Source: an uncultured Gammaproteobacteria bacterium (lineage in GTDB: Bacteria; Pseudomonadota; Gammaproteobacteria; JAKDMP01). From it: a stretch of 64,000 bases of DNA. This document shows positions 1-64,000 of this stretch, piece after piece. The stretch covers positions 104,182 through 168,181 of the forward strand of contig CAWJLN010000009.1 of assembly GCA_963843735.1 (NCBI GenBank). Reading direction: 5' to 3'. The first letter of the stretch is position 1. Each line of letters opens with the position of its first letter. The notes below the pieces were generated by a model. That model did not search any database, was not told the DNA's origin, and worked only from the letters and a program-made list of their open reading frames with translations. The translations under genes were made by a program, and so were the position numbers.

Positions 1-953
1 AGATTGGAACTTGCTTCGGCCGGCGCGACGACGTAGTAGGTCGGCACCGAGAGGCCGAGATTGGGCAGCGTGGTTTCCTCGACTTCGCAGCCGAGCGCGG
101 CGAGCTGATCGGCCGTGGCGGCGAAAGCGGCGCGCACGCCGGGCTCGACGCCCTCGGCAAGAAACTCCTTGGGGATACCGACGCGCTTGCCTGTGACGGA
201 TTCTTCAAGCAACGACGGATAATCCGGCACCGGCTCCTCGGCCGAGGTCGAGTCGCGCGGATCGAAGCCGGCGATTTCCTTGAGCACGAACGCGGCGTCT
301 TCGGCGCTCGGAGTAAGCGTGCCGGCCTGATCGAGACTCGATGCAAAGGCGACGATGCCGTAGCGCGAGACGCGGCCGTAGGTCGGCTTGAGGCCGGTGA
401 TGCCGGCGAGCGCCGCGGGTTGGCGAATCGAACCGCCGGTATCGGTGCCGGTGGCATACGGCACGAGACGTGCGGCGACGGCCGCAGCCGAGCCGCCGGA
501 GGAACCGCCGGGCACGCGCTCGGTGTCCCAGGGATTTTTCACCGCGCCATAGAAACTCGTCTCGTTCGACGAACCCATCGCGAATTCGTCCATGTTGGTC
601 TTGCCAACGAGCACCGCGCCCGCCGCGCGCAGGCGCTCGGCCACGGTCGCATCATGGGGCGCGACGAAATTGTCGAGCATGCGCGAACCGGCGCTGGTCT
701 TCAGCCCCGCCGTGCAGAACAGATCCTTGTGCGCCATCGGGATGCCGGTGAGTGCGCCACCTTCGTCGCGTGCCAATCGTGTATCGGCAGCATGCGCCGC
801 CTCGAGCGCGGCGTCGCCGGCGACGGTGATAAACGCATTGAGTTCGGAATCGCGCGCGGCAATGCGCGCAAGTGCGGCCTCGGTGAGCGCGACGCTGGTC
901 GTGTCCCCCGCGCGCAATTCGGCCGCGAGTTCCCGGAGGCTCTTCCCGCTCAT
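1..953 (-). CDS. gatA: Glu-tRNA(Gln)/Asp-tRNA(Asn) amidotransferase subunit A (5' part; 3' end lies beyond the window edge)
   Basis: The minus-strand frame is open from position 1 to the ATG at 953-951. Hand translation starts [28 protein letters not shown] and contains the amidase signature [23 protein letters not shown] (about 470-540). The ATG overlaps the gatC stop. It is missing from the ORF track because it runs off the edge. Confidence 0.9.
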
Positions 954-1243
954 GCGCCGCCGATCACGCGCGGCACCCGGTACACGCCGGCAACGGTGTC
1001 GGGAGCGTTCTCCTGGTAGAGGTCGCGCTCGGGGCATTCGGTGATTTCGTCCGCGCGCAAACGCTGGGCGAGCGCCAGTGGATGGGCCATGGGTTCAACG
1101 TTCTCGACGTGGGCGGCCTTGAGTTCGTCCACCATCGCGAGGATGTGTTCGAGTTCTTCCCCCAGGGCGGCGGCGGTGCTTTCGTCCACGCCGATGCGAG
1201 CCAGATGGGCGAGGCGCTGTACGCTCGCGGAATCAAACGCCAC
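950..1243 (-). CDS. gatC: Glu-tRNA(Gln)/Asp-tRNA(Asn) amidotransferase subunit C
   Basis: 97-aa ORF ([22 protein letters not shown]...MAHPL) with typical GatC size and sequence. It sits immediately upstream of gatA and overlaps it. Confidence 0.9.
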
Positions 1244-1325
1244 GATAAATCTCTTTAAAAGACCGTTTTATGTTAGCAAAATGTCAGGGAGGGCTTGTGT
1301 CCGGCGCGCCGGATTGCTACATTAG

Positions 1326-2405
<1,080 letters not shown>

Positions 2406-2547
2406 CCCGATCTCCCGGAACTTGCGGCGGGCGGTCGCGTCATGACTGAACGAAGGCCCGGTACGGACACATGAACGAGCACAGTCAAAACGCCGCATCC
2501 CTGCTACGCCCCGGCGGCATCAACTTCCATGCCTGTGCGCCGCCTGC

Positions 2548-3411
2548 GTGCCCGTGCTGAGGTTTAGCCCCAGGCAACGCCTGCTCCAGTCCCCGCGCGG
2601 GCTCGCCCTGCGCACGCTCGCGCTCTCGCTGGCGGCGGTCGCCCTGATGCTGATGGATCAGCACTACGAACTCCTTCCCCGCGTACGTGGCGCATTGATG
2701 GCAGCGGTTTACCCGACGCAGTGGCTGGTGAATGCACCCGCGGCCGGGCTGCGCGAACTCGGAGCCGATCTCGCCTCGCGGGCCTCGTTGCTTGCCGAGA
2801 ACCGCAGCTTGAAGCACGCCCAACTGCTCGCGAGCGTGCAACTGGAACGCTTCGATTCACTGGAGACGGAAAACCGGCGTCTGCGCGCGCTCCTGAACAC
2901 CGCCGGCACCATGCGCGGACGGGTCAAAGTCGCGAGCGTGCTCAACACGAACACCGATGCCTTCGCCGACCGGATGACCGTGAACGCGGGCCGGAGCGCC
3001 GGCGTTTACAAGGGCCAACCGCTGCTTGATGCGAGCGGTATCGTCGGCCAAACGCTGCAAGTGGGCCCGATCTCGGCACAGGTCATGCTCATCACCGATC
3101 CGGCCAGCGCAGTGCCGGTGGAAATCGAGCGCACGGGCCTCGCCACGCTCGCCGTCGGCACCGGCAGCCTCAATCTGCTGTCCCTGCCGTATCTGCCCAA
3201 CAACGCCGACGTAAAACCGGGCGACCGCCTGCTTGCCTCGGGACTCGGCGGCCTCTATCCGCGCGGTTATCCGGTCGGCGTGGTGACGGCCGTCACGCCG
3301 CAACCCGGCCGGCGCTTCGCCGAGGTCGAGGCGCAGCCGCTGGCACGACTCGGGCGCGAACATCAGGTACTGCTGTACTTTGCCGGCGATCAGCCGCAAG
3401 GCGCGCCGTGA
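2548..3411 (+). CDS. mreC: Rod-shape-determining protein MreC
   Basis: 287-aa ORF directly after mreB. It has an N-terminal TM helix, a coiled-coil (LLAENRSLKHAQLL...ETENRRLRALL) and a C-terminal beta domain (GLGGLYPRGYPVGVV). The start codon (GTG 2548) is uncertain. Confidence 0.8.
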   Translation: MPVLRFSPRQRLLQSPRGLALRTLALSLAAVALMLMDQHYELLPRVRGALMAAVYPTQWLVNAPAAGLRELGADLASRASLLAENRSLKHAQLLASVQLERFDSLETENRRLRALLNTAGTMRGRVKVASVLNTNTDAFADRMTVNAGRSAGVYKGQPLLDASGIVGQTLQVGPISAQVMLITDPASAVPVEIERTGLATLAVGTGSLNLLSLPYLPNNADVKPGDRLLASGLGGLYPRGYPVGVVTAVTPQPGRRFAEVEAQPLARLGREHQVLLYFAGDQPQGAP

Positions 3412-3893
3412 TGCGCCGGCTCGTGGCTCCGCTTACAGTTGCGGCGACGATTTTCATCGCCTTCTCGCTCAGCGTCGTGCCGCTGCCGCGCTGGGCCGAT
3501 GCACTGTGGCCATTCTGGGTCGCACTCGTCGTCTTCTATTGGTCCATTGCGCTGCCCGAACACTTCGGCGTCGCACTCGCCTGGGTGGTCGGACTGTTGA
3601 TGGATGCACTCGTGGGCACGCCGCTCGGTACACATGCGCTCGCCCTCACTCTGGTTGCCTTCGTCGCCGCACGCACCTATCTCAAACTCAGGATGGCGCC
3701 GGTCTGGCAGCAGAGTCTTACCGTCGGACTTGCCCTCCTGCTTTACGCCTTCGTGCTGTTCTGGATCGGCGGACTTACGGGCGAGATGCTGCGTCCGCTC
3801 GCACGTTTCGTGCCGGTGGTGGTAAGCGTTGCGCTATGGCCCTGGACGTACGCGCTCCTGCGCGCACTCCGGCGCCGCTTCGTCGCGAGCTGA
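3408..3893 (+). CDS. mreD: Rod-shape-determining protein MreD
   Basis: 161-aa polytopic membrane ORF that overlaps the mreC stop. It occupies the canonical mreBCD position. Confidence 0.75.
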   Translation: MMRRLVAPLTVAATIFIAFSLSVVPLPRWADALWPFWVALVVFYWSIALPEHFGVALAWVVGLLMDALVGTPLGTHALALTLVAFVAARTYLKLRMAPVWQQSLTVGLALLLYAFVLFWIGGLTGEMLRPLARFVPVVVSVALWPWTYALLRALRRRFVAS

Positions 3894-3896
3894 GCC

Positions 3897-5804
3897 GTGG
3901 CGGGCCTGCCGCCTCTGGACAGCGGCGGACGCAAGCATTACGCCGGACGCCTCATAATCGTTGCGGTCATCGCGGCGTTACTCGGCGCGGGTCTGGTGGC
4001 ACGCCTCGCCTGGCTGCAGATCGCGCAGGCCTCGCACTATGCCTCGCTCGCTCGCGGCAACCGCATCCGCGTGCAGCCGATCGCCCCCACCCGCGGACTC
4101 ATCTACGACAGAAACGGGCGGATACTCGCCGAGAACGTGCCGACCTACGAGCTCACGCTGGTTCCCGACCAGGTCGGGAACATTGCGCAAACGCTCAAGC
4201 GACTCGGCCGCGTCATTCGACTGAGCCCTCAGGACATCGAGGACTTCAACGGCCTGCGGGCAACCAAGCGCGGCTTCCAGCCGATTCCGCTCAAGACCGA
4301 TCTCAGCCCGCAGGAACTGGCTCGATTCGCCGTGCGCCGCCAGGACTTTCCGGGCGTGGACGTACGCGCGGCCCTCAAACGCTACTATCCACCGGGCACC
4401 GATGCCGCCGCCGTGACGGGTTACGTCGGACTCATCAGCCAAAGCGATCTCGCGCGTCTGAATGCCGGCGAATACCGGGCGAGCGCCCACGTCGGCAAGA
4501 CCGGCGTGGAGCGCGAATACGAAAAAATATTGCACGGGCAGATCGGCTACGAAAAGGTGGAGGTGAACGCGGCCGGACGCACGGTGCGCGTGCTCGAAAC
4601 CTATCCGCCCGGTGACGGCGACGACGTTTACCTCACGATTGACGATAATCTCCAGCGCATCGCTTCGCGTGCACTCGGTAATCATGCGGGCGCCGTGGTC
4701 GCCATCCAGCCCGCGACTGGCGCCGTGCTCTGTCTCGTGAGCAAGCCCAGTTTCGATCCCAACGCCTTCGTGAACGGCATTTCCCAAGCCGACTACGACG
4801 CACTCCTCAAACGTCCCGACGATCCGCTGGTGGATCGCGCGCTGCGCGGACGCTATGCGCCGGGTTCGACGATCAAACCCTTCATAGGTCTCGCCGCGCT
4901 TCACTACGGTGTGCTGACGCCCAGCACCATGATCTTTTCGGGACCTACCTTCCGGCTGCCGAACTATTCACACGTCTTCCACGATGTGAATCCCCATCAG
5001 AACAGCAAGGTGACGCTCGCCGAGAGCCTCGTACGCTCCATAGACACATTCTTCTATCAGGTCGCACAACAGCTCGGGATCGGAAACATGCACGATTTTC
5101 TGGCGAAATTCGGTTTCGGCGAAAAACCGGCGATAGACCTCCCCGGCGCACTCGGCGGCGTGAATCCCTCGCCCGCCTGGAAACAGCGCGCGATGCATCA
5201 ACCGTGGTATCCGGGCAATACGGTCAACAACGGCATCGGTCAGGGCTTCCTGCTGGCAACGCCGTTGCAGCTCGCATCCGCTGTCGCTACGCTGGCCGAA
5301 CGCGGCAGACGCATGCGCCCGCACGTACTCGATGCGGTCGTGAACACTGGAAGCGGTCGGCGAATTGCGGCCGGACCCGATCCGCTCCCGCCGGTTACGC
5401 TGCTCGATCCGGCCTATTGGGATTACGTTGTCAACGCGCTCCACGAAGTCATTACCAGCCCGCACGGTACGGCGCACAACATCGCGCAGGGCCTCGACTT
5501 CGCGATGGCGGGCAAGACCGGCTCGGCGCAGGTGGTAAGCGTGTACCGCAAGGAATCGGTGAAACTCGCCGACATTCCGCCCGCCGAGCGCACGAACGGG
5601 CTGTTTATCGCCTTCGCCCCACTCGATAAACCCGAAATAGCCGTGGCCGTCGTGGTTGAGCACGGCGGCTACGGCGCACAATCCGCCGCACCGATTGCGC
5701 GCAAGATCATAGCGGCGTGGCTGAAGGAAAACGCAAAACCTGCTAGTAAAACCCCGAAAAATTCGCCCTCCGATTCAGACAAGCATGTTTCACACCCGCA
5801 TTGA
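3897..5804 (+). CDS. mrdA: Penicillin-binding protein 2 (elongasome transpeptidase)
   Basis: 635-aa ORF with an N-terminal TM helix, the SxxK-type motif in APGSTIKPF and a KTGSAQ (KTG) motif. rodA follows. Confidence 0.9.
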   Translation: MAGLPPLDSGGRKHYAGRLIIVAVIAALLGAGLVARLAWLQIAQASHYASLARGNRIRVQPIAPTRGLIYDRNGRILAENVPTYELTLVPDQVGNIAQTLKRLGRVIRLSPQDIEDFNGLRATKRGFQPIPLKTDLSPQELARFAVRRQDFPGVDVRAALKRYYPPGTDAAAVTGYVGLISQSDLARLNAGEYRASAHVGKTGVEREYEKILHGQIGYEKVEVNAAGRTVRVLETYPPGDGDDVYLTIDDNLQRIASRALGNHAGAVVAIQPATGAVLCLVSKPSFDPNAFVNGISQADYDALLKRPDDPLVDRALRGRYAPGSTIKPFIGLAALHYGVLTPSTMIFSGPTFRLPNYSHVFHDVNPHQNSKVTLAESLVRSIDTFFYQVAQQLGIGNMHDFLAKFGFGEKPAIDLPGALGGVNPSPAWKQRAMHQPWYPGNTVNNGIGQGFLLATPLQLASAVATLAERGRRMRPHVLDAVVNTGSGRRIAAGPDPLPPVTLLDPAYWDYVVNALHEVITSPHGTAHNIAQGLDFAMAGKTGSAQVVSVYRKESVKLADIPPAERTNGLFIAFAPLDKPEIAVAVVVEHGGYGAQSAAPIARKIIAAWLKENAKPASKTPKNSPSDSDKHVSHPH

Positions 5805-6858
5805 CCGCCCGCTGATCACGGCCCTGCTGCTGCTCGCGCTCGGCGGCCTCGGGCTGCTCTACAGCGCGAGCGGCGGAGACTGGCATCTGATCGTCAATCA
5901 GGGCCTGCGTCTTGTGATCGGTCTCGTTCTGATGATCGCCCTGGCATTCACGCCGCCGCGTTATTTCCGCCTTGCCGCACCCGTGTTCTTCCTGATCACG
6001 CTGCTCCTGCTCGTGCTGGTATTGCTGGTGGGCGCGCATGGCAAGGGCGCGCTGCGCTGGCTGGATATCGGTCCGGCCCAGTTCCAGCCCGCGGAGTTGA
6101 TGAAGATCGCGCTCCCGCTCGCGCTCGCCTGGTTCTTTCACGATCGCGCTCCACCGCCGCGCTGGTATCTGGTGTTTGCCGCGCTCGCCATCATCCTTGT
6201 ACCGATTGCGCTGATCGTGCTCGAACCGGATCTCGGCACCGCTATTCTCATCGCCGGTGCGGGCGTGATGGTGCTCCTGCTCGCCGGGATTCCCTGGCGC
6301 TACGTCATCGTCTTCGCCCTCGTCATGGGCGCAGCGCTGCCGCTAGGCTGGCATTTCATGCACGACTACCAGCGCTCGCGTCTGCTGGTGTTCCTCGACC
6401 CGACGCGCGATCCGCTCGGCGCCGGCTATCACATCATCCAGTCCAAAATCGCCATCGGTTCGGGGGGGCTTTTCGGCCAGGGCTTTCTCGGTGGCTCCCA
6501 GGCGCAGCTCAACTTTCTGCCCGAACAGACGACGGACTTTATCTTCGCCGTGTTCGCCGAACAGTTCGGCTTCGTCGGCGTGCTCGCGCTTCTCGCTCTC
6601 TATGCCTTCATTATCGGGCGCGGGCTGGTGCTCTCGTTTCGCGCCCACACCCGCTTCGGACGACTGGCCGCAGCGGGCATGGTGATGACTTTCCTGCTCT
6701 ACGTGGTAATCAACGTGGGTATGGTCGCGGGCGTAGTGCCGGTGGTCGGCGTACCCTTGCCACTGGTAAGCTACGGCGGGAGTTCCATCGTCACCGTGCT
6801 TGCCGGTTTCGGTATCCTGATAAGCATCGCCGCCCATCGCCGCCTGATTGACACATGA
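5785..6858 (+). CDS. rodA: SEDS-family peptidoglycan glycosyltransferase RodA
   Basis: 357-aa polytopic ORF with FtsW/RodA motifs (QPAELMKIALPL, IIQSKIAIGSGGLFGQG, TDFIFAVFAEQFG, VPLPLVSYGGSS). Confidence 0.9.
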   Translation: MFHTRIDRPLITALLLLALGGLGLLYSASGGDWHLIVNQGLRLVIGLVLMIALAFTPPRYFRLAAPVFFLITLLLLVLVLLVGAHGKGALRWLDIGPAQFQPAELMKIALPLALAWFFHDRAPPPRWYLVFAALAIILVPIALIVLEPDLGTAILIAGAGVMVLLLAGIPWRYVIVFALVMGAALPLGWHFMHDYQRSRLLVFLDPTRDPLGAGYHIIQSKIAIGSGGLFGQGFLGGSQAQLNFLPEQTTDFIFAVFAEQFGFVGVLALLALYAFIIGRGLVLSFRAHTRFGRLAAAGMVMTFLLYVVINVGMVAGVVPVVGVPLPLVSYGGSSIVTVLAGFGILISIAAHRRLIDT

Positions 6859-7866
6859 AATATCTACTCCCCATCGCCGCTTTCCTCGCCGTCGTCTTCG
6901 CCGCAACGCCGGCACACGCACTGGACGTAAAGCAGCCGGCGGTGGCACAGTTCATCTCCCGAATGGTGCACAAGCACGGCTTCCGGCGCAAGCCGCTCAC
7001 CCGGCTGCTCGCCGCGACGTCGCTCGATCCGCAAGTGGTAAAACGCATGGAGAGCCCCGCCGAGGCACTGCCCTGGTACCGCTACCAGCGCCATCTTCGT
7101 CACCCCCAAGCGGATTGCCGCGGGACGCGTGTTCATGGCCGAGAACCGCCAGACGCTCGCGGCGGCCGAAGAAACACTACGGCGTACCGCCAGCGATCAT
7201 CACCGCGCTCATTGGCATGGAAAGCCGCTACGGCGACCGGGAAGGCGATTTTTCCGCACTTCCGCACTTGCCACCCTCGCCTTCGCCTATCCGCGGCGCG
7301 CGGATTATTTCCGGCACGAGCTGGCGAATTACCTCCTGCTCTGTCGTAGCAACCATCTCGATCCGCAGGCGCTCAAATCCTCGTACGCTGGTGCGCTAGG
7401 CGCCGGACAGTTCATGCCCTCAAGCTATCTCTCCTATGCAGTGGACGCCGACGGCGGCGGCAGCGACCTGTTCATCCACTGGCCGGACATCGTCGCCAGC
7501 ATTGCGCATTACCTTGCCGCACACGGCTGGCAGGCGGGAAAACCCTTGGCCGCACCTGCCGCCCTCAAACCCGGATTCGACTCCGAGAATCTGTTCGGTC
7601 GCGTGGTCCCGATGCGCACGCTGCGCGCCAAGAACGTGGCCTCCGACCTCTCGGTTGCCGGCGATACGCCCGTGCGACTGATAAAAGTCACTACCCGCAA
7701 CGGGAATACCGAAGAAGACGATTACTGGATCGGCCTGCCCAACTTCTCCGTGCTGATGAGCTACAACAACAGCGCGCTCTATGCGCTCGCGGCCACCCAG
7801 CTTGCCGACGCGCTGGCGACAGCGCCCGCCTCCGTCGGGGCTCCGCTTGCCGCCGGCCACCGATAA
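6855..7866 (+). pseudogene. mltB: Lytic murein transglycosylase B, reading frame broken three times
   Basis: MltB-like sequence is spread over three frames. They read signal peptide...PWYRYQR (frame of 6855), IFVTPKRIAAGRVFMAENRQTLAAAE (frame of 7129), KHYGVPPAIITALIGMESRYGDREGD (frame of 6848), and FFRTSALATLAFAYPRRADYF...GAGQFMPSSY... (frame of 7129) to the stop at 7866. The switches are at about 7092, 7171 and the T-run 7249-7253. Confidence 0.75.
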
Positions 7867-8674
7867 AGCCGGACGGTTCGCGCTCGGGCTCGGCCTTCTC
7901 GCCGCGCTCGGCCTTCTCGCCGCCGGTTGCGCTCCTTTCTCCCAGCCGGTTTCCCGGCAATCGGCGCAGCGCGGTAGCACGACTCATGGAGTGGGCCAAT
8001 CCTGCAGCTACGACGGCGCCGGCAGTTCCTATGTCGTTTTCGGCCGTCGCCACTATGTACTTAAAAGCGCCGCGGGCTACGACAAGCGCGGCATCGCCTC
8101 CTGGTACGGACCGAACTTCCACGGCAAACTCACTTCGAGCGGTGTGATCTACGACATGTACGCGGCAACGGCCGCAAGCAAGGTGCTGCCGCTGTGCACC
8201 TGGGTGAAAGTCACCAACCTCGAAAACGGCCGGCACACCGTGGTACAGATCAACGATCGCGGCCCCTTCGTTGCGAACCGCATCATTGATCTTTCCTACG
8301 CGGCAGCCAAAGACATCGGCATGATAGGCCAGGGCACCGCGCTGGTGAACGTCCGTACCATCGCCGCGCCGTCGCGCAACCCGCCGAAGAATCTCGCCAG
8401 CGCGAGCGCACACGCACCCACGCCCGAACTGCATCACCACGCCCGGCTCTACCTGCAACTCGGCGCCTTCCTCAAGGCCGGAAACGCCAACCGTCTGCGC
8501 GCAAAACTCCTGCAGCACCGGATCGGCAAGGTACGAATCGAAACCGGGCGTGTACACGGCAAAAAGTTTTACCGCGTGCAGGTTGGCCCCTATGCCACCG
8601 TCGCGCAGATAGACCGACTCGGCGACCGCCTGGAGCGCCTCGGCTATCACAACACCGAGGTCGTCATCGAGTAG
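7847..8674 (+). CDS. rlpA: Septal-ring lytic transglycosylase RlpA family lipoprotein (DPBB + SPOR)
   Basis: The frame is open from 7781. It has a lipobox LLAAGC, a DPBB core (GIASWYGPNFHGKLTSSGVIYDMYAATAASKVLPLCTWVKVTNLENG...NDRGPF) and a C-terminal SPOR-like YLQLGAF...YRVQVGPY. The start is uncertain: TTG at 7847 is a plausible lipoprotein start, while the ORF track starts at 7781 inside mltB. Confidence 0.85.
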   Translation: MPPATDKAGRFALGLGLLAALGLLAAGCAPFSQPVSRQSAQRGSTTHGVGQSCSYDGAGSSYVVFGRRHYVLKSAAGYDKRGIASWYGPNFHGKLTSSGVIYDMYAATAASKVLPLCTWVKVTNLENGRHTVVQINDRGPFVANRIIDLSYAAAKDIGMIGQGTALVNVRTIAAPSRNPPKNLASASAHAPTPELHHHARLYLQLGAFLKAGNANRLRAKLLQHRIGKVRIETGRVHGKKFYRVQVGPYATVAQIDRLGDRLERLGYHNTEVVIE

Positions 8675-8716
8675 CCGATAGCACGCCCGCAACACGCGAC
8701 CAGCTAAAATCACGCC

Positions 8717-9584
8717 ATGACCGACGCACTTTCCATCTGCCTGCTCGACGGCGAGTTTGTCGAGACGCGCACGGCGCGCGTCTCGCCACTGGATCGCGGC
8801 TTCCTGTTCGGCGACGGCATCTACGAGGTCGTGCCCTGCTATGGCGGCCGCCCGTTGCGTCTGGAGGCGCATCTCGCGCGCCTCGCGGCGAGTCTCGGCG
8901 CGCTCGGCATGACCAATCCCTATCCACAGGCGCGCTGGCGCGAACTGGTCGGCGCGCTCATCGAAAAGAACGGCGGCGGCAATCTCGGCATCTATCTGCA
9001 GGTAACTCGCGGCACCGCCGCCGGGCGCGACTTTCTCCCCGAACCGGGGATGCAGCCCACCGTGTTCGGCTTCGCCTGGCCGCTGACGGCGCCGCGGCCG
9101 GAACAGCTCGAACGCGGCATCGCCGGCGCGACGCTGGAGGACATCCGCTGGCTGCGCTGCGACGTGAAATCCATCGCGCTTCTCGCCGCAGTGATGCTGC
9201 GCCAGGAAGCGGCACGGCACGGCGCGGACGAGGCGATCCTGATTCGCGACGGGCATCTCGCCGAAGGCAGTTCGAGCGCCGTGTTCGTCGTAAAAAACGG
9301 CGCCATCGCAACGCCGCCCGCCAGCCGCGAACGCCTGCCGAGCATCACCCGCGAAGTGGTCGGCGACGCAATCGGGGCACTTGACCTGCCGTTTGTCGAG
9401 CGCGAGATCGCCGCGAGCCGAACTCGCCGGCATGGACGAAATCTGGATTGCAAGCGCAACCCGCGAAGCGCTCGCGATCACGCGGCTCGATGGCGAGCCC
9501 GTCGGCGACGGACGGCCCGGCCCCGTCTGGAGGCGCGTGTACGACGAGTTTCAGACGCTCAAAAAACGCGAGTGCGCCGCGTGA
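8717..9584 (+). CDS. Class IV (D-amino-acid / branched-chain type) aminotransferase, one frame disruption near 9419
   Basis: N-terminal [13 protein letters not shown], then IYLQVTRG...[16 protein letters not shown]...SSSAVFVV. The C-terminus [29 protein letters not shown] continues in the frame of ORF 9381-9584. Confidence 0.75.
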
Positions 9585-9838
9585 ACGAAAGCGACGAATA
9601 TCCGCAGCGCGTCCCGCTCAAGGTGGTCGGCAGCAACGGCGACGCATTGCGAAGTGCGCTCGATGCGGCGCTCGCGCGGCACCTCGTCTCCGGCACGCTG
9701 ATAGACATGGCGGAACGCGAGAGCGCAAAGGGCAGCTACGTTGCGCTCACCGCTACCTTCATGGCCGAAAGCCGCGAACAACTTGTCGCCATTTATGCGG
9801 AATTGCGCGGGCACGAAGCCGTCCGTTTCCTGCTGTGA
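9581..9838 (+). CDS. ybeD: YbeD-like DUF493 family protein
   Basis: GTG at 9581 overlaps the aminotransferase stop. The 85 aa read [27 protein letters not shown]...[14 protein letters not shown]. It sits in the conserved position directly upstream of lipB. Confidence 0.7.
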
Positions 9839-10497
9839 ACGGCGAGATTCGCATCCGACGTCTGGGGCGCGTACCCTTCGAGCCGACCTGGCGACGGATG
9901 CAGGCGTTCACCGACGCGCGCGACGCCGACACGCCGGATGAAGTCTGGCTACTCGAACATGATCCCGTATTCACGCTCGGCCTCGCCGGCAAGCGCGAAC
10001 ATGTGCTTGCGCCCGGCGAGATCCCGGTCGTGCATATAGACCGCGGCGGTCAGGTGACCTACCACGGTCCGGGCCAACTCGTGGTTTATCCGTTGCTCGA
10101 CATGAAGCGGCGGCGGATGGGACCGCGCGCACTCGTAAGCGCGCTGGAAAAAGCCGCGATTGCGGCGCTTGCCGAATGGGGCATTGAAGCGCGCGCCCGA
10201 CCCGACGCACCGGGCGTGTACGTGGAAGAAAAGAAAATCGCCTCGATCGGCCTGCGCATCCGCCGCGGCGCAAGCTATCACGGTCTCGCCTTCAACGTCG
10301 CGATGAATCTCGAACCCTTCTCCCGCATCAACCCCTGCGGCTACGCCGGCCTCGAGATGACCCAGGTCTCCGAACTCGGCGGTCCCGCCGATCTCAGCAC
10401 CGTCGCCGACGCCTTGATGCCGCATTTCCTCGAACGCCTCAAGGCTGCGACTCGCACGCAGAAAGAAAACGCTATTTCCCGAGCCACTGGTAACTGA
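9835..10497 (+). CDS. lipB: Octanoyltransferase LipB
   Basis: GTG at 9835 overlaps the ybeD stop. Motifs present: [51 protein letters not shown]. The ORF-track start at 9448 is an artefactual upstream extension. Confidence 0.9.
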
Positions 10498-11044
10498 CGG
10501 GATTATCGGCGCACTGACCGAAACCGCATTCGAGCAGCGTCGAAGCAAGATTGGCTGCAACGACGAAAAGGAACAGCCCTACCGCCACCCAGTCAGCGAC
10601 CGCAAGCGGTGCCTTGCCGCTGCGCACCCTTGCGTCTCCGCCAGATGCGTGGGTTGGCAAGAACAGGAGCAGGGTGGTGAATACAATCACGGCTGCAAAG
10701 GCAACGAATGCCCAGGTATAAAAATGCATTCCGAATAGCGCGGAACCGTAGGCGCCCGTACCAGGAACGATGTGCAGCAATATCTGCCGTCCCGAAGTGA
10801 CCGTGCCGAGCACGGCGCCGAGCAACACCAAGGCGTAATGCGCGGGGGAAACCCCGAACCGGACGTTGAGCACAAAGCCAATGCCGACTGCGATAAGGCA
10901 TCCACGCTGAAGCAGGCACAGGGGACAGGGCAGTTCGTGCAGGACCAATTGGTAATAAAACGCCAGAAGCAGCACAGCGCTCACGCCGGCGAGCGCAAGC
11001 ACGTTCAGGTAATCGCCAAAATCACGCCGCATCGGGCCGTCCAT
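10472..11044 (-). CDS. DsbB-family disulfide bond formation protein (membrane thiol oxidase-like)
   Basis: Four-TM protein with a CxxC in the first loop ([13 protein letters not shown]) and a C-terminal Cys pair (ECGFGQC). The ATG at 11044 lies 4 nt after the stop of the small upstream ORF. Its 3' end overlaps the lipB 3' end by 26 nt in a convergent arrangement. Confidence 0.7.
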
Positions 11045-11045
11045 T

Positions 11046-11198
11046 TCAGAACGCCAAGCCGAGAGGGCTGGTACTGTGATACACCAGCCAGGCTGCGAGA
11101 ACAATCATCAGGGCGATCCATACGATGATTGCCGCCGTACGGCGGCGCACGAGTGCGCACAGGATCGCAATCAGCCCAAGTAGAAAAGGCAGCATCAT
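11046..11198 (-). CDS. 50-aa two-helix membrane peptide, translationally coupled to the DsbB-like gene
   Basis: Hand translation gives MMLPFLLGLIAILCALVRRRTAAIIVWIALMIVLAAWLVYHSTSPLGLAF, with the stop at 11048-11046. It is too short for the ORF track. The DsbB-like ATG begins 2 nt after the stop (TGAAATG). Confidence 0.45.
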   Translation of the reverse strand: MMLPFLLGLIAILCALVRRRTAAIIVWIALMIVLAAWLVYHSTSPLGLAF

Positions 11199-11245
11199 GA
11201 CCACGGCTTTCGCTCCCTGTCCCCGTTGCTGCCGGCAGTTTAACG

Positions 11246-11902
11246 CTAGACGCGATCGACGTTTGCGGCGGCGAGGCGTTCGGGCGTGCCTACGTCGAGC
11301 CAGCGGCCGCGGTAATGCTCGCCGGCAACGCGTCCAGCATGGACGGCGCGCCGCATCATCGGCAGGAGCGGCTTGCGTTGTGCGCCTTCGCCGTCAAAGA
11401 ACTCCGGGCGATAACAACCGATTCCAGCGTAGGTGAGTCGCTCGCCCTCGGTTTCTGAAACACGCAAGCCGGCGAGCGCGAAGTCGCCGCCGTTGTGTTC
11501 GGGATTGTCCACCAGCACGAAGTGGGCGAGATCGTCGTGCGCGAGATGCGGATCGGGAAAGGCGTAATCGCAGAGTACGTCCGTATTCACCACCCAGAAC
11601 GGTTCGTCGCCAAGCAGCGACAGTGCGTTGACGATGCCGCCGCCGGTTTCCAGCGTCGCCGCCCCCTCGTCGGAATAGCGAATCGTGACGCCGAAATCGC
11701 GCCCGTCGCCGAGCGCCTCTCGGATGCACCCGCCCAGCCAGCCGAGATTGACGACGAGTTCCTTGATGCCGGCCGCGCGCAGACGTTCGATCGCATGCAC
11801 CGCGAGCGGCTTGCCGTGCACCTCGATCAACGCCTTGGGTGTCGCATCGGTGAGCGGACGCAGCCGCTCGCCGCGCCCGGCGGCAAGCATCATCGCACGC
11901 AT
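11246..11902 (-). CDS. murU: N-acetylmuramate alpha-1-phosphate uridylyltransferase (nucleotidyltransferase family)
   Basis: MLAAGRGERLRPLTDATPKALIEVHGKPL nucleotidyl-transferase N-terminus. It overlaps the amgK stop and lies in the conserved amgK-murU pair divergent from lptD. Confidence 0.8.
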   Translation of the reverse strand: MRAMMLAAGRGERLRPLTDATPKALIEVHGKPLAVHAIERLRAAGIKELVVNLGWLGGCIREALGDGRDFGVTIRYSDEGAATLETGGGIVNALSLLGDEPFWVVNTDVLCDYAFPDPHLAHDDLAHFVLVDNPEHNGGDFALAGLRVSETEGERLTYAGIGCYRPEFFDGEGAQRKPLLPMMRRAVHAGRVAGEHYRGRWLDVGTPERLAAANVDRV

Positions 11903-12927
11903 CGGGCCGCCGCTTCGTCGAGCGCGGGCATAACGCGCGCGGCGAGGAAATCACCGAAGTCGGCGAACTCGGACTGTGTGTGCGCCGCCTCGACGACGTA
12001 ATTCAGCGTGCGCGGAATATCGCGCAGGTAGTCCGGCTTGCCGTCGCGGTGCCAGAGACGCGCAAAGATGCCGGCAGCCTTGAGATGGCGCTGCATCCCC
12101 ATCGTCTCGAACCAGCCGAAAAACTCGGCCTCGCTTGCCCCTGCGGGAAGTTCTGCCGCGAGCGCGCGTTCGCGCCAGACGCGTACCCATTCGAGCACCC
12201 TTTCGCGCGGCCAGGCGATGTAGCAATCCTTGAGGAGCGAGACGAGATCGTAGCTCACAGGGCCAACAACTGCATCCTGGAAATCGAGAATGCCCGGCAG
12301 CGGCTCGCAGGCCATGAGGTTGCGCGAGTGATAGTCGCGATGCACGGCGACGCGCGGCTGGGCGAGCGCAAGCGCCGTCAGCCGCGCGCGCGTTTGCGCG
12401 ACAAGCTGCACCTCGGTCGCGCTCAGCTCCAACCCGAGATGCCGGTCGAGCAGCCAATCCCCGAACAAAACGGTTTCCGCATCGAGAAGCGCCGCGTCGT
12501 AATCAGGTAACTCCGGCGCACGCCAGGACTGAAGGCGCAGCAGCGCATCGATCGCGGCCGCGTAAAGCGGTGCGGCATCGGCACCGGCCTCGAGACGCAT
12601 GAGATAGGTCTCGCAGCCGAGGTCGGAAAGCAGCGCAAAACCCTCACCAAAATCGCAGGCGAGCACCCGCGGCACCCTGAGTTCAAGCGCGGCAAGCGCG
12701 CGCGCAATGCGCACAAAGCCGGCGAGATTCTCGCGCGCGGGCGGCGCATCCACGGCGATGACGCTCGCGCCGTCCGGCAAGACGATGCGAAAATAACGGC
12801 GAAAGCTCGCATCGCCCGAAGCCGGTACGAGCGCGACGGAGGCGAGCGCCAGCGTGTCCGCCGCCCAGCGGCCGAGTGCATCGAGACGCCGATCCGCGTC
12901 GGTGGCGCTTGCTGCCTTGCTTGTCAT
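11890..12927 (-). CDS. amgK: Anomeric MurNAc/GlcNAc kinase (aminoglycoside phosphotransferase fold)
   Basis: 345-aa APH-family ORF (SFRRYFRI..., HRDYHSRNLM, ILDFQDAV). It shows the conserved synteny of being divergent from lptD and upstream of murU. Confidence 0.75.
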   Translation of the reverse strand: MTSKAASATDADRRLDALGRWAADTLALASVALVPASGDASFRRYFRIVLPDGASVIAVDAPPARENLAGFVRIARALAALELRVPRVLACDFGEGFALLSDLGCETYLMRLEAGADAAPLYAAAIDALLRLQSWRAPELPDYDAALLDAETVLFGDWLLDRHLGLELSATEVQLVAQTRARLTALALAQPRVAVHRDYHSRNLMACEPLPGILDFQDAVVGPVSYDLVSLLKDCYIAWPRERVLEWVRVWRERALAAELPAGASEAEFFGWFETMGMQRHLKAAGIFARLWHRDGKPDYLRDIPRTLNYVVEAAHTQSEFADFGDFLAARVMPALDEAAARCVR

Positions 12928-12972
12928 TGTGCGATCTTACCGTCCTTTGCCGCTCCCGGATCAAGGAAGCCC

Positions 12973-15185
12973 GTGCCCCGAGCTTGCCCTGTCATCGCAT
13001 TCACCCTGCTGCTCGGTTCGGCCGGCGCGATGGCGCAGGCGCCGTCGGTGCGGCCCGGCGAATTCGCCCGGTGTCCAGTCAACCCGATGCTTGCGCCCGT
13101 CCCCGCTACCGCAACCGGCACAGCACCTCGTTCGCTCACGGTGGATGCCGATTATGCCAGCGCCAGCCGGAACGGCATTTCCCGTTACCAGGGTCACGTC
13201 GTGGCGACGCGCGGCAACCAGCGCCTGTGGGCGGACCTGGTCGAGTACGAGCAACAAACCCATATTTTGAACGGCAGCGGACACCTGCGCTACGCCAGTC
13301 CGAAAATGAGCCTCGCCGCGGACCACGCCAGTTACGATTTCCTGACAGATCGCGGCATATTTTACGATAATCGCTACGAGTTACCGGCACGACACGGTCG
13401 CGGCAAGGCCTCGCGCATAGAAACGCATGCCTCCGACAAAACCAAACTCTACGCCATTACCTATACCACCTGCGCGCCCCCCGATCCTGCCTGGCTCCTG
13501 CACGCCAAGCGCGTCGTGCTCGACAACGACCGGGAAACCGGCTACGCCTATAACGCCTGGCTGAGCTTCGAGGGTGTTCCCTTTCTGTGGACACCCTACC
13601 TTTCCTTTCCCCTCACCGATAAACGCAAATCCGGTTTTCTCGCGCCCAGCCTGTCGCAGAACTCGAGTGGCGGCCTGGACCTCGAAACGCCCTATTACTT
13701 CAACCTCGCCCCCAACATGGACATGACCTTCACGCCGCGGCTCATCACCCGCCGCGGCCTCATGTTCATGGACACCTATCGCTGGCTGTTGCCCGGTACG
13801 CGCGGACAGCTTCATCTCGAATACCTGCCCCATGACCGGCGCGCGGATCGCAGCCGCGGCCTGTTCCAGTTCGACGACGGCTCGCAGATCACAAACCATT
13901 GGCGAGTGGACAGCACTATCGAGTACATCTCCGATTCGAACTACCTCGACGATTTCGGCGCCAGCCTGCGCCAGGTTGCGCAGACGTACCAGACGCGGCA
14001 AGTGACCGCGACCTATCAGGTGGCCGCCGGCTCGGCATTTGTGCGGGTGGAGGACGAAGCGCCGCTCGACCCCTCGATCACGCCGCAGGAGCGACCCTAC
14101 CGGAAGCTGCCCGAGATCGGTTTCGACTTCTCCTGGCCGGACTACAGGAACGGACTCACGCCGTCGCTCGCCGAGGATTTCACCCGCTTCGAGGCCCCCG
14201 GGCGTCAGGGCGGGCTGCGCAACGATCTGCGCCCCGATCTGCAGTGGCAGTTGGGCGGTGCAAGCTGGTATCTAACGCCCGCGCTCGCCTACGATCAGGC
14301 CAACTACCGCTTGAACGCCTTTGCGGGCGCCCCGGACGAGAGCATCAACCGCTCGACGCCGATCGCTTCGCTCGATTCAGGTCTGCGCTTCGAGCGCACG
14401 CTCGGCAAGGGCGGCTGGCTCACCCAGACGCTCGAGCCTCGGCTTTTTTACCTCTACGTTCCTTACCGCGACCAGAGCGCGATCCCGATCTTCGACACCT
14501 ACCAGCCGCCGCTCGACATGGAGCGGCTGTTCAGCGACAATCGTTTCGTCGGTCCGGACCGGCTCGGCGACGCCAACCAGTTCTCGCTCGGTATCACCAC
14601 GCGCTTCCTGAACAACGAGAATGGCGAGCAGCTCCTCACCCTGGGCCTCGGTCAGAGCTTCTACCTGCAGGATCGCAAGGTGACGCTGCCGGGCGCGCCC
14701 ATCGAAACCAGCGCGCGCTCTGACTACGTGGGCGAACTCACGGCCAATCTCGGCCATCATCTTTTCACGCGCGTGGTCGGGGATTACAACCCCTACACGC
14801 ACGACTTCGACCAAGGCTATCTGTCCTTTCAGTACCGGCCGGCCCTTATCAGTTGCTCAATCTGGGCTATCTGTACCGGCGCGGAGAGCTGGATCAGACC
14901 GACGTATCCTTCTCCTGGCCGATCGCCGGAGGCTGGAGCGTAGTGGGGCGCTGGAACTATTCGATACACGACCATCAAACCTTGGAGACGATGGCGGGCC
15001 TACAATATGAGTCTTGCTGCTGGCGGCTCAGGTTCGTCGGACGGCGCTTCGTGACCCTGAACGGACAGGGTAATTCCGCCATTTTCCTTGAACTCGAACT
15101 CAAGGGATTCGGCAGCCTTGGTAACCGATTGAGTGATTTTCTGCATGATGACATCTATGGCTATGGTGAGAACAGACATCCTTAG
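12973..15185 (+). CDS. lptD: LPS-assembly outer membrane protein LptD (one frame disruption near 14840)
   Basis: ORF 12973-14943 carries a signal peptide, an OstA N-domain and the barrel. The conserved C-terminus (LLNLGYLYRRGELDQTDVSFSWPIAGGWSVVGRWNYS...GLQYESCCWRLRFVGRR...ELELKGFGS) continues in ORF 14853-15185. The junction falls in the run ccggccggccc. Confidence 0.9.
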
Positions 15186-16560
15186 CGGCTGCGCCCTGCT
15201 GGTCGCGGCCGCCTTTGCCGCACCGGCGCTCGCCACGCCCGCGACCACTCCCGCCGTGCACACCGCGCCCGCGCCGGCGACCGCACCGCCCGGCCAGTTG
15301 CTCGACCAGATCGTGGCCGTGGTGAACGATCAACCGATCCTCGAAAGCGCACTAAACTCGGAAGAAGCGCAGGTCAGTTCCGCATTGCAGGCCCAGGGCA
15401 CGCCGCTGCCCCCGGAAAAAGTATTCCGCCACCAAGTGCTGGAGCACCTGATTACCGAGCAAATACAACTGCAGGCGGCGAAGAACCAGGGCATCCAGGT
15501 CAGCGCCGATCAGGTCAATCAGGCGCTCTCGGCAATCGCCTCGCGCAACGGGATCACGCTCGCGCAACTGCCCCAGGCACTGGCGTCGCAGGGAGAAAAC
15601 TATCTTGCCTTTCGACACAGAATCGAGAGCCAGCTCATCATGCATCAACTGGTGCAGCAGGCGGTGGCCGCGAACATCGAGGTCTCGTCCGCCGAAACCG
15701 CCAATTACCTGAAGCGCGAGGCGAACGCCGCGGGCGGCAATATCGAGTATCAAATCGCGCAAATTCTCGTGGCTTTCCCCGCGAACGCAACGCCGGTCGA
15801 AGTCAAGAAAACACTGGCAAAGACCAACGACATCGAAGCCAAATTGAAGACGGGCGCCGATTTCGCCGCCACCGCGGTCGCCGAGTCGGGCGGGCCACAT
15901 GCCCTGCAGGGAGGCATGATCGGCTGGCTCAAGGCCGCGGATCTGCCGACGCTTTTCGCCGACGTTGTGCCGACCATGAAGGCGGGCGATATCTCCGCAC
16001 CGATCGAAGGCGTGGGCGGATATCACATCGTCAAGCTGGTTGCGACGCGCCAGCCGAAAAGCGAAAACATGCAGACGGAATACCACGTCGAGCACATCAT
16101 GCTCAAGCCCAACCCGGTACGCAATCTCGATCAGTCGAAGGCGCTCGCCGAGAAGCTTCGCGGCGAAATCGAATCCGGCAAGACGAGTTTCGCCGCGGCT
16201 GCCAAAGAATACTCGGACGATCCCAACTCGGCCGGCAACGGCGGGGTACTCGGCTGGCAGACGCTGGATCAAATGCCCAAATCCTTCGCTGCCACGATCC
16301 CGAATCTGAAGCCGAATACCGTCAGTCAACCCGTCCAGACCCAATACGGCTGGCACCTGGTCGAGGTGCTCGGCACCCGCAAGAGCGACGTGACCCAGAG
16401 CGAGCGCGAACACCAGGCCTACCAGGCGATTTTCCAGCGCAAGCTCGCCGACCAGCTCGCCGAATTCAACCGGGTGCTGCGCGATCAGGCCTATGTACAT
16501 ATTTTCGACCCGGCCGATGCCGGCAACGACACGGAAACGAAAGCCGGCAGCGGAAGTTGA
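15133..16560 (+). CDS. surA: Periplasmic chaperone / peptidyl-prolyl isomerase SurA
   Basis: Signal peptide, then IVAVVNDQPILESAL and two parvulin domains (GGMIGWLKAADLP...GGYHIVKL; GGVLGWQTLDQMP...YGWHLVEV). The probable start is the ATG at 15157 or 15163. Confidence 0.9.
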   Translation: MIFCMMTSMAMVRTDILSGCALLVAAAFAAPALATPATTPAVHTAPAPATAPPGQLLDQIVAVVNDQPILESALNSEEAQVSSALQAQGTPLPPEKVFRHQVLEHLITEQIQLQAAKNQGIQVSADQVNQALSAIASRNGITLAQLPQALASQGENYLAFRHRIESQLIMHQLVQQAVAANIEVSSAETANYLKREANAAGGNIEYQIAQILVAFPANATPVEVKKTLAKTNDIEAKLKTGADFAATAVAESGGPHALQGGMIGWLKAADLPTLFADVVPTMKAGDISAPIEGVGGYHIVKLVATRQPKSENMQTEYHVEHIMLKPNPVRNLDQSKALAEKLRGEIESGKTSFAAAAKEYSDDPNSAGNGGVLGWQTLDQMPKSFAATIPNLKPNTVSQPVQTQYGWHLVEVLGTRKSDVTQSEREHQAYQAIFQRKLADQLAEFNRVLRDQAYVHIFDPADAGNDTETKAGSGS

Positions 16561-16579
16561 GCCGACAAAGCGGCGGGGC

Positions 16580-17569
16580 ATGACCATGCGGCTCGCGCTG
16601 TCGGTGGGCGAGCCCGCCGGCATCGGTCCCGATCTCGCAGTGATCGCCGCGCAGCATACGCGGGACTTTGAACTCGTCGCCTTCTGCGATCCCGCATTGC
16701 TCGCCGAACGCGCCGGCACACTCGGCCTGCCCCTCACGATCGCCGAATACGATCCCGCACACGCGCCGATGCCCGGCGCACCCGGCCGACTCGTCGTCGC
16801 GCCCGTGCCGCTTGCGGCGCGCGCGGCACCAGGCCGGCTCGATCCCGTGAACGCACGCTCCGTCCTTGCCGCGCTGGATGCGGCCTGGGCGGCCTGCGCG
16901 CGCGACGAATGCGCGGCGCTGGTTACGGCGCCCATGCACAAAAGCATCATCAACGACGCGGGCATTCCCTTCAGCGGACACACCGAATACCTGGCCGCGC
17001 TCGCCGGCGACGCAATGCCGGTCATGCTGCTCGTCGCGGGAGGACTGCGGGTCGCGCTTGCGACCACCCACCTGCCGCTTGCCGAGGTGCCGCGCGCGAT
17101 CACCCGTGAGCGCCTCACCCGGGTGATTGAAGTACTCGCCGCCGGACTCGCCCGCGATTTCGGCATTGAAAATCCCCGCATCCTCGTGCTCGGACTCAAC
17201 CCGCACGCGGGCGAGGGCGGACATCTGGGCAAGGAAGAACAAATCGTCCTCACGCCCGCGCTCGATGCTCTGCGCGAACGCGGATACGCGCTCGACGGTC
17301 CGATCCCGGCCGATACCGCCTTCGTACCTGCGCGTCTCGCCAAGGCCGACGCGGTGCTTGCCCTGTATCACGATCAGGGTTTGCCGGTGCTCAAATACGC
17401 CGGCTTCGGCCGCGCCGTCAACGTGACGCTGGGACTCCCGATCGTGCGCACTTCAGTGGATCACGGGACGGCGCTCGAACTCTCCGGCAGCGGGCGCGTG
17501 GATCCGGGCAGCCTCGAAGCCGCCCTGAGCCTGGCGGCGGAAATCGCTTCGAGGCGTTCGCGTGACTGA
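16580..17569 (+). CDS. pdxA: 4-hydroxythreonine-4-phosphate dehydrogenase
   Basis: MTMRLALSVGEPAGIGPDL..., FSGHTEYLA, GLNPHAGEGGHLG, YHDQGLPVLK, TSVDHGTA. The ATG at 16580 follows the surA stop at 16560. Confidence 0.9.
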   Translation: MTMRLALSVGEPAGIGPDLAVIAAQHTRDFELVAFCDPALLAERAGTLGLPLTIAEYDPAHAPMPGAPGRLVVAPVPLAARAAPGRLDPVNARSVLAALDAAWAACARDECAALVTAPMHKSIINDAGIPFSGHTEYLAALAGDAMPVMLLVAGGLRVALATTHLPLAEVPRAITRERLTRVIEVLAAGLARDFGIENPRILVLGLNPHAGEGGHLGKEEQIVLTPALDALRERGYALDGPIPADTAFVPARLAKADAVLALYHDQGLPVLKYAGFGRAVNVTLGLPIVRTSVDHGTALELSGSGRVDPGSLEAALSLAAEIASRRSRD

Positions 17570-18347
17570 ACGTGCCAGCAAGCGCTTGGGGCAACATTTT
17601 CTGCACGACCCGGCGGTGATCGCACGCATCGTCGCAGCGATCGCGCCGCGCGAAGGCGAAGACATCGTCGAGATCGGTCCGGGCCGCGGCGCACTCACCC
17701 GTCCGCTTGCGGCGAGCGGCGCACGGCTGATCGTCATCGAACTGGATCACGTGCTGGTCGCCGATCTCGCCACTGACCCCTCACTCCGGGACGTCGAAGT
17801 AATTCACGGCGATGCGCTCAAGGTGAACTACGCGGAACTCGCCGCGGAAAAACCGCTGCGCATCGTCGGCAATCTTCCCTACAACATTTCCTCGCCGCTG
17901 CTGTTCCGTTTCCTCGATGCCTCCGCGCATATAGGCGACCTCACGCTGATGCTCCAGCGCGAAGTGGTCGAACGCATGATCGCCGCGCCGGGAACCCGCG
18001 CCTACGGGCGGCTCACCGTCATGCTCGCCGCGCGCTGCCGCGTGGAAAAACTCTTTACCGTCGGTGGCGGCGCCTTTACCCCGCCGCCGAAAGTCGAATC
18101 CGCCGTCGTGCGTCTCGTTCCTTACGCAAAGCCGCCCTTCGATCCGGGCGATTGGGGACTTTTCGAGCAACTGGTGCGCGCGGGATTCACCGCCCGGCGC
18201 AAAACGCTCAGAAGGGCGCTGGCCGCGTGCGCCGACGCGACTGCAATCGAGGCCGCGGGACTCGACCCCGGCGCCCGCCCCGGCACGCTTGCCGCCGCGG
18301 ATTACGCCCGCCTCGCCCGCCTGATCCATGACAAGCACATCACCTGA
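17562..18347 (+). CDS. rsmA: 16S rRNA (adenine1518/1519-N6)-dimethyltransferase
   Basis: KRLGQHFLHDP, VEIGPGRGALT, GNLPYNISSPLLF. It overlaps the pdxA stop. Confidence 0.9.
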   Translation: MTERASKRLGQHFLHDPAVIARIVAAIAPREGEDIVEIGPGRGALTRPLAASGARLIVIELDHVLVADLATDPSLRDVEVIHGDALKVNYAELAAEKPLRIVGNLPYNISSPLLFRFLDASAHIGDLTLMLQREVVERMIAAPGTRAYGRLTVMLAARCRVEKLFTVGGGAFTPPPKVESAVVRLVPYAKPPFDPGDWGLFEQLVRAGFTARRKTLRRALAACADATAIEAAGLDPGARPGTLAAADYARLARLIHDKHIT

Positions 18348-18443
18348 CTCACACAGCCGTAAACGACCGATTCCGATACCCATCTGTGATTTTTCCTGCG
18401 TCCGTGCGAATCATGGAGTGAACGGCAAGGAATACCTGCGGAC

Positions 18444-18974
18444 ATGACGGGCAAACAACACCAACAACGCTTCACGGAACTGCTGCACGAGCACCGGAAA
18501 ATCATCTTCAAGGTGGCGGCGATCTACGCGCGCGGCGCGGAGGACCGTCACGATCTGGAGCAGGAGATCTGTACCCAGCTATGGCGCTCATTCGGCCGCT
18601 ACGACGAGGCACGCGGCAAGTTCTCCACCTGGATGTACCGCATCGCCCTGAACGTCGCTATCTCGCAGGCACGGCGCAAGCGCCGGTCGGAACCCGATCG
18701 CTTTGAGCCACTGGAAGACCATCACCTGGAAACCATCGGCGGCGAACCGACCGAGGAACCGGACGAACGCCTGCAAACGCTGTACGCCTTCATCGGCCGG
18801 CTCGACACACTCAATCGCGCGCTGATCCTGCTGTATCTGGAAGACAAGAGTTACGCCGAGATTGCCGAGATTCTCGGCATCAGCGAAACCAATGTGGCGA
18901 CCAAACTCAACCGCATCAAACAGAAACTGCGCGGCCGGATGACGGATCCGGACGCCGCCCCTACCGGAGCATGA
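18444..18974 (+). CDS. ECF-type RNA polymerase sigma-70 family factor
   Basis: 176 aa with region 2 (DLEQEICTQLWRSFGRYDE...FSTWMYRIALNV) and a region 4 HTH (SYAEIAEILGISETNVATKLNRIKQKLR). Confidence 0.85.
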   Translation: MTGKQHQQRFTELLHEHRKIIFKVAAIYARGAEDRHDLEQEICTQLWRSFGRYDEARGKFSTWMYRIALNVAISQARRKRRSEPDRFEPLEDHHLETIGGEPTEEPDERLQTLYAFIGRLDTLNRALILLYLEDKSYAEIAEILGISETNVATKLNRIKQKLRGRMTDPDAAPTGA

Positions 18975-19639
18975 ACATGGAACTCGATGATTTCAAACTC
19001 GCTTGGCAGACGCTGGATCGCCGCCTCGAACGGCACAATGCGCTGAATCTGCAACTGCTTCGCGACAGCCGGCTGGAGCGGCTGCGCCGCGGCCTGCGGC
19101 CGCTGAAATGGGGGCAGGCCGTCCAGATTCTGATCGGCATTGCCGGCGCGCTCCTGTTCGCGCCGTTCTGGATCGCCCATCGGCACGAGCCCGCCCTGCT
19201 CGCGTCCGGTCTCGTCATGCATCTGTACTGCCTTGCGCTGATCATTTTCGGCGCCGTAATCGAGGGACAGATCGCGCGCATCAATTACGCCGCTCCCGTG
19301 CTGGAAATACAATGCCGGCTGCTGCGGCTGCGCCGCATCTATACGGTGGGCGGCGCGCTGTTCCTGGGTCTGCCCTGGTGGTTCCTGTACGTGCCGCTGA
19401 TGATCGTGCTCGTCGCCATAGCGAGCGGCGCGAATCTGCTGCACACGGCGCCTTCGTTCGTCTACGGCGGCCTCGCCGTCGGTCTTCTGGGTCTCCTCGC
19501 GAGCGCGGGAATCTACCGCTGGTCGCATCGCCCCGAGCGCGCCCGATTGGGGCGCATGCTCGACGACAGCATGGCGGGCGGCAGCATCCGCCGCGCCCAG
19601 CGCGCGCTCGACGAACTCGCCCGCTTCGAGCAGGAATGA
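18971..19639 (+). CDS. Membrane protein co-transcribed with the ECF sigma (possible anti-sigma / signalling partner)
   Basis: Its ATG overlaps the sigma stop (ATGA). 222 aa with about four hydrophobic helices and no motif I recognise. Confidence 0.5.
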   Translation: MNMELDDFKLAWQTLDRRLERHNALNLQLLRDSRLERLRRGLRPLKWGQAVQILIGIAGALLFAPFWIAHRHEPALLASGLVMHLYCLALIIFGAVIEGQIARINYAAPVLEIQCRLLRLRRIYTVGGALFLGLPWWFLYVPLMIVLVAIASGANLLHTAPSFVYGGLAVGLLGLLASAGIYRWSHRPERARLGRMLDDSMAGGSIRRAQRALDELARFEQE

Positions 19640-19676
19640 CTATCTCATCCCATTCTCTACCGATCAGGAAGAAACC

Positions 19677-20675
19677 ATGAACAAAATCATACGTAGAACG
19701 ATCATAATTGTTGCAACCATGGCCATGCTCTGGATCGTGACCGCCGGAATTCTGGTCGCCCTCCCGGCACCATCATTCACCAAATCGGCTCTGGCACTGC
19801 CGGCGGCACCACCTCCGCCAACCTGCCACAACAGTAAAACCATCGAATGTTTCCGAATGCGCGATGGCGTGCTGTTGAGTGCGCGTCTTTATCCGGGCAG
19901 CACCAAACAGCTTGTATTACTGCTGCACGGTCTTGGCGGCAGCGCAGCGGCGATGGACGATACCGCACGCCGGTTGCAGTCAGCGACGGGTGCCGGGGTG
20001 GTGAGTCTCGATCTGCGCGGCAACGGACAATCGCCGGGGCGCTGGGGCGATCTGGCCTACGTTGGCCAATACGAAGACGACGTAGCGGATGTTGTAGCGA
20101 TCATCCGCAAGAACCACCCCGACCAGCGTCTGATCCTGGCAGGCTATTCGATGGGCGGCGGCATTGCGATGCGCTACGCCGCGAGACACACACTGCCGCC
20201 TGTGGATGGCTATCTGCTCTTCGCGCCACATCTTGGCGACGGTTCGCCAACCGCCCGCAAGACGCCTGTCGATCCGCACGTGGACCCGCCCATAAAACTC
20301 GACATACCGCGCATTCTCGGCTTGCTGATGTTCAACAGAATCGGTTTTACGGGATTGAATCATTTGTGCACAATGTATTTCAACGTAAAAATAGCCGGGC
20401 ACTTCGCCTGTTACCGCTTTAATGCCATGCGCAGCGTGGCTCCGACCGACTACAAAACCGCATTGACGGCCGACACCAAACCGTTACTTATCGTCGCAGG
20501 CAGCAATGACGAAGCCTTCGTTGCCAAACGCTATCCGGATGTCGTGGCCCTACACCACAACGGGCACGCACTAATCATCCCCGGCGCAACCCACGACAGC
20601 ATCCTGCACAGTCCGGCCGCTTTTGCCGCCGTCAAGGGCTGGCTGCAGCGAACTTCACAGATGTTTTCTCGCTAA
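19677..20675 (+). CDS. Membrane-anchored alpha/beta hydrolase
   Basis: N-terminal TM helix, HGLGGS oxyanion-type motif and nucleophile elbow GYSMGGG. Confidence 0.7.
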   Translation: MNKIIRRTIIIVATMAMLWIVTAGILVALPAPSFTKSALALPAAPPPPTCHNSKTIECFRMRDGVLLSARLYPGSTKQLVLLLHGLGGSAAAMDDTARRLQSATGAGVVSLDLRGNGQSPGRWGDLAYVGQYEDDVADVVAIIRKNHPDQRLILAGYSMGGGIAMRYAARHTLPPVDGYLLFAPHLGDGSPTARKTPVDPHVDPPIKLDIPRILGLLMFNRIGFTGLNHLCTMYFNVKIAGHFACYRFNAMRSVAPTDYKTALTADTKPLLIVAGSNDEAFVAKRYPDVVALHHNGHALIIPGATHDSILHSPAAFAAVKGWLQRTSQMFSR

Positions 20676-20713
20676 CGGGCTGCACGGCTTACCGGTGGCT
20701 CAATGCGTCTCCG

Positions 20714-22816
20714 TCAGCCCGACGGCGGGGTCAAGGAATCCGCTTCTTCGACAAGGGTATCCGCCGTCACGCCGATGAGCGTAATCAGATGCGGAATGCC
20801 GGGGGGCGCGGAGGCGATATCCGGCGGCGCCGCGAGCCGGATTCCCGTTGCCGGTGTCGCCTTGCCGCCGAGAGTACCGGCGGCGGCGGCGAGTCCCGCG
20901 GCCCAGTCGTCGGCCAGCGGTGCCAGCGCCGGCAGCCTCTCCAGACCGATATCGAGCCGGGCACCGAACGCGCCGAGATGCCGCATCAGATGCTCGAAAT
21001 GCGCGTTCAACTGAAAAAATCGCGTGCGCTCGCCGACTATCCGCCGCGGTTCCGCGAGCATCGTTTGCAGCGCGGCCTCCACGTTTACCGCGGCAAGCTC
21101 GGCCTCGCGGCGCGCGTCCAAGACGGTGGCGCAGAATCCGTCGCCCGTGGCCGCGGCCTTGAAGGAAGCATCCAGATAGCGGGCCGCCGCCGTCAACGCC
21201 TCGGCAAATCGGGCGGGCACCCGCCGGCCGCCCCAGGCGGGCCAGAGCAGATGCGCGCCGACGATCGCCAGCACGATGCCGCCCAGGGTTTCGCCGGCAC
21301 GTTCGAACACGAAGTTCCAACCCTGGGACGGATCGTACAGGGCAAGCAGGATGATGACGAGCGGCGTCAGACAGGCCACGAAAAAACCGTAGTGAAACCG
21401 GATGGTGAAGACCGTGAAAAACACCAGCACGGCCACCGCGGCTTCGCGCCCCGCGGGCGTCGGAAACGCCACCAAGACCGCGCCCGCAACGAATACGCCG
21501 GCAAGCGTCCCCGCCGCCCTCGCCACGGCGCGCAGCCGGGTGGCGCCGAAATCCGGCTGCATCACGACGAGCACCGTGAGCACGAGCCATATCCCGTGCG
21601 GCAAGCGCCAATAGACTTCGATCGCCATCGCGCCGCCGGCGACGACGCCGAGACGCAGCGCATGGCGGAACAGCGTCGAACGCAGCGTCCATTGCGCGCG
21701 CAGCGTATGCAGCAGCTCGCGTACCCTTTGAACCGGCGCAAGCTTGGGAAGCCAGTCTGCGGTTCTTCGCGGGCGGGAGCGAGAGAGAAAAGCGCCGGCC
21801 TCGGCGGCCTGCTGCAGTCGGGCCGTGCCGGCACGAAACGCTTCGAGCGCGACAGTCCGCGCCGCCGCGAGCCCGGAATCGGCGGTCTGCAATCCGGCAA
21901 GCGTTCCGATTTTTTCACCGACTTCCTCTCCCGGCTCCCAGCCGTGCGATTTGATCACGGCGCGGGCGGCGCCGGCAGCGGCACGCGAAATCGCGAGCGT
22001 CGCCGCGTCCAGCGCCGCAAGCGCTTCACGGTTGCGCGCGAACCCCGCGCGCAGATCGGCCAGGGTCATCGCGAGCACCGTCAGGCGGGAGGAAACGTAA
22101 AGCAATGTCCACAGCCGCGTCAGCGCAGGATTCGTCGCCGGCGCCATCGCGCGCGTGACGCCCAGTGCATTGCGCGCCTGCTCGATTCCCGCGCGCACCG
22201 CCAGCTCTTTCGCACTGAGCGTTTTGCCGCGCGCGGTCGGGACGGCGGCAAGCAGACGCGCGGCGGCATCCAATGCACTGCCGGTTTCGCGCTGAAGTGC
22301 GAGATAGGGACGCAACCGCCAGGCGGCAAGCACGAGCGCGAGCGTCCACACGCTTCCCGCCAGGAACCATCCGGTCTGAACCAGCGCCGCAGCCGCAGAC
22401 GCCTGCGTAAACGTACCCATCAGGAAGGTGGCGCCCATCACCATGCCCAGCGGCAGGCCCATCGTTCCCAGCGCCCTGAGCAATCCGCCGAGAAAGGCCA
22501 GCGCGAACATGGCGAGCGCCGCCGCCCACCAGACGTTTCCGATCTGCGCCCCGAGCAGATAAATCTCCGGAAGCGTGAGGCAAAGCAGACTGATGGAAAA
22601 CAGACGATCGCGGTAGGGTCCGCCGCTGTCTGAAATGGCGATCTGCAGCGCGCCGATCGCGAAGAACAAACCGGCGAGCGGCAGTCCGATGAGCCGGAAC
22701 ACGGTGAGCGGCAAGGCGATGGCGAGCACCGCCCTCACCGCCAACCCGACGGCGATCTGGTTGGGCGGGAAAGCAAGGCGTGCGCGCAGGCGCCGCAACC
22801 AGGTTTCGCTCCTCAC
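20714..22816 (-). CDS. FUSC / YccS-type integral membrane protein
   Basis: 700 aa with two hydrophobic blocks separated by a long helical cytoplasmic region. This is the architecture of the fusaric-acid-resistance (FUSC) family. Assignment is by architecture only. Confidence 0.65.
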   Translation of the reverse strand: MRSETWLRRLRARLAFPPNQIAVGLAVRAVLAIALPLTVFRLIGLPLAGLFFAIGALQIAISDSGGPYRDRLFSISLLCLTLPEIYLLGAQIGNVWWAAALAMFALAFLGGLLRALGTMGLPLGMVMGATFLMGTFTQASAAAALVQTGWFLAGSVWTLALVLAAWRLRPYLALQRETGSALDAAARLLAAVPTARGKTLSAKELAVRAGIEQARNALGVTRAMAPATNPALTRLWTLLYVSSRLTVLAMTLADLRAGFARNREALAALDAATLAISRAAAGAARAVIKSHGWEPGEEVGEKIGTLAGLQTADSGLAAARTVALEAFRAGTARLQQAAEAGAFLSRSRPRRTADWLPKLAPVQRVRELLHTLRAQWTLRSTLFRHALRLGVVAGGAMAIEVYWRLPHGIWLVLTVLVVMQPDFGATRLRAVARAAGTLAGVFVAGAVLVAFPTPAGREAAVAVLVFFTVFTIRFHYGFFVACLTPLVIILLALYDPSQGWNFVFERAGETLGGIVLAIVGAHLLWPAWGGRRVPARFAEALTAAARYLDASFKAAATGDGFCATVLDARREAELAAVNVEAALQTMLAEPRRIVGERTRFFQLNAHFEHLMRHLGAFGARLDIGLERLPALAPLADDWAAGLAAAAGTLGGKATPATGIRLAAPPDIASAPPGIPHLITLIGVTADTLVEEADSLTPPSG

Positions 22817-22934
22817 CGTAAAGCCCCGGACAACAAAGGCCGAAAGCTAGTTTACTGTGCTGCAGCAAACCAGGCTTATACGCGGCGGCCATTGACAAAC
22901 CCGGGCGCTCAGGGCACGATCATGCACCCAACGG

Positions 22935-23414
22935 TTGAGATACGGAAAATCCATGACCGCCTACTCGCATCTTCTCGCTGCGGTGGATCTGGGCACCGAT
23001 TCCGAAGCCCTGGTGCGGCGCGCGGTCGGCGTGGCCGCCGATTTCGGCGCCCGATTAAGCCTCGCCCACGTGGTCGAGTATCTGCCGGCCGAGCCCGCGG
23101 GCGAAGCACTGCTGCCGGCGACGGCCGAACTCGAACCCGAACTCGTGAACGGCGCCGAACGACAACTGGCCGAACTGGCCGCGCGCGCGGGCTGCGGCGA
23201 CGCCCTGCAACACGTTGCGGTCGGCAACATCCCCTCCGAGCTTGCGCGGATCGCCGAGGATCTGGGCGTGGATCTGCTCGTCACCGGTGCGCACGAGCAT
23301 CGCGGGATTTTCTTTTTCGCTGGCGGCACCGAGCGCTCGCTGCTGAAACGCGTCGGCTGCGATATCCTCGTCATCCGCCTGCGCAAAGGCGAGAAGGCCA
23401 CCGAATCCGCCTGA
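22935..23414 (+). CDS. Universal stress protein (UspA family)
   Basis: 159 aa: HLLAAVDLG...LSLAHVVE...DLLVTGAHEHRG. Confidence 0.8.
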   Translation: MRYGKSMTAYSHLLAAVDLGTDSEALVRRAVGVAADFGARLSLAHVVEYLPAEPAGEALLPATAELEPELVNGAERQLAELAARAGCGDALQHVAVGNIPSELARIAEDLGVDLLVTGAHEHRGIFFFAGGTERSLLKRVGCDILVIRLRKGEKATESA

Positions 23415-23463
23415 ACCGGCGCGCACTGTTAAAATCAGCCGGCATTCCACCGCAGGCAGGAAC

Positions 23464-23844
23464 GTGACCGAGAGCCGGCACGAAATCAACGTCAAGGTCG
23501 CGAGCGACTTTCTCGCCGATCAGTCGGAACCGGCGAACAAGCGCTACGTCTTCGCCTACACCGTCACCATCGAGAACACCGGCGAGATCGGCGCGCAACT
23601 GCTCACCCGACACTGGATCATCACTGACGCTGACGGCGAGGTGCGCGAGGTGCACGGCGACGGCGTCATCGGCGAAACGCCCTACCTCAAACCCGGCGGC
23701 GGCTTCCGCTACACCTCGGGCGCCGTACTCACGACTCCCGTCGGCACCATGCAGGGCAGCTACCAATGGATCGGCGATGACGGTGTGCCCTTCGACGCGC
23801 CCATCCCGCTGTTCCGGCTCGCCGTTCCCGGCGTGCTGCACTAA
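23464..23844 (+). CDS. apaG: ApaG (DUF525) protein
   Basis: 126 aa: YVFAYTVTIENTGEIGAQLLTRHWIITDADGEVREVHGDGVIGETPYLKPGGGFRYTSG. Followed by apaH. Confidence 0.85.
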   Translation: MTESRHEINVKVASDFLADQSEPANKRYVFAYTVTIENTGEIGAQLLTRHWIITDADGEVREVHGDGVIGETPYLKPGGGFRYTSGAVLTTPVGTMQGSYQWIGDDGVPFDAPIPLFRLAVPGVLH

Positions 23845-23864
23845 AGCAACCTCACCGCAACAAG

Positions 23865-24689
23865 GTGGCCATTTTCGCGATCGGAGACGTCCAGGGCTGT
23901 GCGGACGCGCTCAAACAACTCCTTGAACGCATCCGCTTCGATCCGCACGAAGATCGCCTGTGGTTTGCGGGCGATCTCGTCAACCGCGGTCGCCATTCGC
24001 TGGAAGTGCTGCGCTTTGTGCGCGGACTCGGCGACAGTGCGATTACCGTACTCGGCAACCACGACCTGCACTTGATCGCCATGGCCGAAGGCGTGCGCCC
24101 ACCTTCGCACAGTCTCAACGCGGTGCTCAAGGCCAAAGACGGCCCCGATCTCATCGCCTGGCTGCGCACGCAACCGTTGCTCCGGTACGACGAGGAACTC
24201 GGCTACGTGCTCGTACACGCCGGACTCGCGCCCGCGTGGACGCTCGCCGAGGCACAATCGCTGGCCCACGAGGTGGAAGCCGCACTTGCCGGTCCCGGCG
24301 CGAAAAAACTGCTGCGCGGCATGTACGGTGACAAACCCGCGAGCTGGCGCGATGATCTCACGGGCACCGAACGGCTGCGCGCCATCATCAACGTCTTCAC
24401 CCGCCTGCGCTACGTCACCGCCGACGGCAAGTTCGATTTTGAACATACCGGCGCGCCCGGCACTCAACCGCCGCATCTCATGCCCTGGTTTCTCGCGCCC
24501 GGCCGGCGTAATGCCGACGAACACATTCTCTTCGGCCACTGGTCCACGCTCGGCCCGGTGAACGCACCCAACGTCTATCCGCTCGACACCGGCTGCGTGT
24601 GGGGCGGCAAGCTCACCGCGATGCGTCTCGACGGCGAAGGCGGCTGGTACGCGATCCCTTGCCCGCGCGCGGCCGCGCTGCGCAAGTGA
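23865..24689 (+). CDS. apaH: Bis(5'-nucleosyl)-tetraphosphatase, symmetrical
   Basis: Metallophosphatase motifs IGDVQGC, GDLVNRG, GNHD, HAG..., FGHW. Confidence 0.9.
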   Translation: MAIFAIGDVQGCADALKQLLERIRFDPHEDRLWFAGDLVNRGRHSLEVLRFVRGLGDSAITVLGNHDLHLIAMAEGVRPPSHSLNAVLKAKDGPDLIAWLRTQPLLRYDEELGYVLVHAGLAPAWTLAEAQSLAHEVEAALAGPGAKKLLRGMYGDKPASWRDDLTGTERLRAIINVFTRLRYVTADGKFDFEHTGAPGTQPPHLMPWFLAPGRRNADEHILFGHWSTLGPVNAPNVYPLDTGCVWGGKLTAMRLDGEGGWYAIPCPRAAALRK

Positions 24690-24732
24690 TGCCGCGCTAC
24701 ACTGATGCGGCCATTTTCCGCAGCGGTTTTAC

Positions 24733-25515
24733 ATGTTGAACGAAGAACTCGCCGGTTATCACGCGCTGGTCTGCGGCGCGAGCCGCGGCATCGGCCGCGC
24801 CACGGCAGAAGCGCTCGCCGCACACGGCGCAAGCGTGACGCTACTCGCCCGCGATGCCGGGACGCTTGCCGAAGTGTGTACGGCGCTGCCCGTCGCCAAG
24901 GGCGCACATCACGAAACGCTGGCCGCCGATCTCGAAGACACGCGGGTACTCGCCGATAAAATCCAATCGCTCGATCACCCGGTCCACCTCCTCGTCAACA
25001 ACGCGGGCGGGCCACCGGGCGGGCCGCTGATCGAAGCCGAGCCCGATGTGTTTCGCCGCGGCTTCGAGCGCCTCCTGCTCGCCGCGCATCTCCTGACGCA
25101 GCAACTCGTGCCCGGCATGCGTGCCGCCGGCTACGGACGCATCATCAACATCATCTCCACCTCGGTGCGTGAACCGATCCCCGGCCTCGGTGTTTCCAAT
25201 ACCATTCGCGCCGCCTGCGCCGCCTGGGCGAAGACGCTCTCGCGCGAACTTGCGCCCGACGGCATCACGGTGAACAACGTGCTGCCCGGCTACACCGCAA
25301 CCGATCGTCTCTCGACATTGTTCGCGACGCGCGCCGAACGCACGGGCAAAACACTCGGGGAAATCGAAGCGGCGGCACGCACGTCCGTCCCCGCCGGGCG
25401 CTTCGCCACGGCGGAAGAAATCGCCGCCGCCGTCGCCTTCCTCGCCTCGCCCGCTGCAAACTACATAACCGGCGTATCGCTGCCCGTGGACGGCGGCCGG
25501 TTGCACGGCATCTGA
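24733..25515 (+). CDS. Short-chain dehydrogenase/reductase
   Basis: GASRGIGRA cofactor motif, NNAG, and a classical SDR length of 260 aa. Confidence 0.85.
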   Translation: MLNEELAGYHALVCGASRGIGRATAEALAAHGASVTLLARDAGTLAEVCTALPVAKGAHHETLAADLEDTRVLADKIQSLDHPVHLLVNNAGGPPGGPLIEAEPDVFRRGFERLLLAAHLLTQQLVPGMRAAGYGRIINIISTSVREPIPGLGVSNTIRAACAAWAKTLSRELAPDGITVNNVLPGYTATDRLSTLFATRAERTGKTLGEIEAAARTSVPAGRFATAEEIAAAVAFLASPAANYITGVSLPVDGGRLHGI

Positions 25516-26954
25516 TGGAACGCTTCGAGAACTTCATCGCGGGCGAATTCGTCGCGGCGAAGAACGGCGAATGGCTGCCCGTGTACGAGTCGGCGACCGG
25601 TGAGCAATATGCCGAAATTCCCGATTCCAACGATGCCGACATCGCCGCCGCCGTCGTCGCGGCACGCGCGGCTTTCCCGGCCTGGTCGGCGCTTCCCGCC
25701 ATCGAACGCGGGAAGATCATGGAGCGCATCGCGCAAGGCATCGAGGCGCATCTGGACGAACTCGTCGCGCTCGAAAGCCGCGACCAGGGCAAGCCCGAAT
25801 CGCTTGCACGCCGTGTGGACATCCCGCGCGCGGCGCTGAATCTTCGCTTCTACGGCGCGGCCGCGAGCCAGTTCGCGAGCGAAGCGCATCCGACGCCCGG
25901 CGCATTCAACCTCACGCTGCGCAACCCGCTCGGCGTCGCCGGCTGCATCTCGCCCTGGAATCTGCCGCTCTACCTTTTTACCTGGAAACTCGCGCCCGCG
26001 CTTGCCGCCGGCTGCACCGTGGTTGCCAAGCCTTCGGAATGGACGCCGGCGACGGCGACTCGTTTCGCCGCCATCGCCCATGAGGCGGGGTTGCCACCGG
26101 GCGTGCTCAACGTCGTGCACGGACTCGGCGAACGCGCCGGACGCGCCCTGGTGGATCATCCCGATGTGCCCGCGATCACCTTCACCGGCGGCACCGCGAC
26201 CGGCGCCGACATTGCACGCCGCGCGGCGCCGAAGTTCAAGCGGCTTTCGCTCGAACTCGGCGGCAAGAATCCAACGCTGGTCTTTGCCGACTGCAACTTC
26301 GATGAGGCGCTCGCTGGAGCACTCCGCGCGGCGTTCTCCAACCAGGGCGAAATCTGCCTCTGCGGTTCGCGCATACTGGTGGAAAAGCCGATCTATAAAC
26401 GCTTCCGAGACGCCTTCGTCGCCGGCGCGAAAAAACTCAAGGTCGGCGATCCGCGCGATGCCGCCACCGACATCGGCGCCCTCGTTTCGCGCGAGCACTA
26501 CGACAAAGTGCTCGGCTGCATCGCGCTCGCGCGCGAAGAAGGCGGAAACATTCTCTGCGGCGGCGAGGCATTGAAAATGCCGGGACGGCTTGCCGGCGGC
26601 TGGTTCGTCGCGCCCACCGTGATCGAAGGGCTCGCAAACGACTGCCGCAGCAATCAGGAAGAAATCTTCGGCCCCGTCGCGGCATTGATCCCCTTCGACG
26701 GCGAAGACGAAGCGCTCGCGATCGCGAACGACGTCCGCTATGGACTCGCCGCCTCGCTGTGGACCGAAAACCTCGGCAAGGCCTTGCGCGTTGCCGAGCA
26801 CTTGCAGGCGGGGCTGATCTGGGTCAACTGCTGGATGCTCCGCGATCTGCGCACCCCGATGGGCGGCGTCAAGGATTCCGGCATCGGCCACGAGGGCGGC
26901 TTCGAATCCATGCGCTTCTTCACCGAAACCCGCAATCTCTGCCTCAAGTACTGA
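25515..26954 (+). CDS. NAD(P)-dependent aldehyde dehydrogenase
   Basis: 479 aa with FTGGTATG, LELGGKNP and the catalytic-Cys region NQGEICLCGSR. Its start overlaps the SDR stop. Confidence 0.9.
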   Translation: MERFENFIAGEFVAAKNGEWLPVYESATGEQYAEIPDSNDADIAAAVVAARAAFPAWSALPAIERGKIMERIAQGIEAHLDELVALESRDQGKPESLARRVDIPRAALNLRFYGAAASQFASEAHPTPGAFNLTLRNPLGVAGCISPWNLPLYLFTWKLAPALAAGCTVVAKPSEWTPATATRFAAIAHEAGLPPGVLNVVHGLGERAGRALVDHPDVPAITFTGGTATGADIARRAAPKFKRLSLELGGKNPTLVFADCNFDEALAGALRAAFSNQGEICLCGSRILVEKPIYKRFRDAFVAGAKKLKVGDPRDAATDIGALVSREHYDKVLGCIALAREEGGNILCGGEALKMPGRLAGGWFVAPTVIEGLANDCRSNQEEIFGPVAALIPFDGEDEALAIANDVRYGLAASLWTENLGKALRVAEHLQAGLIWVNCWMLRDLRTPMGGVKDSGIGHEGGFESMRFFTETRNLCLKY

Positions 26955-27230
26955 ACACCGAGACGACTTTAATTGTATGTTTTATCTTCATTTCCGCGCC
27001 CAAGCAGGCCTTGTACGCCTGGTCAGACCCAGGCGTCGCCGATCTCGCCTTTGGCGCCAGGAACGGCCGCACGCGCGGCTTTGATCGCAAGTCGAGGCAA
27101 GCCCAGGCCATCGCCCATGGCCAAGTCCCGAATCCCGTTGCATTTATGACGCATTTACATGCGATAATGGGATCGTGAGCTTGAGAACTTCTGTGCTTTC
27201 TTACCGTAAGGCGGGAACGGACTACGGCCG

Positions 27231-27821
27231 ATGATGCAAAACCTCACACGCGTGTGCATGGATGCCACCTTGCGGATGTTCTCCACCCGGACAAATTACT
27301 GGGCCGAATTCGGCGTGGATATGACGCTGTCTGCCGTGCTGATCTATGAGGGCTTGCGGCTACACACCGGCGGCCTCTTGACGGTGCTTCTGGCCATTGG
27401 GCTCGGCCTGTTTGTGTTCACCTTCATTGAGTATTGTTTTCACCGCTGGCTTTTCCATATGCGGGTTCCGCTGTTCGAGCAGGGCCATCGCATGCATCAC
27501 GAGCACCCGCGCGGCTACGACTCGCTGCCGTTCTTCCTTCCGGCGACGGTGGTGTTGGGCCTGACCGGCCTGGGCGTGCTGATCATGCCCACCGGCTTCG
27601 TTTTTTTGATGACGGGTGCCATGACGTTCGGTTACGTCTCCTATGGTCTGAGTCACCACATCATCCATCACGCCCGTTTCAGGCAACCGCTGCTCATGCG
27701 CTGGGCGGCCGCCCATCACATTCACCACCATCATTCCGACTGCAACTTCGGCGTCACCACGCCGTTGTGGGACATCCTGCTGCGCACGCGCTATGCGCGG
27801 CGGCATCCCGGAAGGGCATAA
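27231..27821 (+). CDS. Fatty acid hydroxylase / sterol desaturase-family membrane di-iron enzyme
   Basis: His boxes HRWLFH, HRMHHEH, HHIIHH and HHIHHHH within a four-helix membrane protein. Confidence 0.7.
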   Translation: MMQNLTRVCMDATLRMFSTRTNYWAEFGVDMTLSAVLIYEGLRLHTGGLLTVLLAIGLGLFVFTFIEYCFHRWLFHMRVPLFEQGHRMHHEHPRGYDSLPFFLPATVVLGLTGLGVLIMPTGFVFLMTGAMTFGYVSYGLSHHIIHHARFRQPLLMRWAAAHHIHHHHSDCNFGVTTPLWDILLRTRYARRHPGRA

Positions 27822-27857
27822 CCCGACCCTCCGTCCGGCCTGCCGGGCGTTTCCGCA

Positions 27858-28802
27858 TCAATAGACTTCGAGGAACATCCGCGGGCCGGGGCGTACGTGA
27901 CGATGGAATTCCTCGCTCGTGTACTCCAGGGGTCTCTTGCCATCGGGCGGGTGGCGCAGCGTGATGTAGCTGTCGAGTCCCGCCTTCAGCAGTTCGCGAT
28001 AGATCGCATTCTCCATGTTCTTGATTCCACACACGTAGATCAACGTGTTCGGCTGGGCGAGCGTTTCGCGCAGTTCTTCGTCCTCGCCGATCTCGTGATG
28101 CACGTAGCGCTTGAAACCGTCCATGCGCCGATCTTCGCGCGACACCACGGAGCGATAGCGGAACCCCGGGAGTTCCCGCGCCGGACCGGTGAATAAATCG
28201 TGATAGAGATAGTCGGTGCGATAGGGCACGCCCACGATCAGGTGGATGCGCGAACTTTGCACGCCCGCCGCCAGCAGATCGAGCACCATCGCGCGGAACG
28301 GCGCGATCCCGGTGCCGGTGGCGAAGAAGACGTAGTTGTGCCGATCGGGTTCGACGGGCAGCAGAAAACGTTTGCCCGCGGGGCCGGTCATTTCGACTTC
28401 GTCACCGATCTGGAGATCGCAGAGGAAATTCGAGCAGACGCCGAGATACAGGCGATGCGTCGGTCCGTGTTCTTCCAGCACACGCTTGACCAGCGTCGAG
28501 GCAAGCCGTCCTTCGCCCTTTTCGCCGCGCGAGGGCGAACTTACCGAGTAGAGCCTGAGTTTGTGCGGCTTGCCGTCGGCGTCGGTGCCGGGCGGAACAA
28601 TGCCAAAGCTCTGGCCGGCAAGCAGCCGCCCTTCGAGCGGCGTACCGCCGACATCGAAGGTGACGTGACGCACGAAGTTGGGGCTAGCCTCCGCCGTGAC
28701 GATCTGCGATTCCGCCAACGGTACCCTGACCGGCGCGTTTGCGCGGCACAGATTGACCGCCACCTCCGGCATTACCGGCGCCGCATCCACCATACTGTCC
28801 AA
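27858..28802 (-). CDS. Ferredoxin-NADP(+) reductase (plant-type FNR fold)
   Basis: RLYSVSS (FAD RxYS motif), GTGIAPFRAM (NADP GTGxAP motif), C-terminal ...FLEVY. Confidence 0.8.
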   Translation of the reverse strand: MDSMVDAAPVMPEVAVNLCRANAPVRVPLAESQIVTAEASPNFVRHVTFDVGGTPLEGRLLAGQSFGIVPPGTDADGKPHKLRLYSVSSPSRGEKGEGRLASTLVKRVLEEHGPTHRLYLGVCSNFLCDLQIGDEVEMTGPAGKRFLLPVEPDRHNYVFFATGTGIAPFRAMVLDLLAAGVQSSRIHLIVGVPYRTDYLYHDLFTGPARELPGFRYRSVVSREDRRMDGFKRYVHHEIGEDEELRETLAQPNTLIYVCGIKNMENAIYRELLKAGLDSYITLRHPPDGKRPLEYTSEEFHRHVRPGPRMFLEVY

Positions 28803-28877
28803 AATCGCCTCTCCCGTGAGGACTGCAAATCAGCGATACAGGATAACGGAATGGTCCGTATGCAGGCGCGACGCAAC

Positions 28878-29831
28878 TCAGTTCAGGGCGCCGCCGCAGG
28901 AACTGCCCTGCCCGGCAGTGCAGCCGTAGCAGTGGCCGGAAACGGCAATGGGACGCCCGGCGAGGTCCGCGTCCAGGAGTTCGGCAAGGTGCGTGCGCCG
29001 CCCGCCGAGCGGCATGTCGAGCATCTGGTTGAAGTCGCAGTCGTACACGTAGCCGCGCCAGTCCACGCTGATGAGCGAGCGGCACATCACGCGCTCCATG
29101 TTTTCGTTGCGATGCGCGCCGCGCAGCGTCGTCATGTATTCCTCGAAGCGCCCCTTGGAGACGAGCCAGCTTCCGAAGCGGCCGATCGGCAGGTTTGCAA
29201 GCACGAAAAGCCGGTTGAAAGTAATGCCGAAGTGTTCGTCGAGATAGCGCCGGTAGTCTTCTTCGAGCGGCCCCTGCGCCGGAGGCAGCACCGGGTCCTG
29301 CGGGTTGTAAACGAGATCGAGCACGAGTCCGCTGCCTTCCACACCGTAGCCGAGCGCATTGAGTCTTTGCAGCACGCGGATGCTTCCGCCGTACACGCCG
29401 CTGCCGCGCTGACGGTCCACGTTGTGTTCGAGATAACAGGGCAGCGAGGCGACGATTTCCACCCGCTCGCGCGCGAGAAACTCACCGAGATCCTCGTAGC
29501 CGGGCTCCTCCAGGATGGTGAGGTTGCAGCGATCCATCACCCGCTTGCCCAGCGCGCGCGCTTCCTGCACCAGCCAGCGAAAGTTCGCATTCATCTCCGG
29601 CGCGCCGCCGGTGAGGTCCAGCGTTTCGATCTCGGGACGTTTGAGAAATGCGAGCACCGTCTCGGCGGTTTCCCGATCCATCTGCTCCTTGCGGTGCGGA
29701 CTCGCGGCGACATGGCAATGCAGACAGGCGAGATTGCACAGATACCCGAGGTTCACCTGGAGCGTATCGGGGCGCGCGCGCGTAAGCGCGGGGAAAGGCG
29801 TGCCGGCGAGGCGCGGGCGAACGTCATGCAT
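28878..29831 (-). CDS. ArsS-family radical SAM / Cys-rich-domain protein
   Basis: CNLACLHC (CxxxCxxC) near the N-terminus, plus the characteristic C-terminal Cys-rich tail VSGHCYGCTAGQGSSCGGALN of the arsenosugar-synthase (ArsS, DUF3641-containing) family. Confidence 0.8.
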   Translation of the reverse strand: MHDVRPRLAGTPFPALTRARPDTLQVNLGYLCNLACLHCHVAASPHRKEQMDRETAETVLAFLKRPEIETLDLTGGAPEMNANFRWLVQEARALGKRVMDRCNLTILEEPGYEDLGEFLARERVEIVASLPCYLEHNVDRQRGSGVYGGSIRVLQRLNALGYGVEGSGLVLDLVYNPQDPVLPPAQGPLEEDYRRYLDEHFGITFNRLFVLANLPIGRFGSWLVSKGRFEEYMTTLRGAHRNENMERVMCRSLISVDWRGYVYDCDFNQMLDMPLGGRRTHLAELLDADLAGRPIAVSGHCYGCTAGQGSSCGGALN

Positions 29832-29840
29832 GATCGAGTT

Positions 29841-31250
29841 TTACTCCTTGCCCGCCGGGCCGCGCAGACGAAACAGAAATTGGATGAGGCGCTTGCGGCT
29901 TGGCGTAAGCGCTGTTTTCAGGCGTTGGTCGGCGGCGAAGCGCAGTCCCTGCGCGCGCGTCGGGTAGGCATGAATCAGCCCCGAGAGACTGGAAAGTTTG
30001 CGTTTCGCGGCGATCGCGAGCGCGGCCTCGTGAATCAGTTCGCCCGCCGCTGCGCCGACAACGGTCGCGCCGAGCAAACGCCCACGCGGGCTCGCGACAA
30101 GTTTCACGAAACCCGCGGTTTCACCCTCGATGATCGCGCGATCCACGTCGGCAAACTCGGCGCGCCAAATCTGGTGGCGCAGACCCTGTTCCCGCGCCGC
30201 ACTTTCGCTCAACCCCGCTTCGGCAAGTTCGGGATCGGTATAGACCACCGCCGGCACCAGTGGGCTCTTGAAACGCGCGGGCAAATGAAACAGCGCGTTC
30301 TGCAGCACCACCCGCGCCTGATACTCGGCAAGATGCGTGAAGGCGGCGCCGGCCGCATCGCCCGCCGCGTAGATATGCTTTTGACTCGTGCGCAGCCGCG
30401 AATCGAGTACGAGCCGTCCCTTTTCGAGCGTGACGCCGGCGGCTTCGAGATTCAGATCGTCGAAGCTCGGGCGTCTTCCGGCAGCGACCAAGAAATGCGA
30501 ACCTTCGGCGCGGCCGCAGGTGCCATCCTCGCGCCGCCAGGCTAGCCACAATGCCCCCTCCGCACCGCCGGCCTGCTCGACACGCACGCCACTGAGAATC
30601 TCCACGCCGTCGCCCGCAAGTGCATCGCGCACCACGGCTGCGGCCTCGACGTCGGAACGCGGCAGGATTTCGGGCGCCATCTCCACGATCGTCACCCGGC
30701 TACCAAGCCGCCGAAAGGCCTGTGCAAGCTCCACGCCGATCGGCCCGCCGCCGAGCACGAGCAGCGCCGGCACCGGTTCGGCCAGCCCGAATATGTTTTC
30801 GTTGGTAAGCAGCGGCAGATCGTTCAGACCGGGAACCGGCGGAACGGCGGGACGCGAGCCGGTGGCGATCAGGAAGCGGCGCGACGACAGATTCCGCCCG
30901 TTCACTTCCACCGTGTGCGCAGCGCGGAAGCGCGCGCGCCCCACGATGACATCGACACCGAGCGAAGTCATGCGCTCGACGCTGTCGTGCGGCGCAATGG
31001 CGGCGATCGTATCGCGTACCTTTGCAAGCACGGCGGGCAAATCAGGCGGCGCCGATGAAACGGCGGCAAGCCGCGCGGCATGCAGCAGGGCCTTCGACGG
31101 TACGCAGCCGGTGTTCAGGCATTCGCCGCCCATGCGTCCGGACTCGATCAAGGCCACGCGCGCGCCGAGTTGCGCCGCGCCCGCCGCCGCGCTCAATCCC
31201 GCGGCGCCCGCCCCGATCACGACAAGATCGTATTCACCGTTGTGGCTCAA
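29841..31250 (-). CDS. Class I pyridine nucleotide-disulfide oxidoreductase (mercuric/dihydrolipoamide reductase-like)
   Basis: YDLVVIGAGAAGLSAA (FAD), redox-active GGECLNTGCVPSK, LLVLGGGPIGVELA (NAD), IYAAGD. The likely TTG start at 31250 is preceded by GGAGGA and overlaps the anti-sigma stop (TTGA). The 611-aa track ORF is an upstream over-extension. Confidence 0.8.
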   Translation of the reverse strand: MSHNGEYDLVVIGAGAAGLSAAAGAAQLGARVALIESGRMGGECLNTGCVPSKALLHAARLAAVSSAPPDLPAVLAKVRDTIAAIAPHDSVERMTSLGVDVIVGRARFRAAHTVEVNGRNLSSRRFLIATGSRPAVPPVPGLNDLPLLTNENIFGLAEPVPALLVLGGGPIGVELAQAFRRLGSRVTIVEMAPEILPRSDVEAAAVVRDALAGDGVEILSGVRVEQAGGAEGALWLAWRREDGTCGRAEGSHFLVAAGRRPSFDDLNLEAAGVTLEKGRLVLDSRLRTSQKHIYAAGDAAGAAFTHLAEYQARVVLQNALFHLPARFKSPLVPAVVYTDPELAEAGLSESAAREQGLRHQIWRAEFADVDRAIIEGETAGFVKLVASPRGRLLGATVVGAAAGELIHEAALAIAAKRKLSSLSGLIHAYPTRAQGLRFAADQRLKTALTPSRKRLIQFLFRLRGPAGKE

Positions 31251-31507
31251 GCCCGTCCTCCGCCGCCGGCCCGCGCCACACGCAAGCGCTCGACGATGCG
31301 TTCGCGTACCGCCGCATCGAGTCCTGCCGGAAGTTCCCCGCGGGCTTCGTTGTGAAGGCGCTCGTGCAGCCAGCGAAGTTGTGCCGCGTAGCGCCGGCAA
31401 GCGCCGCACATCAAAACGTGAAAGCGCAGCGCCCAGCCGCGGCGCAGGCCGAGCCGATGCTGCAATCGTTTGGAAATAAGCAGAGCCGCCTCTTCGCAGT
31501 TGATCAT
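31247..31507 (-). CDS. Small soluble zinc-finger (ZAS, HxxxCxxC) anti-sigma factor
   Basis: MINCEEAALLISKRL...RFHVLMCGACRRY contains H-x3-C-x2-C. There is no TM helix. Its ATG overlaps the sigma stop (ATGA). Confidence 0.65.
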   Translation of the reverse strand: MINCEEAALLISKRLQHRLGLRRGWALRFHVLMCGACRRYAAQLRWLHERLHNEARGELPAGLDAAVRERIVERLRVARAGGGGRA

Positions 31508-32142
31508 GCCGCCTCCTTCCGTTTCGCTCTCTCGCGACCCGTGTTCTTGCCGAACCAATGACGCTCCAGGCAGCCGCGCAGGCCCAGACGCGCACGGTGC
31601 AATCGCACCCAGACGTTCGTCGGGCTGATGCCGAGAACCTTACAGACTTCGTCCGTTTCCAATCCGTCCAGCTCAATCAGCCGGAAGGTCGTCTCGAGCG
31701 TGTCGGGCAACTTAGCAAGGCAATCCGCGAGGGTCGCCCAGAACTCGCTCTTTTCGGCATCTTCGTCGGGCCGCGCCCAGCGTTGCGGCGCGACCCGCCA
31801 GCGGCCGGAAGCATCGAAACTTTCCGCGGCTAAGGCATCCACCTGTTCGTCGGATTCGAGCGAAATCTCGCGTCCGCGCACGCGCAACCGATCTATTACC
31901 TTGTGCTTGAGAATGCCGAACAGCCACGCGCGTTCGCCGGACTCGCCGTGGTAACGTGCCTGCGCACCGAGTGCGGCGAGAAAGGTGTCCTGCACCGCGT
32001 CCTCGGCCTCCGCGCGAACACGCAGACGGGAAAACGCGAAGCCGAACAAGGCATCGCCATACGCCTCTACCCAGCGGGCAACGTCGAGCGTCTCGCCGCC
32101 GCCCGCGGATTCCCGGGACACCCCTCCGTCCGTTTGCCCCAT
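31504..32142 (-). CDS. ECF-type RNA polymerase sigma factor
   Basis: Region 2 (AEDAVQDTFLAAL...ERAWLFGILKHKVIDRLR) and region 4 (ETDEVCKVLGISPTNVWVRLHRARLGLR). Confidence 0.85.
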   Translation of the reverse strand: MGQTDGGVSRESAGGGETLDVARWVEAYGDALFGFAFSRLRVRAEAEDAVQDTFLAALGAQARYHGESGERAWLFGILKHKVIDRLRVRGREISLESDEQVDALAAESFDASGRWRVAPQRWARPDEDAEKSEFWATLADCLAKLPDTLETTFRLIELDGLETDEVCKVLGISPTNVWVRLHRARLGLRGCLERHWFGKNTGRERAKRKEAA

Positions 32143-32326
32143 CCCGGTCCCATCTGAAATCCAGTGATCATCATAGTGCAGCTAGTGCGGCGTGCCCGCA
32201 GCCGTACGTCTTCCCGCCTTCCCGGCCGCCGATCGCGGGGCCGACCCCGGTGTAAGGATCGCCTTCTTTCTTCGACTTCCCCCTGTGGAGAAGACTCCCA
32301 CGCAATTCACCAACGAGGAGTAAATC

Positions 32327-33352
32327 ATGTCGAGACACAGCGTAATTTCCGTATTGGCGTGCGCGGCCCTGGGCGTGCTGACGCTCGGATCGGCCCGGGC
32401 ACAAGACCAGAACATGCAGCAGAACAAGATGCAGGCGATGCATCAAAAGCAGATGCAAATGATGCAGCAATTCGAGGCCATGGGGCCCTGGCGGGGCTAC
32501 CTGGAGGCGCACGACGGCGTACGCAATCCGATGCCGTTGCTCGGCGGACCGATCAAAATCAGCGTCATGCAGGATGGCGGCGGCGTTTTCGTCGCTTTGC
32601 CGGCACACCGCAACCTGGATCCCACCGTTTTCGGCACCCCTGATCATCCGCGTGCCTTCGGCGGTTTTCCGATCGTGGAAGGCGTGCCCTATCCGCTGCG
32701 CGGCATGGAGAACGGCCGATACACAAATTTAATGAAGCTCTCGCCCTTCGGCGACAAATTCATGGTGCTTCCCGACGGACATCTGAGCCTCGAAGCCATG
32801 GACGTCACGGCGACGGATGCCGCAACGACCAAGGACTCCGTCAAGCTCGATGCGACCTGGAAAGACAAGGCGGGCAACAGCTACGAGGTGCGATGCTGCA
32901 AGATGATGGCGGCGCACGACGCGGACTACCCGACCTTCGGCGGCGTAGCAACCAACGTCATTCTGCACGGATCGAGCCGCATCGGCACGCCGCTCATGCC
33001 CACCGAATTTACGTTCGTGGACTTCTGGGGCATGGGCGAGGTACTCAAGAACGGCAAGGTGCTCCAGGCGCCACGGTTGGTGCACGGCATGCTCACCGAG
33101 TACGTGCGCACAGCAGGCTACAAGCTCGGCTTCGACAAGGACGTGACGCCGACCAAGGTGCAGTTCCATCTGATACTGCCGCCGGTGATGCCGGAACTCG
33201 CCAAAGGGACCTTCAAGCCCGATCCGGTGGATACCGGCTTCAAGCTGCCGAACGGCATGACGCTGCCCTTCTGGCACGTGATGTTCGAGAACCTGACCGT
33301 GACCGCCTCGCGTACCGAGCCGAGCCAGCAGTTCTGGCCGCCCAAGGGATGA
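32327..33352 (+). CDS. Secreted protein of unknown family with a Met/Gln-rich N-terminal tract
   Basis: GAGGAG lies 7 nt before the ATG. Signal peptide ...GSARA, followed by QDQNMQQNKMQAMHQKQMQMMQQFEAMG. The remaining roughly 290 aa contain no motif I recognise. Confidence 0.6.
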   Translation: MSRHSVISVLACAALGVLTLGSARAQDQNMQQNKMQAMHQKQMQMMQQFEAMGPWRGYLEAHDGVRNPMPLLGGPIKISVMQDGGGVFVALPAHRNLDPTVFGTPDHPRAFGGFPIVEGVPYPLRGMENGRYTNLMKLSPFGDKFMVLPDGHLSLEAMDVTATDAATTKDSVKLDATWKDKAGNSYEVRCCKMMAAHDADYPTFGGVATNVILHGSSRIGTPLMPTEFTFVDFWGMGEVLKNGKVLQAPRLVHGMLTEYVRTAGYKLGFDKDVTPTKVQFHLILPPVMPELAKGTFKPDPVDTGFKLPNGMTLPFWHVMFENLTVTASRTEPSQQFWPPKG

Positions 33353-33359
33353 GGAGACG

Positions 33360-33758
33360 ATGATGAAGCTGCCAAAAAGACGCAGGCTGGCAGCGGCGAT
33401 TCTCGGTTCGGCGGGCGTAATGCTCGGCGCATCGGGATACACCGCCACCGCCACGGTCGGGATGACCAATACGCTCAGATTCACGCCGCCAACGCTCACG
33501 GTTCACGTCGGCGATACCGTGGTGTGGAAAAACGACTCGGCACTCGCGCACACGGTCACCGACGTGCCCAAACTCGCGAGCACGGCGAGCGATGCAAGCT
33601 TGCCGATGGGAGCCAAGCCCTTCAATTCGGGCTACCTCAATCCCGGCAAGAGTTACGTGCATACGTTTACCGTACCCGGCACCTACCGTTACTTCTGCAT
33701 TCCGCATGAGGCGACCGGCATGGTGGGCACAGTAATCGTCGAACCTGCCGGGCATTGA
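33360..33758 (+). CDS. Type-1 copper cupredoxin (plastocyanin/pseudoazurin-like)
   Basis: Signal peptide with KRRRL. Copper ligands are present: His in ALAHTV and the C-x2-H-x4-M motif in YFCIPHEATGM. It starts 7 nt after the previous stop. Confidence 0.8.
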   Translation: MMKLPKRRRLAAAILGSAGVMLGASGYTATATVGMTNTLRFTPPTLTVHVGDTVVWKNDSALAHTVTDVPKLASTASDASLPMGAKPFNSGYLNPGKSYVHTFTVPGTYRYFCIPHEATGMVGTVIVEPAGH

Positions 33759-33837
33759 ACCGCGACTGAGTCAAAATCGGCGGGCGGGACAATGCGGCAT
33801 GCGAGGACTGCTTTGCTGCGTGTGAAGGCGTGCGGAG

Positions 33838-35226
33838 CTACTCCGGTTCGGCCAGACTCTCGAGCGTGCGGCCGCGCGCTTCGGGACCGTATGCGATCCA
33901 CGGCAGCATGGCGGCGACGCCGATCAGATAGAAAAGTCCGGCAATAACGAGCGCCGCCGTCACCGAATAGCGTCCCGCCACGAAGATCAACAGCGGCGGC
34001 GACAAGCCGGCGGCGACCCGTCCTGCGGCCACCGAGACGCCGATGCCGGTGGCACGGCTGCGCGTCGGGAAAATCTCCGTGAAGGCGGGATAGGCGGCGA
34101 CCCAGCTTCCGGTCCCGGCCGCGCTGGCGAGCACGTAGGCCGCAAGCGTCGCTGCCGGGCCGGCAACCAGGGCGACCGCAACGAGCCCCATGGCCAGTGC
34201 GGCAGCGATATAGAAACCGGTAACGGTACGCTTGCGTCCGACGCGCTCGATCAACCACGCCGCCACTAATGCGCCGGCCAGCGCGCCGCCGCCGCCGACC
34301 AGGTAGAACAAGGGCGTTCCCGCAAAGCTCAGGTGCAGCGCCGGAATGATGGCGAGCGGGATCAAGGCAAACAGTCCGTAGTAGCCCGCGGCCTCGGAGA
34401 CGTCGAGCGCGGCGCCGAGCGCGAGTCGCGCGGGATACTTCCGCCACAGCATCCTGAATTCCGCGAACCAGTCGCGTGCGGCGCGTGGCGTCTGTGGCGC
34501 ATGGCGCCACGGTGCGGCTTTTGCATTTCCGGCCATGCGCACCAGGGCCGCCTGCGCTTCCGCCTCGCGGCCGCGACTCATCAGCCAGCGCGGTGATTCC
34601 GGCAGCGTGCGCCGCGCCCACAGGGCGAAAATCGCGACGATGGCACCGCTACCGAAGACGATCCGCCATGCAAGATGCGGCGGTACGACCGCAAGAACGC
34701 CGAGCGTAAGGCCACCGCCGAGCAAAGCACCCACTGGCCAGAAACTCATCACCAGCGCCGCGGCACGGCCCCGCCACCGTGCGGGCACCAGTTCGGAGAC
34801 TGCGGCGTTCACGGCCGAATATTCCGCGCCGACGCCGATCGCGGCAACGATGCGCAAGGCGAGAAACATCCAGAAGTTGACCGAGAAGGCGGCGGCGAAG
34901 GTGGCCGTCGCGTAAAGAACGAGCGTCAGGATGAACAAGCGCCGGCGTCCGAAACCGTCGGCCAGCCAGCCGAACGCGAGCGCGCCGACCAGTATGCCGG
35001 CGAGCCATAGCGAAATCGTGAGCGTACTTTCGAGCGCACCCAGCGACCACTGTTCGCGCAGGATCGGCAAGACGTTGCCGACCAGCGTGACCTCGAAGGC
35101 GTCGAGCATCCAACCGAGCCCGAGCGCGAGCAGAATGCGGGTATGAATCGGACGCCAGTCGCCCGCGTCCATGGCATGAATAGCTGCGGCAGCCGTTGTG
35201 TCGGCATTGTTGACCCGGACTGTCAT
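33838..35226 (-). CDS. MFS transporter (sugar-porter-like subfamily)
   Basis: 462 aa with 12 predicted helices and the loop 2-3 motif GWLADGFGRRRLF. Confidence 0.85.
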   Translation of the reverse strand: MTVRVNNADTTAAAAIHAMDAGDWRPIHTRILLALGLGWMLDAFEVTLVGNVLPILREQWSLGALESTLTISLWLAGILVGALAFGWLADGFGRRRLFILTLVLYATATFAAAFSVNFWMFLALRIVAAIGVGAEYSAVNAAVSELVPARWRGRAAALVMSFWPVGALLGGGLTLGVLAVVPPHLAWRIVFGSGAIVAIFALWARRTLPESPRWLMSRGREAEAQAALVRMAGNAKAAPWRHAPQTPRAARDWFAEFRMLWRKYPARLALGAALDVSEAAGYYGLFALIPLAIIPALHLSFAGTPLFYLVGGGGALAGALVAAWLIERVGRKRTVTGFYIAAALAMGLVAVALVAGPAATLAAYVLASAAGTGSWVAAYPAFTEIFPTRSRATGIGVSVAAGRVAAGLSPPLLIFVAGRYSVTAALVIAGLFYLIGVAAMLPWIAYGPEARGRTLESLAEPE

Positions 35227-35419
35227 AGTTGCCTCTGGCGGTCGTTACTGGATGTCCAGACTTGCACGAATTCCATGGTCGTCTTGAAATTCAGCGAAAG
35301 AATGTACTCTTGAGAATCGACGACGGCAAACAGGATCCTGAATAATCCGTACGCCGCCGGGATCAGGTCGGCAAAACGCGCGAATCCTTACAGTGAAGTC
35401 GGCAGCCTGTCGGTCACGA

Positions 35420-37210
35420 TCAAAAGGCCGGAGCGGATTGCCTGGCGTCTTTTGTCTGCCGTTCCCGGTCTTCGGCCTGCTGCAAATCCCACAGGCGCGC
35501 GTAAAGACCGCGCTCTCTCAGCAACTCGCGGTGCGTGCCGCGCTCCACGATGCGGCCCGCGTCCAGCACCATGATCTCGTCGGCGTCCACGATGGTCGAG
35601 AGCCTGTGGGCGATCACGAGACTGGTGCGCCGCTCGGCAAGCGTGCGCATCGCGGCGAGGATCGCTTGTTCGGCGCCGGAGTCGAGGCTCGAAGTCGCCT
35701 CGTCGAAAACCAGGATGGGCGGATTCTTGAGGATCGCACGCGCGATCGCGACGCGCTGTTTCTCGCCGCCGGAAAGCTTCAGTCCGCGCTCGCCGACGAG
35801 CGTGTCGTATTTCTGCGGCAAGGACTCGATGAAGGATTTGAGATTCGCAAACTCCGCCGCGCGTGCGATCTCGTTCTCGTTCGCATCCGGGCGGCCATAG
35901 GCGATGTTGTAGCCAATCGTGTCGTTGAACAGCACCGTGTCCTGCGGCACAATGCCGATCAAGCGGCGGAGGCTCTCGCGGGTGACGTCGCGGATGTCTT
36001 CGTCGTCCACGAGTATGCGCCCTTCGTTTGCATCGTAGAAGCGAAAGAGCAGACGCGCGAGCGTGGACTTGCCCGCGCCGCTCGGGCCGACCACCGCGAC
36101 CTTCGCACCTGCGGGCACCGTGAAGCTCACGCCGCGCAGGATTTCGCGATCCGGCCCGTAGCCAAAACGCAGGTTCTCAAAGCGCAACTCGCCACGCGGC
36201 GCCACAAGTACCGAGGCATCAGGTTTGTCTGCGATCTGCGTGTTGCGGTCGAGCAGCGCGAACATCCGTTCCATGTCCACAAACGCCTGCTTCATCTGGC
36301 GATACACGAAACCGAGGAAATTAAGCGGCAGGAACAGCTGCACCATATATGCGTTGACCATGACGAAATCGCCCACCGTCATGCGGCCGTGCACCACTTC
36401 GTAGCCCGCGAGCAGCATCATGGCGGTAACGCCTAGCGCGATGATGAGCGCCTGACCGGCATTGAGCGTCGAAAGCGAATACTGGGTTCGCAGCGCCTCC
36501 TTTTCCCAGGCCGCCATCTGCATGTCGTAACGCCCGGCCTCGTATTCCTCGTTGGTGAAATACTTCACCGTCTCGTAATTGATGAGGCTGTCTATCGCGC
36601 GCGTATTGGCCTTCGAGTCCAACTCGTTCATGCGCCGCACGTGGCGCACGCGCCACTCGGTGACGGCGATCGAAAACGCGATAAAGAGGATCACCGCAAC
36701 CAGGATGATCACCGCGAACCACACGGAAAAGTTCCACAGGAGGATGCCGGTAACGAGCCCGATTTCGAGCAAAGTCGGCAGAATATTGAACAGCATGAAA
36801 CTCAGCACGAAGTTGATGCCGCGCGTACCGCGTTCGATGTCGCGCGAAAGCCCGCCGGTCTGGCGCTCCAGATGAAAGGCGAGGTCGAGATCGTGCAGAT
36901 GCCGGAACACCTTGAGCGCGATGCGACGCACCGCACGAAGCGCCGCGAACTCGAACACCAGATCGCGCAATTCGCCGAATAGCGTCGCGGCAAAGCGCAG
37001 TGCGCCGTAGGCGATCAGCAACGCGAGCGGCAGTACGAGCGCTGCGTGCTGTACGTTGAGCGCATCCACGATGTGCTTCAGGGCCATCGGGATCGCGACC
37101 GTAGCGAGCTTGGCCACGACCAAAAAGCCGAGCGCGACGAACGCCCGCCCGCGGAACTCCCACAGGAAGGGAAGCAGATTGCGCCAGGTAGTGCTGCTTT
37201 TCCGAGTCAT
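35420..37210 (-). CDS. ABCB half-transporter (fused permease + ATPase), Atm1/heavy-metal-exporter-like
   Basis: N-terminal six-helix domain, Walker A GPSGAGKST, signature LSGGEKQR, Walker B ILVFDEATS. The likely start is MTRKSSTTW at 37210. Confidence 0.85.
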   Translation of the reverse strand: MTRKSSTTWRNLLPFLWEFRGRAFVALGFLVVAKLATVAIPMALKHIVDALNVQHAALVLPLALLIAYGALRFAATLFGELRDLVFEFAALRAVRRIALKVFRHLHDLDLAFHLERQTGGLSRDIERGTRGINFVLSFMLFNILPTLLEIGLVTGILLWNFSVWFAVIILVAVILFIAFSIAVTEWRVRHVRRMNELDSKANTRAIDSLINYETVKYFTNEEYEAGRYDMQMAAWEKEALRTQYSLSTLNAGQALIIALGVTAMMLLAGYEVVHGRMTVGDFVMVNAYMVQLFLPLNFLGFVYRQMKQAFVDMERMFALLDRNTQIADKPDASVLVAPRGELRFENLRFGYGPDREILRGVSFTVPAGAKVAVVGPSGAGKSTLARLLFRFYDANEGRILVDDEDIRDVTRESLRRLIGIVPQDTVLFNDTIGYNIAYGRPDANENEIARAAEFANLKSFIESLPQKYDTLVGERGLKLSGGEKQRVAIARAILKNPPILVFDEATSSLDSGAEQAILAAMRTLAERRTSLVIAHRLSTIVDADEIMVLDAGRIVERGTHRELLRERGLYARLWDLQQAEDRERQTKDARQSAPAF

Positions 37211-37361
37211 TGTTCCATCTTCCCTGCAATTACTCCGCATGACAGCACATGGGCATCTCTATCGAAAATTTTTCCGTCGTTTCCCGGTGCGTCCGCGCGA
37301 GTATAACGAACAGATTAGGGAGCCACTGATTTATTCCGTCATGCTGACGAAAGTCGGCTTC

Positions 37362-37394
37362 CAGAAAAAAAGAATCCCGGCCCATGGCCGGGAT
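37362..37394 (-). terminator. Rho-independent terminator downstream of the GST gene
   Basis: On the minus strand, a 9-bp perfect stem ATCCCGGCC/GGCCGGGAT with a 3-nt loop (37374-37394) is followed by TC then T7 (37371-37365). It lies about 45 nt after the GST stop. Confidence 0.7.
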
Positions 37395-37438
37395 ACAATG
37401 TCTTACTGGGCCCGGCTTTCGCCGGGGTGACGATATGT

Positions 37439-38050
37439 TCAGTTGAGTCCTTCTTCCTGCAGCACCTTCTTGACTGCCGCATCGGCGTGCATGCGCTGGA
37501 AGAAGCGTTCGAGGTTATCCAGACCGGAAAGGTCAACCATCATCCCCTTCGCCCAGCGCAGAATCACGAACAGGTACGGATCGGCGATCGAGCGCGCGCC
37601 GGCGATCCAGTCGCGACCTTCGAGTTGTTTGTCGGCCTGTTCCAGACGCTGGCGAATCGTTTTCTTCGCTTGTTCCTTGGTCTTCTCGATGACTGTCTTG
37701 TCGCCGAGATAGGCGGTCGCACCAAACAGTGGCCCGAAGGCGGGATGCACATCGGAATTGACGATGCCCAGCCAGCGGTTCACCTCGGCGCGGCCCTTCG
37801 GGGTACCGTCGCCGGCGAGTTTCGCTTCGGGAAATGCGTCGGCCAGATAATTAAGGATGGCCGAGTTCTGCGTCAGTATCCAGCCGTCCTTCTCGAAGGC
37901 CGGCACCGCGCCGGCGGGATTGATCTTGAGGTAGGCGTCTTTCTTCAACTCGTCATGGCTGAGCTTTTGCGTGTCGTAGGGTTGTCCTATCCATTCCAGC
38001 GTGATGTGATCGGCGAGCGAACAGGCGCCCGGAGAGTAATACAGTTTCAT
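37439..38050 (-). CDS. Glutathione S-transferase (beta-class-like)
   Basis: MKLYYSPGACSLADHITLEW N-terminus, 203 aa, GST N- and C-domain pattern. Confidence 0.85.
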   Translation of the reverse strand: MKLYYSPGACSLADHITLEWIGQPYDTQKLSHDELKKDAYLKINPAGAVPAFEKDGWILTQNSAILNYLADAFPEAKLAGDGTPKGRAEVNRWLGIVNSDVHPAFGPLFGATAYLGDKTVIEKTKEQAKKTIRQRLEQADKQLEGRDWIAGARSIADPYLFVILRWAKGMMVDLSGLDNLERFFQRMHADAAVKKVLQEEGLN

Positions 38051-38109
38051 AACAATGTCTCCTTGTGTTTACGTGAATACATGAGATTCGGCAAAGTCCG
38101 GCGAACCGC

Positions 38110-39208
38110 TCAGGCGGCCTCGGCGCGCTGCATGGGATAGTCCACGTAGCCGCGCGCGCCTCCCTGGTAGAAGGTCGCCGGGTCCGGCGAGGCGAGCGGT
38201 GCGGCGAGGCGAAAACGCAGCGGCAGTATCCGGGTTGGCGATGAACGGCTTGCCATAGGCGACGAGGTCCGCCTCGCCGCGGGCGATCGCCGCATTGCCG
38301 CGTTCGCGGTCGTAGCCGTTGTTGGTAATCAGCGTGCCGCCATACACCGTGCGGTAATGCGCGGTTACATCCGCAACCACGTTCGGAATGTCCAGGACTC
38401 CATCCGCCTCGCGAAGATGCAGATATGCAAGACGGTAGCCGCCGAGCACGCCGATGACGAAGTCGTAAAGCGCCGCGGTGTCGCTGTCGGCAGGAATGTT
38501 GCCGACGTTCGCGGGCGAGAGCCGCACGCCGACCCGCTCGCGACCGATCGCGTTCGAAACCCCTTCCACGATCTCGAACAGGAAGCGCGCGCGGTTGGCG
38601 ATGCTGCCACCATATCTGTCGCTGCGGCGATTGGTCGAATCGCGCAGGAACTGCTCGACCAGATAGCCGTTCGCGCCGTGAATTTCCACGCCGTCGAATC
38701 CGGCTTCGATTGCGTTTTTCGCACCCTGCACGAAGTCTGAAACCACCGCACGCACCTCACGGGTCGAGAGCGCGCGCGGCGCGACGGTTTCCTTCTGCCC
38801 CGAGGGCGTGAACACTTTGACGTTCGGGTTGACGGCCGAAGGCGCCACGGGCAATTCGCCGTCATGAAAATCCGGATGCGAGATGCGCCCCACGTGCCAG
38901 AGCTGAAGAAAGATATGACCGTCGCGCGCATGCACGGCATCTGCGACCTGCTTCCAGCCGCGGATTTGCGCCGCGGAATGGATGCCGGGCGTGTTGACAT
39001 AACCCACACCCTGCGGCGAAACCTGACTTCCCTCGGTGATGATGAGTCCGGCATCGGCACGCTGCGCATAGTATTCGGCGTGCAGCGCCGTCGGCACGCG
39101 CTCGGGATTATCCGCACGGGCGCGCGTCATCGGCGCCATCACCACGCGGTTCGGCAAGGTGTACGGTCCCAACTTTACCGGGGTCAGCAACGGCTGTCGT
39201 TCGTCCAT
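38110..39208 (-). CDS. Old Yellow Enzyme family NADH:flavin oxidoreductase (N-ethylmaleimide reductase-like), one frame disruption near 38227
   Basis: LPNRVVMAPMTR, HGANGYLVEQFL, SNRRSDRYGGS. The C-terminus PLRFRLAAPLASPDPATFYQGGARGYVDYP continues in ORF 38110-38295. The ATG at 39208 is preceded by AAGGAG. Confidence 0.8.
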
Positions 39209-39304
39209 CAGTGCTCTCCTTTCTTCATTCAACGAATCTGTAGCGTATTGAAATATCGGCGAATTTCGATATTAACGGTCGAAAAAGCCGCGCCACGGCA
39301 GCGC

Positions 39305-39649
39305 TCAAATATCCTGCTGCAGAAACACGCCCACGCGACGCAGCGTCTCTTCGTTGCGCACGTAGAAAGTCCACTGCCCGCAGCGCTTCGCCTCGATCAA
39401 TCCGGCCTGCTGGAGCTGGGCCAGGTACTGCGAAGCCGTGGACTGCGACAGGCCGAGTTTCTTCTGAATCTCGCCCACGCAGACCCGATCGCCCCGGCAC
39501 TCGCCATTCGGCGTCGGGCCGAAATTCTTGTCCGGCTCCCGCATCAGGCTCAGAATCTTGAGCCGCGACTCGTTCGCCAGTGCCTTGAAGACAGTCACTT
39601 CGTCCATGCGCATCAATATATCACGAAATCCCGATATGTCAATACGCAT
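39305..39649 (-). CDS. ArsR/SmtB-family metalloregulator-type transcriptional repressor
   Basis: FKALANESRLKILSLM...VGEIQKKLGLSQSTASQYLAQLQQAGLIEAKRCGQWTFY (wHTH). The true start may be the internal ATG at 39613 or 39607. Confidence 0.8.
   Translation of the reverse strand: MRIDISGFRDILMRMDEVTVFKALANESRLKILSLMREPDKNFGPTPNGECRGDRVCVGEIQKKLGLSQSTASQYLAQLQQAGLIEAKRCGQWTFYVRNEETLRRVGVFLQQDI
39606..39649. promoter_or_regulatory. Imperfect 17-nt inverted repeat (possible ArsR operator)
   Basis: atgcgcatcaatatatc (39606-39622) and gatatgtcaatacgcat (39633-39649) match in 13 of 17 positions as an inverted repeat, separated by 10 nt. It covers the first 15 codons of the longest arsR ORF. Confidence 0.3.
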
Positions 39650-39734
39650 TTAGTGTGGTTAAAACTGACATCATGATTACCCATCGTTGCGACTAGTCTT
39701 TGGCAGCTTCTGCTACCGGTCCCCTTTTGATAGT

Positions 39735-40320
39735 GAACACTCCACCGGCTAAAGCCGGTGGCTTCGGATTACGGCTGAAAGCCGGATCGGTCGGCCATGC
39801 GGCCGACTACACAACCTGAAAGTCATCGTCAGGCTCCGGCGGCTTCTGCTCCTCGATGTAACGGTGCCACACCTCGTCGGTCACGTTCCCGCTCGTGCAT
39901 ACCCAGTAGCCTCGCGCCCACAGGTGCTGTCCCCAATACCGCTTCCTCAGCCGCGCAAACTCCGTCAGAAGCTTGTGCGAACTCTTGCCCTTCATGTACT
40001 GCACCGCCCGCGATACCGATAGATACGGCGGTATCCCTATCAGCATGTGCACATGATCCCGATTGATCGCCCCCGCATAGATGCGCATCTCCTTCGCCCG
40101 CGCTATCTCGCGCAGCAACTCCCGGCAGCGCTCTCCTACTTCCCCGCCCAGTACCTGATATCGGTACTTCGTCGTCCACACCAGGTGGTACTTGCAGTCC
40201 CACACCGTGTGGCTCCCGCGCTTATAATCCTCCATCTCCTCAGCATAACCTAGTCAACCTGTCCGCCGGCTAAAGCCGGGGGGTTTACTGATCCCCTATC
40301 GGGGACTCTAAAAGCCGATG
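39735..40320 (-). mobile_element. IS200/IS605-family insertion sequence (tnpA only); boundaries approximate
   Basis: A Y1 HUH transposase gene flanked by subterminal hairpins. These are CCACCGGC-TAAA-GCCGGTGG (39742-39761), GTCGGCC-ATGC-GGCCGAC (39790-39807), CCGGC-TAAA-GCCGG (40266-40279) and TCCCC-TATC-GGGGA (about 40291-40304). Confidence 0.6.
39807..40235 (-). CDS. tnpA: IS200/IS605 family transposase TnpA (Y1 HUH)
   Basis: 142 aa: VWDCKYHLVWTTKYRYQVL, HUH motif in DHVHMLI, YMKGKSSHKL, catalytic-Tyr region RGYWVCTSGNVTDEVWHRYIEEQ. Confidence 0.9.
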   Translation of the reverse strand: MEDYKRGSHTVWDCKYHLVWTTKYRYQVLGGEVGERCRELLREIARAKEMRIYAGAINRDHVHMLIGIPPYLSVSRAVQYMKGKSSHKLLTEFARLRKRYWGQHLWARGYWVCTSGNVTDEVWHRYIEEQKPPEPDDDFQVV

Positions 40321-40373
40321 CGGAATATCCCTCAAAGCGTCCTTATGCCATTTTTCATCTATAATCGCCCAGG

Positions 40374-41606
40374 GTGGATGTGGAATTAACATTGAAATCA
40401 GCGGTAAAGCTCAAACTTCCATGGCGACAAGCTGACACATTTATATCAGCCGTTCATTCGAGAACGAGAGTGAGCGGTTTGACGCACGACTTTTACAAGT
40501 ACCCAGCCCGCTTTTCTCCCGAATTCGCGAGAGCGACAATTACGTCGCTCTCGCGTCCCGGCGACATCATTGCCGACCCATTCATGGGCGGAGGCACATC
40601 GCTAGTTGAAGCGCGGGCTACCGGGCGTCTGTCAGTTGGCTGTGACATTAGTAGCCTTGCTACTTTTGTAGCCCGGGCAAAAACACAAGTCTTATCTCCT
40701 GACGAACTTCATAATGTAAGCACATGGCTGCAGTGCCTTCCCGATAACATTAACCTCCGGATTCACTCCTCCAATGAGAATATTTGGGCAGAACGTGGTT
40801 ACTTCAAACATCTTAACGGTCCATCTACTTGGCCAATCCGCAAATTTATAGAGTTGGCACTACCGCGTCTCTACGAGCTTCCAGGATACAAACAACGCGT
40901 ATTCGCTAGATGCGTAATGTTACGCACTGCGCAATGGGCGATAGATGGCAGGAAGACCATTCCCAACATTGCAACATTCCGACACCAGTTTCGGGAAATC
41001 GCGTCCCGCATGACACAAGGCAGCCAAGATTTTAGCGCTATGTCCTTAGCGGCCGATAAGCTCTCGCAGACATCCCGACGCTCCCGGATACTATGCATCA
41101 ACTCCCCAGCATCTAGGTTGCCTGCGTTCTACTCCGCCCGCCACAGCAATGCACCGAAGTTGGTATTGACATCCCCCCCGTATCCCGGGGTTCATATGCT
41201 TTACCACCGCTGGCAGCTATTCGGTGGCAAGGAATCTCCTGCGCCATTCTGGATCGCTAACCGGTTAGATGGTGCCGGCGAATCGCATTACCTAATGCAT
41301 GCACGCAAAGATGACAAAACGAGATATTTTGGCGAACTTGAGGCCGCGCTAAAGCCCTTAGTAGTCCTCGCGAAACGAGATACAACATTCGTCCAACTCG
41401 TGGCGTTTTCCGATCCACAAAAGCAACTCCCCAAATATCTCGAAACAATGGAGCGCTGCGGATTGCGGGAACACATCCTTTCTGAACACATTGATTCTCA
41501 CGATGGAAGACTATGGAGAACAGTTCCTAATAGGCGTTGGCACGCTCAGTCGAAGGGTGCACTTGAGTCGTCACGTGAAGTAGTCCTGCTCCACAGACCC
41601 TCCTAG
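40374..41606 (+). CDS. Putative DNA (N6-adenine or N4-cytosine) methyltransferase
   Basis: AdoMet motif I IIADPFMGGGTSLVEA (aa ~65-80) and catalytic motif IV LVLTSPPYPG (aa ~265-275), in an AT-richer region. Confidence 0.75.
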   Translation: MDVELTLKSAVKLKLPWRQADTFISAVHSRTRVSGLTHDFYKYPARFSPEFARATITSLSRPGDIIADPFMGGGTSLVEARATGRLSVGCDISSLATFVARAKTQVLSPDELHNVSTWLQCLPDNINLRIHSSNENIWAERGYFKHLNGPSTWPIRKFIELALPRLYELPGYKQRVFARCVMLRTAQWAIDGRKTIPNIATFRHQFREIASRMTQGSQDFSAMSLAADKLSQTSRRSRILCINSPASRLPAFYSARHSNAPKLVLTSPPYPGVHMLYHRWQLFGGKESPAPFWIANRLDGAGESHYLMHARKDDKTRYFGELEAALKPLVVLAKRDTTFVQLVAFSDPQKQLPKYLETMERCGLREHILSEHIDSHDGRLWRTVPNRRWHAQSKGALESSREVVLLHRPS

Positions 41607-43831
41607 CGCAACATTAAGCCAGGCTCATTTGGGGGATATACATTTTTAGGTGTCCTCACCGGTATCGCTAAATGCTTCAAGTTCGGAATCTGTAAGTCCG
41701 GACAACTGATCTATCATCGGAAGCAGCATGGGTGCAACTGCCCGTGAATACAGCCGGATATGTTCTTCCGACGATTTTTCATATTCCGAAGACGCTTCTG
41801 ACCCTGGAACATTCTTGTTCGTTGCGTTAGCACCATCTAGTTCGTGAAGAAGCGCCAAACCAAGCAACACATTCCCATATTTGAACTTGGCTTCCAAGAG
41901 ACGCACATCCTGTTTCGAGTATTTCATTTCCGTTTGCAGAGAATCATTATCCACGTTGATATAAAACGTATGCTGCACTCCATCATCGCCCTCCTCCGCT
42001 ATAGGCTCGGAGATTACATGGCACGCCGTTTGATCATCAAACTTATACTTCTTCCAGTAAGTATCATCCTTACGAACCGGGACAACATCCGGGAGTCTTA
42101 GGCCTTCATTGCCCAGCTTCCCTTCACCACCTCTTCGTTGACGCGTAGGCTGAACAGTGACCTCGATTAGGTTCACAAATGGCTCTATTAGAGTCGCATC
42201 ATAAACACTCGCTTGCAAAACAAAAGTTTCGCCAACACTTGCGTCCTCTGGAAGGGCCATATTTAGGAAAGCTTCGCCATCCTCAAGCGCCAAACTATGA
42301 CCTGGTATGTTCTCCGACTCGGTTCCATCTACTATTTCAAGCTCGAACGTACCTCGATCCTCAGGGCGATCAAAATATTCATTTTCGACATCCGTTTCGA
42401 ACTTTATCCGGCATCTCCGCCTTAACTCAGCGTTCCGTTTATAGACCTGCCCATACTCAACGGCCGATATCCGGAAGTAGGTTGGGTGCCTTTTGCCCTC
42501 AAAATCCTCCGGCTTATTTGGCTTTCCTCCGCCACCACGTTCTCCTGGAGCCTTGCCGGGTCGCGAAAACGGACGTGAGAGCCGCTGACCGCGCAAAAAC
42601 AAAGCCTGCAACGTAGGAGAAGACTTCAATACCTTGCTAAGCACCTCTTCAAGTGGTCGCTCTTCGCTCAAGCGAGATTGGACATCCTTATCTTTGCGTT
42701 CCTGCTGCAACCTGCGAAGGTCTTTATGCTCCTTAAGCATCTGTTCAATTTCACGCTCCAATGCGTATCTTATTGAACTCTTGCTTAGCCGATCACGGCT
42801 GGGCATAAAAAGATCTTCCCTCTGTCGCACCGAAATCTTCGAGCAGTCAATGAGAACCAGCAAGGAGTCTTTTAGCCGCGGCAGGCCTACGGCTTTCGGT
42901 CTTGCAAACATGGTACGCGGCAGGTACCCATGAGCCTGACCGTTGATTGCAAAAATAACGCCCTCGTCTCGAAGATACGTAGATGCACGGTCTTCCTTGA
43001 ACGCATATATTCTCCCGCTCAACTCCATGCCTACCGCATTCAATCGAACTGACTTCGGGAACCCGTGCTCCAGGTTGCCACCTCTACCGTCTTCTAGGCG
43101 AACGACTAGGCCGGAAACCGTCGTCGCAAAACTTCTCTCCTTATCGCCGCGATATCCACGGCATTCGTGTAGCCGAAACGGCAACGCTGTTTCTGGCAAC
43201 AGCCTCTCAAGAGCATACAAGAGTCCATCAGGTAACAGAACATTACTTTGTCCGACTGTTGTCTTGTACTCGTAAAGCTTTATCGCAGTACCCCACGCCA
43301 CATCGCGAGCGTACGGCTCGTCATGCTCAGGCATTAGTGGCATGGAATCGGATCGGAAGCTAAGTACGCCGCCCTTTCTAGGGCTGTCCTCAGCACCAAT
43401 AGGCGATAGATAAGTGAATTCGGAATGCACTGGTTCACCGCTTAGGTCGCTTGGTTCTTCACGTCTAACAACTGTCACAGCCCATTTGTCGACGGTTGGA
43501 TCCTTATCCCTTTCACATCCAGAAAGCCCTGGATGACGTCGCGTAATCACAAGCTGAAGTCCGAGATCCCCGCAGAACCGAAGGGCACCCGATCCGCCCA
43601 TATTAAATTTCCCTTGGACAAATCGAACCCGCTGCTTATTCGTCGCATTTAGCGAAAGGATCGTTACAGGGATTCTGGAAGCACTTTGCCCTTCCCCTTG
43701 ATCAGCGACTGTGAGACAAAATGATCTGCTAGACCTTCCTTTAGTAGGACGATCTCCTGTTGCGGCTATAGTGATGGGGTAATCCCCCCGGAAAGTAGCG
43801 GAGATCAGAAGTAGAATTTTCTCTTAACGGA

Positions 43832-44113
43832 ATGAGGAGGTTCTACGTGAAGAAGTCTCGATTCAGCGACAGTCAGATCATGAGCATTTTGAAGCAGGCC
43901 GAGGCGGGTACGCCGGTGGCCGAGCTATGCCGGGAGCACGGCATGAGCGGTGCGCTGTTCTACCGCTGGCGGGCGAAGTACGGGGGGATGGACGCCTCGC
44001 TGATGCGCCGTCTCAGGGAGTTGGAGGAGGAGAACCGGCGGCTGAAGAAGATGTACGCCGAGGAGCGGCTCAAGGCGGAGATTGTGAGCGAGGCGCTCAC
44101 AAAAAAATGGTGA
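43832..44113 (+). CDS. IS3-family transposase OrfA (HTH)
   Basis: [48 protein letters not shown] plus a leucine-zipper-like tail. Confidence 0.85.
44101..44107 (+). other. Programmed -1 ribosomal frameshift heptamer A_AAA_AAA of the IS3 element
   Basis: In the orfA frame the sequence reads ac[A AAA AAA] TGG TGA. After a -1 slip the orfB frame reads [11 protein letters not shown].... Confidence 0.7.
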
Positions 44114-44934
44114 GGCCATCTCGGCGCCGCGAGATGGCCAGGCAAGCGGTTAAGAGACGAGGCGTAAGCATTCGGGCGGCGTGTGCGGCCTTTGCGCTGA
44201 GCGAGACCTGCTACCGCTACGAACCCAAGCACTCAGAGGAGAATGGCGAGATCGCCGAGTGGCTGATCCGCTTGACGCACAATCAGAGGAACTGGGGCTT
44301 CGGGCTGTGCTTTCTGTATCTGAGGAACGTCAAGGGCTACGGCTGGAACCACAAGCGGGTGTATCGGATCTATCGGGCGCTGGAACTGAACCTGCGCATC
44401 AAGCCGAGAAAGCGCCTGGTGCGCGAGAAGCCCCAAGCCCTGGCCGTACCACAAGCGATCAACGCGGTCTGGTCCATGGACTTCATGCACGATCAGCTCG
44501 CCGACGGGCGCAGCTTGCGCCTGTTCAACGTCATTGACGACTACAACCGCGAGGGTCTCGGCATCGAGGTCGGCTTCTCGCTGCCTGCCGCGCGGGTAAT
44601 CCGTGCTCTGGAGCGGATCATCGAATGGCGAGGTGCACCGCGGGCGATCCGCTGCGACAACGGCCCCGAATACATCAGCGGGGAGTTGCTCGCCTGGGCG
44701 CGCAAGCGCGCCATCCGCATCGACTACATCCAGCCCGGCAAACCGCAGCAAAACGCCTACATCGAGCGCTACAACCGCACCGTGCGCTACGACTGGCTCG
44801 CCCATTACCTGTTCGACACCATCCACGAGGTGCAGGCGTTCGCTACCCGCTGGCTGTGGACGTATAATCACGAGCGGCCCAATATGGGCCTCGGTGGCGT
44901 GACACCCATGCAGAAGTTGGCCATGGCGGCCTAA
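44101..44934 (+). CDS. IS3-family transposase OrfB (DDE catalytic domain; expressed as an OrfAB fusion)
   Basis: DDE triad context: [34 protein letters not shown]. Confidence 0.85.
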
Positions 44935-45362
44935 ACCCTACTTCTGACCACCGCTAAATATGGGGGGATTACCATGGCGCGCGCCTGCTGAGTGCGGTGA
45001 GTTTCCGGCCAGTCTATAAGCATGCCCGGTTCGTCGAAGAATGCTTTTACAGCTTCTCGAATTCCACGCGGAGCATTTTCTGACTCGGGTTGAATCCCTT
45101 TCTTCAGGCATTCAGCCATTAGCGTTGAATCTACACTGTTCACGATTTTTTCAATGAGAGCAGCTTCAGAGAAGTTCTGCTGATTCCCAACCGTGGCAAA
45201 ATTTCCTTCCTTGTCCCCATAAAGTCGCCAAAGTTGATTATCGTCCCAGAGCTCGCGAGCCTTAAGAATTTGGATAACTTCATGCTCCGACTCAGCGTGA
45301 AGCAAATCCAGAGCCAAGACTTTAACTTCTTGATCGTTCATGATTTTCTCCGTCCTCGGAAT

Positions 45363-46004
45363 TCAGGGCGAACGCGCGGGCAATTCCTGCCATAAAGCTA
45401 GGAATGCATTCATGTCTGCGGTGCGCGCCAAAAAAACATACCCATCGCGGCCACGTTTCTCGACTGCCGCAGAGTTTCTTAGCCACGCGATTGTGGCATA
45501 TACTTGATACGCAGGTATTTCTTCGCCTTCCTTGGTAGTAACAGGGAGAAGCTCATCGACCTCAAATTTTTTACTCTGACCGCGCTTCATAATCAGCCTA
45601 TTAAATATCGTTTCAGCTACGGCCCGAGGCACCTTATGCTCATATTCCGTTTTGTTCTTCTTGGACCATCCCACTTTTATCAACCGCTCGTCGTCACGCT
45701 CGAACCTCGGGTAGGCGAAAGATCGTCCTCGTTTTACTTTTCTTAACTTGGAGTTTATACCGTCTGCGCTTGCCTTCACTTCCGACAAGTCGTGCTTCTT
45801 TTCGCCTTTTTGCACAGTATTACCTGCGATACCATGCCCCAGCACATAAAACTCTCTTTTTTGCAGCGTGGAGACCGCTTCCGCTAGCTGAGCTACAAAC
45901 GCAACCTCCTCGTAGCCACTATTTTTCAACGAGTCCTCGATGAGAGTCCGCAAGGATGTTTCCGTTGAAGCCAAAAGCTTCTTCGCTTTTTGTATTGTAT
46001 CCAT
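45363..46004 (-). CDS. Hypothetical protein (orfX), first gene of the GHKL ATPase operon
   Basis: 213 aa from the ATG at 46004 (MDTIQKAKKLL...). Its stop lies 21 nt before the ATPase ATG, which has GGAG 8 nt upstream. I recognise no family. The C-terminal stretch (IPAYQVYATIAWLRNSAAVEKRGRDGYVFL) is vaguely winged-helix-like. Confidence 0.55.
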   Translation of the reverse strand: MDTIQKAKKLLASTETSLRTLIEDSLKNSGYEEVAFVAQLAEAVSTLQKREFYVLGHGIAGNTVQKGEKKHDLSEVKASADGINSKLRKVKRGRSFAYPRFERDDERLIKVGWSKKNKTEYEHKVPRAVAETIFNRLIMKRGQSKKFEVDELLPVTTKEGEEIPAYQVYATIAWLRNSAAVEKRGRDGYVFLARTADMNAFLALWQELPARSP

Positions 46005-46231
46005 ATTGTAATTATATGTCTTTGTCCATGGAAGTAAGTAGTGCCGTTGTTTTACTTCTTTAACTGCCAAAACTGCCAAAGTGACTTGTCCAAATCGCTC
46101 AGCAATGCCCCATGGCGGTGCAAGTGTCGAAAACTCCGGCTTTGGCGTCTACCGCCGCTAGGCGGACAAGGCCATGCGGCTATTGTTTTTACGTGCATTT
46201 TCATATACATTAAGCGAGTTAAAGGCAATAT

Positions 46232-46606
46232 ATGTTGACGTTAAAAATGGAAACGAGCCGGACAAGCTCGACACTGCCGCTGCCGGTCGGGCGCCTTCTG
46301 CGCAAGCTGGGGCAGGACATCCGGGACGCCCGGAGACGGCGGCGTATCCCCGTGGCGGTGATGGCGGAGCGGGCCTCCATCAGCCGGGCAACCCTGAGCA
46401 AGGTGGAAAAAGGCGCTCCCGGAGTATCGGCAGGCACCTACGCCGCCGTGCTCTTCGTCCTGGGTCTGGCGGAGCGAATCGGGAATCTGGCCGATGCTGC
46501 GAGCGACACGCTGGGCCTCGATCTGGAGGAAGAGCGTTTGCCGCAGCGCATCCGGGGTCGCCGCAGCCGCGCGTCCGCCTCGCAGGCAAAGACGGGCAAA
46601 GACTGA
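46232..46606 (+). CDS. hipB: XRE/HipB-type HTH antitoxin
   Basis: VGRLLRKLGQDIRDARRRRRIPVAVMAERASISRATLSKVEKG is an HTH_XRE motif. Its stop overlaps the hipA ATG (ATGA form, 46604-46608). Confidence 0.75.
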   Translation: MLTLKMETSRTSSTLPLPVGRLLRKLGQDIRDARRRRRIPVAVMAERASISRATLSKVEKGAPGVSAGTYAAVLFVLGLAERIGNLADAASDTLGLDLEEERLPQRIRGRRSRASASQAKTGKD

Positions 46607-47892
46607 TGGACGCCGAAATACTTGTTTACGTGGATCTGGAGGGCGAGCCGATTCTGGCAGGCCGGCTGTGGGCTCGCACGCGCAAGGATCGGGAGAGCGC
46701 CACATTCGAGTACGACAAGGACTGGCTCGCCCATCCGGCTCGCTTCTCCCTTGAGCCGGCGCTGCAACTCGGCCCCGGCCCGTTTCACACGCCGGCCGGC
46801 AAGCCCTTGTTCGGCGCCATCGGCGATTCTGCACCCGATCGCTGGGGCCGTGTGCTCATGCGCCGCGCCGAACGTCGGCGGGCGGAACGCGCCGGGGAAA
46901 CGCCACGGACGTTGCGCGAGAGTGACTATCTCCTGACGGTTAACGACGAGGCGCGTCAAGGCGCGCTGCGTTTTGCGCGGCAGCCGGGAGGACCATTCCT
47001 TGCCACCGGTTTGTTGGCGATCCCGCCGCTGGTCGAGTTGCCTCGTCTGCTCTCCGCCGCCGAACATGTTGGCGACGATTCGGAAAGCGACGAAGACCTG
47101 CGCCTGCTGCTTGCGCCCGGTTCGTCGCTCGGGGGTGCAAGGCCCAAGGCGTCCGTTCGGGACAAAAACGGTGATCTGGCGATCGCCAAATTCCCGCACA
47201 AGGGCGATGAGATAGACGCCGTCCGATGGGAAGCCGTCGCACTGAGGCTGGCGGAGAAGGCGGGGATCGCGGTTCCGGAATGGCGACCGGAAACCGTTGC
47301 CGGGAAACAGACGCTGCTTCTACGCCGTTTTGACCGCGACGACGGCAGGCGCATACCGTTTCTTTCCGCCATGAGCATGCTCGGCGCAGACGATAACGAA
47401 ACCCGCAGCTATCTCGAATTTGTTGACGCGTTGCGCCGCTACGGCGCTGCGCCGAAACACGACATACAAATGCTTTGGCGACGCATCGTATTCAACATCC
47501 TGATTTCCAACACCGACGACCATCTGCGCAACCACGGATTTTTGTATGACGGTACGAACGGTTGGCGGCTCGCGCCGGCCTATGACCTCAACCCCGTACC
47601 GGTGGACATCAAGCCGCGAATACTAAGCACTGCAATCAATCTCGACGACGGCACGGCGTCGCTGGAACTGGCGTTGACGGTTGCCGAATATTTCGGACTG
47701 AATGCCGAACGGGCGCGCGCGATTGCGGCTGAAGTCGGAGAAGCCGTGGCAGACTGGCGCAAAGAGGCGGCGCAGCTGGGTTTGAAGGGAAGCGAAATTG
47801 ATCGCATGGCGAGCGCCTTCGAGCATGGCGATCTGCGGCAAGCGCGGTCCTTGCGGACCCTTGCCTCGCACAAGCCCGTTCAAAATCGGTAA
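46606..47892 (+). CDS. hipA: HipA-family serine/threonine kinase toxin
   Basis: MDAEILVYVDLEG (HipA N-domain), SLGGARPKASV, ISNTDDHLRNHGFLY (catalytic loop), YDLNP. The track ORF starting at 46174 is an upstream over-extension. Confidence 0.85.
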   Translation: MDAEILVYVDLEGEPILAGRLWARTRKDRESATFEYDKDWLAHPARFSLEPALQLGPGPFHTPAGKPLFGAIGDSAPDRWGRVLMRRAERRRAERAGETPRTLRESDYLLTVNDEARQGALRFARQPGGPFLATGLLAIPPLVELPRLLSAAEHVGDDSESDEDLRLLLAPGSSLGGARPKASVRDKNGDLAIAKFPHKGDEIDAVRWEAVALRLAEKAGIAVPEWRPETVAGKQTLLLRRFDRDDGRRIPFLSAMSMLGADDNETRSYLEFVDALRRYGAAPKHDIQMLWRRIVFNILISNTDDHLRNHGFLYDGTNGWRLAPAYDLNPVPVDIKPRILSTAINLDDGTASLELALTVAEYFGLNAERARAIAAEVGEAVADWRKEAAQLGLKGSEIDRMASAFEHGDLRQARSLRTLASHKPVQNR

Positions 47893-47914
47893 TAAGCCTG
47901 TTTCCGGCGAATCG

Positions 47915-49390
47915 TTATCCGGATACCCCGGCCGACTCGGCCCGCCCAAGCTTGCGGACGGCGGTTATAAGGACGTCGAAGTCTTCGCGACGGCTGCGGT
48001 GGTTGGTGATGGCGACGCGCAGGGCGAAGCGACCGTTCAGCACGGTGGAGGACGGCACGGCGATGCCGCTTTCCTGGAGTTCAGCGAGGATGCGGGCGTT
48101 CAGCTCGTCGAGCGCCGCATCGTCGAGACCGGGTGCGACGTAGCGGAAGTTGACGATGTTGAGCGGCACCGGCGCCAGCAGTTCCAGCTCCGGCGTTGCT
48201 TCCACAAGTCCGGCGAGATAGCGGGCCTGGCGGATGTTCTGCGCAATGACGCGGGCGAAGCGATCGAGGCCGTAGGCCTTGAGGTTCATCCACACCTTCA
48301 GTGCGCGGAAGGTGCGCGAAAGCTGAGGCCCGTAGTCGGCCCAGATCACCGGGCCGCTGGCAATACCCTCCTCCATCCGCGCGAGGTAGTCGGCGTGCGC
48401 GGCAAACGTTGCGGTGTGCGCCTCGTGCGAGCGCACCAGCGTGCACGCGACCTCGAACGGCAGATACATCCACTTGTGCAGATCGAAAGCGATGGAATCG
48501 GCGCGCTCGAGACCCGCGAGTTGCGGGCGCGTTTCGGGGTCGAGCACGGCGAGTGCGCCGAAGGCGCCGTCCACGTGCAGCCAGAGATCCTCGCGCGCGC
48601 ACAGGTCCGCGAGTTCGGCGACCGGGTCTATGGCGCCGGTGTTGACGGTACCGGCGTTGGCGGAGACGCAGCAGGGTACGCGCCCCGCCTTGCGGTCGGC
48701 AGTGATGCGCGCTTCGAGTGCGGCGATGTCGATGGTGAAATCCGCGCGAACCGGGATGACGCCGAGCGATTCGGCGCCCATGCCGAGCAGCTCTACCGCG
48801 CGCTGCACGGAGTTGTGGCTTTCGCTCGAGGTGTAGAACATGAGCCGCGCTTGGCCGGAAAGACCTTCGCGGCGCACGTCGAACGGCGCCTTGGCGTTGC
48901 GCGCGACGGCGAGGCTGACCTGGTTGGCGACGGAGCCGCCGGAGAGAAGCACGCCGCCGGCCTCGGGCGGGTAGCCCATGATTTCCTTCAGCCAGTCGAG
49001 CACCTGGAGTTCGACAAAGGTCGCGCTTTGGCAGTGCCCGGCCGCGTTGTTGTTCATGGTCGCGGCGAGCATCTCGGCCATGACGCCGAGCGGCGTGCCG
49101 GTGCCGATGACCCAGCCCCAGAAGCGCGGGTGGACATTGCCGAGCGGATACGGCGCGACGAGTTCCGCATAGTCGGCGTAGGCGGCCTCTTCGCCCGCGC
49201 CGTCGCGCGGCAGCGGCTCGGCGAAACGCGCCTGCACGGATTCCGGGATGCGCTGCCAGGCCGGACGCTCGCGCACGGTCTTCAGGTAGTCGAGCGAATC
49301 GTCGAGCATCCGATGGGCGAGATGCGCGAACGCATCCCAATCGCCGGGATCGAGCGATTCTTCGATCTGCAGATCACACGGTTCGTTCAT
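47915..49390 (-). CDS. Group II pyridoxal-phosphate-dependent decarboxylase (aromatic amino acid / DABA decarboxylase-like)
   Basis: TSSESHNSVQRA and the PLP-lysine context SIAFDLHKWMYLPFEV. The likely start is MNEPCDL at 49390. Confidence 0.85.
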   Translation of the reverse strand: MNEPCDLQIEESLDPGDWDAFAHLAHRMLDDSLDYLKTVRERPAWQRIPESVQARFAEPLPRDGAGEEAAYADYAELVAPYPLGNVHPRFWGWVIGTGTPLGVMAEMLAATMNNNAAGHCQSATFVELQVLDWLKEIMGYPPEAGGVLLSGGSVANQVSLAVARNAKAPFDVRREGLSGQARLMFYTSSESHNSVQRAVELLGMGAESLGVIPVRADFTIDIAALEARITADRKAGRVPCCVSANAGTVNTGAIDPVAELADLCAREDLWLHVDGAFGALAVLDPETRPQLAGLERADSIAFDLHKWMYLPFEVACTLVRSHEAHTATFAAHADYLARMEEGIASGPVIWADYGPQLSRTFRALKVWMNLKAYGLDRFARVIAQNIRQARYLAGLVEATPELELLAPVPLNIVNFRYVAPGLDDAALDELNARILAELQESGIAVPSSTVLNGRFALRVAITNHRSRREDFDVLITAVRKLGRAESAGVSG

Positions 49391-49422
49391 GAAATTTCGC
49401 TCAATAAACGCACTAGCAGCCA

Positions 49423-49434
49423 GGCTAAAGCCGG
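49423..49434. repeat. Orphan copy of the IS200-end hairpin motif GGCTAAAGCCGG
   Basis: The same 12-mer occurs at 39746-39757 and 40267-40278. Its flank tagtttcac resembles ggggtttac at 40280. Confidence 0.4.
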
Positions 49435-49451
49435 TAGTTTCACCCTGTGCA

Positions 49452-49510
49452 CCGCTTCGCGGCGTACCCCTCACCCTCGCCCTCTCCCACAAGGGGAGAG
49501 GGAAGAAGAG
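49452..49510 (-). repeat. Intergenic GC-rich palindromic repeat, family copy A
   Basis: ccgcttcgcgg...cccctcaccctcgccctctccc-acaa-ggggagagggaagaagag. It is about 85% identical to 60301-60360 and is the reverse complement type of the 55971 and 60243 copies. Confidence 0.75.
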
Positions 49511-49516
49511 GCGGTG

Positions 49517-52500
49517 TTACCCGCCGCCGGCGTTTGCTGACGACGAGGGAAGCGGCGGAAGTTTCGGATGATAGTTGCGCCACGGCGGCCGCGTGTAATG
49601 CGGCGGCGGGTTCGCCTTGAGCTGCTCGAGGGCAATTTCCACCGCGCGTTCGAGTTGCGGGTCGTGGCCCTCGCGCGTCAGTTGCGGGTTCTGCCATACG
49701 GTCACGTCCGGTGCAATGCCGTGATTTTCCACCGGGAAAGTGCCGTCCAGACCTTCCACCGCGACGCGAGGCGAGGTAATGCCGCCGCCGTCCATCAGCG
49801 GCGGGTAGCCGCCGATGCCGACCAGCCCGCCCCAGGTGCGCACGCCAACCAGGGTGCCGACCTTGTCCTTCTTGAAGTACCACGGCAAGGCGTCGCCGCC
49901 CGAACCCGCGAACTGGTTGATGATCATTACCTTGGGTCCGGGAATCTGCATTTGCGGAATGACCGTGGTGGTACGTTTGCCCCAGCGAACGACACCGAGC
50001 GCCATCGGCTTGCGCGTGAGGTATCCGATGATGTAGTCGGAGAGCGAACCGCCGTGGTTGAAGCGCTCGTCTACGATCACGCCCTGCTTGTTCACCTGCG
50101 CGAAGAAGTAGCGGTTGAAGTTCGTGTAGCCGCCCCAAGTAGTATCGGGCAGGTACACATAGCCCAACTTGCCGCCTGAGAGCTTGTTCACCACTTCCAT
50201 GTTGTGGTCGATCCAGGCGGTGTTGCGCAGCCTGAACTCACTGGGAATGGTCTTGACCGTAATCTGATGCGAACCTTTCATGCCCGGGTTCGGCCCCACG
50301 GTCAGCGTAACGTCCTGGTTGGCCAGGTCTTCGAACGCCTGATAGATGTTGTCGCTGGCCGTGATCGAGGTGCCGTTCACGGCCAGGAGGTAATCGCCCG
50401 TCTGGACCTTGAGCCCCGGCTGCGCGAGCGGCGCATACAGCTTCGGGTTCCACTGCCCGGCGGTGAATATCTTCGTGATGCGGTAGCGGCCGTTCTCGAC
50501 CCGGTAGTCGGCGCCGAGCAGACCGACGTGAATCTCCTGCATCTTCGGCATATAGCCGCCGTAGATGAACATGTGTCCGACGGACATGTAGCTCATCATT
50601 TCGCGGAACAGGAAGCTCAGTCCGTCGCGGCTTGCAATGCCCGGCAGATAATGCGCGAATTCCTTCTCGGCGGCATCAATGTTCAACCCGTCGAGCAACG
50701 GATTGTAGAAGAAGGCCCGCTGAATGCGCCAGGCATCGCGATACATCTGATCCCACTGCTCGTGCGGCACCACGAAGGCCCGCATGTCTCCCATGTGGAG
50801 CGGTTGCGGCTTGGCCGCGGGCTTGGCGTCGGCAATGAACCAGTTCGGCCCCTGTTGATAGAGCATCTTCTCGCCGTTCGCGGACAATCCGAATTGGGTC
50901 ACGCCGGCGATGACATCCTGCGTCTTTTTCTTCTCGAGGTCGAACAGCTTGATCGCCATGGGGACGCCGAACGGCGTCATGTCGGACTCCATGAGGACCC
51001 GCGGCCCTTGCACCAGGTAAAGCTCCCCGCTCTTGCCGACTTCCAGGTCGGCGTAATTGGCGGGTTCGATCGGCAACGCCACCGCCCGCGACTGCAAGCC
51101 GTTGAAGTTGATTGCGACTTGTTTCGGTTGTTTGTTTTCAGACTTTTTGGCCGCGGTGGACTTGCCCTTGCCGCTGTTCGCCGAGGCGGAGGATTTCGCC
51201 TTTTCAAAACCGCTTTCTGGCGCAATCGGAGAAGCCGTGCCCGGCTCCAGCGTCGTAGCATAGACATGACTCGTAACCGGACGCGCGAAAGACGCCAGAT
51301 CGAAGTCGTGCGTCGGGCCGAATTGGTACTGGAGATAAAGTAAAGATATTTGCCGTTGGGATCGAACCTGGGCGACCCGCAATCGCTCGCTCCATCGGTG
51401 ACCTGATGCGTCTTGCCGTCGGCGAGCGAGTACACGAATATCGCGTCCATGTAATTCGGCAACGACTCGGTATAGGCAATCCAGCGGCTGTCGGAAGACC
51501 AGCCCGCATCGAACGAGTTGCTGAAGCTGTTGATCGCCACTTTGACCGGTTTGGGGTTGCGCGCCTTGAGATCCACTACCCAAAGCTGGTCTTTCTGATC
51601 GGCGAAAAGCACCTTTTCGCTATCCGGCGACCAGGCAAGCTCGTAGTAATAGGCGTCGTTCTGGCCGAGCGCGATCCGGCGCGCCGTGCCGGTGCCGTTC
51701 TGGGCGCGGATGTAGAGATCGTATTCGCCGGCCGCGTCGGAGAAATACGCGATCGACTTGCCGTCCGGCGACCACGCCACACCTCGGTCCATGGCGCCCG
51801 GGCTGTGCGTCAGGTTGACGATGCTGCCGTGCTTGGTGGGCACGGAGAGAATATCGCCGTGCGCCGCGAACGCCGCGCGCACGCCGTTCGGCGAGATCGC
51901 CGCATCCGTAATCTGCTCGGCCACGTCAACAAAGTTCGGACGGCGCTGCGGGAGATCCCCGCCACCGTAACCGGCACGGCCGTGCTCTTGCCGGTCGCGA
52001 AATCATAAACATGAAGCTGGCCGAACTGCGAATAGACGATGCCGCCGGGACCAGCCGATGCCGAGGTGATGTCAAAGCCGCTGTTGTCGAGTACGCGCGA
52101 AACTTTGCCCGAACCGGTGTCATAGGCAAAGAGCGTGATCGGGCCGTCGCGGTCGGAGAGGAAATACACCGTATTGCCCGCCCACATCGGGTCGCTTTCG
52201 TTGGCGTCCTCATTGGGAATCCGCATCGTGCTCGAATCCGACAGCTTCGCCAGCCACACCTGCGTGTGCTGACCGCCCTTGTAGCCTTTCCAGAACGCCT
52301 CCCATTGGAAATTCGGCACGTAGGCGAGATGACTGCCGTCTGGAGAATATGAGCCCTCTTCCGCCATGTTCAGCGGCAGTTCCTGCGGGAAGCCGCCCGT
52401 CACCGGCACGGTGTAAAGCTGGTTCGGATCAGAATAGCTGTAGCGGTGCGAACGGAAAAGAATGCTCTTGCCGTCCGGCGTCCAACCGACCGCGACATCC

Positions 52501-52823
52501 GGGTACGGATGGTACGTCAGCCGGACGGGTTGGCCGCCAGCCGCGGGCACCACGTACACATCGGTATTGTGATCGTAGGTGCCGGTGAAGGCGACCATCG
52601 AACCGTCGGGCGAAAAGATCGGCTTGGTAAGCATGTCCATGCCGCTCGCGAGCACATGCGCCGCACCGCCGGCACGCGGCATCTCCCAGATTTGCCCGCC
52701 GTACTCGAAGGCGATTTGCGTCTTCGACATCGTCGGATATCGGAGCAAGAGCAGACTATTGTTGGCCGCTCTCGCCGCGGTACAGAAACTCAGAGCCAGA
52801 AAGGCCGCTATCCACTTGGACAT
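49517..52823 (-). pseudogene. Tricorn-protease-like periplasmic S41 peptidase (beta-propellers + PDZ + S41), two frame disruptions
   Basis: Three consecutive ORFs (51810-52946, 50977-51924, 49517-51583) read as one roughly 1100-aa protein. It has a signal peptide MSKWIAAFLALSFCTAARA, propeller repeats (SPDGSMVAF, SPDGSHLAY, SPDGKSIAY, SPDSEKVLF) and an S41 core (ERFNHGGS, NQFAGSGGDA). The breaks fall at the C-run 51957-51960 and at about 51330-51345. Confidence 0.8.
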
Positions 52824-52971
52824 GATCATCTCCAATGCGCGATCGCTGAATCGGCACCGGCGGCACCGGTGTCGGCATCGCGCCATTGTAATGCGGTAAA
52901 TCCTGGATCGGAGCATCGGTTCACGATCCCCGGCCCGGCGCGGCACCCGGACTGCCGGAAGCTGCGCCGAA

Positions 52972-53420
52972 TTACGCCAGGAAGCGATCCAGCACGTTGC
53001 GGGTGATCCGCTCCACCGCCGGGTCGGCGTGGATCAGACCCGACACCCAGCCGCAGCACCCGGCATTGAACACCTCCCCGACTCCGGCGGTCATCGTCGC
53101 CATCATCGCCGCGCCACGTTCTATCGCCGCATCGGGAAGGTCATAGAAGAAGGGCTCTTGCGCCAAAACCTGGCGGAAGTCGCTCAGCGGCGCGTTCATC
53201 GGCGCGCCGTGGCGGCTGTGCTCGCCACGCGCGGCTGGCGCCATGGCCAGGATCTGCAGGCTGGAAGGAGCGCCGTCCTTATGCGTGGCATAGGGTAGGC
53301 CGTCGCGAAATGTGTAATCGACACCATCGACTTCGTAGGCAAGGATGCGCGCGGGCGCGGCACCGAATTGGTCGGCGTAATAAAGATCAGTCCCGGCGTT
53401 TCCGCGACCATCATGGCCGG
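52972..53420 (-). pseudogene. Possible 3' remnant of a larger gene (no start codon for the conserved-looking part)
   Basis: The frame of ORF 52972-53244 stays open upstream to 53925. It reads ...GRGNAGTDLYYADQFGAAPARILAYEVDGVDYTFRDGLPYATHKDGAPSSLQILAMAP...VFNAGCCGWVSGL... with no ATG/GTG/TTG before 53244, and it overlaps the preceding gene. Confidence 0.3.
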
Positions 53421-53929
53421 TCTGTGGGGAACTGCGCGCGAGCTCTGCGCATGAACAGCGCGCGCAGCTTGTCCCAGAAATCCCCGCCCAGCACGAACAG
53501 GCTGATTAGAAACACGGCGTCGGCCAGCAGGTTGATCGCCAGCCGCCAGCCGGGATCGGCGGGCAGCCAGGACGGCAGATAGGCCGTGAGATAAATCGGG
53601 ACCAGAGGCAGCAGAAGCAGCACCAGGCCGATCGCGTGGCGCAGCCGGCCGATATCCCGTGCGGTGGGCTGCAGCCGCCCCAGCACGCGCCAGATCAGAG
53701 CCATGATGCGATCGAAATTCGCCTTGCCCATCACCGCGATCGCCGGGAATGCCAGGATCTCGAAGCCGAAGAACAGGCAGCCGGCCAGCGCCGATTTCAC
53801 CGCCACGGGCCAAGAGGTGCGCAACACCAACACGCCGGCCAGCGGCGAGAGAAAACCGACCACCAGCAGCATGATGCCCAGCGCCAGCCGCAGATTCACC
53901 ATGGAGTTGGATTTCTCTGCGCTGTTCAT
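53411..53929 (-). CDS. Small polytopic membrane protein
   Basis: 172 aa from the ATG at 53929 (MNSAEKSNSMVNLRLALGIMLLVVG...), with 4-5 hydrophobic helices. Its ATG overlaps the amidinotransferase stop (ATGA). Confidence 0.55.
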   Translation of the reverse strand: MNSAEKSNSMVNLRLALGIMLLVVGFLSPLAGVLVLRTSWPVAVKSALAGCLFFGFEILAFPAIAVMGKANFDRIMALIWRVLGRLQPTARDIGRLRHAIGLVLLLLPLVPIYLTAYLPSWLPADPGWRLAINLLADAVFLISLFVLGGDFWDKLRALFMRRARAQFPTDRP

Positions 53930-54960
53930 ATACGAAGCAGCGGCTGCGTGCTGCAGCGAAATGCACCGCCGAAGCTGCGCGAGATGGCGAAATCCACAGG
54001 CACCACTTGCACGCCGTGCCGCGCGATCGCCTCCGCGATGCGTCCGAAGGCGGGGTCGGTGACGTACACATCGGGCGTAATCGGCAGACCGTTGGCGCCC
54101 AATGCCATGGCTTCTTCCTCGGTCACGACGATGCGGTCCCAGTCCGCCAGGCGGTGCGGCACGCCCTCCAGCAAGGCGGCTTCGCAGATCACCATCAATC
54201 CTTCGCGCACCAGGCTCAGCGCACAATCCAGATGCAGTATGTTCGGCTTCAGCCGTACGGTCTCCACCCTGTATCCGCGCGGGGCCATAAGCTTGCGCAG
54301 CCAGGCCGCACCGAGCTCACTGGAGCCGCGTCCGGAATTGCCGACGAACACGTGCCGGTCCAGCACCAGCACATCTCCTCCTTCCAGGAACGGACCGGCG
54401 CCCCCGCCATCAACGTCCAGCGGCATGATTTCGGGCTGCGGCAGCGCCACATACGTGCACTCGGCGGGCAGCACTTCCCGGCACAGCAGATCGCGGCTCG
54501 ACAGTACCTCGTGGCGGCGATGCGGAAAGCGTAACCCGCCCTCGATCACGACGTCGCCGACGGTGAACCATGGATCGCGCACAAAGGAATTGCTGTAGCC
54601 GAACTTGCCGCCGGCGGCCTTTTCCCAGCGTGTCAGCAGGCGTGGGTACAGTACCTCTACGCCATGCGCGGCGAACACCGCGGCGAGCGCGTCGCGTTCG
54701 GCTTCCCACTGCCGCTGCCGTTCCGGCATCGCCTCGGCGTGGTCGCGGCCAAGCAGCTGCGTGGCTACCGCACGCGCTTCGTCCGGCAGGATCGCAACTT
54801 CCTGGTTGAACTGCTCGGCGGAGGAGGCATCGGGATCCGGCAGCCGCATCTGCGAACGGGCCAGCACCACCCGGCGCAGCGGTGCGAACTCGCTCGCGAC
54901 GAACACACGAGGCACGCCTGGCGAAGTTTCTTTGCCGTCCGGCTCATCGCTGGCCTGCAT
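53926..54960 (-). CDS. Amidinotransferase-superfamily enzyme (glycine/inosamine amidinotransferase or DDAH-like)
   Basis: 344 aa. LHLDCALSLV and the C-terminal catalytic-Cys context FGGAFRCSTQPL are typical of the guanidino-group-modifying enzyme fold. Confidence 0.75.
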   Translation of the reverse strand: MQASDEPDGKETSPGVPRVFVASEFAPLRRVVLARSQMRLPDPDASSAEQFNQEVAILPDEARAVATQLLGRDHAEAMPERQRQWEAERDALAAVFAAHGVEVLYPRLLTRWEKAAGGKFGYSNSFVRDPWFTVGDVVIEGGLRFPHRRHEVLSSRDLLCREVLPAECTYVALPQPEIMPLDVDGGGAGPFLEGGDVLVLDRHVFVGNSGRGSSELGAAWLRKLMAPRGYRVETVRLKPNILHLDCALSLVREGLMVICEAALLEGVPHRLADWDRIVVTEEEAMALGANGLPITPDVYVTDPAFGRIAEAIARHGVQVVPVDFAISRSFGGAFRCSTQPLLRI

Positions 54961-55152
54961 CGCACTCCCCCTCTGGCCTTACCCGCTCAGTTTACTCTAA
55001 CCAGCGACAGATGATGCTTTGAAGAAAGGTCCGGGCTCTGCTTGGCCCACGCGACCCGCAAGACCGCCACATATATGAGTTCTCCGTGCCACCGTCGGCG
55101 TCTGGCAGGCCCGCCGCGGCGGTGATAGACTGGGAAACGGAGGCGAGGACCG

Positions 55153-55965
55153 ATGGGCAAGGGCACCAAATACGTAGCCAAGCATCCGGACGCCACCGGA
55201 CACATTCCCTATACGCCGGAGGAGGACGCCATCTGGGCCGCGCTCTACGAGCGTCAGATGAAAGTGATCCCCGGCCGTGCGGCGCCGGCCTTCTTGGACG
55301 CGCTCGCGCGCCTCTCGCTTCCCGCCGACCGCGTGCCCCAGCCCGAAGAGGTCTCCTCGGTGCTGCGCAAGGCGACGGGCTGGGAAGTGGCGCCGGTGCC
55401 GGCGCTGATCAACTTTGACGACTTCTTCAAGCTGCTCTCGGAGAAGAAATTCCCGGCAGCCTCCTTCATCCGCACCTGGGACGAGTTCGATTACCTGCGC
55501 GAGCCGGACGTCTTCCACGAGATCTTCGGCCACACGCCGCTGCTGACCGACCCGAATTTTGCCGCCTTCACCCAGGCCTACGGCGAATACGGACTCAAGG
55601 CAAGCAAGGAAGACCGCGTGATGCTCGCGCGCCTGTATTGGTTCACGGTCGAGTTCGGACTCATCAACACCGCGGAAGGATTGCGCGCCTACGGCTCGGG
55701 CATCATCTCCTCACCGGGCGAGGCGGTGTATGCGCTCGAAAGCGACGTGCCCGCACGCAAACCCTTCGACGCGGTGGACGCGCTGCGCACGCCCTACCGG
55801 ATAGACATATTCCAGACCGTTTATTTCGTCATCAACGGCCTCGAGGACCTGTTCGAGCTTGCGCAGCAGGATTTGTTCGCGCTGATCGCCGAAGCGCGCC
55901 GCGCTGGCATGCATGCGCCGACCTTCCCGCCGAAGGAGCCGGAGAAAAAGACCGCCGCCATGTAA
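55153..55965 (+). CDS. phhA: Phenylalanine 4-hydroxylase
   Basis: EPDVFHEIFGHTPLL (iron His pair), LARLYWFTVEFGL, YGSGIISS. 270 aa, the bacterial size. Confidence 0.9.
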   Translation: MGKGTKYVAKHPDATGHIPYTPEEDAIWAALYERQMKVIPGRAAPAFLDALARLSLPADRVPQPEEVSSVLRKATGWEVAPVPALINFDDFFKLLSEKKFPAASFIRTWDEFDYLREPDVFHEIFGHTPLLTDPNFAAFTQAYGEYGLKASKEDRVMLARLYWFTVEFGLINTAEGLRAYGSGIISSPGEAVYALESDVPARKPFDAVDALRTPYRIDIFQTVYFVINGLEDLFELAQQDLFALIAEARRAGMHAPTFPPKEPEKKTAAM

Positions 55966-55970
55966 CGAAT

Positions 55971-56013
55971 TCCCCCTCTCCCTCGACGGGAGAGGGTTGG
56001 GGTGAGGGTGAAG
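55971..56013 (+). repeat. Intergenic GC-rich palindromic repeat, family copy B
   Basis: tccccctctccctcgacgggagagggttggggtgagggtgaag lies between phhA and phhB. It is nearly identical to 60243-60286. Confidence 0.75.
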
Positions 56014-56057
56014 AAATTTTCGCGCCGCCGCGCGGCGCATCCCTGAAGGAGAACTTT

Positions 56058-56402
56058 ATGCCGGACAAGGAAGATTTCGCCGCCAAACATTGCGAAGCCT
56101 GCGAGGGCGGCGTCGCGCCGCTCACGCGCGACGAGGCCGAAAAATACCTGAAGAAACTCGCACCCGAATGGACGCTGGCCGACGATGCGAAGTCCATCCA
56201 CCGCGACTTCACCTTCAAGGGCTTCAACAAGACCATGGGCTTCGTGAACGCAATCGCCTGGATGGCCAACCGCGAGGGCCATCACCCCGATCTCGAGGTC
56301 GGCTACGGCCACTGCCACGTGCACTACACCACGCACGCGATCGGCGGCCTCTCGGAAAACGATTTCATCTGCGCCGTAAAAATAGACCGCCTCTTGACGT
56401 AA
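56058..56402 (+). CDS. phhB: Pterin-4-alpha-carbinolamine dehydratase
   Basis: 114 aa: FKGFNKTMGFVNAIAWMANREGHHPDLEVGYGHCHVHYTTHAIGGLSENDF. Confidence 0.9.
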   Translation: MPDKEDFAAKHCEACEGGVAPLTRDEAEKYLKKLAPEWTLADDAKSIHRDFTFKGFNKTMGFVNAIAWMANREGHHPDLEVGYGHCHVHYTTHAIGGLSENDFICAVKIDRLLT

Positions 56403-56498
56403 AACAAAGGTGCACCGACTTTCGCTGACGGGCGTCGCTGATCCTGCACTCCATGGAGCCCGAAAAACGTCGCCTAACAGCGACGCTTGATTGCGTAG

Positions 56499-58773
56499 CT
56501 AATTTTGCGTTGTGGCGGCGGCCGCGGCAGGCACATTCGTGCAGTTCAGATATTGCGTCAGGGCATCGCGCCACGCCTGCTTTGGATCGAAGTTTGTGGC
56601 CAAACCATCCGCTGTTTTGAGCCCCATAGCAAAATCCATGCCGAATTGCACCATATAGCGCGGATAGTAATTTGGGGGTCCCATGCGTTCGAGTTTCTCG
56701 CAGGCTGCTGCCAATTTGGCAGGCGTTTTCGCAGTTGCTGCCAAGTCTTTGCCGAGAGCTTTTATTTCGGCTTCAGACATGGCTTCTTTCGACCGGTTTA
56801 ACAGAACCATGTCCACGTTATGGGTCGTAGGATCAGGCACACGGCGCATATCGAAATCGGCATAAACCCCAGCCATCATCAGCATGAACACGGCCTTGCC
56901 GTAGTCGTTGGTTTTAACGCATTTGACAATTGCAGAAAACAGATCCGGCGGTGTGTCATTGTTGCTTAACTTGTCGGCCGCTACGCAGCCGATATCGCTT
57001 GTGGGTGCCAGAGGGTCTGCTGCTTGGCTGCCATCTGTCGTTGAAGCGGAGCGCGGCATCATTGCCGAAGTACCTGCAGGCATTGCGCTGGCTTCGACGT
57101 TTGAACAGTGCAAATTGTCTTTGAGGGTTTCGGTCCAGGCTTTCGCAGCATCAAAGCCTGGCACCAAACCTTGCGCGGTCTGCATCCCCGTGAACATTTG
57201 CATGCCGTGTCCGACCATATACTCGGGATAGTAACCGGGAGGGCCTATTTCCGCGATGCGTTTGCAAATAGCTCCAAAACGCACGGGGTCATTAAGGATT
57301 TTGTATTTGACGGAATCGAATTTCTTGAGCTTGGATTGGGGTACGCCATTCGCAACTATTCCCAACATTTCCGAATTCACTCCGTGAGCCGTTTTGTCGG
57401 CAACACGCAGGGTATCTAAGTCCGCATAGGCAATAGAGAGCGCAAACACAAACATGGCACGGTCGTACCGATCATGCATCAAGCACTCCATCCACGCGAA
57501 ATCCAGGTCCACCGGCGTGTCCTTGCTGGTTAGCTTGTCAGGCGGAAGGCAGTCTAGTTTAGGTGCTGATTCCTCCGCATCCGGGCCTTCCTGTTCGCGT
57601 ATCGTCGCAAGTTGTTTGGCGAGGTAGGCCGTTAGACTGCTCGGGGCACTAGTACCCTGTGTTTCCCCTGCCGCCGGGTTTTCGCCTTTCTCAACGATAT
57701 CAATAAAAACAGGCGCGCTCACCCCGCCGCATTTGATCTTTGTGCATGCCCGCACTTCCCACCACACCGCCTGCCAATCTTCGTTTGTTGGCTCTGTCTC
57801 TTTCACCGTTGTTGTTGTGATACCCATTTGCTGGGCCCCATGAGAACCGTTACGAAATAAATCGTAGTGATCTGCGCCAGGGACAGGATCCCAGCTTAGC
57901 GTGTATGTGTCGCCTGCGCTAGTGGTTTTGGTGCTGACACGAAGATTTTCTACGCGTGGAGGCGCGTCCCACGCCTCATGTGCCTTCAAAAAGGAAATCA
58001 CCTTGTCACGCCATTCGGTTCGATAAGGAGAGTCACTTGCCTGGAAGGAAAACACCAAATAATCCTCCAGAGTTTTCCCGTCGGCGTCCTTCAGGCTGTA
58101 ATCCGCCCCCGCTTCAAGAAGTTCATAGACCACATCAAATAACCCATCGTTTACGGCTTCCATCATCGCAGTCTCCCCCCCACTCGAAGGATACTTTGGA
58201 AGCCCGCCCCGCCAAATTGGGGTCCGGTAATTAAGGTCCGCCCCAGCCCTTATCAACAGTGGAACATTTACCTTCCCGCTCACGGTGTCTGCCGCGATGA
58301 GAGGGGTCTTACCTGTATGCGGCGCTATCAAATTAGGGTTGGCGCCATGCTTCAGGGCTTGTTCCATGAAGTATGGATTTTCAGAGCAGCAGGCAATGTT
58401 GTTAAGCAGCGTGTAGCCGTCGGTCCATACGTTATTGGGATCCGCTCCATGGTCGAGTAATGCTTTAAATCCGGCTTTGTTCCCTGCTTGTAAAGCAGAA
58501 AAAAGTGGTGTTATCCCGTACCGTCCATTTCCGTTGACATTCACACCGTGAGCAATCAAGACGTTCGATCTTTTTCAAATCGCCGTGTTGAGCCGCATCG
58601 GCGAGTTCTCTGAGCTTCGGATCAGAAAACAGGTCCGAGGGCGTCATGTACATGATCGGTTTATCGGGTTCTTTCGTCCCGGCGGCCGAAGCTTGATGGA
58701 ACCATAGCAAGCCCTCCACCAAAAAGGTTGCCAGCGCGACAGCAATCAGCATGAGCAGCGGCTTTCGCTCCAC
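56499..58773 (-). CDS. Secreted/membrane-anchored ankyrin-repeat protein with two tandem copies of an unrecognised four-Cys domain (one frame disruption near 58557)
   Basis: ORF 58465-58773 (TM/signal, ...AAQHGDLKKIERL) continues as IAHGVNVNGNGRYGITPL... in ORF 56499-58559. Ankyrin consensus repeats are followed by two 152-aa paralogous domains (57096-57551 and 56532-56987). Confidence 0.75.
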
Positions 58774-59006
58774 TGGCCTTCTCGTTTGTCTCCCTTATGC
58801 GTATATTACCGCTCGCGAGCAACTTTTCGTAAGACCGTGACCCTCAAAAATCACCTATTCGTGGTCCCGTTGGGTGCGCCCGAGCACCCTAAGGCTTTGG
58901 GCTTGCGCCCGAAAGGGAGGCGTACGACGCATGAATTCGCAACGAGGTTTCCGCGCCGAAAGCACATCCTTGCGCCGCAACGCAAACAATTCTCCACAGA
59001 AGAGGG

Positions 59007-60221
59007 TCAGAGGAGCGGTTTGGCGAGCTCGGGGAGGTCACCGGCGGTGCCGAGTGCGATGCGGATCGCGTAGCGTTTGGCGGGCGCGGCGAGGTCGAAC
59101 AGTTTCATGCCGACGCCGCGCAGCGTGCGCGCCGGTGCGTAGTCCAGACCGAACAACCGCTTGAAGCCGCCGAACGCGGTTTGCGCGGCGAGGTTTTCGC
59201 CGTGACGCCAACGCTCGTAGCGGCGGAGCAGGAGATAGTCGTCGGCGTCGCTGCCCGCGCGCCGGCCATCGCCGATGACTTCGGCGAGCGCGGCGGCGTC
59301 GAGGAGCCCCAGGTTCATGCCCTGCCCGGCCAGCGGATGCACGACGTGCGCCGCGTCGCCGACGAGCACGACTCGGGGTGCGATATAGCTTTGAGCGTGC
59401 AGTTTGAGCAAGGGGAACGAGGCGCGTTCGCTCGCGAGCGTGAGTTTTCCGAGTACGTTTTCGCTTGCCTCGCCGACGGCGTCGCCGAAGGCCGCTTCGT
59501 CAAGTGCCAACAAGCGCTCCGCTTCCTCCGGCGACGTGGACCAGACGATGGAGACGCGGCCGTCGGCGAGCGGCAGGAGCGCGAGCGGTCCGTTCGGTCG
59601 GAATATCTGCCGCGCCGTCGCGCCGTGCGGTTTTTCGGGTTCGAGATGCGCGACCACGGCCTTCTGTCCGTACGGCGATTCCTGTGTCTCGATGCCGGCT
59701 AACGTGCGCAGCTGCGAACGCGCCCCATCTGCACCGACGGCGACGAGCGCCGTGATCCGTCGCCCGCTTTCGAGAATCAACTCGGCGGCATCGTCACCAA
59801 CGTTCAGTTGTTCGAGTCTTTCCGGGCAATGCCAGGCGATATCGGGCGCGGCGCGCACGCGCTCGACGAGCGTGGCAGCGAGCAGACTGCCCTCGACGAT
59901 GTGACCGAGATCGGCTTCGTCCACGTCGGCGGCATCGAAGCGCACGCGCCCGCGGCCGTTCGCTTCCCATACTTCCATCGCGTCGTACGCGGCGGCTCGG
60001 GCTTCGGCGATGCGGTCCCAGGCACCGAGCCGGCGGAGTATGTTCTGCGAGGCGCGCGAGAGCGCGTACACGCGGAGATCCATCTTGTCCGCCGTCCACG
60101 GCGCGGGGGCTTTCGCCTCGACAAGTGCGGTCGCGACGCCGGCGCGCGCGAGCGCAAGCGCAAGCACGCTGCCCACCGGACCCGCGCCGACGATGGCGAC
60201 TTCGACATCGGAACCGCTCAC
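59007..60221 (-). CDS. ubiI: FAD-dependent ubiquinone-biosynthesis hydroxylase (UbiI/UbiF/VisC type)
   Basis: VAIVGAGPVGSVLALALARAG, GDAAHVVHPLAGQGMNLGLLD. It sits downstream of ubiH, as in the pepP-ubiH-visC order. The exact paralogue is not resolvable by eye. Confidence 0.7.
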   Translation of the reverse strand: MSGSDVEVAIVGAGPVGSVLALALARAGVATALVEAKAPAPWTADKMDLRVYALSRASQNILRRLGAWDRIAEARAAAYDAMEVWEANGRGRVRFDAADVDEADLGHIVEGSLLAATLVERVRAAPDIAWHCPERLEQLNVGDDAAELILESGRRITALVAVGADGARSQLRTLAGIETQESPYGQKAVVAHLEPEKPHGATARQIFRPNGPLALLPLADGRVSIVWSTSPEEAERLLALDEAAFGDAVGEASENVLGKLTLASERASFPLLKLHAQSYIAPRVVLVGDAAHVVHPLAGQGMNLGLLDAAALAEVIGDGRRAGSDADDYLLLRRYERWRHGENLAAQTAFGGFKRLFGLDYAPARTLRGVGMKLFDLAAPAKRYAIRIALGTAGDLPELAKPLL

Positions 60222-60242
60222 AACGGGAGAACTCCTTTTGCA

Positions 60243-60286
60243 TTCCCCCTCTCCCTCAACGGGAGAGGGTTGGGGTGAGGGTGAAG
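60243..60286 (+). repeat. Intergenic GC-rich palindromic repeat, family copy C1
   Basis: ttccccctctccctcaacgggagagggttggggtgagggtgaag lies between ubiH and ubiI. Confidence 0.75.
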
Positions 60287-60300
60287 GCTTCGACAGTCAG

Positions 60301-60360
60301 CCGCTTCGCGGCTGCGCCCCTCATCCTCGCCTTCTCCCGCAAGGGGAGAAGGGACAAGAG
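60301..60360 (-). repeat. Intergenic GC-rich palindromic repeat, family copy C2 (inverted relative to C1)
   Basis: ccgcttcgcggctgcgcccctcatcctcgccttctcccgcaaggggagaagggacaagag, collinear with copy A at 49452-49510. Confidence 0.75.
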
Positions 60361-60399
60361 ACAAGGAATCGCGAGCAAGCTCGCTCCTACGTGCATAGC

Positions 60400-61611
60400 T
60401 CACGGGCGGGCTCCGCGGACAAGTGCCGGCAGCGGGCGCGAGGCGAGTCCCATGCCCTGGCGCGCGACTTCGCGTGCGAACGGCCGCAATAATTCCGAGG
60501 CGAACAATCCCGCGGCGCGCGCCGGACTCGAAAACGGCAGATTGGAATCACCCGCGCGCCGGATCGCACCGGTGAAGGCCCGCGTGCGCGCCTGGTCACG
60601 GCGACGCGCACGCGCGTAGCGTGCAAGCGTCGGCGCGGCGCCGGAATCGTTGTGCTCATCGCCGATGCATTCGGCGAGCACGGCGACGTCACGCACGGTG
60701 AGATTGAAGCCCTGCGCGGCCACGGGATGCAGCGCGTGGGCGGCGTTGCCGATCACCACGGCGCGCTCGGCGGTTTGTGCAAGCGCCCGCGTTTCGGCAA
60801 GCGGAAAACGGCGGATCGGAGCCGCCGGTTCGAACGCGCCGAGCCGCCCGCCGATCGCGGCTTCGACACGGGCAAGAAACGCTTTCGGTTCGAGTGCCGC
60901 GAACTCTTCGCTGCGCTCCTCGGGCAAGGCCCACACAATGCCGACTTTTTTGCCCGCGCGCGGCAGGATCGCAAGCGTTCCGTCGCGGGTGAAGCGTTCG
61001 AAGGCGATGCCGGGCTGCGGGCGCGCGGCACTCGCTGTCGTCACCCAGGCCATGCTGTCGTAGCGTCGTTCGCGGACGCCGATGCCGAGCGATGTGCGCA
61101 GCTTGGAACCGGCCCCGTCCGCGATCACCAGCAGACGCGCGGGAATCGTTTTCCCCGCGCCTGCGGAGGTGATCGCCACTTCGCGCAGCTCGCCCGCAAG
61201 CGGTGCCGCCGTCGCCGCGGCAGGACTTTCGAGGGCAACGCCCGCCGCTGCCGCGGCATCTTCAATCGCCGCAAGCAATGCCTCCGCCGGGACGACCTGG
61301 CCGAGCGCGGCGACTCCCATCTCGCGCGCGGTGAGGCACAACCGGCCGAAGCGCCCGGCTTCGGACACGTGCACGGCGATGATCGGCGTGGCGGAATCGG
61401 CGAGCACCGGCCACAGGCCAAACGATTCCAAGACGCGCACGCTCGCAAGCGAAAGCGAAATGCTGCGGCCGTCGCCGTTCGCGCTGCGCGGGCGCACACT
61501 CGTCTCGATGACCGTCACCTGCAAGCCGCGCCGCGCGAACGCAAGCGCCGCGAGGCCGCCCGCAAGCGCCCCGCCGACGATCACGACATCGCGCGGTGCC
61601 GCCTCGTTCAC
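60400..61611 (-). CDS. ubiH: 2-octaprenyl-6-methoxyphenol hydroxylase
   Basis: VVIVGGALAGGLAALAFARRG, GNAAHALHPVAAQGFNLTVRD. It overlaps the pepP stop. Confidence 0.8.
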   Translation of the reverse strand: MNEAAPRDVVIVGGALAGGLAALAFARRGLQVTVIETSVRPRSANGDGRSISLSLASVRVLESFGLWPVLADSATPIIAVHVSEAGRFGRLCLTAREMGVAALGQVVPAEALLAAIEDAAAAAGVALESPAAATAAPLAGELREVAITSAGAGKTIPARLLVIADGAGSKLRTSLGIGVRERRYDSMAWVTTASAARPQPGIAFERFTRDGTLAILPRAGKKVGIVWALPEERSEEFAALEPKAFLARVEAAIGGRLGAFEPAAPIRRFPLAETRALAQTAERAVVIGNAAHALHPVAAQGFNLTVRDVAVLAECIGDEHNDSGAAPTLARYARARRRDQARTRAFTGAIRRAGDSNLPFSSPARAAGLFASELLRPFAREVARQGMGLASRPLPALVRGARP

Positions 61612-62915
61612 GCCGCCTGCATCCAGGCCTCGATCTCGTCCGGCTCCTTGACGAGCCCGCCGGTGAGCACGTCGGGATCGCCGCGGGTCACGAGCACGTC
61701 GTCCTCAATGCGCACGCCGATGCCCCACCACTTCTTCGCCACGCCCTTGGTGCCCGGCGCGATATAGATGCCCGGCTCGACCGTGAGCACCATGCCGGGC
61801 TCGAGTTCACGCCATTCGCCGCCGACCTTGTAGTCGCCGACGTCGTGCACGTCGAGGCCCAGCCAATGCCCCGCGCGGTGCATGTAGAACTTGCGGTAGG
61901 CGCCTTCCTTGATGAGCTTGGCGGGCGTGCCCTTGAGGAGCCCGAGCTTGATCAGCCCGCGCGTGATTACGCGCACGGTCTCCTCGTGCGGCTCGTTGAA
62001 GCGCTTGCCCGCGCGGCATTTGTCTATCGCCGCCTTCTGCGCGGCGAGCACCAGCGAGTAAACCGCACGCTGCTCCTCGGTGAAGCGGCCGCTGACCGGG
62101 AAAGTGCGGGTGATGTCCGAGGCGTAGTACTCGTGCTCGCAGCCGGCGTCTATCAGGAGCATGTCGCCGTCTTCCATGCGCCGCCTGTTCTCCACGTAAT
62201 GCAGGATGCAGCTGTTCGGGCCGGAGCCGACGATCGAACCGTAGGCCTCGCGGTTGCCGTGCGCGCGGAAGTGGCCGATCAGTTCGGCCTCCACCTCGTA
62301 TTCATAGGCACCGGCGCGCGCGCGGCGCATGGCGCGCCGATGGGCCTCCATCGAAATCGCGGCGGCGCGCTTCATGGCGCCGATCTCGGCACGGCTCTTG
62401 TACAGACGCAGATCGTGGAGCAGATGCTCCAGCGCAACGAACTCCTCCGGGGTGCGCGCGCCGGAACGCCCCTCCGCGCGCAGATGATTCAGCCAGCCGA
62501 TCATGCGCCGGTCGAACTCGGGGAACACGCCCATCGTGTAACACACGCTTTCGCAAGGTTCGATCAGCCCGGGCAGGATATCGTCCATGTCGCCGACGGG
62601 GAAGGCATCGGCCGCGCCGTAATCGCGCACCGCGCCCTCGGGTCCCGCGCGGTAGCCGTCCCAGGTCTCGCGCTCGGGATCGCGGTCGCGGCAGAAAAGA
62701 ATATAGTCGCCGGCCTTGCGCCCCGGGATCAGCACCGCCACCGCATTCGGTTCGTTGAAGCCGGTGAGGTAGTAGAAGTCGCTGTCCTGACGGAACGGAT
62801 AGGTGACGTCACGATTCCTGATCTTCTCGCCGGTCGAGGGAATAATCGCGATTGCGCCTTTGCCCATCATGCGCATGAGGGTAGTGCGGCGACGCTTGAA
62901 CTCCTGCTGCTCCAT
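61608..62915 (-). CDS. pepP: Xaa-Pro aminopeptidase
   Basis: MEQQEFKRRR..., FRQDSDFYYLTGF, metal ligands in LIDAGCEHEYYASDITRT, HWLGLDVHD and VLTVEPGIY. The start ATG is at 62915; the track ORF is over-extended to 63095. Confidence 0.9.
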   Translation of the reverse strand: MEQQEFKRRRTTLMRMMGKGAIAIIPSTGEKIRNRDVTYPFRQDSDFYYLTGFNEPNAVAVLIPGRKAGDYILFCRDRDPERETWDGYRAGPEGAVRDYGAADAFPVGDMDDILPGLIEPCESVCYTMGVFPEFDRRMIGWLNHLRAEGRSGARTPEEFVALEHLLHDLRLYKSRAEIGAMKRAAAISMEAHRRAMRRARAGAYEYEVEAELIGHFRAHGNREAYGSIVGSGPNSCILHYVENRRRMEDGDMLLIDAGCEHEYYASDITRTFPVSGRFTEEQRAVYSLVLAAQKAAIDKCRAGKRFNEPHEETVRVITRGLIKLGLLKGTPAKLIKEGAYRKFYMHRAGHWLGLDVHDVGDYKVGGEWRELEPGMVLTVEPGIYIAPGTKGVAKKWWGIGVRIEDDVLVTRGDPDVLTGGLVKEPDEIEAWMQAA

Positions 62916-62979
62916 TCGTGACTCCGAACTGCCTGAAACGCTCTCATTTTGCCACGTATGCCGCAAAAAACGTGGCGGG

Positions 62980-63480
62980 CTATTCGAGCAGGCGGTAAAA
63001 ATGACCGGCACAAAGGCGCGCGTATTCGACGAGTTCCGCGTAGGCCAGTTCCTCCGCGTCGCTCGCGTTTTCTTCCAGCGAAGCGCCGCGGGCAACGGCG
63101 TCTAGATCGCGCAACATATCCACGGCCTCATCATCCAGCGCGTCAAGACGTGCGCCGGCCTGACCGAGACCGGAAAGGAATCCGCGCACCCAGGCCGCCA
63201 AGGCCTCGATGCGCCGCGCGAGCGCAACCGTATCGGCGGGCAGCGATAAGGATAATGAGAAGCAATCCTCGCGCAAGGCGCTCTCGCATTCCCCTGCAAA
63301 GACTTCCAGCCGCATCCGCGCAGCGTCACCGGCCTCCGCCGTGGCGATTTTTACCGCATTCACCGACGTCTCACGGGCGACGAGCACTCCCGCGACCGTC
63401 CCGTGAATTTCGGCGGTGAGAACGGCCTCATCGACCTCATTGAGGCGCGTGACGGGACGCGGATACGGGGTTTTCGACAT
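62980..63480 (-). CDS. ygfB: UPF0149 (YgfB/YecA-like) family protein
   Basis: 166 aa directly upstream of pepP, matching the conserved ygfB-pepP-ubiH order, with an acidic C-terminal half. Confidence 0.7.
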   Translation of the reverse strand: MSKTPYPRPVTRLNEVDEAVLTAEIHGTVAGVLVARETSVNAVKIATAEAGDAARMRLEVFAGECESALREDCFSLSLSLPADTVALARRIEALAAWVRGFLSGLGQAGARLDALDDEAVDMLRDLDAVARGASLEENASDAEELAYAELVEYARLCAGHFYRLLE

Positions 63481-63510
63481 GGCCGCTCCAGTTTACCGCG
63501 CCCCGTGGGA

Positions 63511-63539
63511 TTGATATACTCCCCTCAAACGCTTATAGT
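63511..63539 (+). promoter_or_regulatory. Candidate sigma-70 promoter (TTGATA-N17-TATAGT)
   Basis: -35 TTGATA at 63511-63516, a 17-nt spacer, and -10 TATAGT at 63534-63539. The ATG at 63548 is only 8 nt downstream and has no Shine-Dalgarno sequence, so the transcript would be leaderless or nearly so. Confidence 0.45.
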
Positions 63540-63547
63540 TCAACGCC

Positions 63548-63775
63548 ATGGATACCAAACTGCCCAAGGAACTGGAGTCTGAACTCGCCGCCCTGGAGCG
63601 CGAGATGCACGGACTACTGAACACCGTAAAGCGCCTGCGCGAGGAAAAGAAGCTGCTGGGCGAGCGCCTGAACAGCGTGAACAGCGAGCGTGCGCAACTC
63701 CTCAACAAGAACGCCGTGGTGCAAAACCGGGTCGAGACCATGATCGCACGCTTGAAAGGCATCGAGAAGGCGTAG
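63548..63775 (+). CDS. Small coiled-coil protein preceding zapA (cell-division-associated, ZapB/TIGR02449-like)
   Basis: 75 aa, entirely heptad-like (LESELAALEREMHGLLNTVKRLREEKKLLGERLNSVNSERAQLL). It occupies the conserved position between ygfB and zapA. Confidence 0.55.
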   Translation: MDTKLPKELESELAALEREMHGLLNTVKRLREEKKLLGERLNSVNSERAQLLNKNAVVQNRVETMIARLKGIEKA

Positions 63776-63785
63776 CGGAAAACTA

Positions 63786-64000
63786 ATGGCCGACACGAAC
63801 ACCCAAGTCAGCGTACGCATCCTCGATCGCGACTACCAGATCGCCTGCCCGCCCGAGGAACGCGAGTCGCTGATCAAGGCCGCCGATTACCTTTCCCAGC
63901 GCATGGCGGAAGTGCGCGATTCGGGCCGCGTCGTGGGCATGGACCGCATTGCCGTCATGGTCGCGCTCAATCTCGCGCACCAGTATCTCGGCGCCGACCA
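63786..64000 (+). CDS. zapA: Cell division protein ZapA (5' part; continues beyond the window)
   Basis: Hand translation from the ATG at 63786 gives MADTNTQVSVRILDRDYQIACPPEERESLIKAADYLSQRMAEVRDSGRVVGMDRIAVMVALNLAHQYL. It is not in the ORF track because it runs off the edge. Confidence 0.8.
   Translation, partial: MADTNTQVSVRILDRDYQIACPPEERESLIKAADYLSQRMAEVRDSGRVVGMDRIAVMVALNLAHQYLGAD

Follow-up and report, generated by a model that had tools for sequence, protein, structure and literature searches.

An ArsS-type radical SAM operon apparently switched on by its own sigma and anti-sigma factors via a promoter-like motif within the sigma gene

The five co-directional minus-strand ORFs at 27858-32142 of the window (the whole 64-kb stretch of DNA analyzed, in which translations and coordinates were read) form an operon that is a trimmed, lineage-specific variant of a widespread cluster around ArsS-family radical SAM enzymes. 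It appears to be switched on by its own sigma/anti-sigma pair via a promoter-like motif within the sigma gene, TGTAAGG-N15-CGAC, which is new here. Judged from sequence, the combined reading, a stress operon around the ArsS-type enzyme, controlled by this pair and trimmed from the cluster in one lineage, has in our estimate an even chance of being correct.

Operon layout and gene calls

The operon encodes an ECF sigma factor, an anti-sigma factor, a pyridine-nucleotide disulfide oxidoreductase (PNDR), an ArsS-family enzyme and a ferredoxin-NADP+ reductase (FNR; Table 1). An earlier sequence-only reading had identified all five genes correctly, as judged by profile scores and motifs, and the tight packing it described is real: the letters at the junctions give an overlap of the sigma stop with the anti-sigma start (ATGA), of the anti-sigma stop with the PNDR start (TTGA), and gaps of 9 nt between PNDR and ArsS and 75 nt between ArsS and FNR. 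A sequence scan of the operon strand found no terminator-like sites between the five genes. The order sigma-antisigma-PNDR-ArsS is repeated in three related MAG contigs (L087, L088, L089) and the order sigma-antisigma-ArsS-FNR occurs in L001/L002, so the arrangement is not a product of chance.

Table 1. Features of the operon and its surroundings (window coordinates)
Feature	Position	Strand	Remarks
FA_hydroxylase-family membrane di-iron protein	27231..27821	+	convergent with FNR; conserved in L087; possible associate
FNR, probably plant-type	27858..28802	-	314 aa; TTG start; C-terminal Tyr
ArsS-family radical SAM enzyme	28878..29831	-	317 aa; TIGR04167, DUF3641
PNDR, class I	29841..31253	-	470 aa from TTG; CLNTGC; NF004991-like
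Anti-sigma, small and soluble, ZAS	31247..31507	-	86 aa from ATG; ligands C4, H29, C33, C36
ECF (group IV) sigma, TIGR02943-like	31504..32142	-	212 aa; Sigma70_r2 + r4_2, TIGR02937
Exact TGTAAGG-N15-CGAC, inside sigma ORF (codons C167-T175)	31619..31644	-	112 nt upstream of anti-sigma ATG
Conserved block CTGCACTATGATGA (-10-like TATGAT)	32168..32181	-	~30 nt upstream of sigma ATG; tentative
Exact TGTAAGG-N15-CGAC, divergent intergenic region	32251..32276	+	50 nt upstream of 341-aa gene
Secreted 341-aa protein, uncharacterised highly conserved family	32327..33352	+	Met/Gln-rich N-terminus; candidate regulon member
Plastocyanin/azurin-family cupredoxin	33360..33758	+	conserved two-gene pair with 341-aa protein
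MFS transporter	33838..35226	-	462 aa; candidate regulon member
Exact TGTAAGG-N15-CGAC, ABC-MFS intergenic region	35367..35392	-	140 nt upstream of MFS start

Sigma and anti-sigma pair

In profile searches the sigma factor passed TIGR02937 (82.8 bits, cut-off 42.9) and matched regions 2 and 4 only (Sigma70_r2, 49.9 bits; Sigma70_r4_2, 44.8 bits). It scored 161.1 bits against TIGR02943 (cut-off 162.2), the family to which one homologue is assigned in the JGI annotation, and C141, C167 and C191 are three family-invariant cysteines. The anti-sigma translation contains HVLMCGAC plus Cys4, scoring 53.5 bits against NF052368 (cut-off 50) and 20.8 bits against Pfam zf-HC2, just below the cut-off of 22.2. 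With HxxxCxxC, an upstream Cys and a gene directly 3' of the sigma gene, the protein classifies as a ZAS anti-sigma, and the residue pattern is common to 25 sigma-linked anti-sigma homologues; inspection by eye showed no hydrophobic segment of membrane-spanning length. As in RsrA-SigR and other ZAS pairs, the anti-sigma is small and cytoplasmic, with the pattern C-x(24-26)-H-x3-C-x2-C; these systems also have in common the translational coupling of anti-sigma to sigma, and a thiol-reactive trigger is plausible. Unlike SigR, the window sigma is TIGR02943-like, proteobacterial and itself carries three invariant cysteines; the target motif also differs, and the sigma ORF itself contains the candidate target promoter instead of being preceded by it.

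A gene-neighborhood survey, suggested along with the sequence-only reading and performed on the ArsS loci of 80 species representatives, shows that the partnerships recur: sigma and a small ZAS anti-sigma adjoin ArsS in 16 of the 80 sampled proteobacterial species, with an anti-sigma homologue next downstream of every ArsS-linked sigma, and PNDR homologues are found in 36/80 loci. The pair also stands beside ArsS in Pontiella (L085), a member of a different phylum, in the order ArsR - ArsP_1-family permease - ... - rSAM - ArsM-like - sigma - zf-HC2 anti-sigma - ... - DedA - PNDR - TIGR04282/04283 fusion. Together with a promoter-like motif common to many genomes, this supports the proposed functional tie between the ZAS anti-sigma/ECF sigma pair and the ArsS-family enzyme, as far as gene order and motifs can indicate it.

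For the sigma gene itself, CTGCACTATGATGA is a tentative candidate for a housekeeping promoter element, being kept in an alignment of the window, L087, L088 and L089 despite differing upstream genes; a sigma-70 consensus scan gave no match.

The motif TGTAAGG-N15-CGAC

The window contains three exact copies where 0.02 would be expected; each points into genes, and none is farther than 4 kb from the sigma gene. The copy inside the sigma ORF is a candidate sigma-dependent internal promoter for antisigma-PNDR-ArsS-FNR. Computed across ArsS loci, the motif is enriched, oriented and positionally consistent: it lies in forward orientation at most 300 nt upstream of ArsS in 21/80 loci and in reverse orientation in 2 (background 0.007 per 300 nt), and upstream of ArsS or within the upstream sigma gene in 29/80 species. 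With at most one mismatch it is present in 56 of 102 sigma genes. The choice among synonymous codons is biased, which supports selection on the internal motif at the DNA level, with TGT as the Cys167 codon in 68/96 sigma genes versus 67/186 at the two other invariant cysteines (p = 4e-8), and G as the third base of codon 174 in 65/75 versus a background of 36% (p = 6e-19); the motif overlaps the conserved peptide C-K-x-L-G-I-x-x-T-N, and its conservation is therefore partly protein-driven. Two of the three window copies precede copper-flavored or unknown genes, and L089 has the motif arranged before the divergent gene as in the window. The AF2 model of the 341-aa protein encoded there (pLDDT 74) had no fold match in the PDB.

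A similar site, GTAACC-N16-CGAA, has been defined by experiment for Caulobacter sigmaF (PMC3511200). The window system resembles the heavy-metal regulon of Caulobacter SigF-NrsF in its candidate promoter architecture, GTAA[CG][CG]-N15/16-CGA[AC], and in the metal-stress theme, and relatives of its sigma adjoin bufferin operons, the motif pointing at these operons in the sigma-bufferin loci. Unlike the membrane protein NrsF, the window anti-sigma is a soluble ZAS protein, and the effectors are ArsS, PNDR and FNR.

ArsS and the 'arsenosugar biosynthesis' cluster

ArsS scored 452.9 bits against TIGR04167, passing the equivalog cut-off of 300, so HMM scoring upholds the ArsS-family assignment over a different subfamily; the score against Pfam DUF3641 was 185 bits, and CNLACLHC and CYGCTAGQGSSCGG are both invariant across 24 homologues. 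The only characterised member of the family forms a C-As bond (PMC13598754; bioRxiv 10.1101/2022.09.23.509062): this cyanobacterial enzyme joins the SAM-derived 5'-deoxyadenosyl group to a trivalent arsenical (PMC13598754). In Synechocystis, arsS is co-transcribed with arsM (bioRxiv 10.1101/2022.09.23.509062). The window enzyme resembles the ArsS of Synechocystis sp. PCC 6803 in being a TIGR04167 equivalog with CxxxCxxC and a DUF3641 tail containing CxGCTAGxGSSCGG, and by homology would likewise transfer 5'-deoxyadenosyl to a trivalent arsenical. It differs in having no arsM, either adjacent or within the 64 kb, and in its genomic setting, where an ECF sigma/anti-sigma pair and a disulfide reductase precede it and an FNR follows. 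Sigma/anti-sigma involvement was not found in the literature searched for the cyanobacterial arsM-arsS unit, and we know of none.

In the survey, TIGR04283 (GT2-like) is present in 53/80 and TIGR04282 (CofC-like/DUF2064) in 47/80 ArsS loci, both families being labeled 'arsenosugar biosynthesis' in NCBIfam. With the database cluster termed 'rSAM/selenodomain' or 'arsenosugar biosynthesis' (TIGR04167 + TIGR04283 + TIGR04282), whose chemistry beyond ArsS is the inference of the curators who named it, the window shares the ArsS core and, as frequent partners, PNDR and sigma/anti-sigma; unlike that cluster, it has an FNR instead of the two transferases. The full set is found in L088, a 94%-identical relative in which GT2 and DUF2064 transferases, passing the TIGR04283 and TIGR04282 cut-offs, replace FNR and the core is otherwise kept. 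The operon is thus not the 'self-contained' pathway previously proposed, but a reduced derivative of the ArsS + TIGR04283 + TIGR04282 cluster, with or without DedA-PNDR and ArsM. The accompanying remark that the system was not recognised as described stands insofar as a literature search found no paper describing a sigma/anti-sigma-tied ArsS operon; the transferase families of the wider cluster, however, were already named in NCBIfam.

Within the 64-kb window, none of arsM, arsC, acr3/arsB, TIGR04282 and TIGR04283 was found (including by tblastn), in agreement with the earlier statement that arsM and ars resistance genes are missing here, so that the substrate supply of ArsS is not visible there. 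This absence favors a rather unlikely reading of the locus as part of a general regulon against thiol stress or thiophilic metals (copper-type), unrelated to arsenic, in which ArsS would act on a non-arsenic substrate (e.g. a selenium, antimony, tellurium or sulfur center, or a protein or cofactor thiol) and PNDR would be the main detoxifying reductase. Nor is the sigma family tied to ArsS alone: of 80 homologues in a metagenome sample, 13 lie beside bufferin operons, their most frequent neighbors, and only about four beside ArsS or ArsM genes. Bufferins of Caulobacter are induced by copper (PMC11626156), window motifs precede the Met-rich secreted protein and the cupredoxin, a DedA-PNDR fusion in L170 adjoins Cu-oxidase-domain genes, MerR and DoxX, and selenoproteins occur among TIGR04167 members (PMC13188914), all of which fits such a regulon. 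Against it stand the C-As chemistry of the characterised enzyme and the ArsS score far above the equivalog cut-off, and ArsM-like genes, found in 10/80 ArsS loci (all below NCBIfam cut-offs), are enriched in the sigma-linked ones (4/16 vs 6/64). In L087, a 95%-identical relative, ArsM-like, PHO4 and ArsC-like genes lie just upstream of the same five-gene operon, the ArsM-like and ArsC-like ones two to three genes upstream of sigma and below NCBIfam cut-offs. In Pontiella, ArsR-family regulators and the ArsP_1-family permease flank the cluster. In the ArsS tree, ArsM-linked and ArsM-less enzymes are interspersed, with the window clade nested among ArsM-linked homologues. The argument from missing arsM to a probable non-arsenic function is weakened accordingly. 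'Redox-triggered' likewise describes one possibility for the signal; the copper-responsive bufferin operon, as the other recurrent target of the sigma family, points to thiophilic metal(loid) stress.

PNDR and electron supply

The PNDR translation carries GGECLNTGCVPSK and matched Pyr_redox_2 (203 bits), Pyr_redox (75 bits) and Pyr_redox_dim (92 bits); with FAD/NAD domains, a dimerisation domain and the redox-active CxxxxC motif CLNTGC it is a class-I enzyme, like MerA, glutathione reductase and dihydrolipoyl dehydrogenase in fold and in its FAD and NAD(P)H domains. Unlike these, it scores below all equivalog cut-offs, with the uncharacterised NF004991 subfamily as best match. An assignment as MerA was rejected (TIGR02053, 376.5 vs a cut-off of 454.45): the protein ends in ...RLRGPAGKE, lacking a C-terminal Cys pair, and an N-terminal NmerA domain is absent. 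Homologues from the NF004991 subfamily occur in ArsS clusters, often as fusions with a membrane DedA/VTT domain, and such fusions also adjoin multicopper-oxidase genes.

Radical SAM clusters require a one-electron donor, and the sequence-only reading had both PNDR and FNR supplying electrons to the radical SAM enzyme in a redox-triggered pathway of its own. We consider this improbable, despite the tight packing, the ZAS motif and the presence of FNR after ArsS in three related contigs, with or without PNDR or an FA hydroxylase. As a two-electron CxxxxC disulfide reductase of class I, fused elsewhere to DedA/VTT and found also beside copper genes, PNDR is unlikely to supply the cluster, and the fused architecture is better suited to action on a substrate or at the membrane than to reduction of an Fe-S cluster. 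Of the two flavoenzymes, FNR alone fits the role of supplier. It follows ArsS only in the window, L087 and L001/L002 and in 0/80 other ArsS loci, and is thus confined to the window's lineage; moreover, the motif ties the cluster to other genes, and relatives have transferases and ArsM.

Proposed mechanism

The reading we prefer, that of a sigma/anti-sigma-controlled ArsS operon, has computational support in the gene identities, the packing, the recurring partnerships and a motif that is enriched, oriented and conserved at synonymous sites; we infer what the signal is, where each transcript starts, which substrate ArsS takes and what PNDR and FNR do. Basal sigma synthesis, possibly from a TATGAT-type promoter, would yield a factor held inactive by the small cytoplasmic zinc-binding anti-sigma (C4/H29/C33/C36). 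A thiol-reactive cytoplasmic signal would attack the zinc/thiol site and free the sigma. Its likeliest form would be As(III), methyl-As(III), Cu(I) or another thiophilic metal(loid), or else thiol oxidation caused by these. The freed sigma would then fire TGTAAGG-N15-CGAC promoters: the one within its own coding sequence for anti-sigma (negative feedback), PNDR, ArsS and FNR, a second for the divergent 341-aa/cupredoxin pair and a third for the MFS transporter. ArsS, with SAM and its [4Fe-4S] cluster, would transfer 5'-deoxyadenosyl onto a trivalent metalloid, by homology converting dimethylarsenite to 5'-deoxy-5'-dimethylarsinoyl-adenosine. FNR may pass NADPH electrons to a ferredoxin or flavodoxin encoded elsewhere and so prime the cluster, and PNDR may draw on NAD(P)H to maintain either the substrate or the Cys-rich tail of ArsS in its reduced, thiol-bound form.

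FNR and the convergent FA hydroxylase

FNR carries the motifs RLYSVSS, GTGIAPF and a C-terminal ...EVY, and scored 62 bits against NAD_binding_1 and 200.9 against the PetH equivalog (cut-off 600). Its TTG start is preceded by GGGAGAGG. The operon has neither a ferredoxin nor a flavodoxin gene next to it. As ArsS turnover is redox-neutral once primed (PMC13598754), the enzyme could strictly do without an FNR of its own. Di-iron hydroxylases depend on a partner reductase, and FNR, which adjoins the FA hydroxylase gene in both the window and L087, might instead stand outside the ArsS unit, serving that protein or being transcribed independently; an ArsS-FNR spacer of 224 nt with a long inverted repeat in L087 would fit this. 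We nevertheless regard it as very improbable, since L001/L002 have FNR after ArsS without any FA hydroxylase, the 75-nt gap in the window is free of terminator-like sites and followed by an FNR gene with a Shine-Dalgarno sequence ahead of its start, and the convergent orientation of FNR and FA hydroxylase precludes co-transcription. A distinct FA_hydroxylase subfamily lies directly upstream of ArsS in 7/80 loci.

Gene content and conservation of the operon

The five tightly packed genes that the sequence-only reading had described are all present on the minus strand; they encode an ECF sigma factor, an anti-sigma factor, a class-I pyridine-nucleotide disulfide oxidoreductase (PNDR), the radical SAM enzyme ArsS and a plant-type ferredoxin-NADP+ reductase (FNR). 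Direct reading of the sequence reproduced the two overlapping stop/start pairs (ATGA and TTGA), the gaps of 9 and 75 nt, and the motifs HVLMCGAC, CLNTGC, CNLACLHC and CYGCTAGQGSSCGG; no terminator-like site was found between the genes on the operon strand. In HMM searches, ArsS scored above the TIGR04167 equivalog cut-off (452.9 vs 300), the sigma factor above that of TIGR02937 and slightly under that of TIGR02943 (161.1 vs 162.2), and the anti-sigma factor reached that of NF052368. PNDR matched the uncharacterised NF004991 subfamily best; MerA, Lpd and GR were rejected as assignments, with scores under all three cut-offs and the C-terminal Cys pair of MerA absent. FNR shows the features typical of plant-type enzymes, among them a C-terminal Tyr. 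A PDB sequence search with ArsS returned only remote matches to the radical SAM core. An ORF of 781 aa antisense to ArsS and PNDR, though favoured by GC3-based gene calling, has no homology support and was dismissed as a high-GC artefact.

Coordinates of the features in the window and in loci of other genomes or contigs (L numbers)
Feature	Locus	Position	Strand	Remark
ECF sigma	window	31504-32142	-	
Anti-sigma	window	31247-31507	-	86 aa
PNDR	window	29841-31253	-	470 aa from TTG
ArsS	window	28878-29831	-	
FNR	window	27858-28802	-	TTG start, preceded by GGGAGAGG
781-aa ORF	window	28200-30545	+	rejected
Exact motif	window	31619-31644	-	within sigma ORF, 112 nt upstream of anti-sigma ATG
Exact motif	window	32251-32276	+	50 nt upstream of divergent 341-aa gene and cupredoxin
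Exact motif	window	35367-35392	-	140 nt upstream of MFS transporter
341-aa family and cupredoxin	window	32327-33758	+	
341-aa family and cupredoxin	L089	3859-5329		
341-aa family and cupredoxin	L170	5001-6465		
341-aa family and cupredoxin	L171	5001-6447		
DedA/VTT-PNDR fusion and neighbourhood	L170	3541-11032		
138-aa membrane protein	L087	2186-2665	-	exact motif 37 nt upstream
Homologue of 138-aa protein	L153	879-1256		58% identity
ArsS-FNR spacer	L087	8955-9178		224 nt
Second ECF sigma and membrane protein	window	18444-19639	+	176 aa and 222 aa
Detox-type gene run	window	35420-39649	-	
MsbA/ATM1-like ABC exporter	window	35420-37240	-	
GstA-like GST	window	37439-38050	-	
N-ethylmaleimide-reductase-like OYE	window	38069-39232	-	
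ArsR/SmtB-family metalloregulator	window	39305-39649	-	
Low-GC stretch	window	39807-46400		51-55% GC vs ~64% elsewhere
IS200-type Y1 transposase	window	39807-40235		Pfam
IS3-type transposase	window	43927-44934		by eye, from translation only
Two adjoining ORFs	window	49517-52946	-	688 and 378 aa

ArsS proteins at 82-95% identity came from uncultured Gammaproteobacteria MAGs. In one such locus, L087 (ArsS 95%), an ArsM-like methyltransferase, a PHO4 transporter and an LMWP-type ArsC-like gene are followed by the window's five genes and a convergent FA_hydroxylase, the ArsM-like and ArsC-like genes scoring under NCBIfam cut-offs. L088 (94%) has sigma-antisigma-PNDR-ArsS and then TIGR04283 and TIGR04282 transferases where the window has FNR, L089 (86%) a divergent 342-aa/cupredoxin pair and then sigma-antisigma-PNDR-ArsS, and L001/L002 (82%) sigma-antisigma-ArsS-FNR without PNDR. 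The core is thus sigma-antisigma-(PNDR)-ArsS, with an interchangeable tail. In the window, L087 and L001, the spacers between ArsS and FNR and between anti-sigma and ArsS showed no conserved elements. The ArsS-FNR spacer of L087, longer than the 75 nt of the window, has a long inverted repeat (GCAGGTTGCCGAAAAAC...GTTTTTCAGCAACCTGC) that may represent either a terminator or a REP-like insertion.

Survey of ArsS loci

One genome per GTDB species was scanned, which gave 80 proteobacterial ArsS loci at 58-69% identity, and partner genes were assigned via seed homology and all-against-all clustering. Near ArsS were found a TIGR04283 GT2 (53 of 80 loci), TIGR04282/DUF2064 (47), PNDR, mostly as fusions with a DedA/VTT membrane domain (36), a ~315-aa protein of unknown function (19), sigma with a small anti-sigma (16), DUF3047 (13), an ArsM-like methyltransferase (10), FA_hydroxylase (7) and DUF3750 (7), and FNR in none of the 80. 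TIGR04283 and TIGR04282 are both currently named 'arsenosugar biosynthesis glycosyltransferase' in NCBIfam, and the ArsS family with its transferase cluster is already known at database level. In all 16 ArsS-linked cases sigma is followed by a soluble protein of 62-101 aa with C-x(24-26)-H-x3-C-x2-C; loci L004, L023, L066 and L068, with a sigma homologue lacking such an anti-sigma and likely unrelated, were excluded from this count.

An NJ tree intermixes ArsS proteins linked to ArsM, to sigma and to transferases, with the window clade nested among them; as judged by sequence, nothing sets the window ArsS apart as a separate subfamily. TIGR04167 is very large, with more than 8000 clusters at 90% identity scored. 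Cultured species with ArsS loci include Roseateles puraquae, Rubrivivax rivuli and Caldimonas manganoxidans. Outside the Proteobacteria, Pontiella agarivorans (Kiritimatiellota) has a sigma at 51% identity and a zf-HC2 anti-sigma inside a cluster with the order ArsR-family regulator, ArsP_1-family permease, thioredoxin/DsbD, radical SAM gene, ArsM-like gene, sigma, anti-sigma, DedA, PNDR and TIGR04282/04283 fusion; its radical SAM gene is not TIGR04167.

A promoter-like motif

Bipartite words were enumerated upstream of 96 sigma genes, and one non-GC-rich pair emerged, which in productive orientation reads TGTAAGG-N15(16)-CGAC (consensus TGTAAGGAAt-N12-CGACyAAg) and is similar to GTAACC-N16-CGAA, the Caulobacter sigmaF site established by experiment (PMC3511200). 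The opposite orientation, GGTCG-N15-CCTTACA, was the first considered and was rejected because its reverse complement points into ArsS, bufferin operons and anti-sigma. The window holds three exact copies, vs 0.02 expected from shuffles. In the 80 species loci, a forward motif with at most one mismatch was sought up to 300 nt upstream of ArsS and found in 21, with a gap of 31-75 nt between motif end and start codon in 17 of these; in 9 loci it lies within a co-directional upstream sigma gene, so that 29 of the 80 have it in either position. Controls gave 2-3 loci for the reverse orientation, 4 for the region downstream of ArsS and a background of 0.007 per 300 nt. As 17 of the 21 ArsS-proximal copies lack an adjoining sigma/anti-sigma pair, control in trans is implied.

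Within sigma genes the motif overlies the codons of C167-K-x-L-G-I-x-x-T175 and is present at up to one mismatch in 56 of 102, the mismatch distribution being bimodal. TGT encodes Cys167 in 68 of 96 genes, vs 67 of 186 at the two other invariant cysteines (p = 4e-8), and codon 174 ends in G in 65 of 75 genes, vs a background of 36% (p = 6e-19). By these codon statistics, the synonymous sites in the sigma-internal motif show selection at the DNA level. Upstream of sigma itself, a search for an ECF promoter by eye and by alignment of close relatives gave only a -10-like TATGAT block, and a sigma-70 consensus scan found nothing. This block, CTGCACTATGATGA, is kept at ~30 nt before the ATG of sigma in the window, L087 and L088 despite differing upstream genes and may, tentatively, be a housekeeping promoter of the sigma gene. 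In L087, a further exact motif precedes the gene of a four-helix membrane protein without family match, a homologue of which adjoins the sigma-antisigma-ArsS locus L153.

The sigma and anti-sigma family

A metagenome scan with a sigma alignment yielded 80 loci at 30-48% identity, many of them on contigs too short for judging context. A small zinc-binding anti-sigma lies 3' of sigma in at least 55 of these, bufferin operons (BufA1/MbnB/HvfC/DoxX) adjoin sigma in 13, and ArsS or ArsM genes in about 4. Caulobacter bufferins are copper-induced, SigF-controlled metallophores (PMC11626156), and together with these contexts this makes the sigma/anti-sigma module a generic, metal(loid)-associated one. 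The idea of a sigma dedicated to ArsS was rejected on account of homologues of ~50% identity in non-ArsS contexts, and ECF18/19 is an unfit assignment, since the anti-sigmas of those groups are RskA-type (ECF reclassification paper). All 19 aligned sigma homologues, ArsS-unlinked ones included, share C141, C167, C191 and a C-terminal W-F, so that the window sigma itself might be thiol- or metal-sensitive. The second ECF sigma in the window, unrelated to the first, is followed by a membrane protein without family match, and the two are probably another sigma/anti-sigma pair.

Proposed mechanism

What the analysis shows of the following scheme is confined to the sequence level; the signal, transcript starts, substrate and flavoenzyme roles are inferred. 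The zinc-thiol anti-sigma would sequester basal sigma until it is set free by thiol stress or a thiophilic metal(loid). Released sigma would fire the sigma-internal promoter, so that anti-sigma (as feedback), PNDR, ArsS and FNR are transcribed, and also the two outlying motif promoters. ArsS would then adenosylate a trivalent arsenical. The enzyme of cyanobacteria makes 5'-deoxy-5'-dimethylarsinoyl-adenosine from DMAs(III), a reaction that is redox-neutral once the cluster is primed (PMC13598754). FNR would prime the ArsS cluster via a ferredoxin or flavodoxin encoded elsewhere than nearby, and PNDR would keep either the arsenical or the Cys-rich tail of ArsS reduced.

A general soft-metal role of the operon, unconnected with arsenic, is a serious rival, since arsM, arsC and transferase genes are absent from the 64-kb window, the arsenic-type neighbours in relatives fall short of curated thresholds, the sigma family, like two of the three motif targets, leans towards copper, and a DedA-PNDR fusion also adjoins multicopper-oxidase-domain genes in L170.

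We offer a joint reading that is tentative and open to considerable doubt: a widespread ECF sigma family may hold its own recognised promoter in its region-4 coding sequence, sigma being made constitutively, and anti-sigma and effectors only on induction. This module, which includes a soluble zinc-thiol anti-sigma, would serve as a general sensor of thiophilic metal(loid)s in the cytoplasm, governing ArsS clusters (organo-arsenical biosynthesis) across many Proteobacteria, either instead of ArsR or beside it, as well as bufferin operons, while the FNR-containing, transferase-less variant of the window lineage would make an adenosyl-metalloid end product, not an arsenosugar.

To our knowledge, arsenic biotransformation genes have been described as under ArsR-type repressors. 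If the joint reading is true, a conserved ECF sigma/anti-sigma pair with a definable promoter before ArsS in about one third of the species sampled would amount to a second way of regulating organo-arsenical synthesis, so far unreported, and motif, sigma and anti-sigma would offer a handle for switching on and studying the almost uncharacterised TIGR04167. The sigma-embedded promoter, backed by the synonymous-site statistics, would uncouple sigma synthesis from that of anti-sigma and effectors, and the variable tail (FNR vs two transferases) with the conserved PNDR point to candidate accessory enzymes for metalloid chemistry. Literature searches found no paper on the ArsS cluster or its regulation, none on ArsS with anti-sigma/ECF or on an arsenosugar gene cluster with glycosyltransferase, and passing mentions or nothing relevant for DUF3641, TIGR04167 and TIGR04282/3. 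Within searches for the cluster and its regulation, the partnership of sigma/anti-sigma with ArsS and the FNR-for-transferase swap appear unreported; so does the motif before ArsS, in searches directed at cluster and regulation rather than the motif, and the promoter inside the sigma coding sequence, in searches directed at the cluster rather than embedded promoters.

Other features of the window

The 341-aa protein is secreted, has a Met/Gln-rich N-terminus and belongs to a family without Pfam or NCBIfam model, which spans Gammaproteobacteria, Gemmatimonadota, Bacteroidota, Calditrichota, Nitrospinota and Dadabacteria at 51-72% identity. A plastocyanin-like cupredoxin comes after it in 4 of 4 contexts (window, L089, L170 and L171), and its AF2 model, of moderate confidence (pLDDT 74), gave no PDB fold match. 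In L170 a DedA/VTT-PNDR fusion of the ArsS-cluster type has copper-type neighbours (MerR regulator, DoxX, 341-aa family protein, cupredoxin, two Cu-oxidase-domain genes), with ArsS not nearby.

The detox-type gene run lies just past the motif-bearing MFS gene. The low-GC stretch begins at the Y1 transposase, contains large ORFs of unknown function and looks like an inserted mobile island; since neither Rfam nor tRNA scanning gave a match in the window, it is not an rRNA operon. The two adjoining ORFs of 688 and 378 aa, both of which by eye resemble portions of a tricorn-protease-like protein, may be a frameshifted or split gene.

Follow-up and report, generated by a model that had tools for sequence, protein, structure and literature searches.

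A methyltransferase and GHKL ATPase gene pair as a candidate for a previously undescribed type of restriction-modification-like immunity

The paraMORC and MORC GHKL ATPases of prokaryotic restriction-modification (R-M) systems begin with a GHKL domain whose ATP motifs are intact; an S5/transducer-like domain follows, and the C-terminal extension differs from family to family. Their genes are linked to those of DNA methylases in operons, are scattered sporadically across phyla, and behave like parts of mobile islands (Iyer, Abhiman & Aravind 2008; PMC2292703). These features are shared by the family of an 831-aa ATPase encoded in the window, i.e., the whole 64,000-nt stretch of uncultured gammaproteobacterial DNA analysed here. 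Nevertheless, the family differs from MORC in having an invariant Gln where the MORC S5 signature requires Arg, and from paraMORC2–5 in lacking the ExxxH of paraMORC2, the RE-fold nuclease of paraMORC3, the TIR of paraMORC4, and the HxH of paraMORC5. Moreover, neither an SF2 helicase nor an endonuclease accompanies it, and it is bound to one dedicated methyltransferase of the permuted SPPY type.

An ATPase is also needed on the restriction side of the NTP-dependent systems whose specificity is supplied by the methyltransferase, namely Type III R-M and the ATP-dependent Type II systems CglI and NgoAVII. The motor of our module, however, is a GHKL clamp-type ATPase, whereas theirs is an SF2 helicase or belongs to the Z1 family; our module lacks a PD-(D/E)xK or PLD nuclease, and its genes are convergent, not co-transcribed. 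As in the NTP-dependent systems, the candidate effector shows no obvious variable domain for recognition, which suggests that the methyltransferase may provide the specificity. GHKL-Shedu VcSduA, an experimentally validated anti-phage protein, resembles the 831-aa ATPase: a GHKL ATPase domain lies at its N-terminus, the middle domain is clamp-like, and a dimer is predicted (PMC12137116); yet it carries a C-terminal DUF4263 PD-(D/E)xK nuclease and works alone, without a methyltransferase, whereas the present family has no DUF4263 or PADLOC match. BREX (PMC11842806) likewise joins a self-marking, site-specific methyltransferase to ATPase components and was long without an obvious nuclease, but it comprises 4–8 genes with PglX, PglZ, and BrxC, none of which is homologous to anything in this module of 2–3 genes. 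The HEF_HK/Response_reg_2 pair near Type II R-M systems (PMC8011034) also consists of a small upstream protein and a HATPase_c_3-type GHKL protein linked to DNA methylases. That pair occurs mainly with C5 methylases, whereas here PF19191 and PF19192 were not matched and the small upstream protein, orfX, appears to be winged-helix rather than receiver-like. Searches with PADLOC, Pfam, NCBIfam, and PHROGs gave no assignment of the arrangement to a named system, in agreement with the preliminary description of this locus.

The module lies in an AT-richer island of 5.9 kb, whose mean GC, with the insertion sequence left out, is 0.503 (range 0.466–0.538 in 500-nt windows), 4.2 sd below that of the remaining window (0.642 ± 0.033). 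The compositional drop proposed previously is therefore borne out by a windowed calculation (0.50 in the island versus 0.64 in the rest of the window), and it is well outside window-to-window noise. Horizontal acquisition of the island is part of what we regard as the best, and probably correct, explanation of the locus. The flanks contain ArsR (39305–39649) and an IS200-type Y1 transposase (39807–40235) on one side and HipB/HipA (46232–47892) on the other. The insertion-sequence and toxin–antitoxin neighbours that had suggested a defence island are thus present locally; elsewhere this context is weakly supported because the neighbours in other genomes are heterogeneous, with adjoining genes mostly of the housekeeping or mobile-element kind and PADLOC defence genes in the minority.

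The methyltransferase gene (40374..41606, + strand) is intact and encodes a 410-aa protein that matches Pfam N6_N4_Mtase (3e-12) and PADLOC MTase_II (5.6e-17). The AdoMet motif I and motif IV attributed to it earlier are in place: motif I (DPFMGGGTS, aa 68–76) is followed by a variable, target-recognition-like middle region (about aa 120–262) and then by motif IV (TSPPYPG, aa 266–272), an order circularly permuted with respect to beta-class N4/N6 methyltransferases. TSPPYPG is kept in 69 of 72 family members, and the mean p-distance of the variable region exceeds that of the catalytic core (0.74 vs 0.47). No segment of the ATPase co-varies specifically with this variable region, which speaks against the R-M-like reading proposed below. 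DNA is the likely target, and the invariant SPPY of motif IV points to N4-methylcytosine as the probable product.

Convergent on this gene, the ATPase gene extends on the minus strand from 45341 down to 41646 and is split within codon 123 by an IS3-family insertion sequence of 1,196 bp (43778..44973, + strand), delimited by terminal inverted repeats and a target duplication. The 5′ fragment (44974..45341, − strand) encodes residues 1–122 plus 2 nt of codon 123 and includes Bergerat motif I (E64xxxN68xxD71). The 3′ fragment (41646..43777, − strand) takes up the rest of the gene, from inside codon 123 through residue 831 and the stop codon, and encodes Bergerat motifs II–IV, the S5/transducer-like domain, a coiled coil, a G/K/R linker, Ig-like β-sandwiches, and a helical acidic tail. 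The inverted repeat of the element (GGTAATCCCCCC) is perfect over 12 nt, and the two copies of the 4-bp target duplication ATGG (43774–43777 and 44974–44977) are identical; orfA (43832–44113) matches HTH_Tnp_1 (3.7e-23), and orfB, which ends at 44934, contains an rve domain (7.8e-21). Deletion of the element and one duplication copy in silico yields an uninterrupted 831-aa ORF with EAALIEKIVNSVDS, VADQGEGQ, GKFNMGGSGALRF, the linker, and the acidic tail, and in alignments with homologues the reconstructed protein has no indel at the junction. The split gene, its motifs, and its convergence on the methyltransferase are thus as first described; the same is true of the 213-aa orfX (45363..46004, − strand; ATG at 46004, stop at 45363–45365), which stops 21 nt short of the ATPase start codon (45341). 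Secondary lesions are absent from both ATPase gene fragments, and the GC content of the element (0.611) is host-like, unlike that of the surrounding island. A very recent insertion from a resident element is the best explanation and belongs to the same, probably correct, overall account. The element is not part of the module. It has inactivated the ATPase in this genome and, consequently, has left an intact methyltransferase that is now effectively solitary, a pattern of decay in favour of the R-M-like reading given below.

The ATPase family comprises 2,623 clusters at 50% identity. All database entries for its members are annotated “hypothetical protein”, and neither Pfam, NCBIfam, PADLOC, nor PHROG has a model dedicated to it; searches of the same four collections with the ATPase and orfX returned nothing at E ≤ 0.1, or only noise, and neither protein matched a characterised family or a named system. 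Four Bergerat motifs (E64xxxN68xxD71, D147xGxG151, G177KFNMGGSG185, and G284T285) are nevertheless invariant across 77 homologues and preserved in bacterial and archaeal relatives of only 23–31% identity. The best Foldseek matches of the predicted structure are GyrB/ParE 43-kDa ATPase-plus-transducer fragments (E ~1e-5, probability 1.0), although confidence in the model is no more than moderate (pLDDT 64) and its TM-scores to GyrB are low (0.31–0.34). Most of the family falls under the Pfam threshold for HATPase_c_3; the profile is matched by 9 of 60 representatives, and a Hymenobacter relative scores 26.1 bits against a gathering cut-off of 25. On conserved motifs, predicted fold, and the HATPase_c_3 matches of family members and distant relatives, the ATPase can be assigned to the GHKL superfamily, as had been proposed. 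The accompanying label “MORC-like” fits as far as the GHKL plus S5/transducer architecture is concerned; strict MORC identity is ruled out by the invariant Gln, and “paraMORC-like” is the accurate term.

The methyltransferase and the ATPase are strictly, if asymmetrically, linked. The former is present at 62 of 62 ATPase-seeded genome loci with room for it, the latter at 39 of 42 methyltransferase-seeded metagenome loci, and the two genes are convergent in 69 of 76 loci (median gap, 32 nt). It might be argued that the adjacency is coincidental or the 831-aa ORF non-functional, given that the local copy is interrupted and that the database entries are all hypothetical. This reading is refuted by the >1,500 full-length homologues (40–65% identity, 117 invariant residues) and by the near-universal linkage to one methyltransferase family in both search directions, and its probability is, in our opinion, negligible. 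The conserved unit is a two-gene core. Accordingly, of the three-gene module suggested at first, the methyltransferase–ATPase pair stands and orfX is not part of the core.

Profile and Foldseek searches of the ATPase, orfX, and their neighbourhood detected no nuclease, helicase, or other effector fold, just as the initial inspection had recognised no nuclease or helicase. One could therefore suppose that the visible genes are part of a larger system, with the GHKL protein as a sensor or clamp and the nuclease or helicase encoded elsewhere or supplied by MutH/UvrD-like host factors. MutL, the closest functional analogue, works through separate nucleases (PMC2292703). Moreover, the more distant relatives of the ATPase are accompanied by a second GHKL protein and a 635–680-aa unknown protein. 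However, no fourth conserved gene recurs within ±10 kb across 80 genome loci, and the compact unit crosses phyla, a transfer that an unlinked, lineage-specific partner would make difficult. We consider a larger system unlikely.

The family was found in 405 species genomes of at least 12 phyla, with a patchy distribution (~0.2% of species); it is rare in plasmids and was not found in 50,697 phage genomes. Solitary methyltransferases occur (n = 3) and solitary ATPases do not (n = 0). This asymmetry would suit a purely selfish post-segregational-killing cassette with no meaningful antiviral role, in which the ATPase attacks the host chromosome once methylation is diluted, as would the small mobile islets beside IS elements and toxin–antitoxin genes and the weak enrichment of defence genes among neighbours. 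Yet addiction and defence are compatible in R-M systems, the recognition region of the methyltransferase diversifies fast, as it should if invaders exert selection, and the rarity in plasmids and absence from the phage genomes speak against such a cassette; we give it a low probability. Still less probable is methyl-directed repair or epigenetic regulation, in which a strand or site mark would direct a MutL-like ATPase. The “NGQxHG” and “SRDRL” motifs within a MutL/MORC-like arrangement of GHKL and S5 domains and the Dam–MutL–MutH precedent (PMC2292703) would fit it, but the patchy spread, the foreign GC of the island, the dispensability of the IS-disrupted local module, the hypervariable recognition region, and the lack of a MutS-like or MutH-like partner do not.

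The position of orfX recalls the controller (C) proteins, which, as is established in R-M biology, are expressed from one transcript with the endonuclease and bind operator sites in the promoter that drives them (PMC9757035). C-protein Type II systems such as PvuII and Esp1396I have, like the orfX-bearing loci as predicted, a small DNA-binding gene directly 5′ of, and co-transcribed with, the restriction-side gene, a methyltransferase in a separate transcription unit, and repeated operator-like sites over a controller promoter with a very short leader (PMC9757035). In contrast to C proteins, which are Xre-type HTH proteins of 80–100 aa, orfX is confidently modelled (AF2 mean pLDDT 83.9) as a helical hairpin (aa 2–56), a disordered linker (57–95), and a three-stranded sheet with a winged helix (100–207), to which Foldseek gives weak but consistent winged-helix matches. 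The “R” gene here is an 831-aa GHKL ATPase without a recognisable endonuclease. The methyltransferase gene of Esp1396I is also convergent, as in our module. None of the 43 orfX homologues is named. Among 77 genome loci, 35 have the gene directly 5′ of the ATPase, and it occurs at only 2 of 63 methyltransferase-seeded metagenome loci containing the ATPase; since most loci lack it, it is inessential to the core mechanism. In other subclades it is swapped for unrelated genes: at least 4 or 5 non-homologous families, orfX among them, fill this slot, and their distribution follows the ATPase subclades (orfX, 31 of 33).

A TATAAT at 46016–46011 (within 46005..46016, − strand), followed by a 6-nt leader to the orfX ATG, is a candidate −10 element for the near-leaderless promoter of the presumed orfX–ATPase operon. 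The same geometry is seen in the closest homologue (L089) and at many loci that also have TTGAC at −35, whereas the local promoter has neither a good −35 hexamer nor CCTGTA repeats. In 32 orfX promoter windows, C[CG]TGTA, a motif picked after inspecting the data, occurs 17 times against ~0.5–0.8 expected, mostly at 11-nt spacing, and tandem pairs are found nowhere else in the loci. These repeats are operator-like, and orfX is most likely a C-like regulator.

Our best reading is that the module belongs to the predicted paraMORC-type R-M systems, with the GHKL protein as candidate ATP-dependent effector on the restriction side, and that it is probably an R-M-like module, built on a core of two genes, for defence or addiction. 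In favour of this reading, more distant relatives of the ATPase adjoin a C5 methyltransferase, a beta-class N6/N4 methyltransferase, or PAPS-reductase/SspBCD-like (phosphorothioation-type) clusters; against it, some, in Pontibacillus and Haladaptatus, have no annotated modification gene nearby. The methyltransferase would place its mark on host DNA at a short motif, which its fast-evolving middle region would determine. Upon ATP binding, the N-terminal MutL/MORC-type GHKL and S5 module of the ATPase would probably dimerise, and the protein, with its coiled coil, basic linker, two Ig-like domains, and C-terminal helical domain, would probably clamp and act on unmarked DNA. A nuclease, either cryptic or recruited from the host, or else a block that involves no DNA cleavage may underlie its presumed toxicity. 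As a predicted winged-helix protein co-transcribed with the ATPase, orfX would attach to phased repeats in the near-leaderless promoter that drives it, so that in a newly entered cell methylation may precede production of the effector. Comparative genomics suggests a defence role, and the methyltransferase–ATPase pair, which carries no recognisable DNA-cutting domain, looks like an undescribed kind of R-M-style immunity.

The compositional drop noticed in the preliminary description is borne out by windowed GC. Over 40.25–46.0 kb of the window, with the inserted IS excluded, 500-nt windows have a mean GC content of 0.503 (range 0.466–0.538), compared with 0.642 ± 0.033 in the rest of the window, which places the island mean 4.2 standard deviations lower. 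The ORF map and the sequence also bear out the gene layout proposed there. A 410-aa methyltransferase gene (40374–41606, + strand) is convergent with, and separated by 39 nt from, an ATPase gene that is present as a 3′ piece (43777–41646, − strand) and a 5′ piece (45341–44974, − strand), split by a 1,196-bp element of the IS3 family (43778–44973). The 213-aa orfX, on the same strand as the ATPase gene, ends 21 nt before the ATPase ATG. The flanking genes are those named earlier: an IS200-type Y1 transposase (39807–40235) brackets the island on the left and a HipB/HipA toxin–antitoxin pair (46232–47892) on the right, with ArsR also in the flank. No tRNA gene, integrase, att-type repeat or flanking direct repeat was found at the island boundary, and a promoter/terminator consensus scan of the island returned fewer matches than shuffled sequence. 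A second low-GC patch in the window (GC 0.52–0.55 vs 0.64) corresponds to one 686-aa ORF at 56499–58559 (− strand), which has ankyrin-like repeats in its N-terminal part and an internal duplication in its C-terminal half; this gene, too, was probably acquired horizontally.

The IS3 element, whose ORFs match HTH_Tnp_1 and rve, has perfect 12-nt terminal inverted repeats and a perfect 4-bp target duplication (ATGG), and it interrupts the ATPase gene within codon 123. In silico deletion of the element and one duplication copy yields a clean 831-aa ORF, to which all residue numbers below refer; the restored junction (QQARAITIAATG) matches the homologues with no indel in the alignment. Neither ATPase fragment contains a further lesion, and the methyltransferase gene is intact. 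The single lesion, together with the host-like GC content of the element (0.611, unlike that of the island), indicates a recent insertion from the resident IS pool; judged from these features, the knockout of the putative effector gene appears to be very recent. Inactivation of the local copy lowers the value of the window locus, not that of the family, for which an intact module in the cultured strain Luteimonas vadosa JCM 18392 (locus L025; NZ_BAABJY010000001.1, about 281.9–286.4 kb) provides an experimental handle.

Co-localisation in other genomes, on which the preliminary description had made its three-gene proposal depend, holds for the methyltransferase and the ATPase. Among 80 genome loci obtained in ATPase-seeded searches, the methyltransferase is present in all 62 that have enough flanking DNA, and it is convergent and located just downstream of the ATPase in 69 of 76 loci, where the median intergenic distance is 32 nt. 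Methyltransferase-seeded searches produced 80 metagenome loci, 63 of which contain the ATPase; 13 of the 17 others stop within 600 nt of the methyltransferase, and the ATPase is found in 39 of the 42 loci having at least 1 kb on either side. Coincidental adjacency is thereby excluded. Three methyltransferases are solitary (loci L101, L148 and L162, with flanks of 1.5–6 kb), with no ATPase detected even at a tblastn E cut-off of 10; a solitary ATPase was found in 0 of 62 loci. Solitary methyltransferases in the absence of solitary ATPases are what one would expect of an ATPase that does harm when methylation is lacking. Decay in the window, with its intact methyltransferase and broken ATPase, runs in the same direction. 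The same asymmetry would also fit a rival, unlikely reading of the pair as a purely selfish addiction cassette.

Relatives of the ATPase occur in 405 of 185,579 species genomes and on five IMG/VR contigs, and are absent from 50,697 phage genomes. Searches of 1.84 billion representatives gave 2,623, 1,848 and 877 family clusters (50% identity) at E ≤ 1e-3, 1e-10 and 1e-30, respectively. The nearest neighbours of the module elsewhere are housekeeping genes, recombinases/transposases and a few defence genes. The two-gene core is horizontally mobile, and its linkage is both obligate and asymmetric.

The methyltransferase matches PF01555 (N6_N4_Mtase) with 47.3 bits (cut-off 26.7) and, in PADLOC, generic MTase_II models only. 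Its AdoMet motif I (DPFMGGGTS) lies about 200 residues ahead of the catalytic motif IV (TSPPYPG), which amounts to a circular permutation of the beta-class order. TSPPYPG is found in 69 of 72 module-linked homologues, in which DPFMGGGTT is nearly invariant. By motifs and Pfam model, the protein is a predicted N6/N4 amino-DNA-methyltransferase. SPPY favours N4-cytosine; the methylation target is presumably DNA, and N4-cytosine in particular. No full-length relatives were found in 72,556 plasmids, and the methyltransferase is a dedicated partner of the ATPase. Residues 120–262 diverge far more than the catalytic core (mean p-distance 0.74 vs 0.47), the pattern expected of a target-recognition domain that diversifies specificity. 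No ATPase segment was found to co-evolve specifically with this recognition region (maximum partial r 0.23, residues 721–780, with the core equally high), which mildly favours the methyltransferase as the source of specificity, as in Type III systems. In 72 paired loci, the helical C-terminal residues 721–780 are the one part of the ATPase whose residual co-variation with the methyltransferase is positive (partial r about 0.2 for recognition region and core alike), a weak hint that a protein–protein contact may exist there.

The ATPase belongs to a large family that has escaped annotation. At least 1,514 relatives of about 850 aa, with 55–65% identity, are all labelled ‘hypothetical’ and lack any Pfam assignment; the 831-aa protein itself has no match at E ≤ 0.1 in Pfam, NCBIfam, PADLOC or PHROGs. 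An alignment of 77 homologues drawn from many phyla has 117 positions with at least 97% conservation, including those of Bergerat motifs I–IV: E64xxxN68xxD71, D147xGxG151, G177KFNMGGSG185 and G284T285. All four motifs are kept in three relatives with 23–31% identity. Searches of PDB chains with the ATPase, by sequence and by profile, returned noise only (e.g., FAM155A, CpaA and MecA). The AlphaFold model, of moderate confidence (pLDDT 64), is more informative: at least the top 20 Foldseek matches in the PDB are the 43-kDa ATPase-plus-transducer fragments of GyrB/ParE (E-values 8e-6 to 1e-4, probability about 1.0), although TM-scores are low (0.31–0.34), with Topo VI-B further down the ranking. 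Taken together, the four motifs and the predicted fold, with its S5/transducer domain, place the protein in the GHKL (Bergerat-fold) superfamily. Of the Pfam families anticipated in the preliminary description, N6_N4_Mtase is matched by the methyltransferase, whereas HATPase_c_3 (PF13589; MORC/MutL-like GHKL) is not matched by the window ATPase at E ≤ 0.1. HATPase_c_3 is, however, matched by 9 of 60 diverse family representatives (E ≤ 0.01, best 4e-5), and a relative from Hymenobacter (29% identity; tblastn E-value 2e-47) reaches 26.1 bits against a gathering threshold of 25; membership of the window protein is therefore transitive, not direct.

The predicted architecture starts with the GHKL domain (residues ~1–295) and the S5/transducer-like domain (~300–455), followed by a coiled coil (457–521), a G/K/R linker (525–548), two Ig-like domains (550–730) bearing a conserved FxTDVENxYFxR motif, and a helical, acidic C-terminus. 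In the model, the C-terminal half consists of Ig-like beta-sandwiches, a fold that Foldseek also matches, plus helices; T583, D584, Y589, R592, D648, N729, N732 and K740 are its conserved polar residues. In the transducer region, F397..N400-G-Q402.H404 and S448-R449-D450-R451 are kept even in archaeal relatives; their putative counterparts in the MutL transducer domain are the elements ‘FVNGR’ and ‘HPxK’.

The structure comparisons of the ATPase and orfX that the preliminary description envisaged as a route to a nuclease or an S5 fold disclosed the transducer and no nuclease. Searches of the ATPase with Pfam, PADLOC and Foldseek revealed neither a nuclease or helicase nor a TIR domain or any other effector fold, and Foldseek with the full-length model returned GHKL and Ig-like matches only. 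A classical Type II restriction–modification (R-M) system combines a methyltransferase with a cognate endonuclease whose nuclease activity is recognisable or demonstrated; here, a methyltransferase and tight, mostly convergent linkage are present, and no nuclease domain was identified in the partner. The lack of a nuclease would fit a second rival, also unlikely, according to which the system is incomplete and needs unlinked partners; against it, the loci share no further gene family within ±10 kb of the module. Several candidate catalytic motifs were considered and rejected. PD-(D/E)xK readings of ‘NVDNDSLQTEMK’ have too short a spacing and fall in a segment modelled as helical; the ‘HECR’ motif lacks conservation in distant relatives and is not a core catalytic element; and a GIY-YIG reading of ‘YPRF...IKVGWSKK...EYEH’ in orfX disagrees with its confident beta-beta-beta-alpha model and finds no GIY-YIG match in Foldseek.

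The orfX model is confident (pLDDT 84) and starts with a helical hairpin, from which a disordered linker leads to a three-stranded sheet with a winged helix; its Foldseek matches are weak (E ≥ 0.05) and of winged-helix type, among them cullin WHB, IclR, Fur, DndG and the DpnI winged-helix domain. Its 43 detectable homologues are all unnamed. While orfX lies directly 5′ of the ATPase gene in 35 of 77 genome loci, the same slot is held in others by a ~400-aa family with a PaaX-like winged-helix tail, by ~80-aa and ~134-aa families, and by single HARE-HTH and HTH_17 proteins. That these genes are divergent orfX homologues was rejected (hhalign probability below 1%). The identity of the upstream gene follows the ATPase phylogeny, with nearest-neighbour concordance of 31/33 for orfX and 8/9 for the 80-aa family, so these genes are clade-specific components and not random neighbours.

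Many orfX loci have a canonical TTGAC-N17-TATAAT promoter that ends 6–12 nt 5′ of the ATG, with forward-strand copies of C[CG]TGTA between or over the hexamers. Seventeen copies occur in 32 63-nt windows upstream of the orfX ATG, against 0.47 expected from the locus background or 0.83 ± 0.91 (maximum 5) in 2,000 shuffles; since the motif was chosen post hoc, the statistic is inflated, and the effect is still large. Phased repeats are found in 12 of 32 orfX loci (including L025 9340–9400, L049 9330–9365 and L017 2075–2110, all from outside the window), and four of five neighbouring copies are spaced by 11 nt. Outside these promoters, the 80 loci contain no tandem C[CG]TGTA pairs, and the regions preceding the methyltransferase genes lack CCTGTA. 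These repeats suggest autoregulated, near-leaderless operons. A second shared promoter motif, TTTCGCTATATTATA, is present at other orfX loci. The window orfX and its closest relative (L089) keep the TATAAT and 6-nt-leader geometry, and the window promoter has neither CCTGTA nor TTTCGCTATATTATA repeats. In place of CCTGTA, the region 5′ of the window orfX (46040–46090, − strand) contains TTTGGCAGT twice in tandem and the inverted repeat GAAGTAA-N14-TTACTTC, which may be a clade-specific operator. R-M controller (C) proteins bind operators at their own promoter and share a transcript with the endonuclease gene (PMC9757035). OrfX resembles them in its upstream position, the 21-nt gap and the phased promoter repeats (12 of 32 loci, the window not among them), but C proteins are small Xre-type HTH proteins that bind repeated C-boxes, whereas orfX has a predicted winged-helix fold.

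Distant ATPase relatives (23–36% identity) adjoin other DNA-modification genes. SspBCD/Dnd-like clusters, made up of genes for PAPS reductase, DUF4007, cysteine desulfurase and a large ATPase, lie beside relatives in Ensifer pC (L081 1333–8421), Devosia (L169 1–14044), Hymenobacter (L082 5974–13905) and an IMG/VR contig (L086 4786–13427). On another IMG/VR contig a relative sits next to a C5 cytosine methylase between two integrases, and on a Halogeometricum plasmid beside a beta-class N6/N4 methyltransferase. Near two relatives (Pontibacillus and Haladaptatus) no annotated modification gene was found. At several distant loci there is an additional GHKL protein, which carries the annotation ‘sensor histidine kinase’ and matches a PADLOC/REBASE-derived REase_II model; at the phosphorothioation-type loci it is often present together with a 635–680-aa unknown protein. 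An identification of the distant relatives with SspFGH/DndFGH components was rejected, as they have no PADLOC/NCBIfam match and disagree with the Walker A and FtsK-like features published for SspF/H. The relatives at sspBCD loci may be an undescribed restriction partner of ‘orphan’ sspBCD clusters. An effector-side protein that swaps among modification chemistries bears the signature of a restriction component. A role of the pair in methyl-directed repair or regulation is a third rival reading, and an unlikely one.

To our knowledge, no methyltransferase-coupled GHKL/MORC-type ATPase has been characterised, and no named methyltransferase-plus-GHKL defence system was found in the literature. 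GHKL/MORC-type ATPases were predicted as R-M components in 2008 (Iyer et al. 2008; PMC2292703), and a GHKL–Shedu nuclease has since been validated (PMC12137116). The family differs from MORC sensu stricto, whose S5-domain signature is GhXhhpXXRhl (PMC2292703): the corresponding segment, in a register aligned by eye, is G394-V-I-F-A-I-N-G-Q402-A-H, and all 77 homologues, like the distant relatives, have an invariant Gln (Q402) at the MORC Arg position. Compared with the prokaryotic groups of the 2008 study, residues 300–460 do not conserve the ExxxH of paraMORC2 (C-terminal part of S5); the C-terminal RE-fold (E-D-ExK) nuclease of paraMORC3 is absent by Pfam, PADLOC and Foldseek; the C-terminal TIR of paraMORC4 has no match; and no His pair beyond residue 460 is conserved that could correspond to the HxH domain of paraMORC5. 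The description of paraMORC1 fits the family loosely, since the distant relatives adjoin a second HATPase_c_3 protein. PADLOC-DB v2, which covers systems described to 2023 (Mza, Shedu, BREX, DISARM, Dnd/Ssp, MADS, Hma and PDC candidates among them), has no family matching the ATPase or orfX at E ≤ 0.1. The family is thus without the MORC S5 signature, the paraMORC2–5 hallmarks, a PADLOC match, or a model of its own in any library screened. As far as sequence comparison can tell, it is set apart by a minimal two-gene core, in which a permuted methyltransferase serves as dedicated partner and no nuclease can be recognised.

In our opinion, the module is probably restriction–modification-like. 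The methyltransferase would mark self DNA, unmarked DNA would be the substrate of an ATP-dependent GHKL effector, and expression of this effector would be controlled by DNA-binding orfX or its analogues, with orfX putatively autoregulated. The ATPase would be toxic in its role as effector and, by analogy with MutL, MORC and GyrB, may act by ATP-driven dimeric clamping. A bolder version, which we regard as unlikely, is that a nuclease-free, MORC-like effector, dimerised by ATP, topologically entraps or compacts DNA without the mark of the partner methyltransferase and blocks replication or transcription of the invader uncut; it would be a bacterial counterpart, and possibly an evolutionary antecedent, of eukaryotic silencing by MORC plus DNA methylation, and its superfamily would be interchangeable between methylation and phosphorothioation marks.

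Current annotation would describe the pair as an orphan methyltransferase with hypothetical proteins, and no current database has a model for the family. With two obligately linked, highly conserved genes that are widespread in environmental bacteria, the family is the simplest test bed yet. Its superfamily pairs with four modification chemistries and may account for some ‘orphan’ phosphorothioation clusters, and an evolutionary link becomes testable through the parallel to MORC and DNA methylation in eukaryotes. If the ATPase restricts unmethylated DNA, damage or silencing without a recognisable nuclease must be explained, and the family would represent a new motor class in R-M biology.
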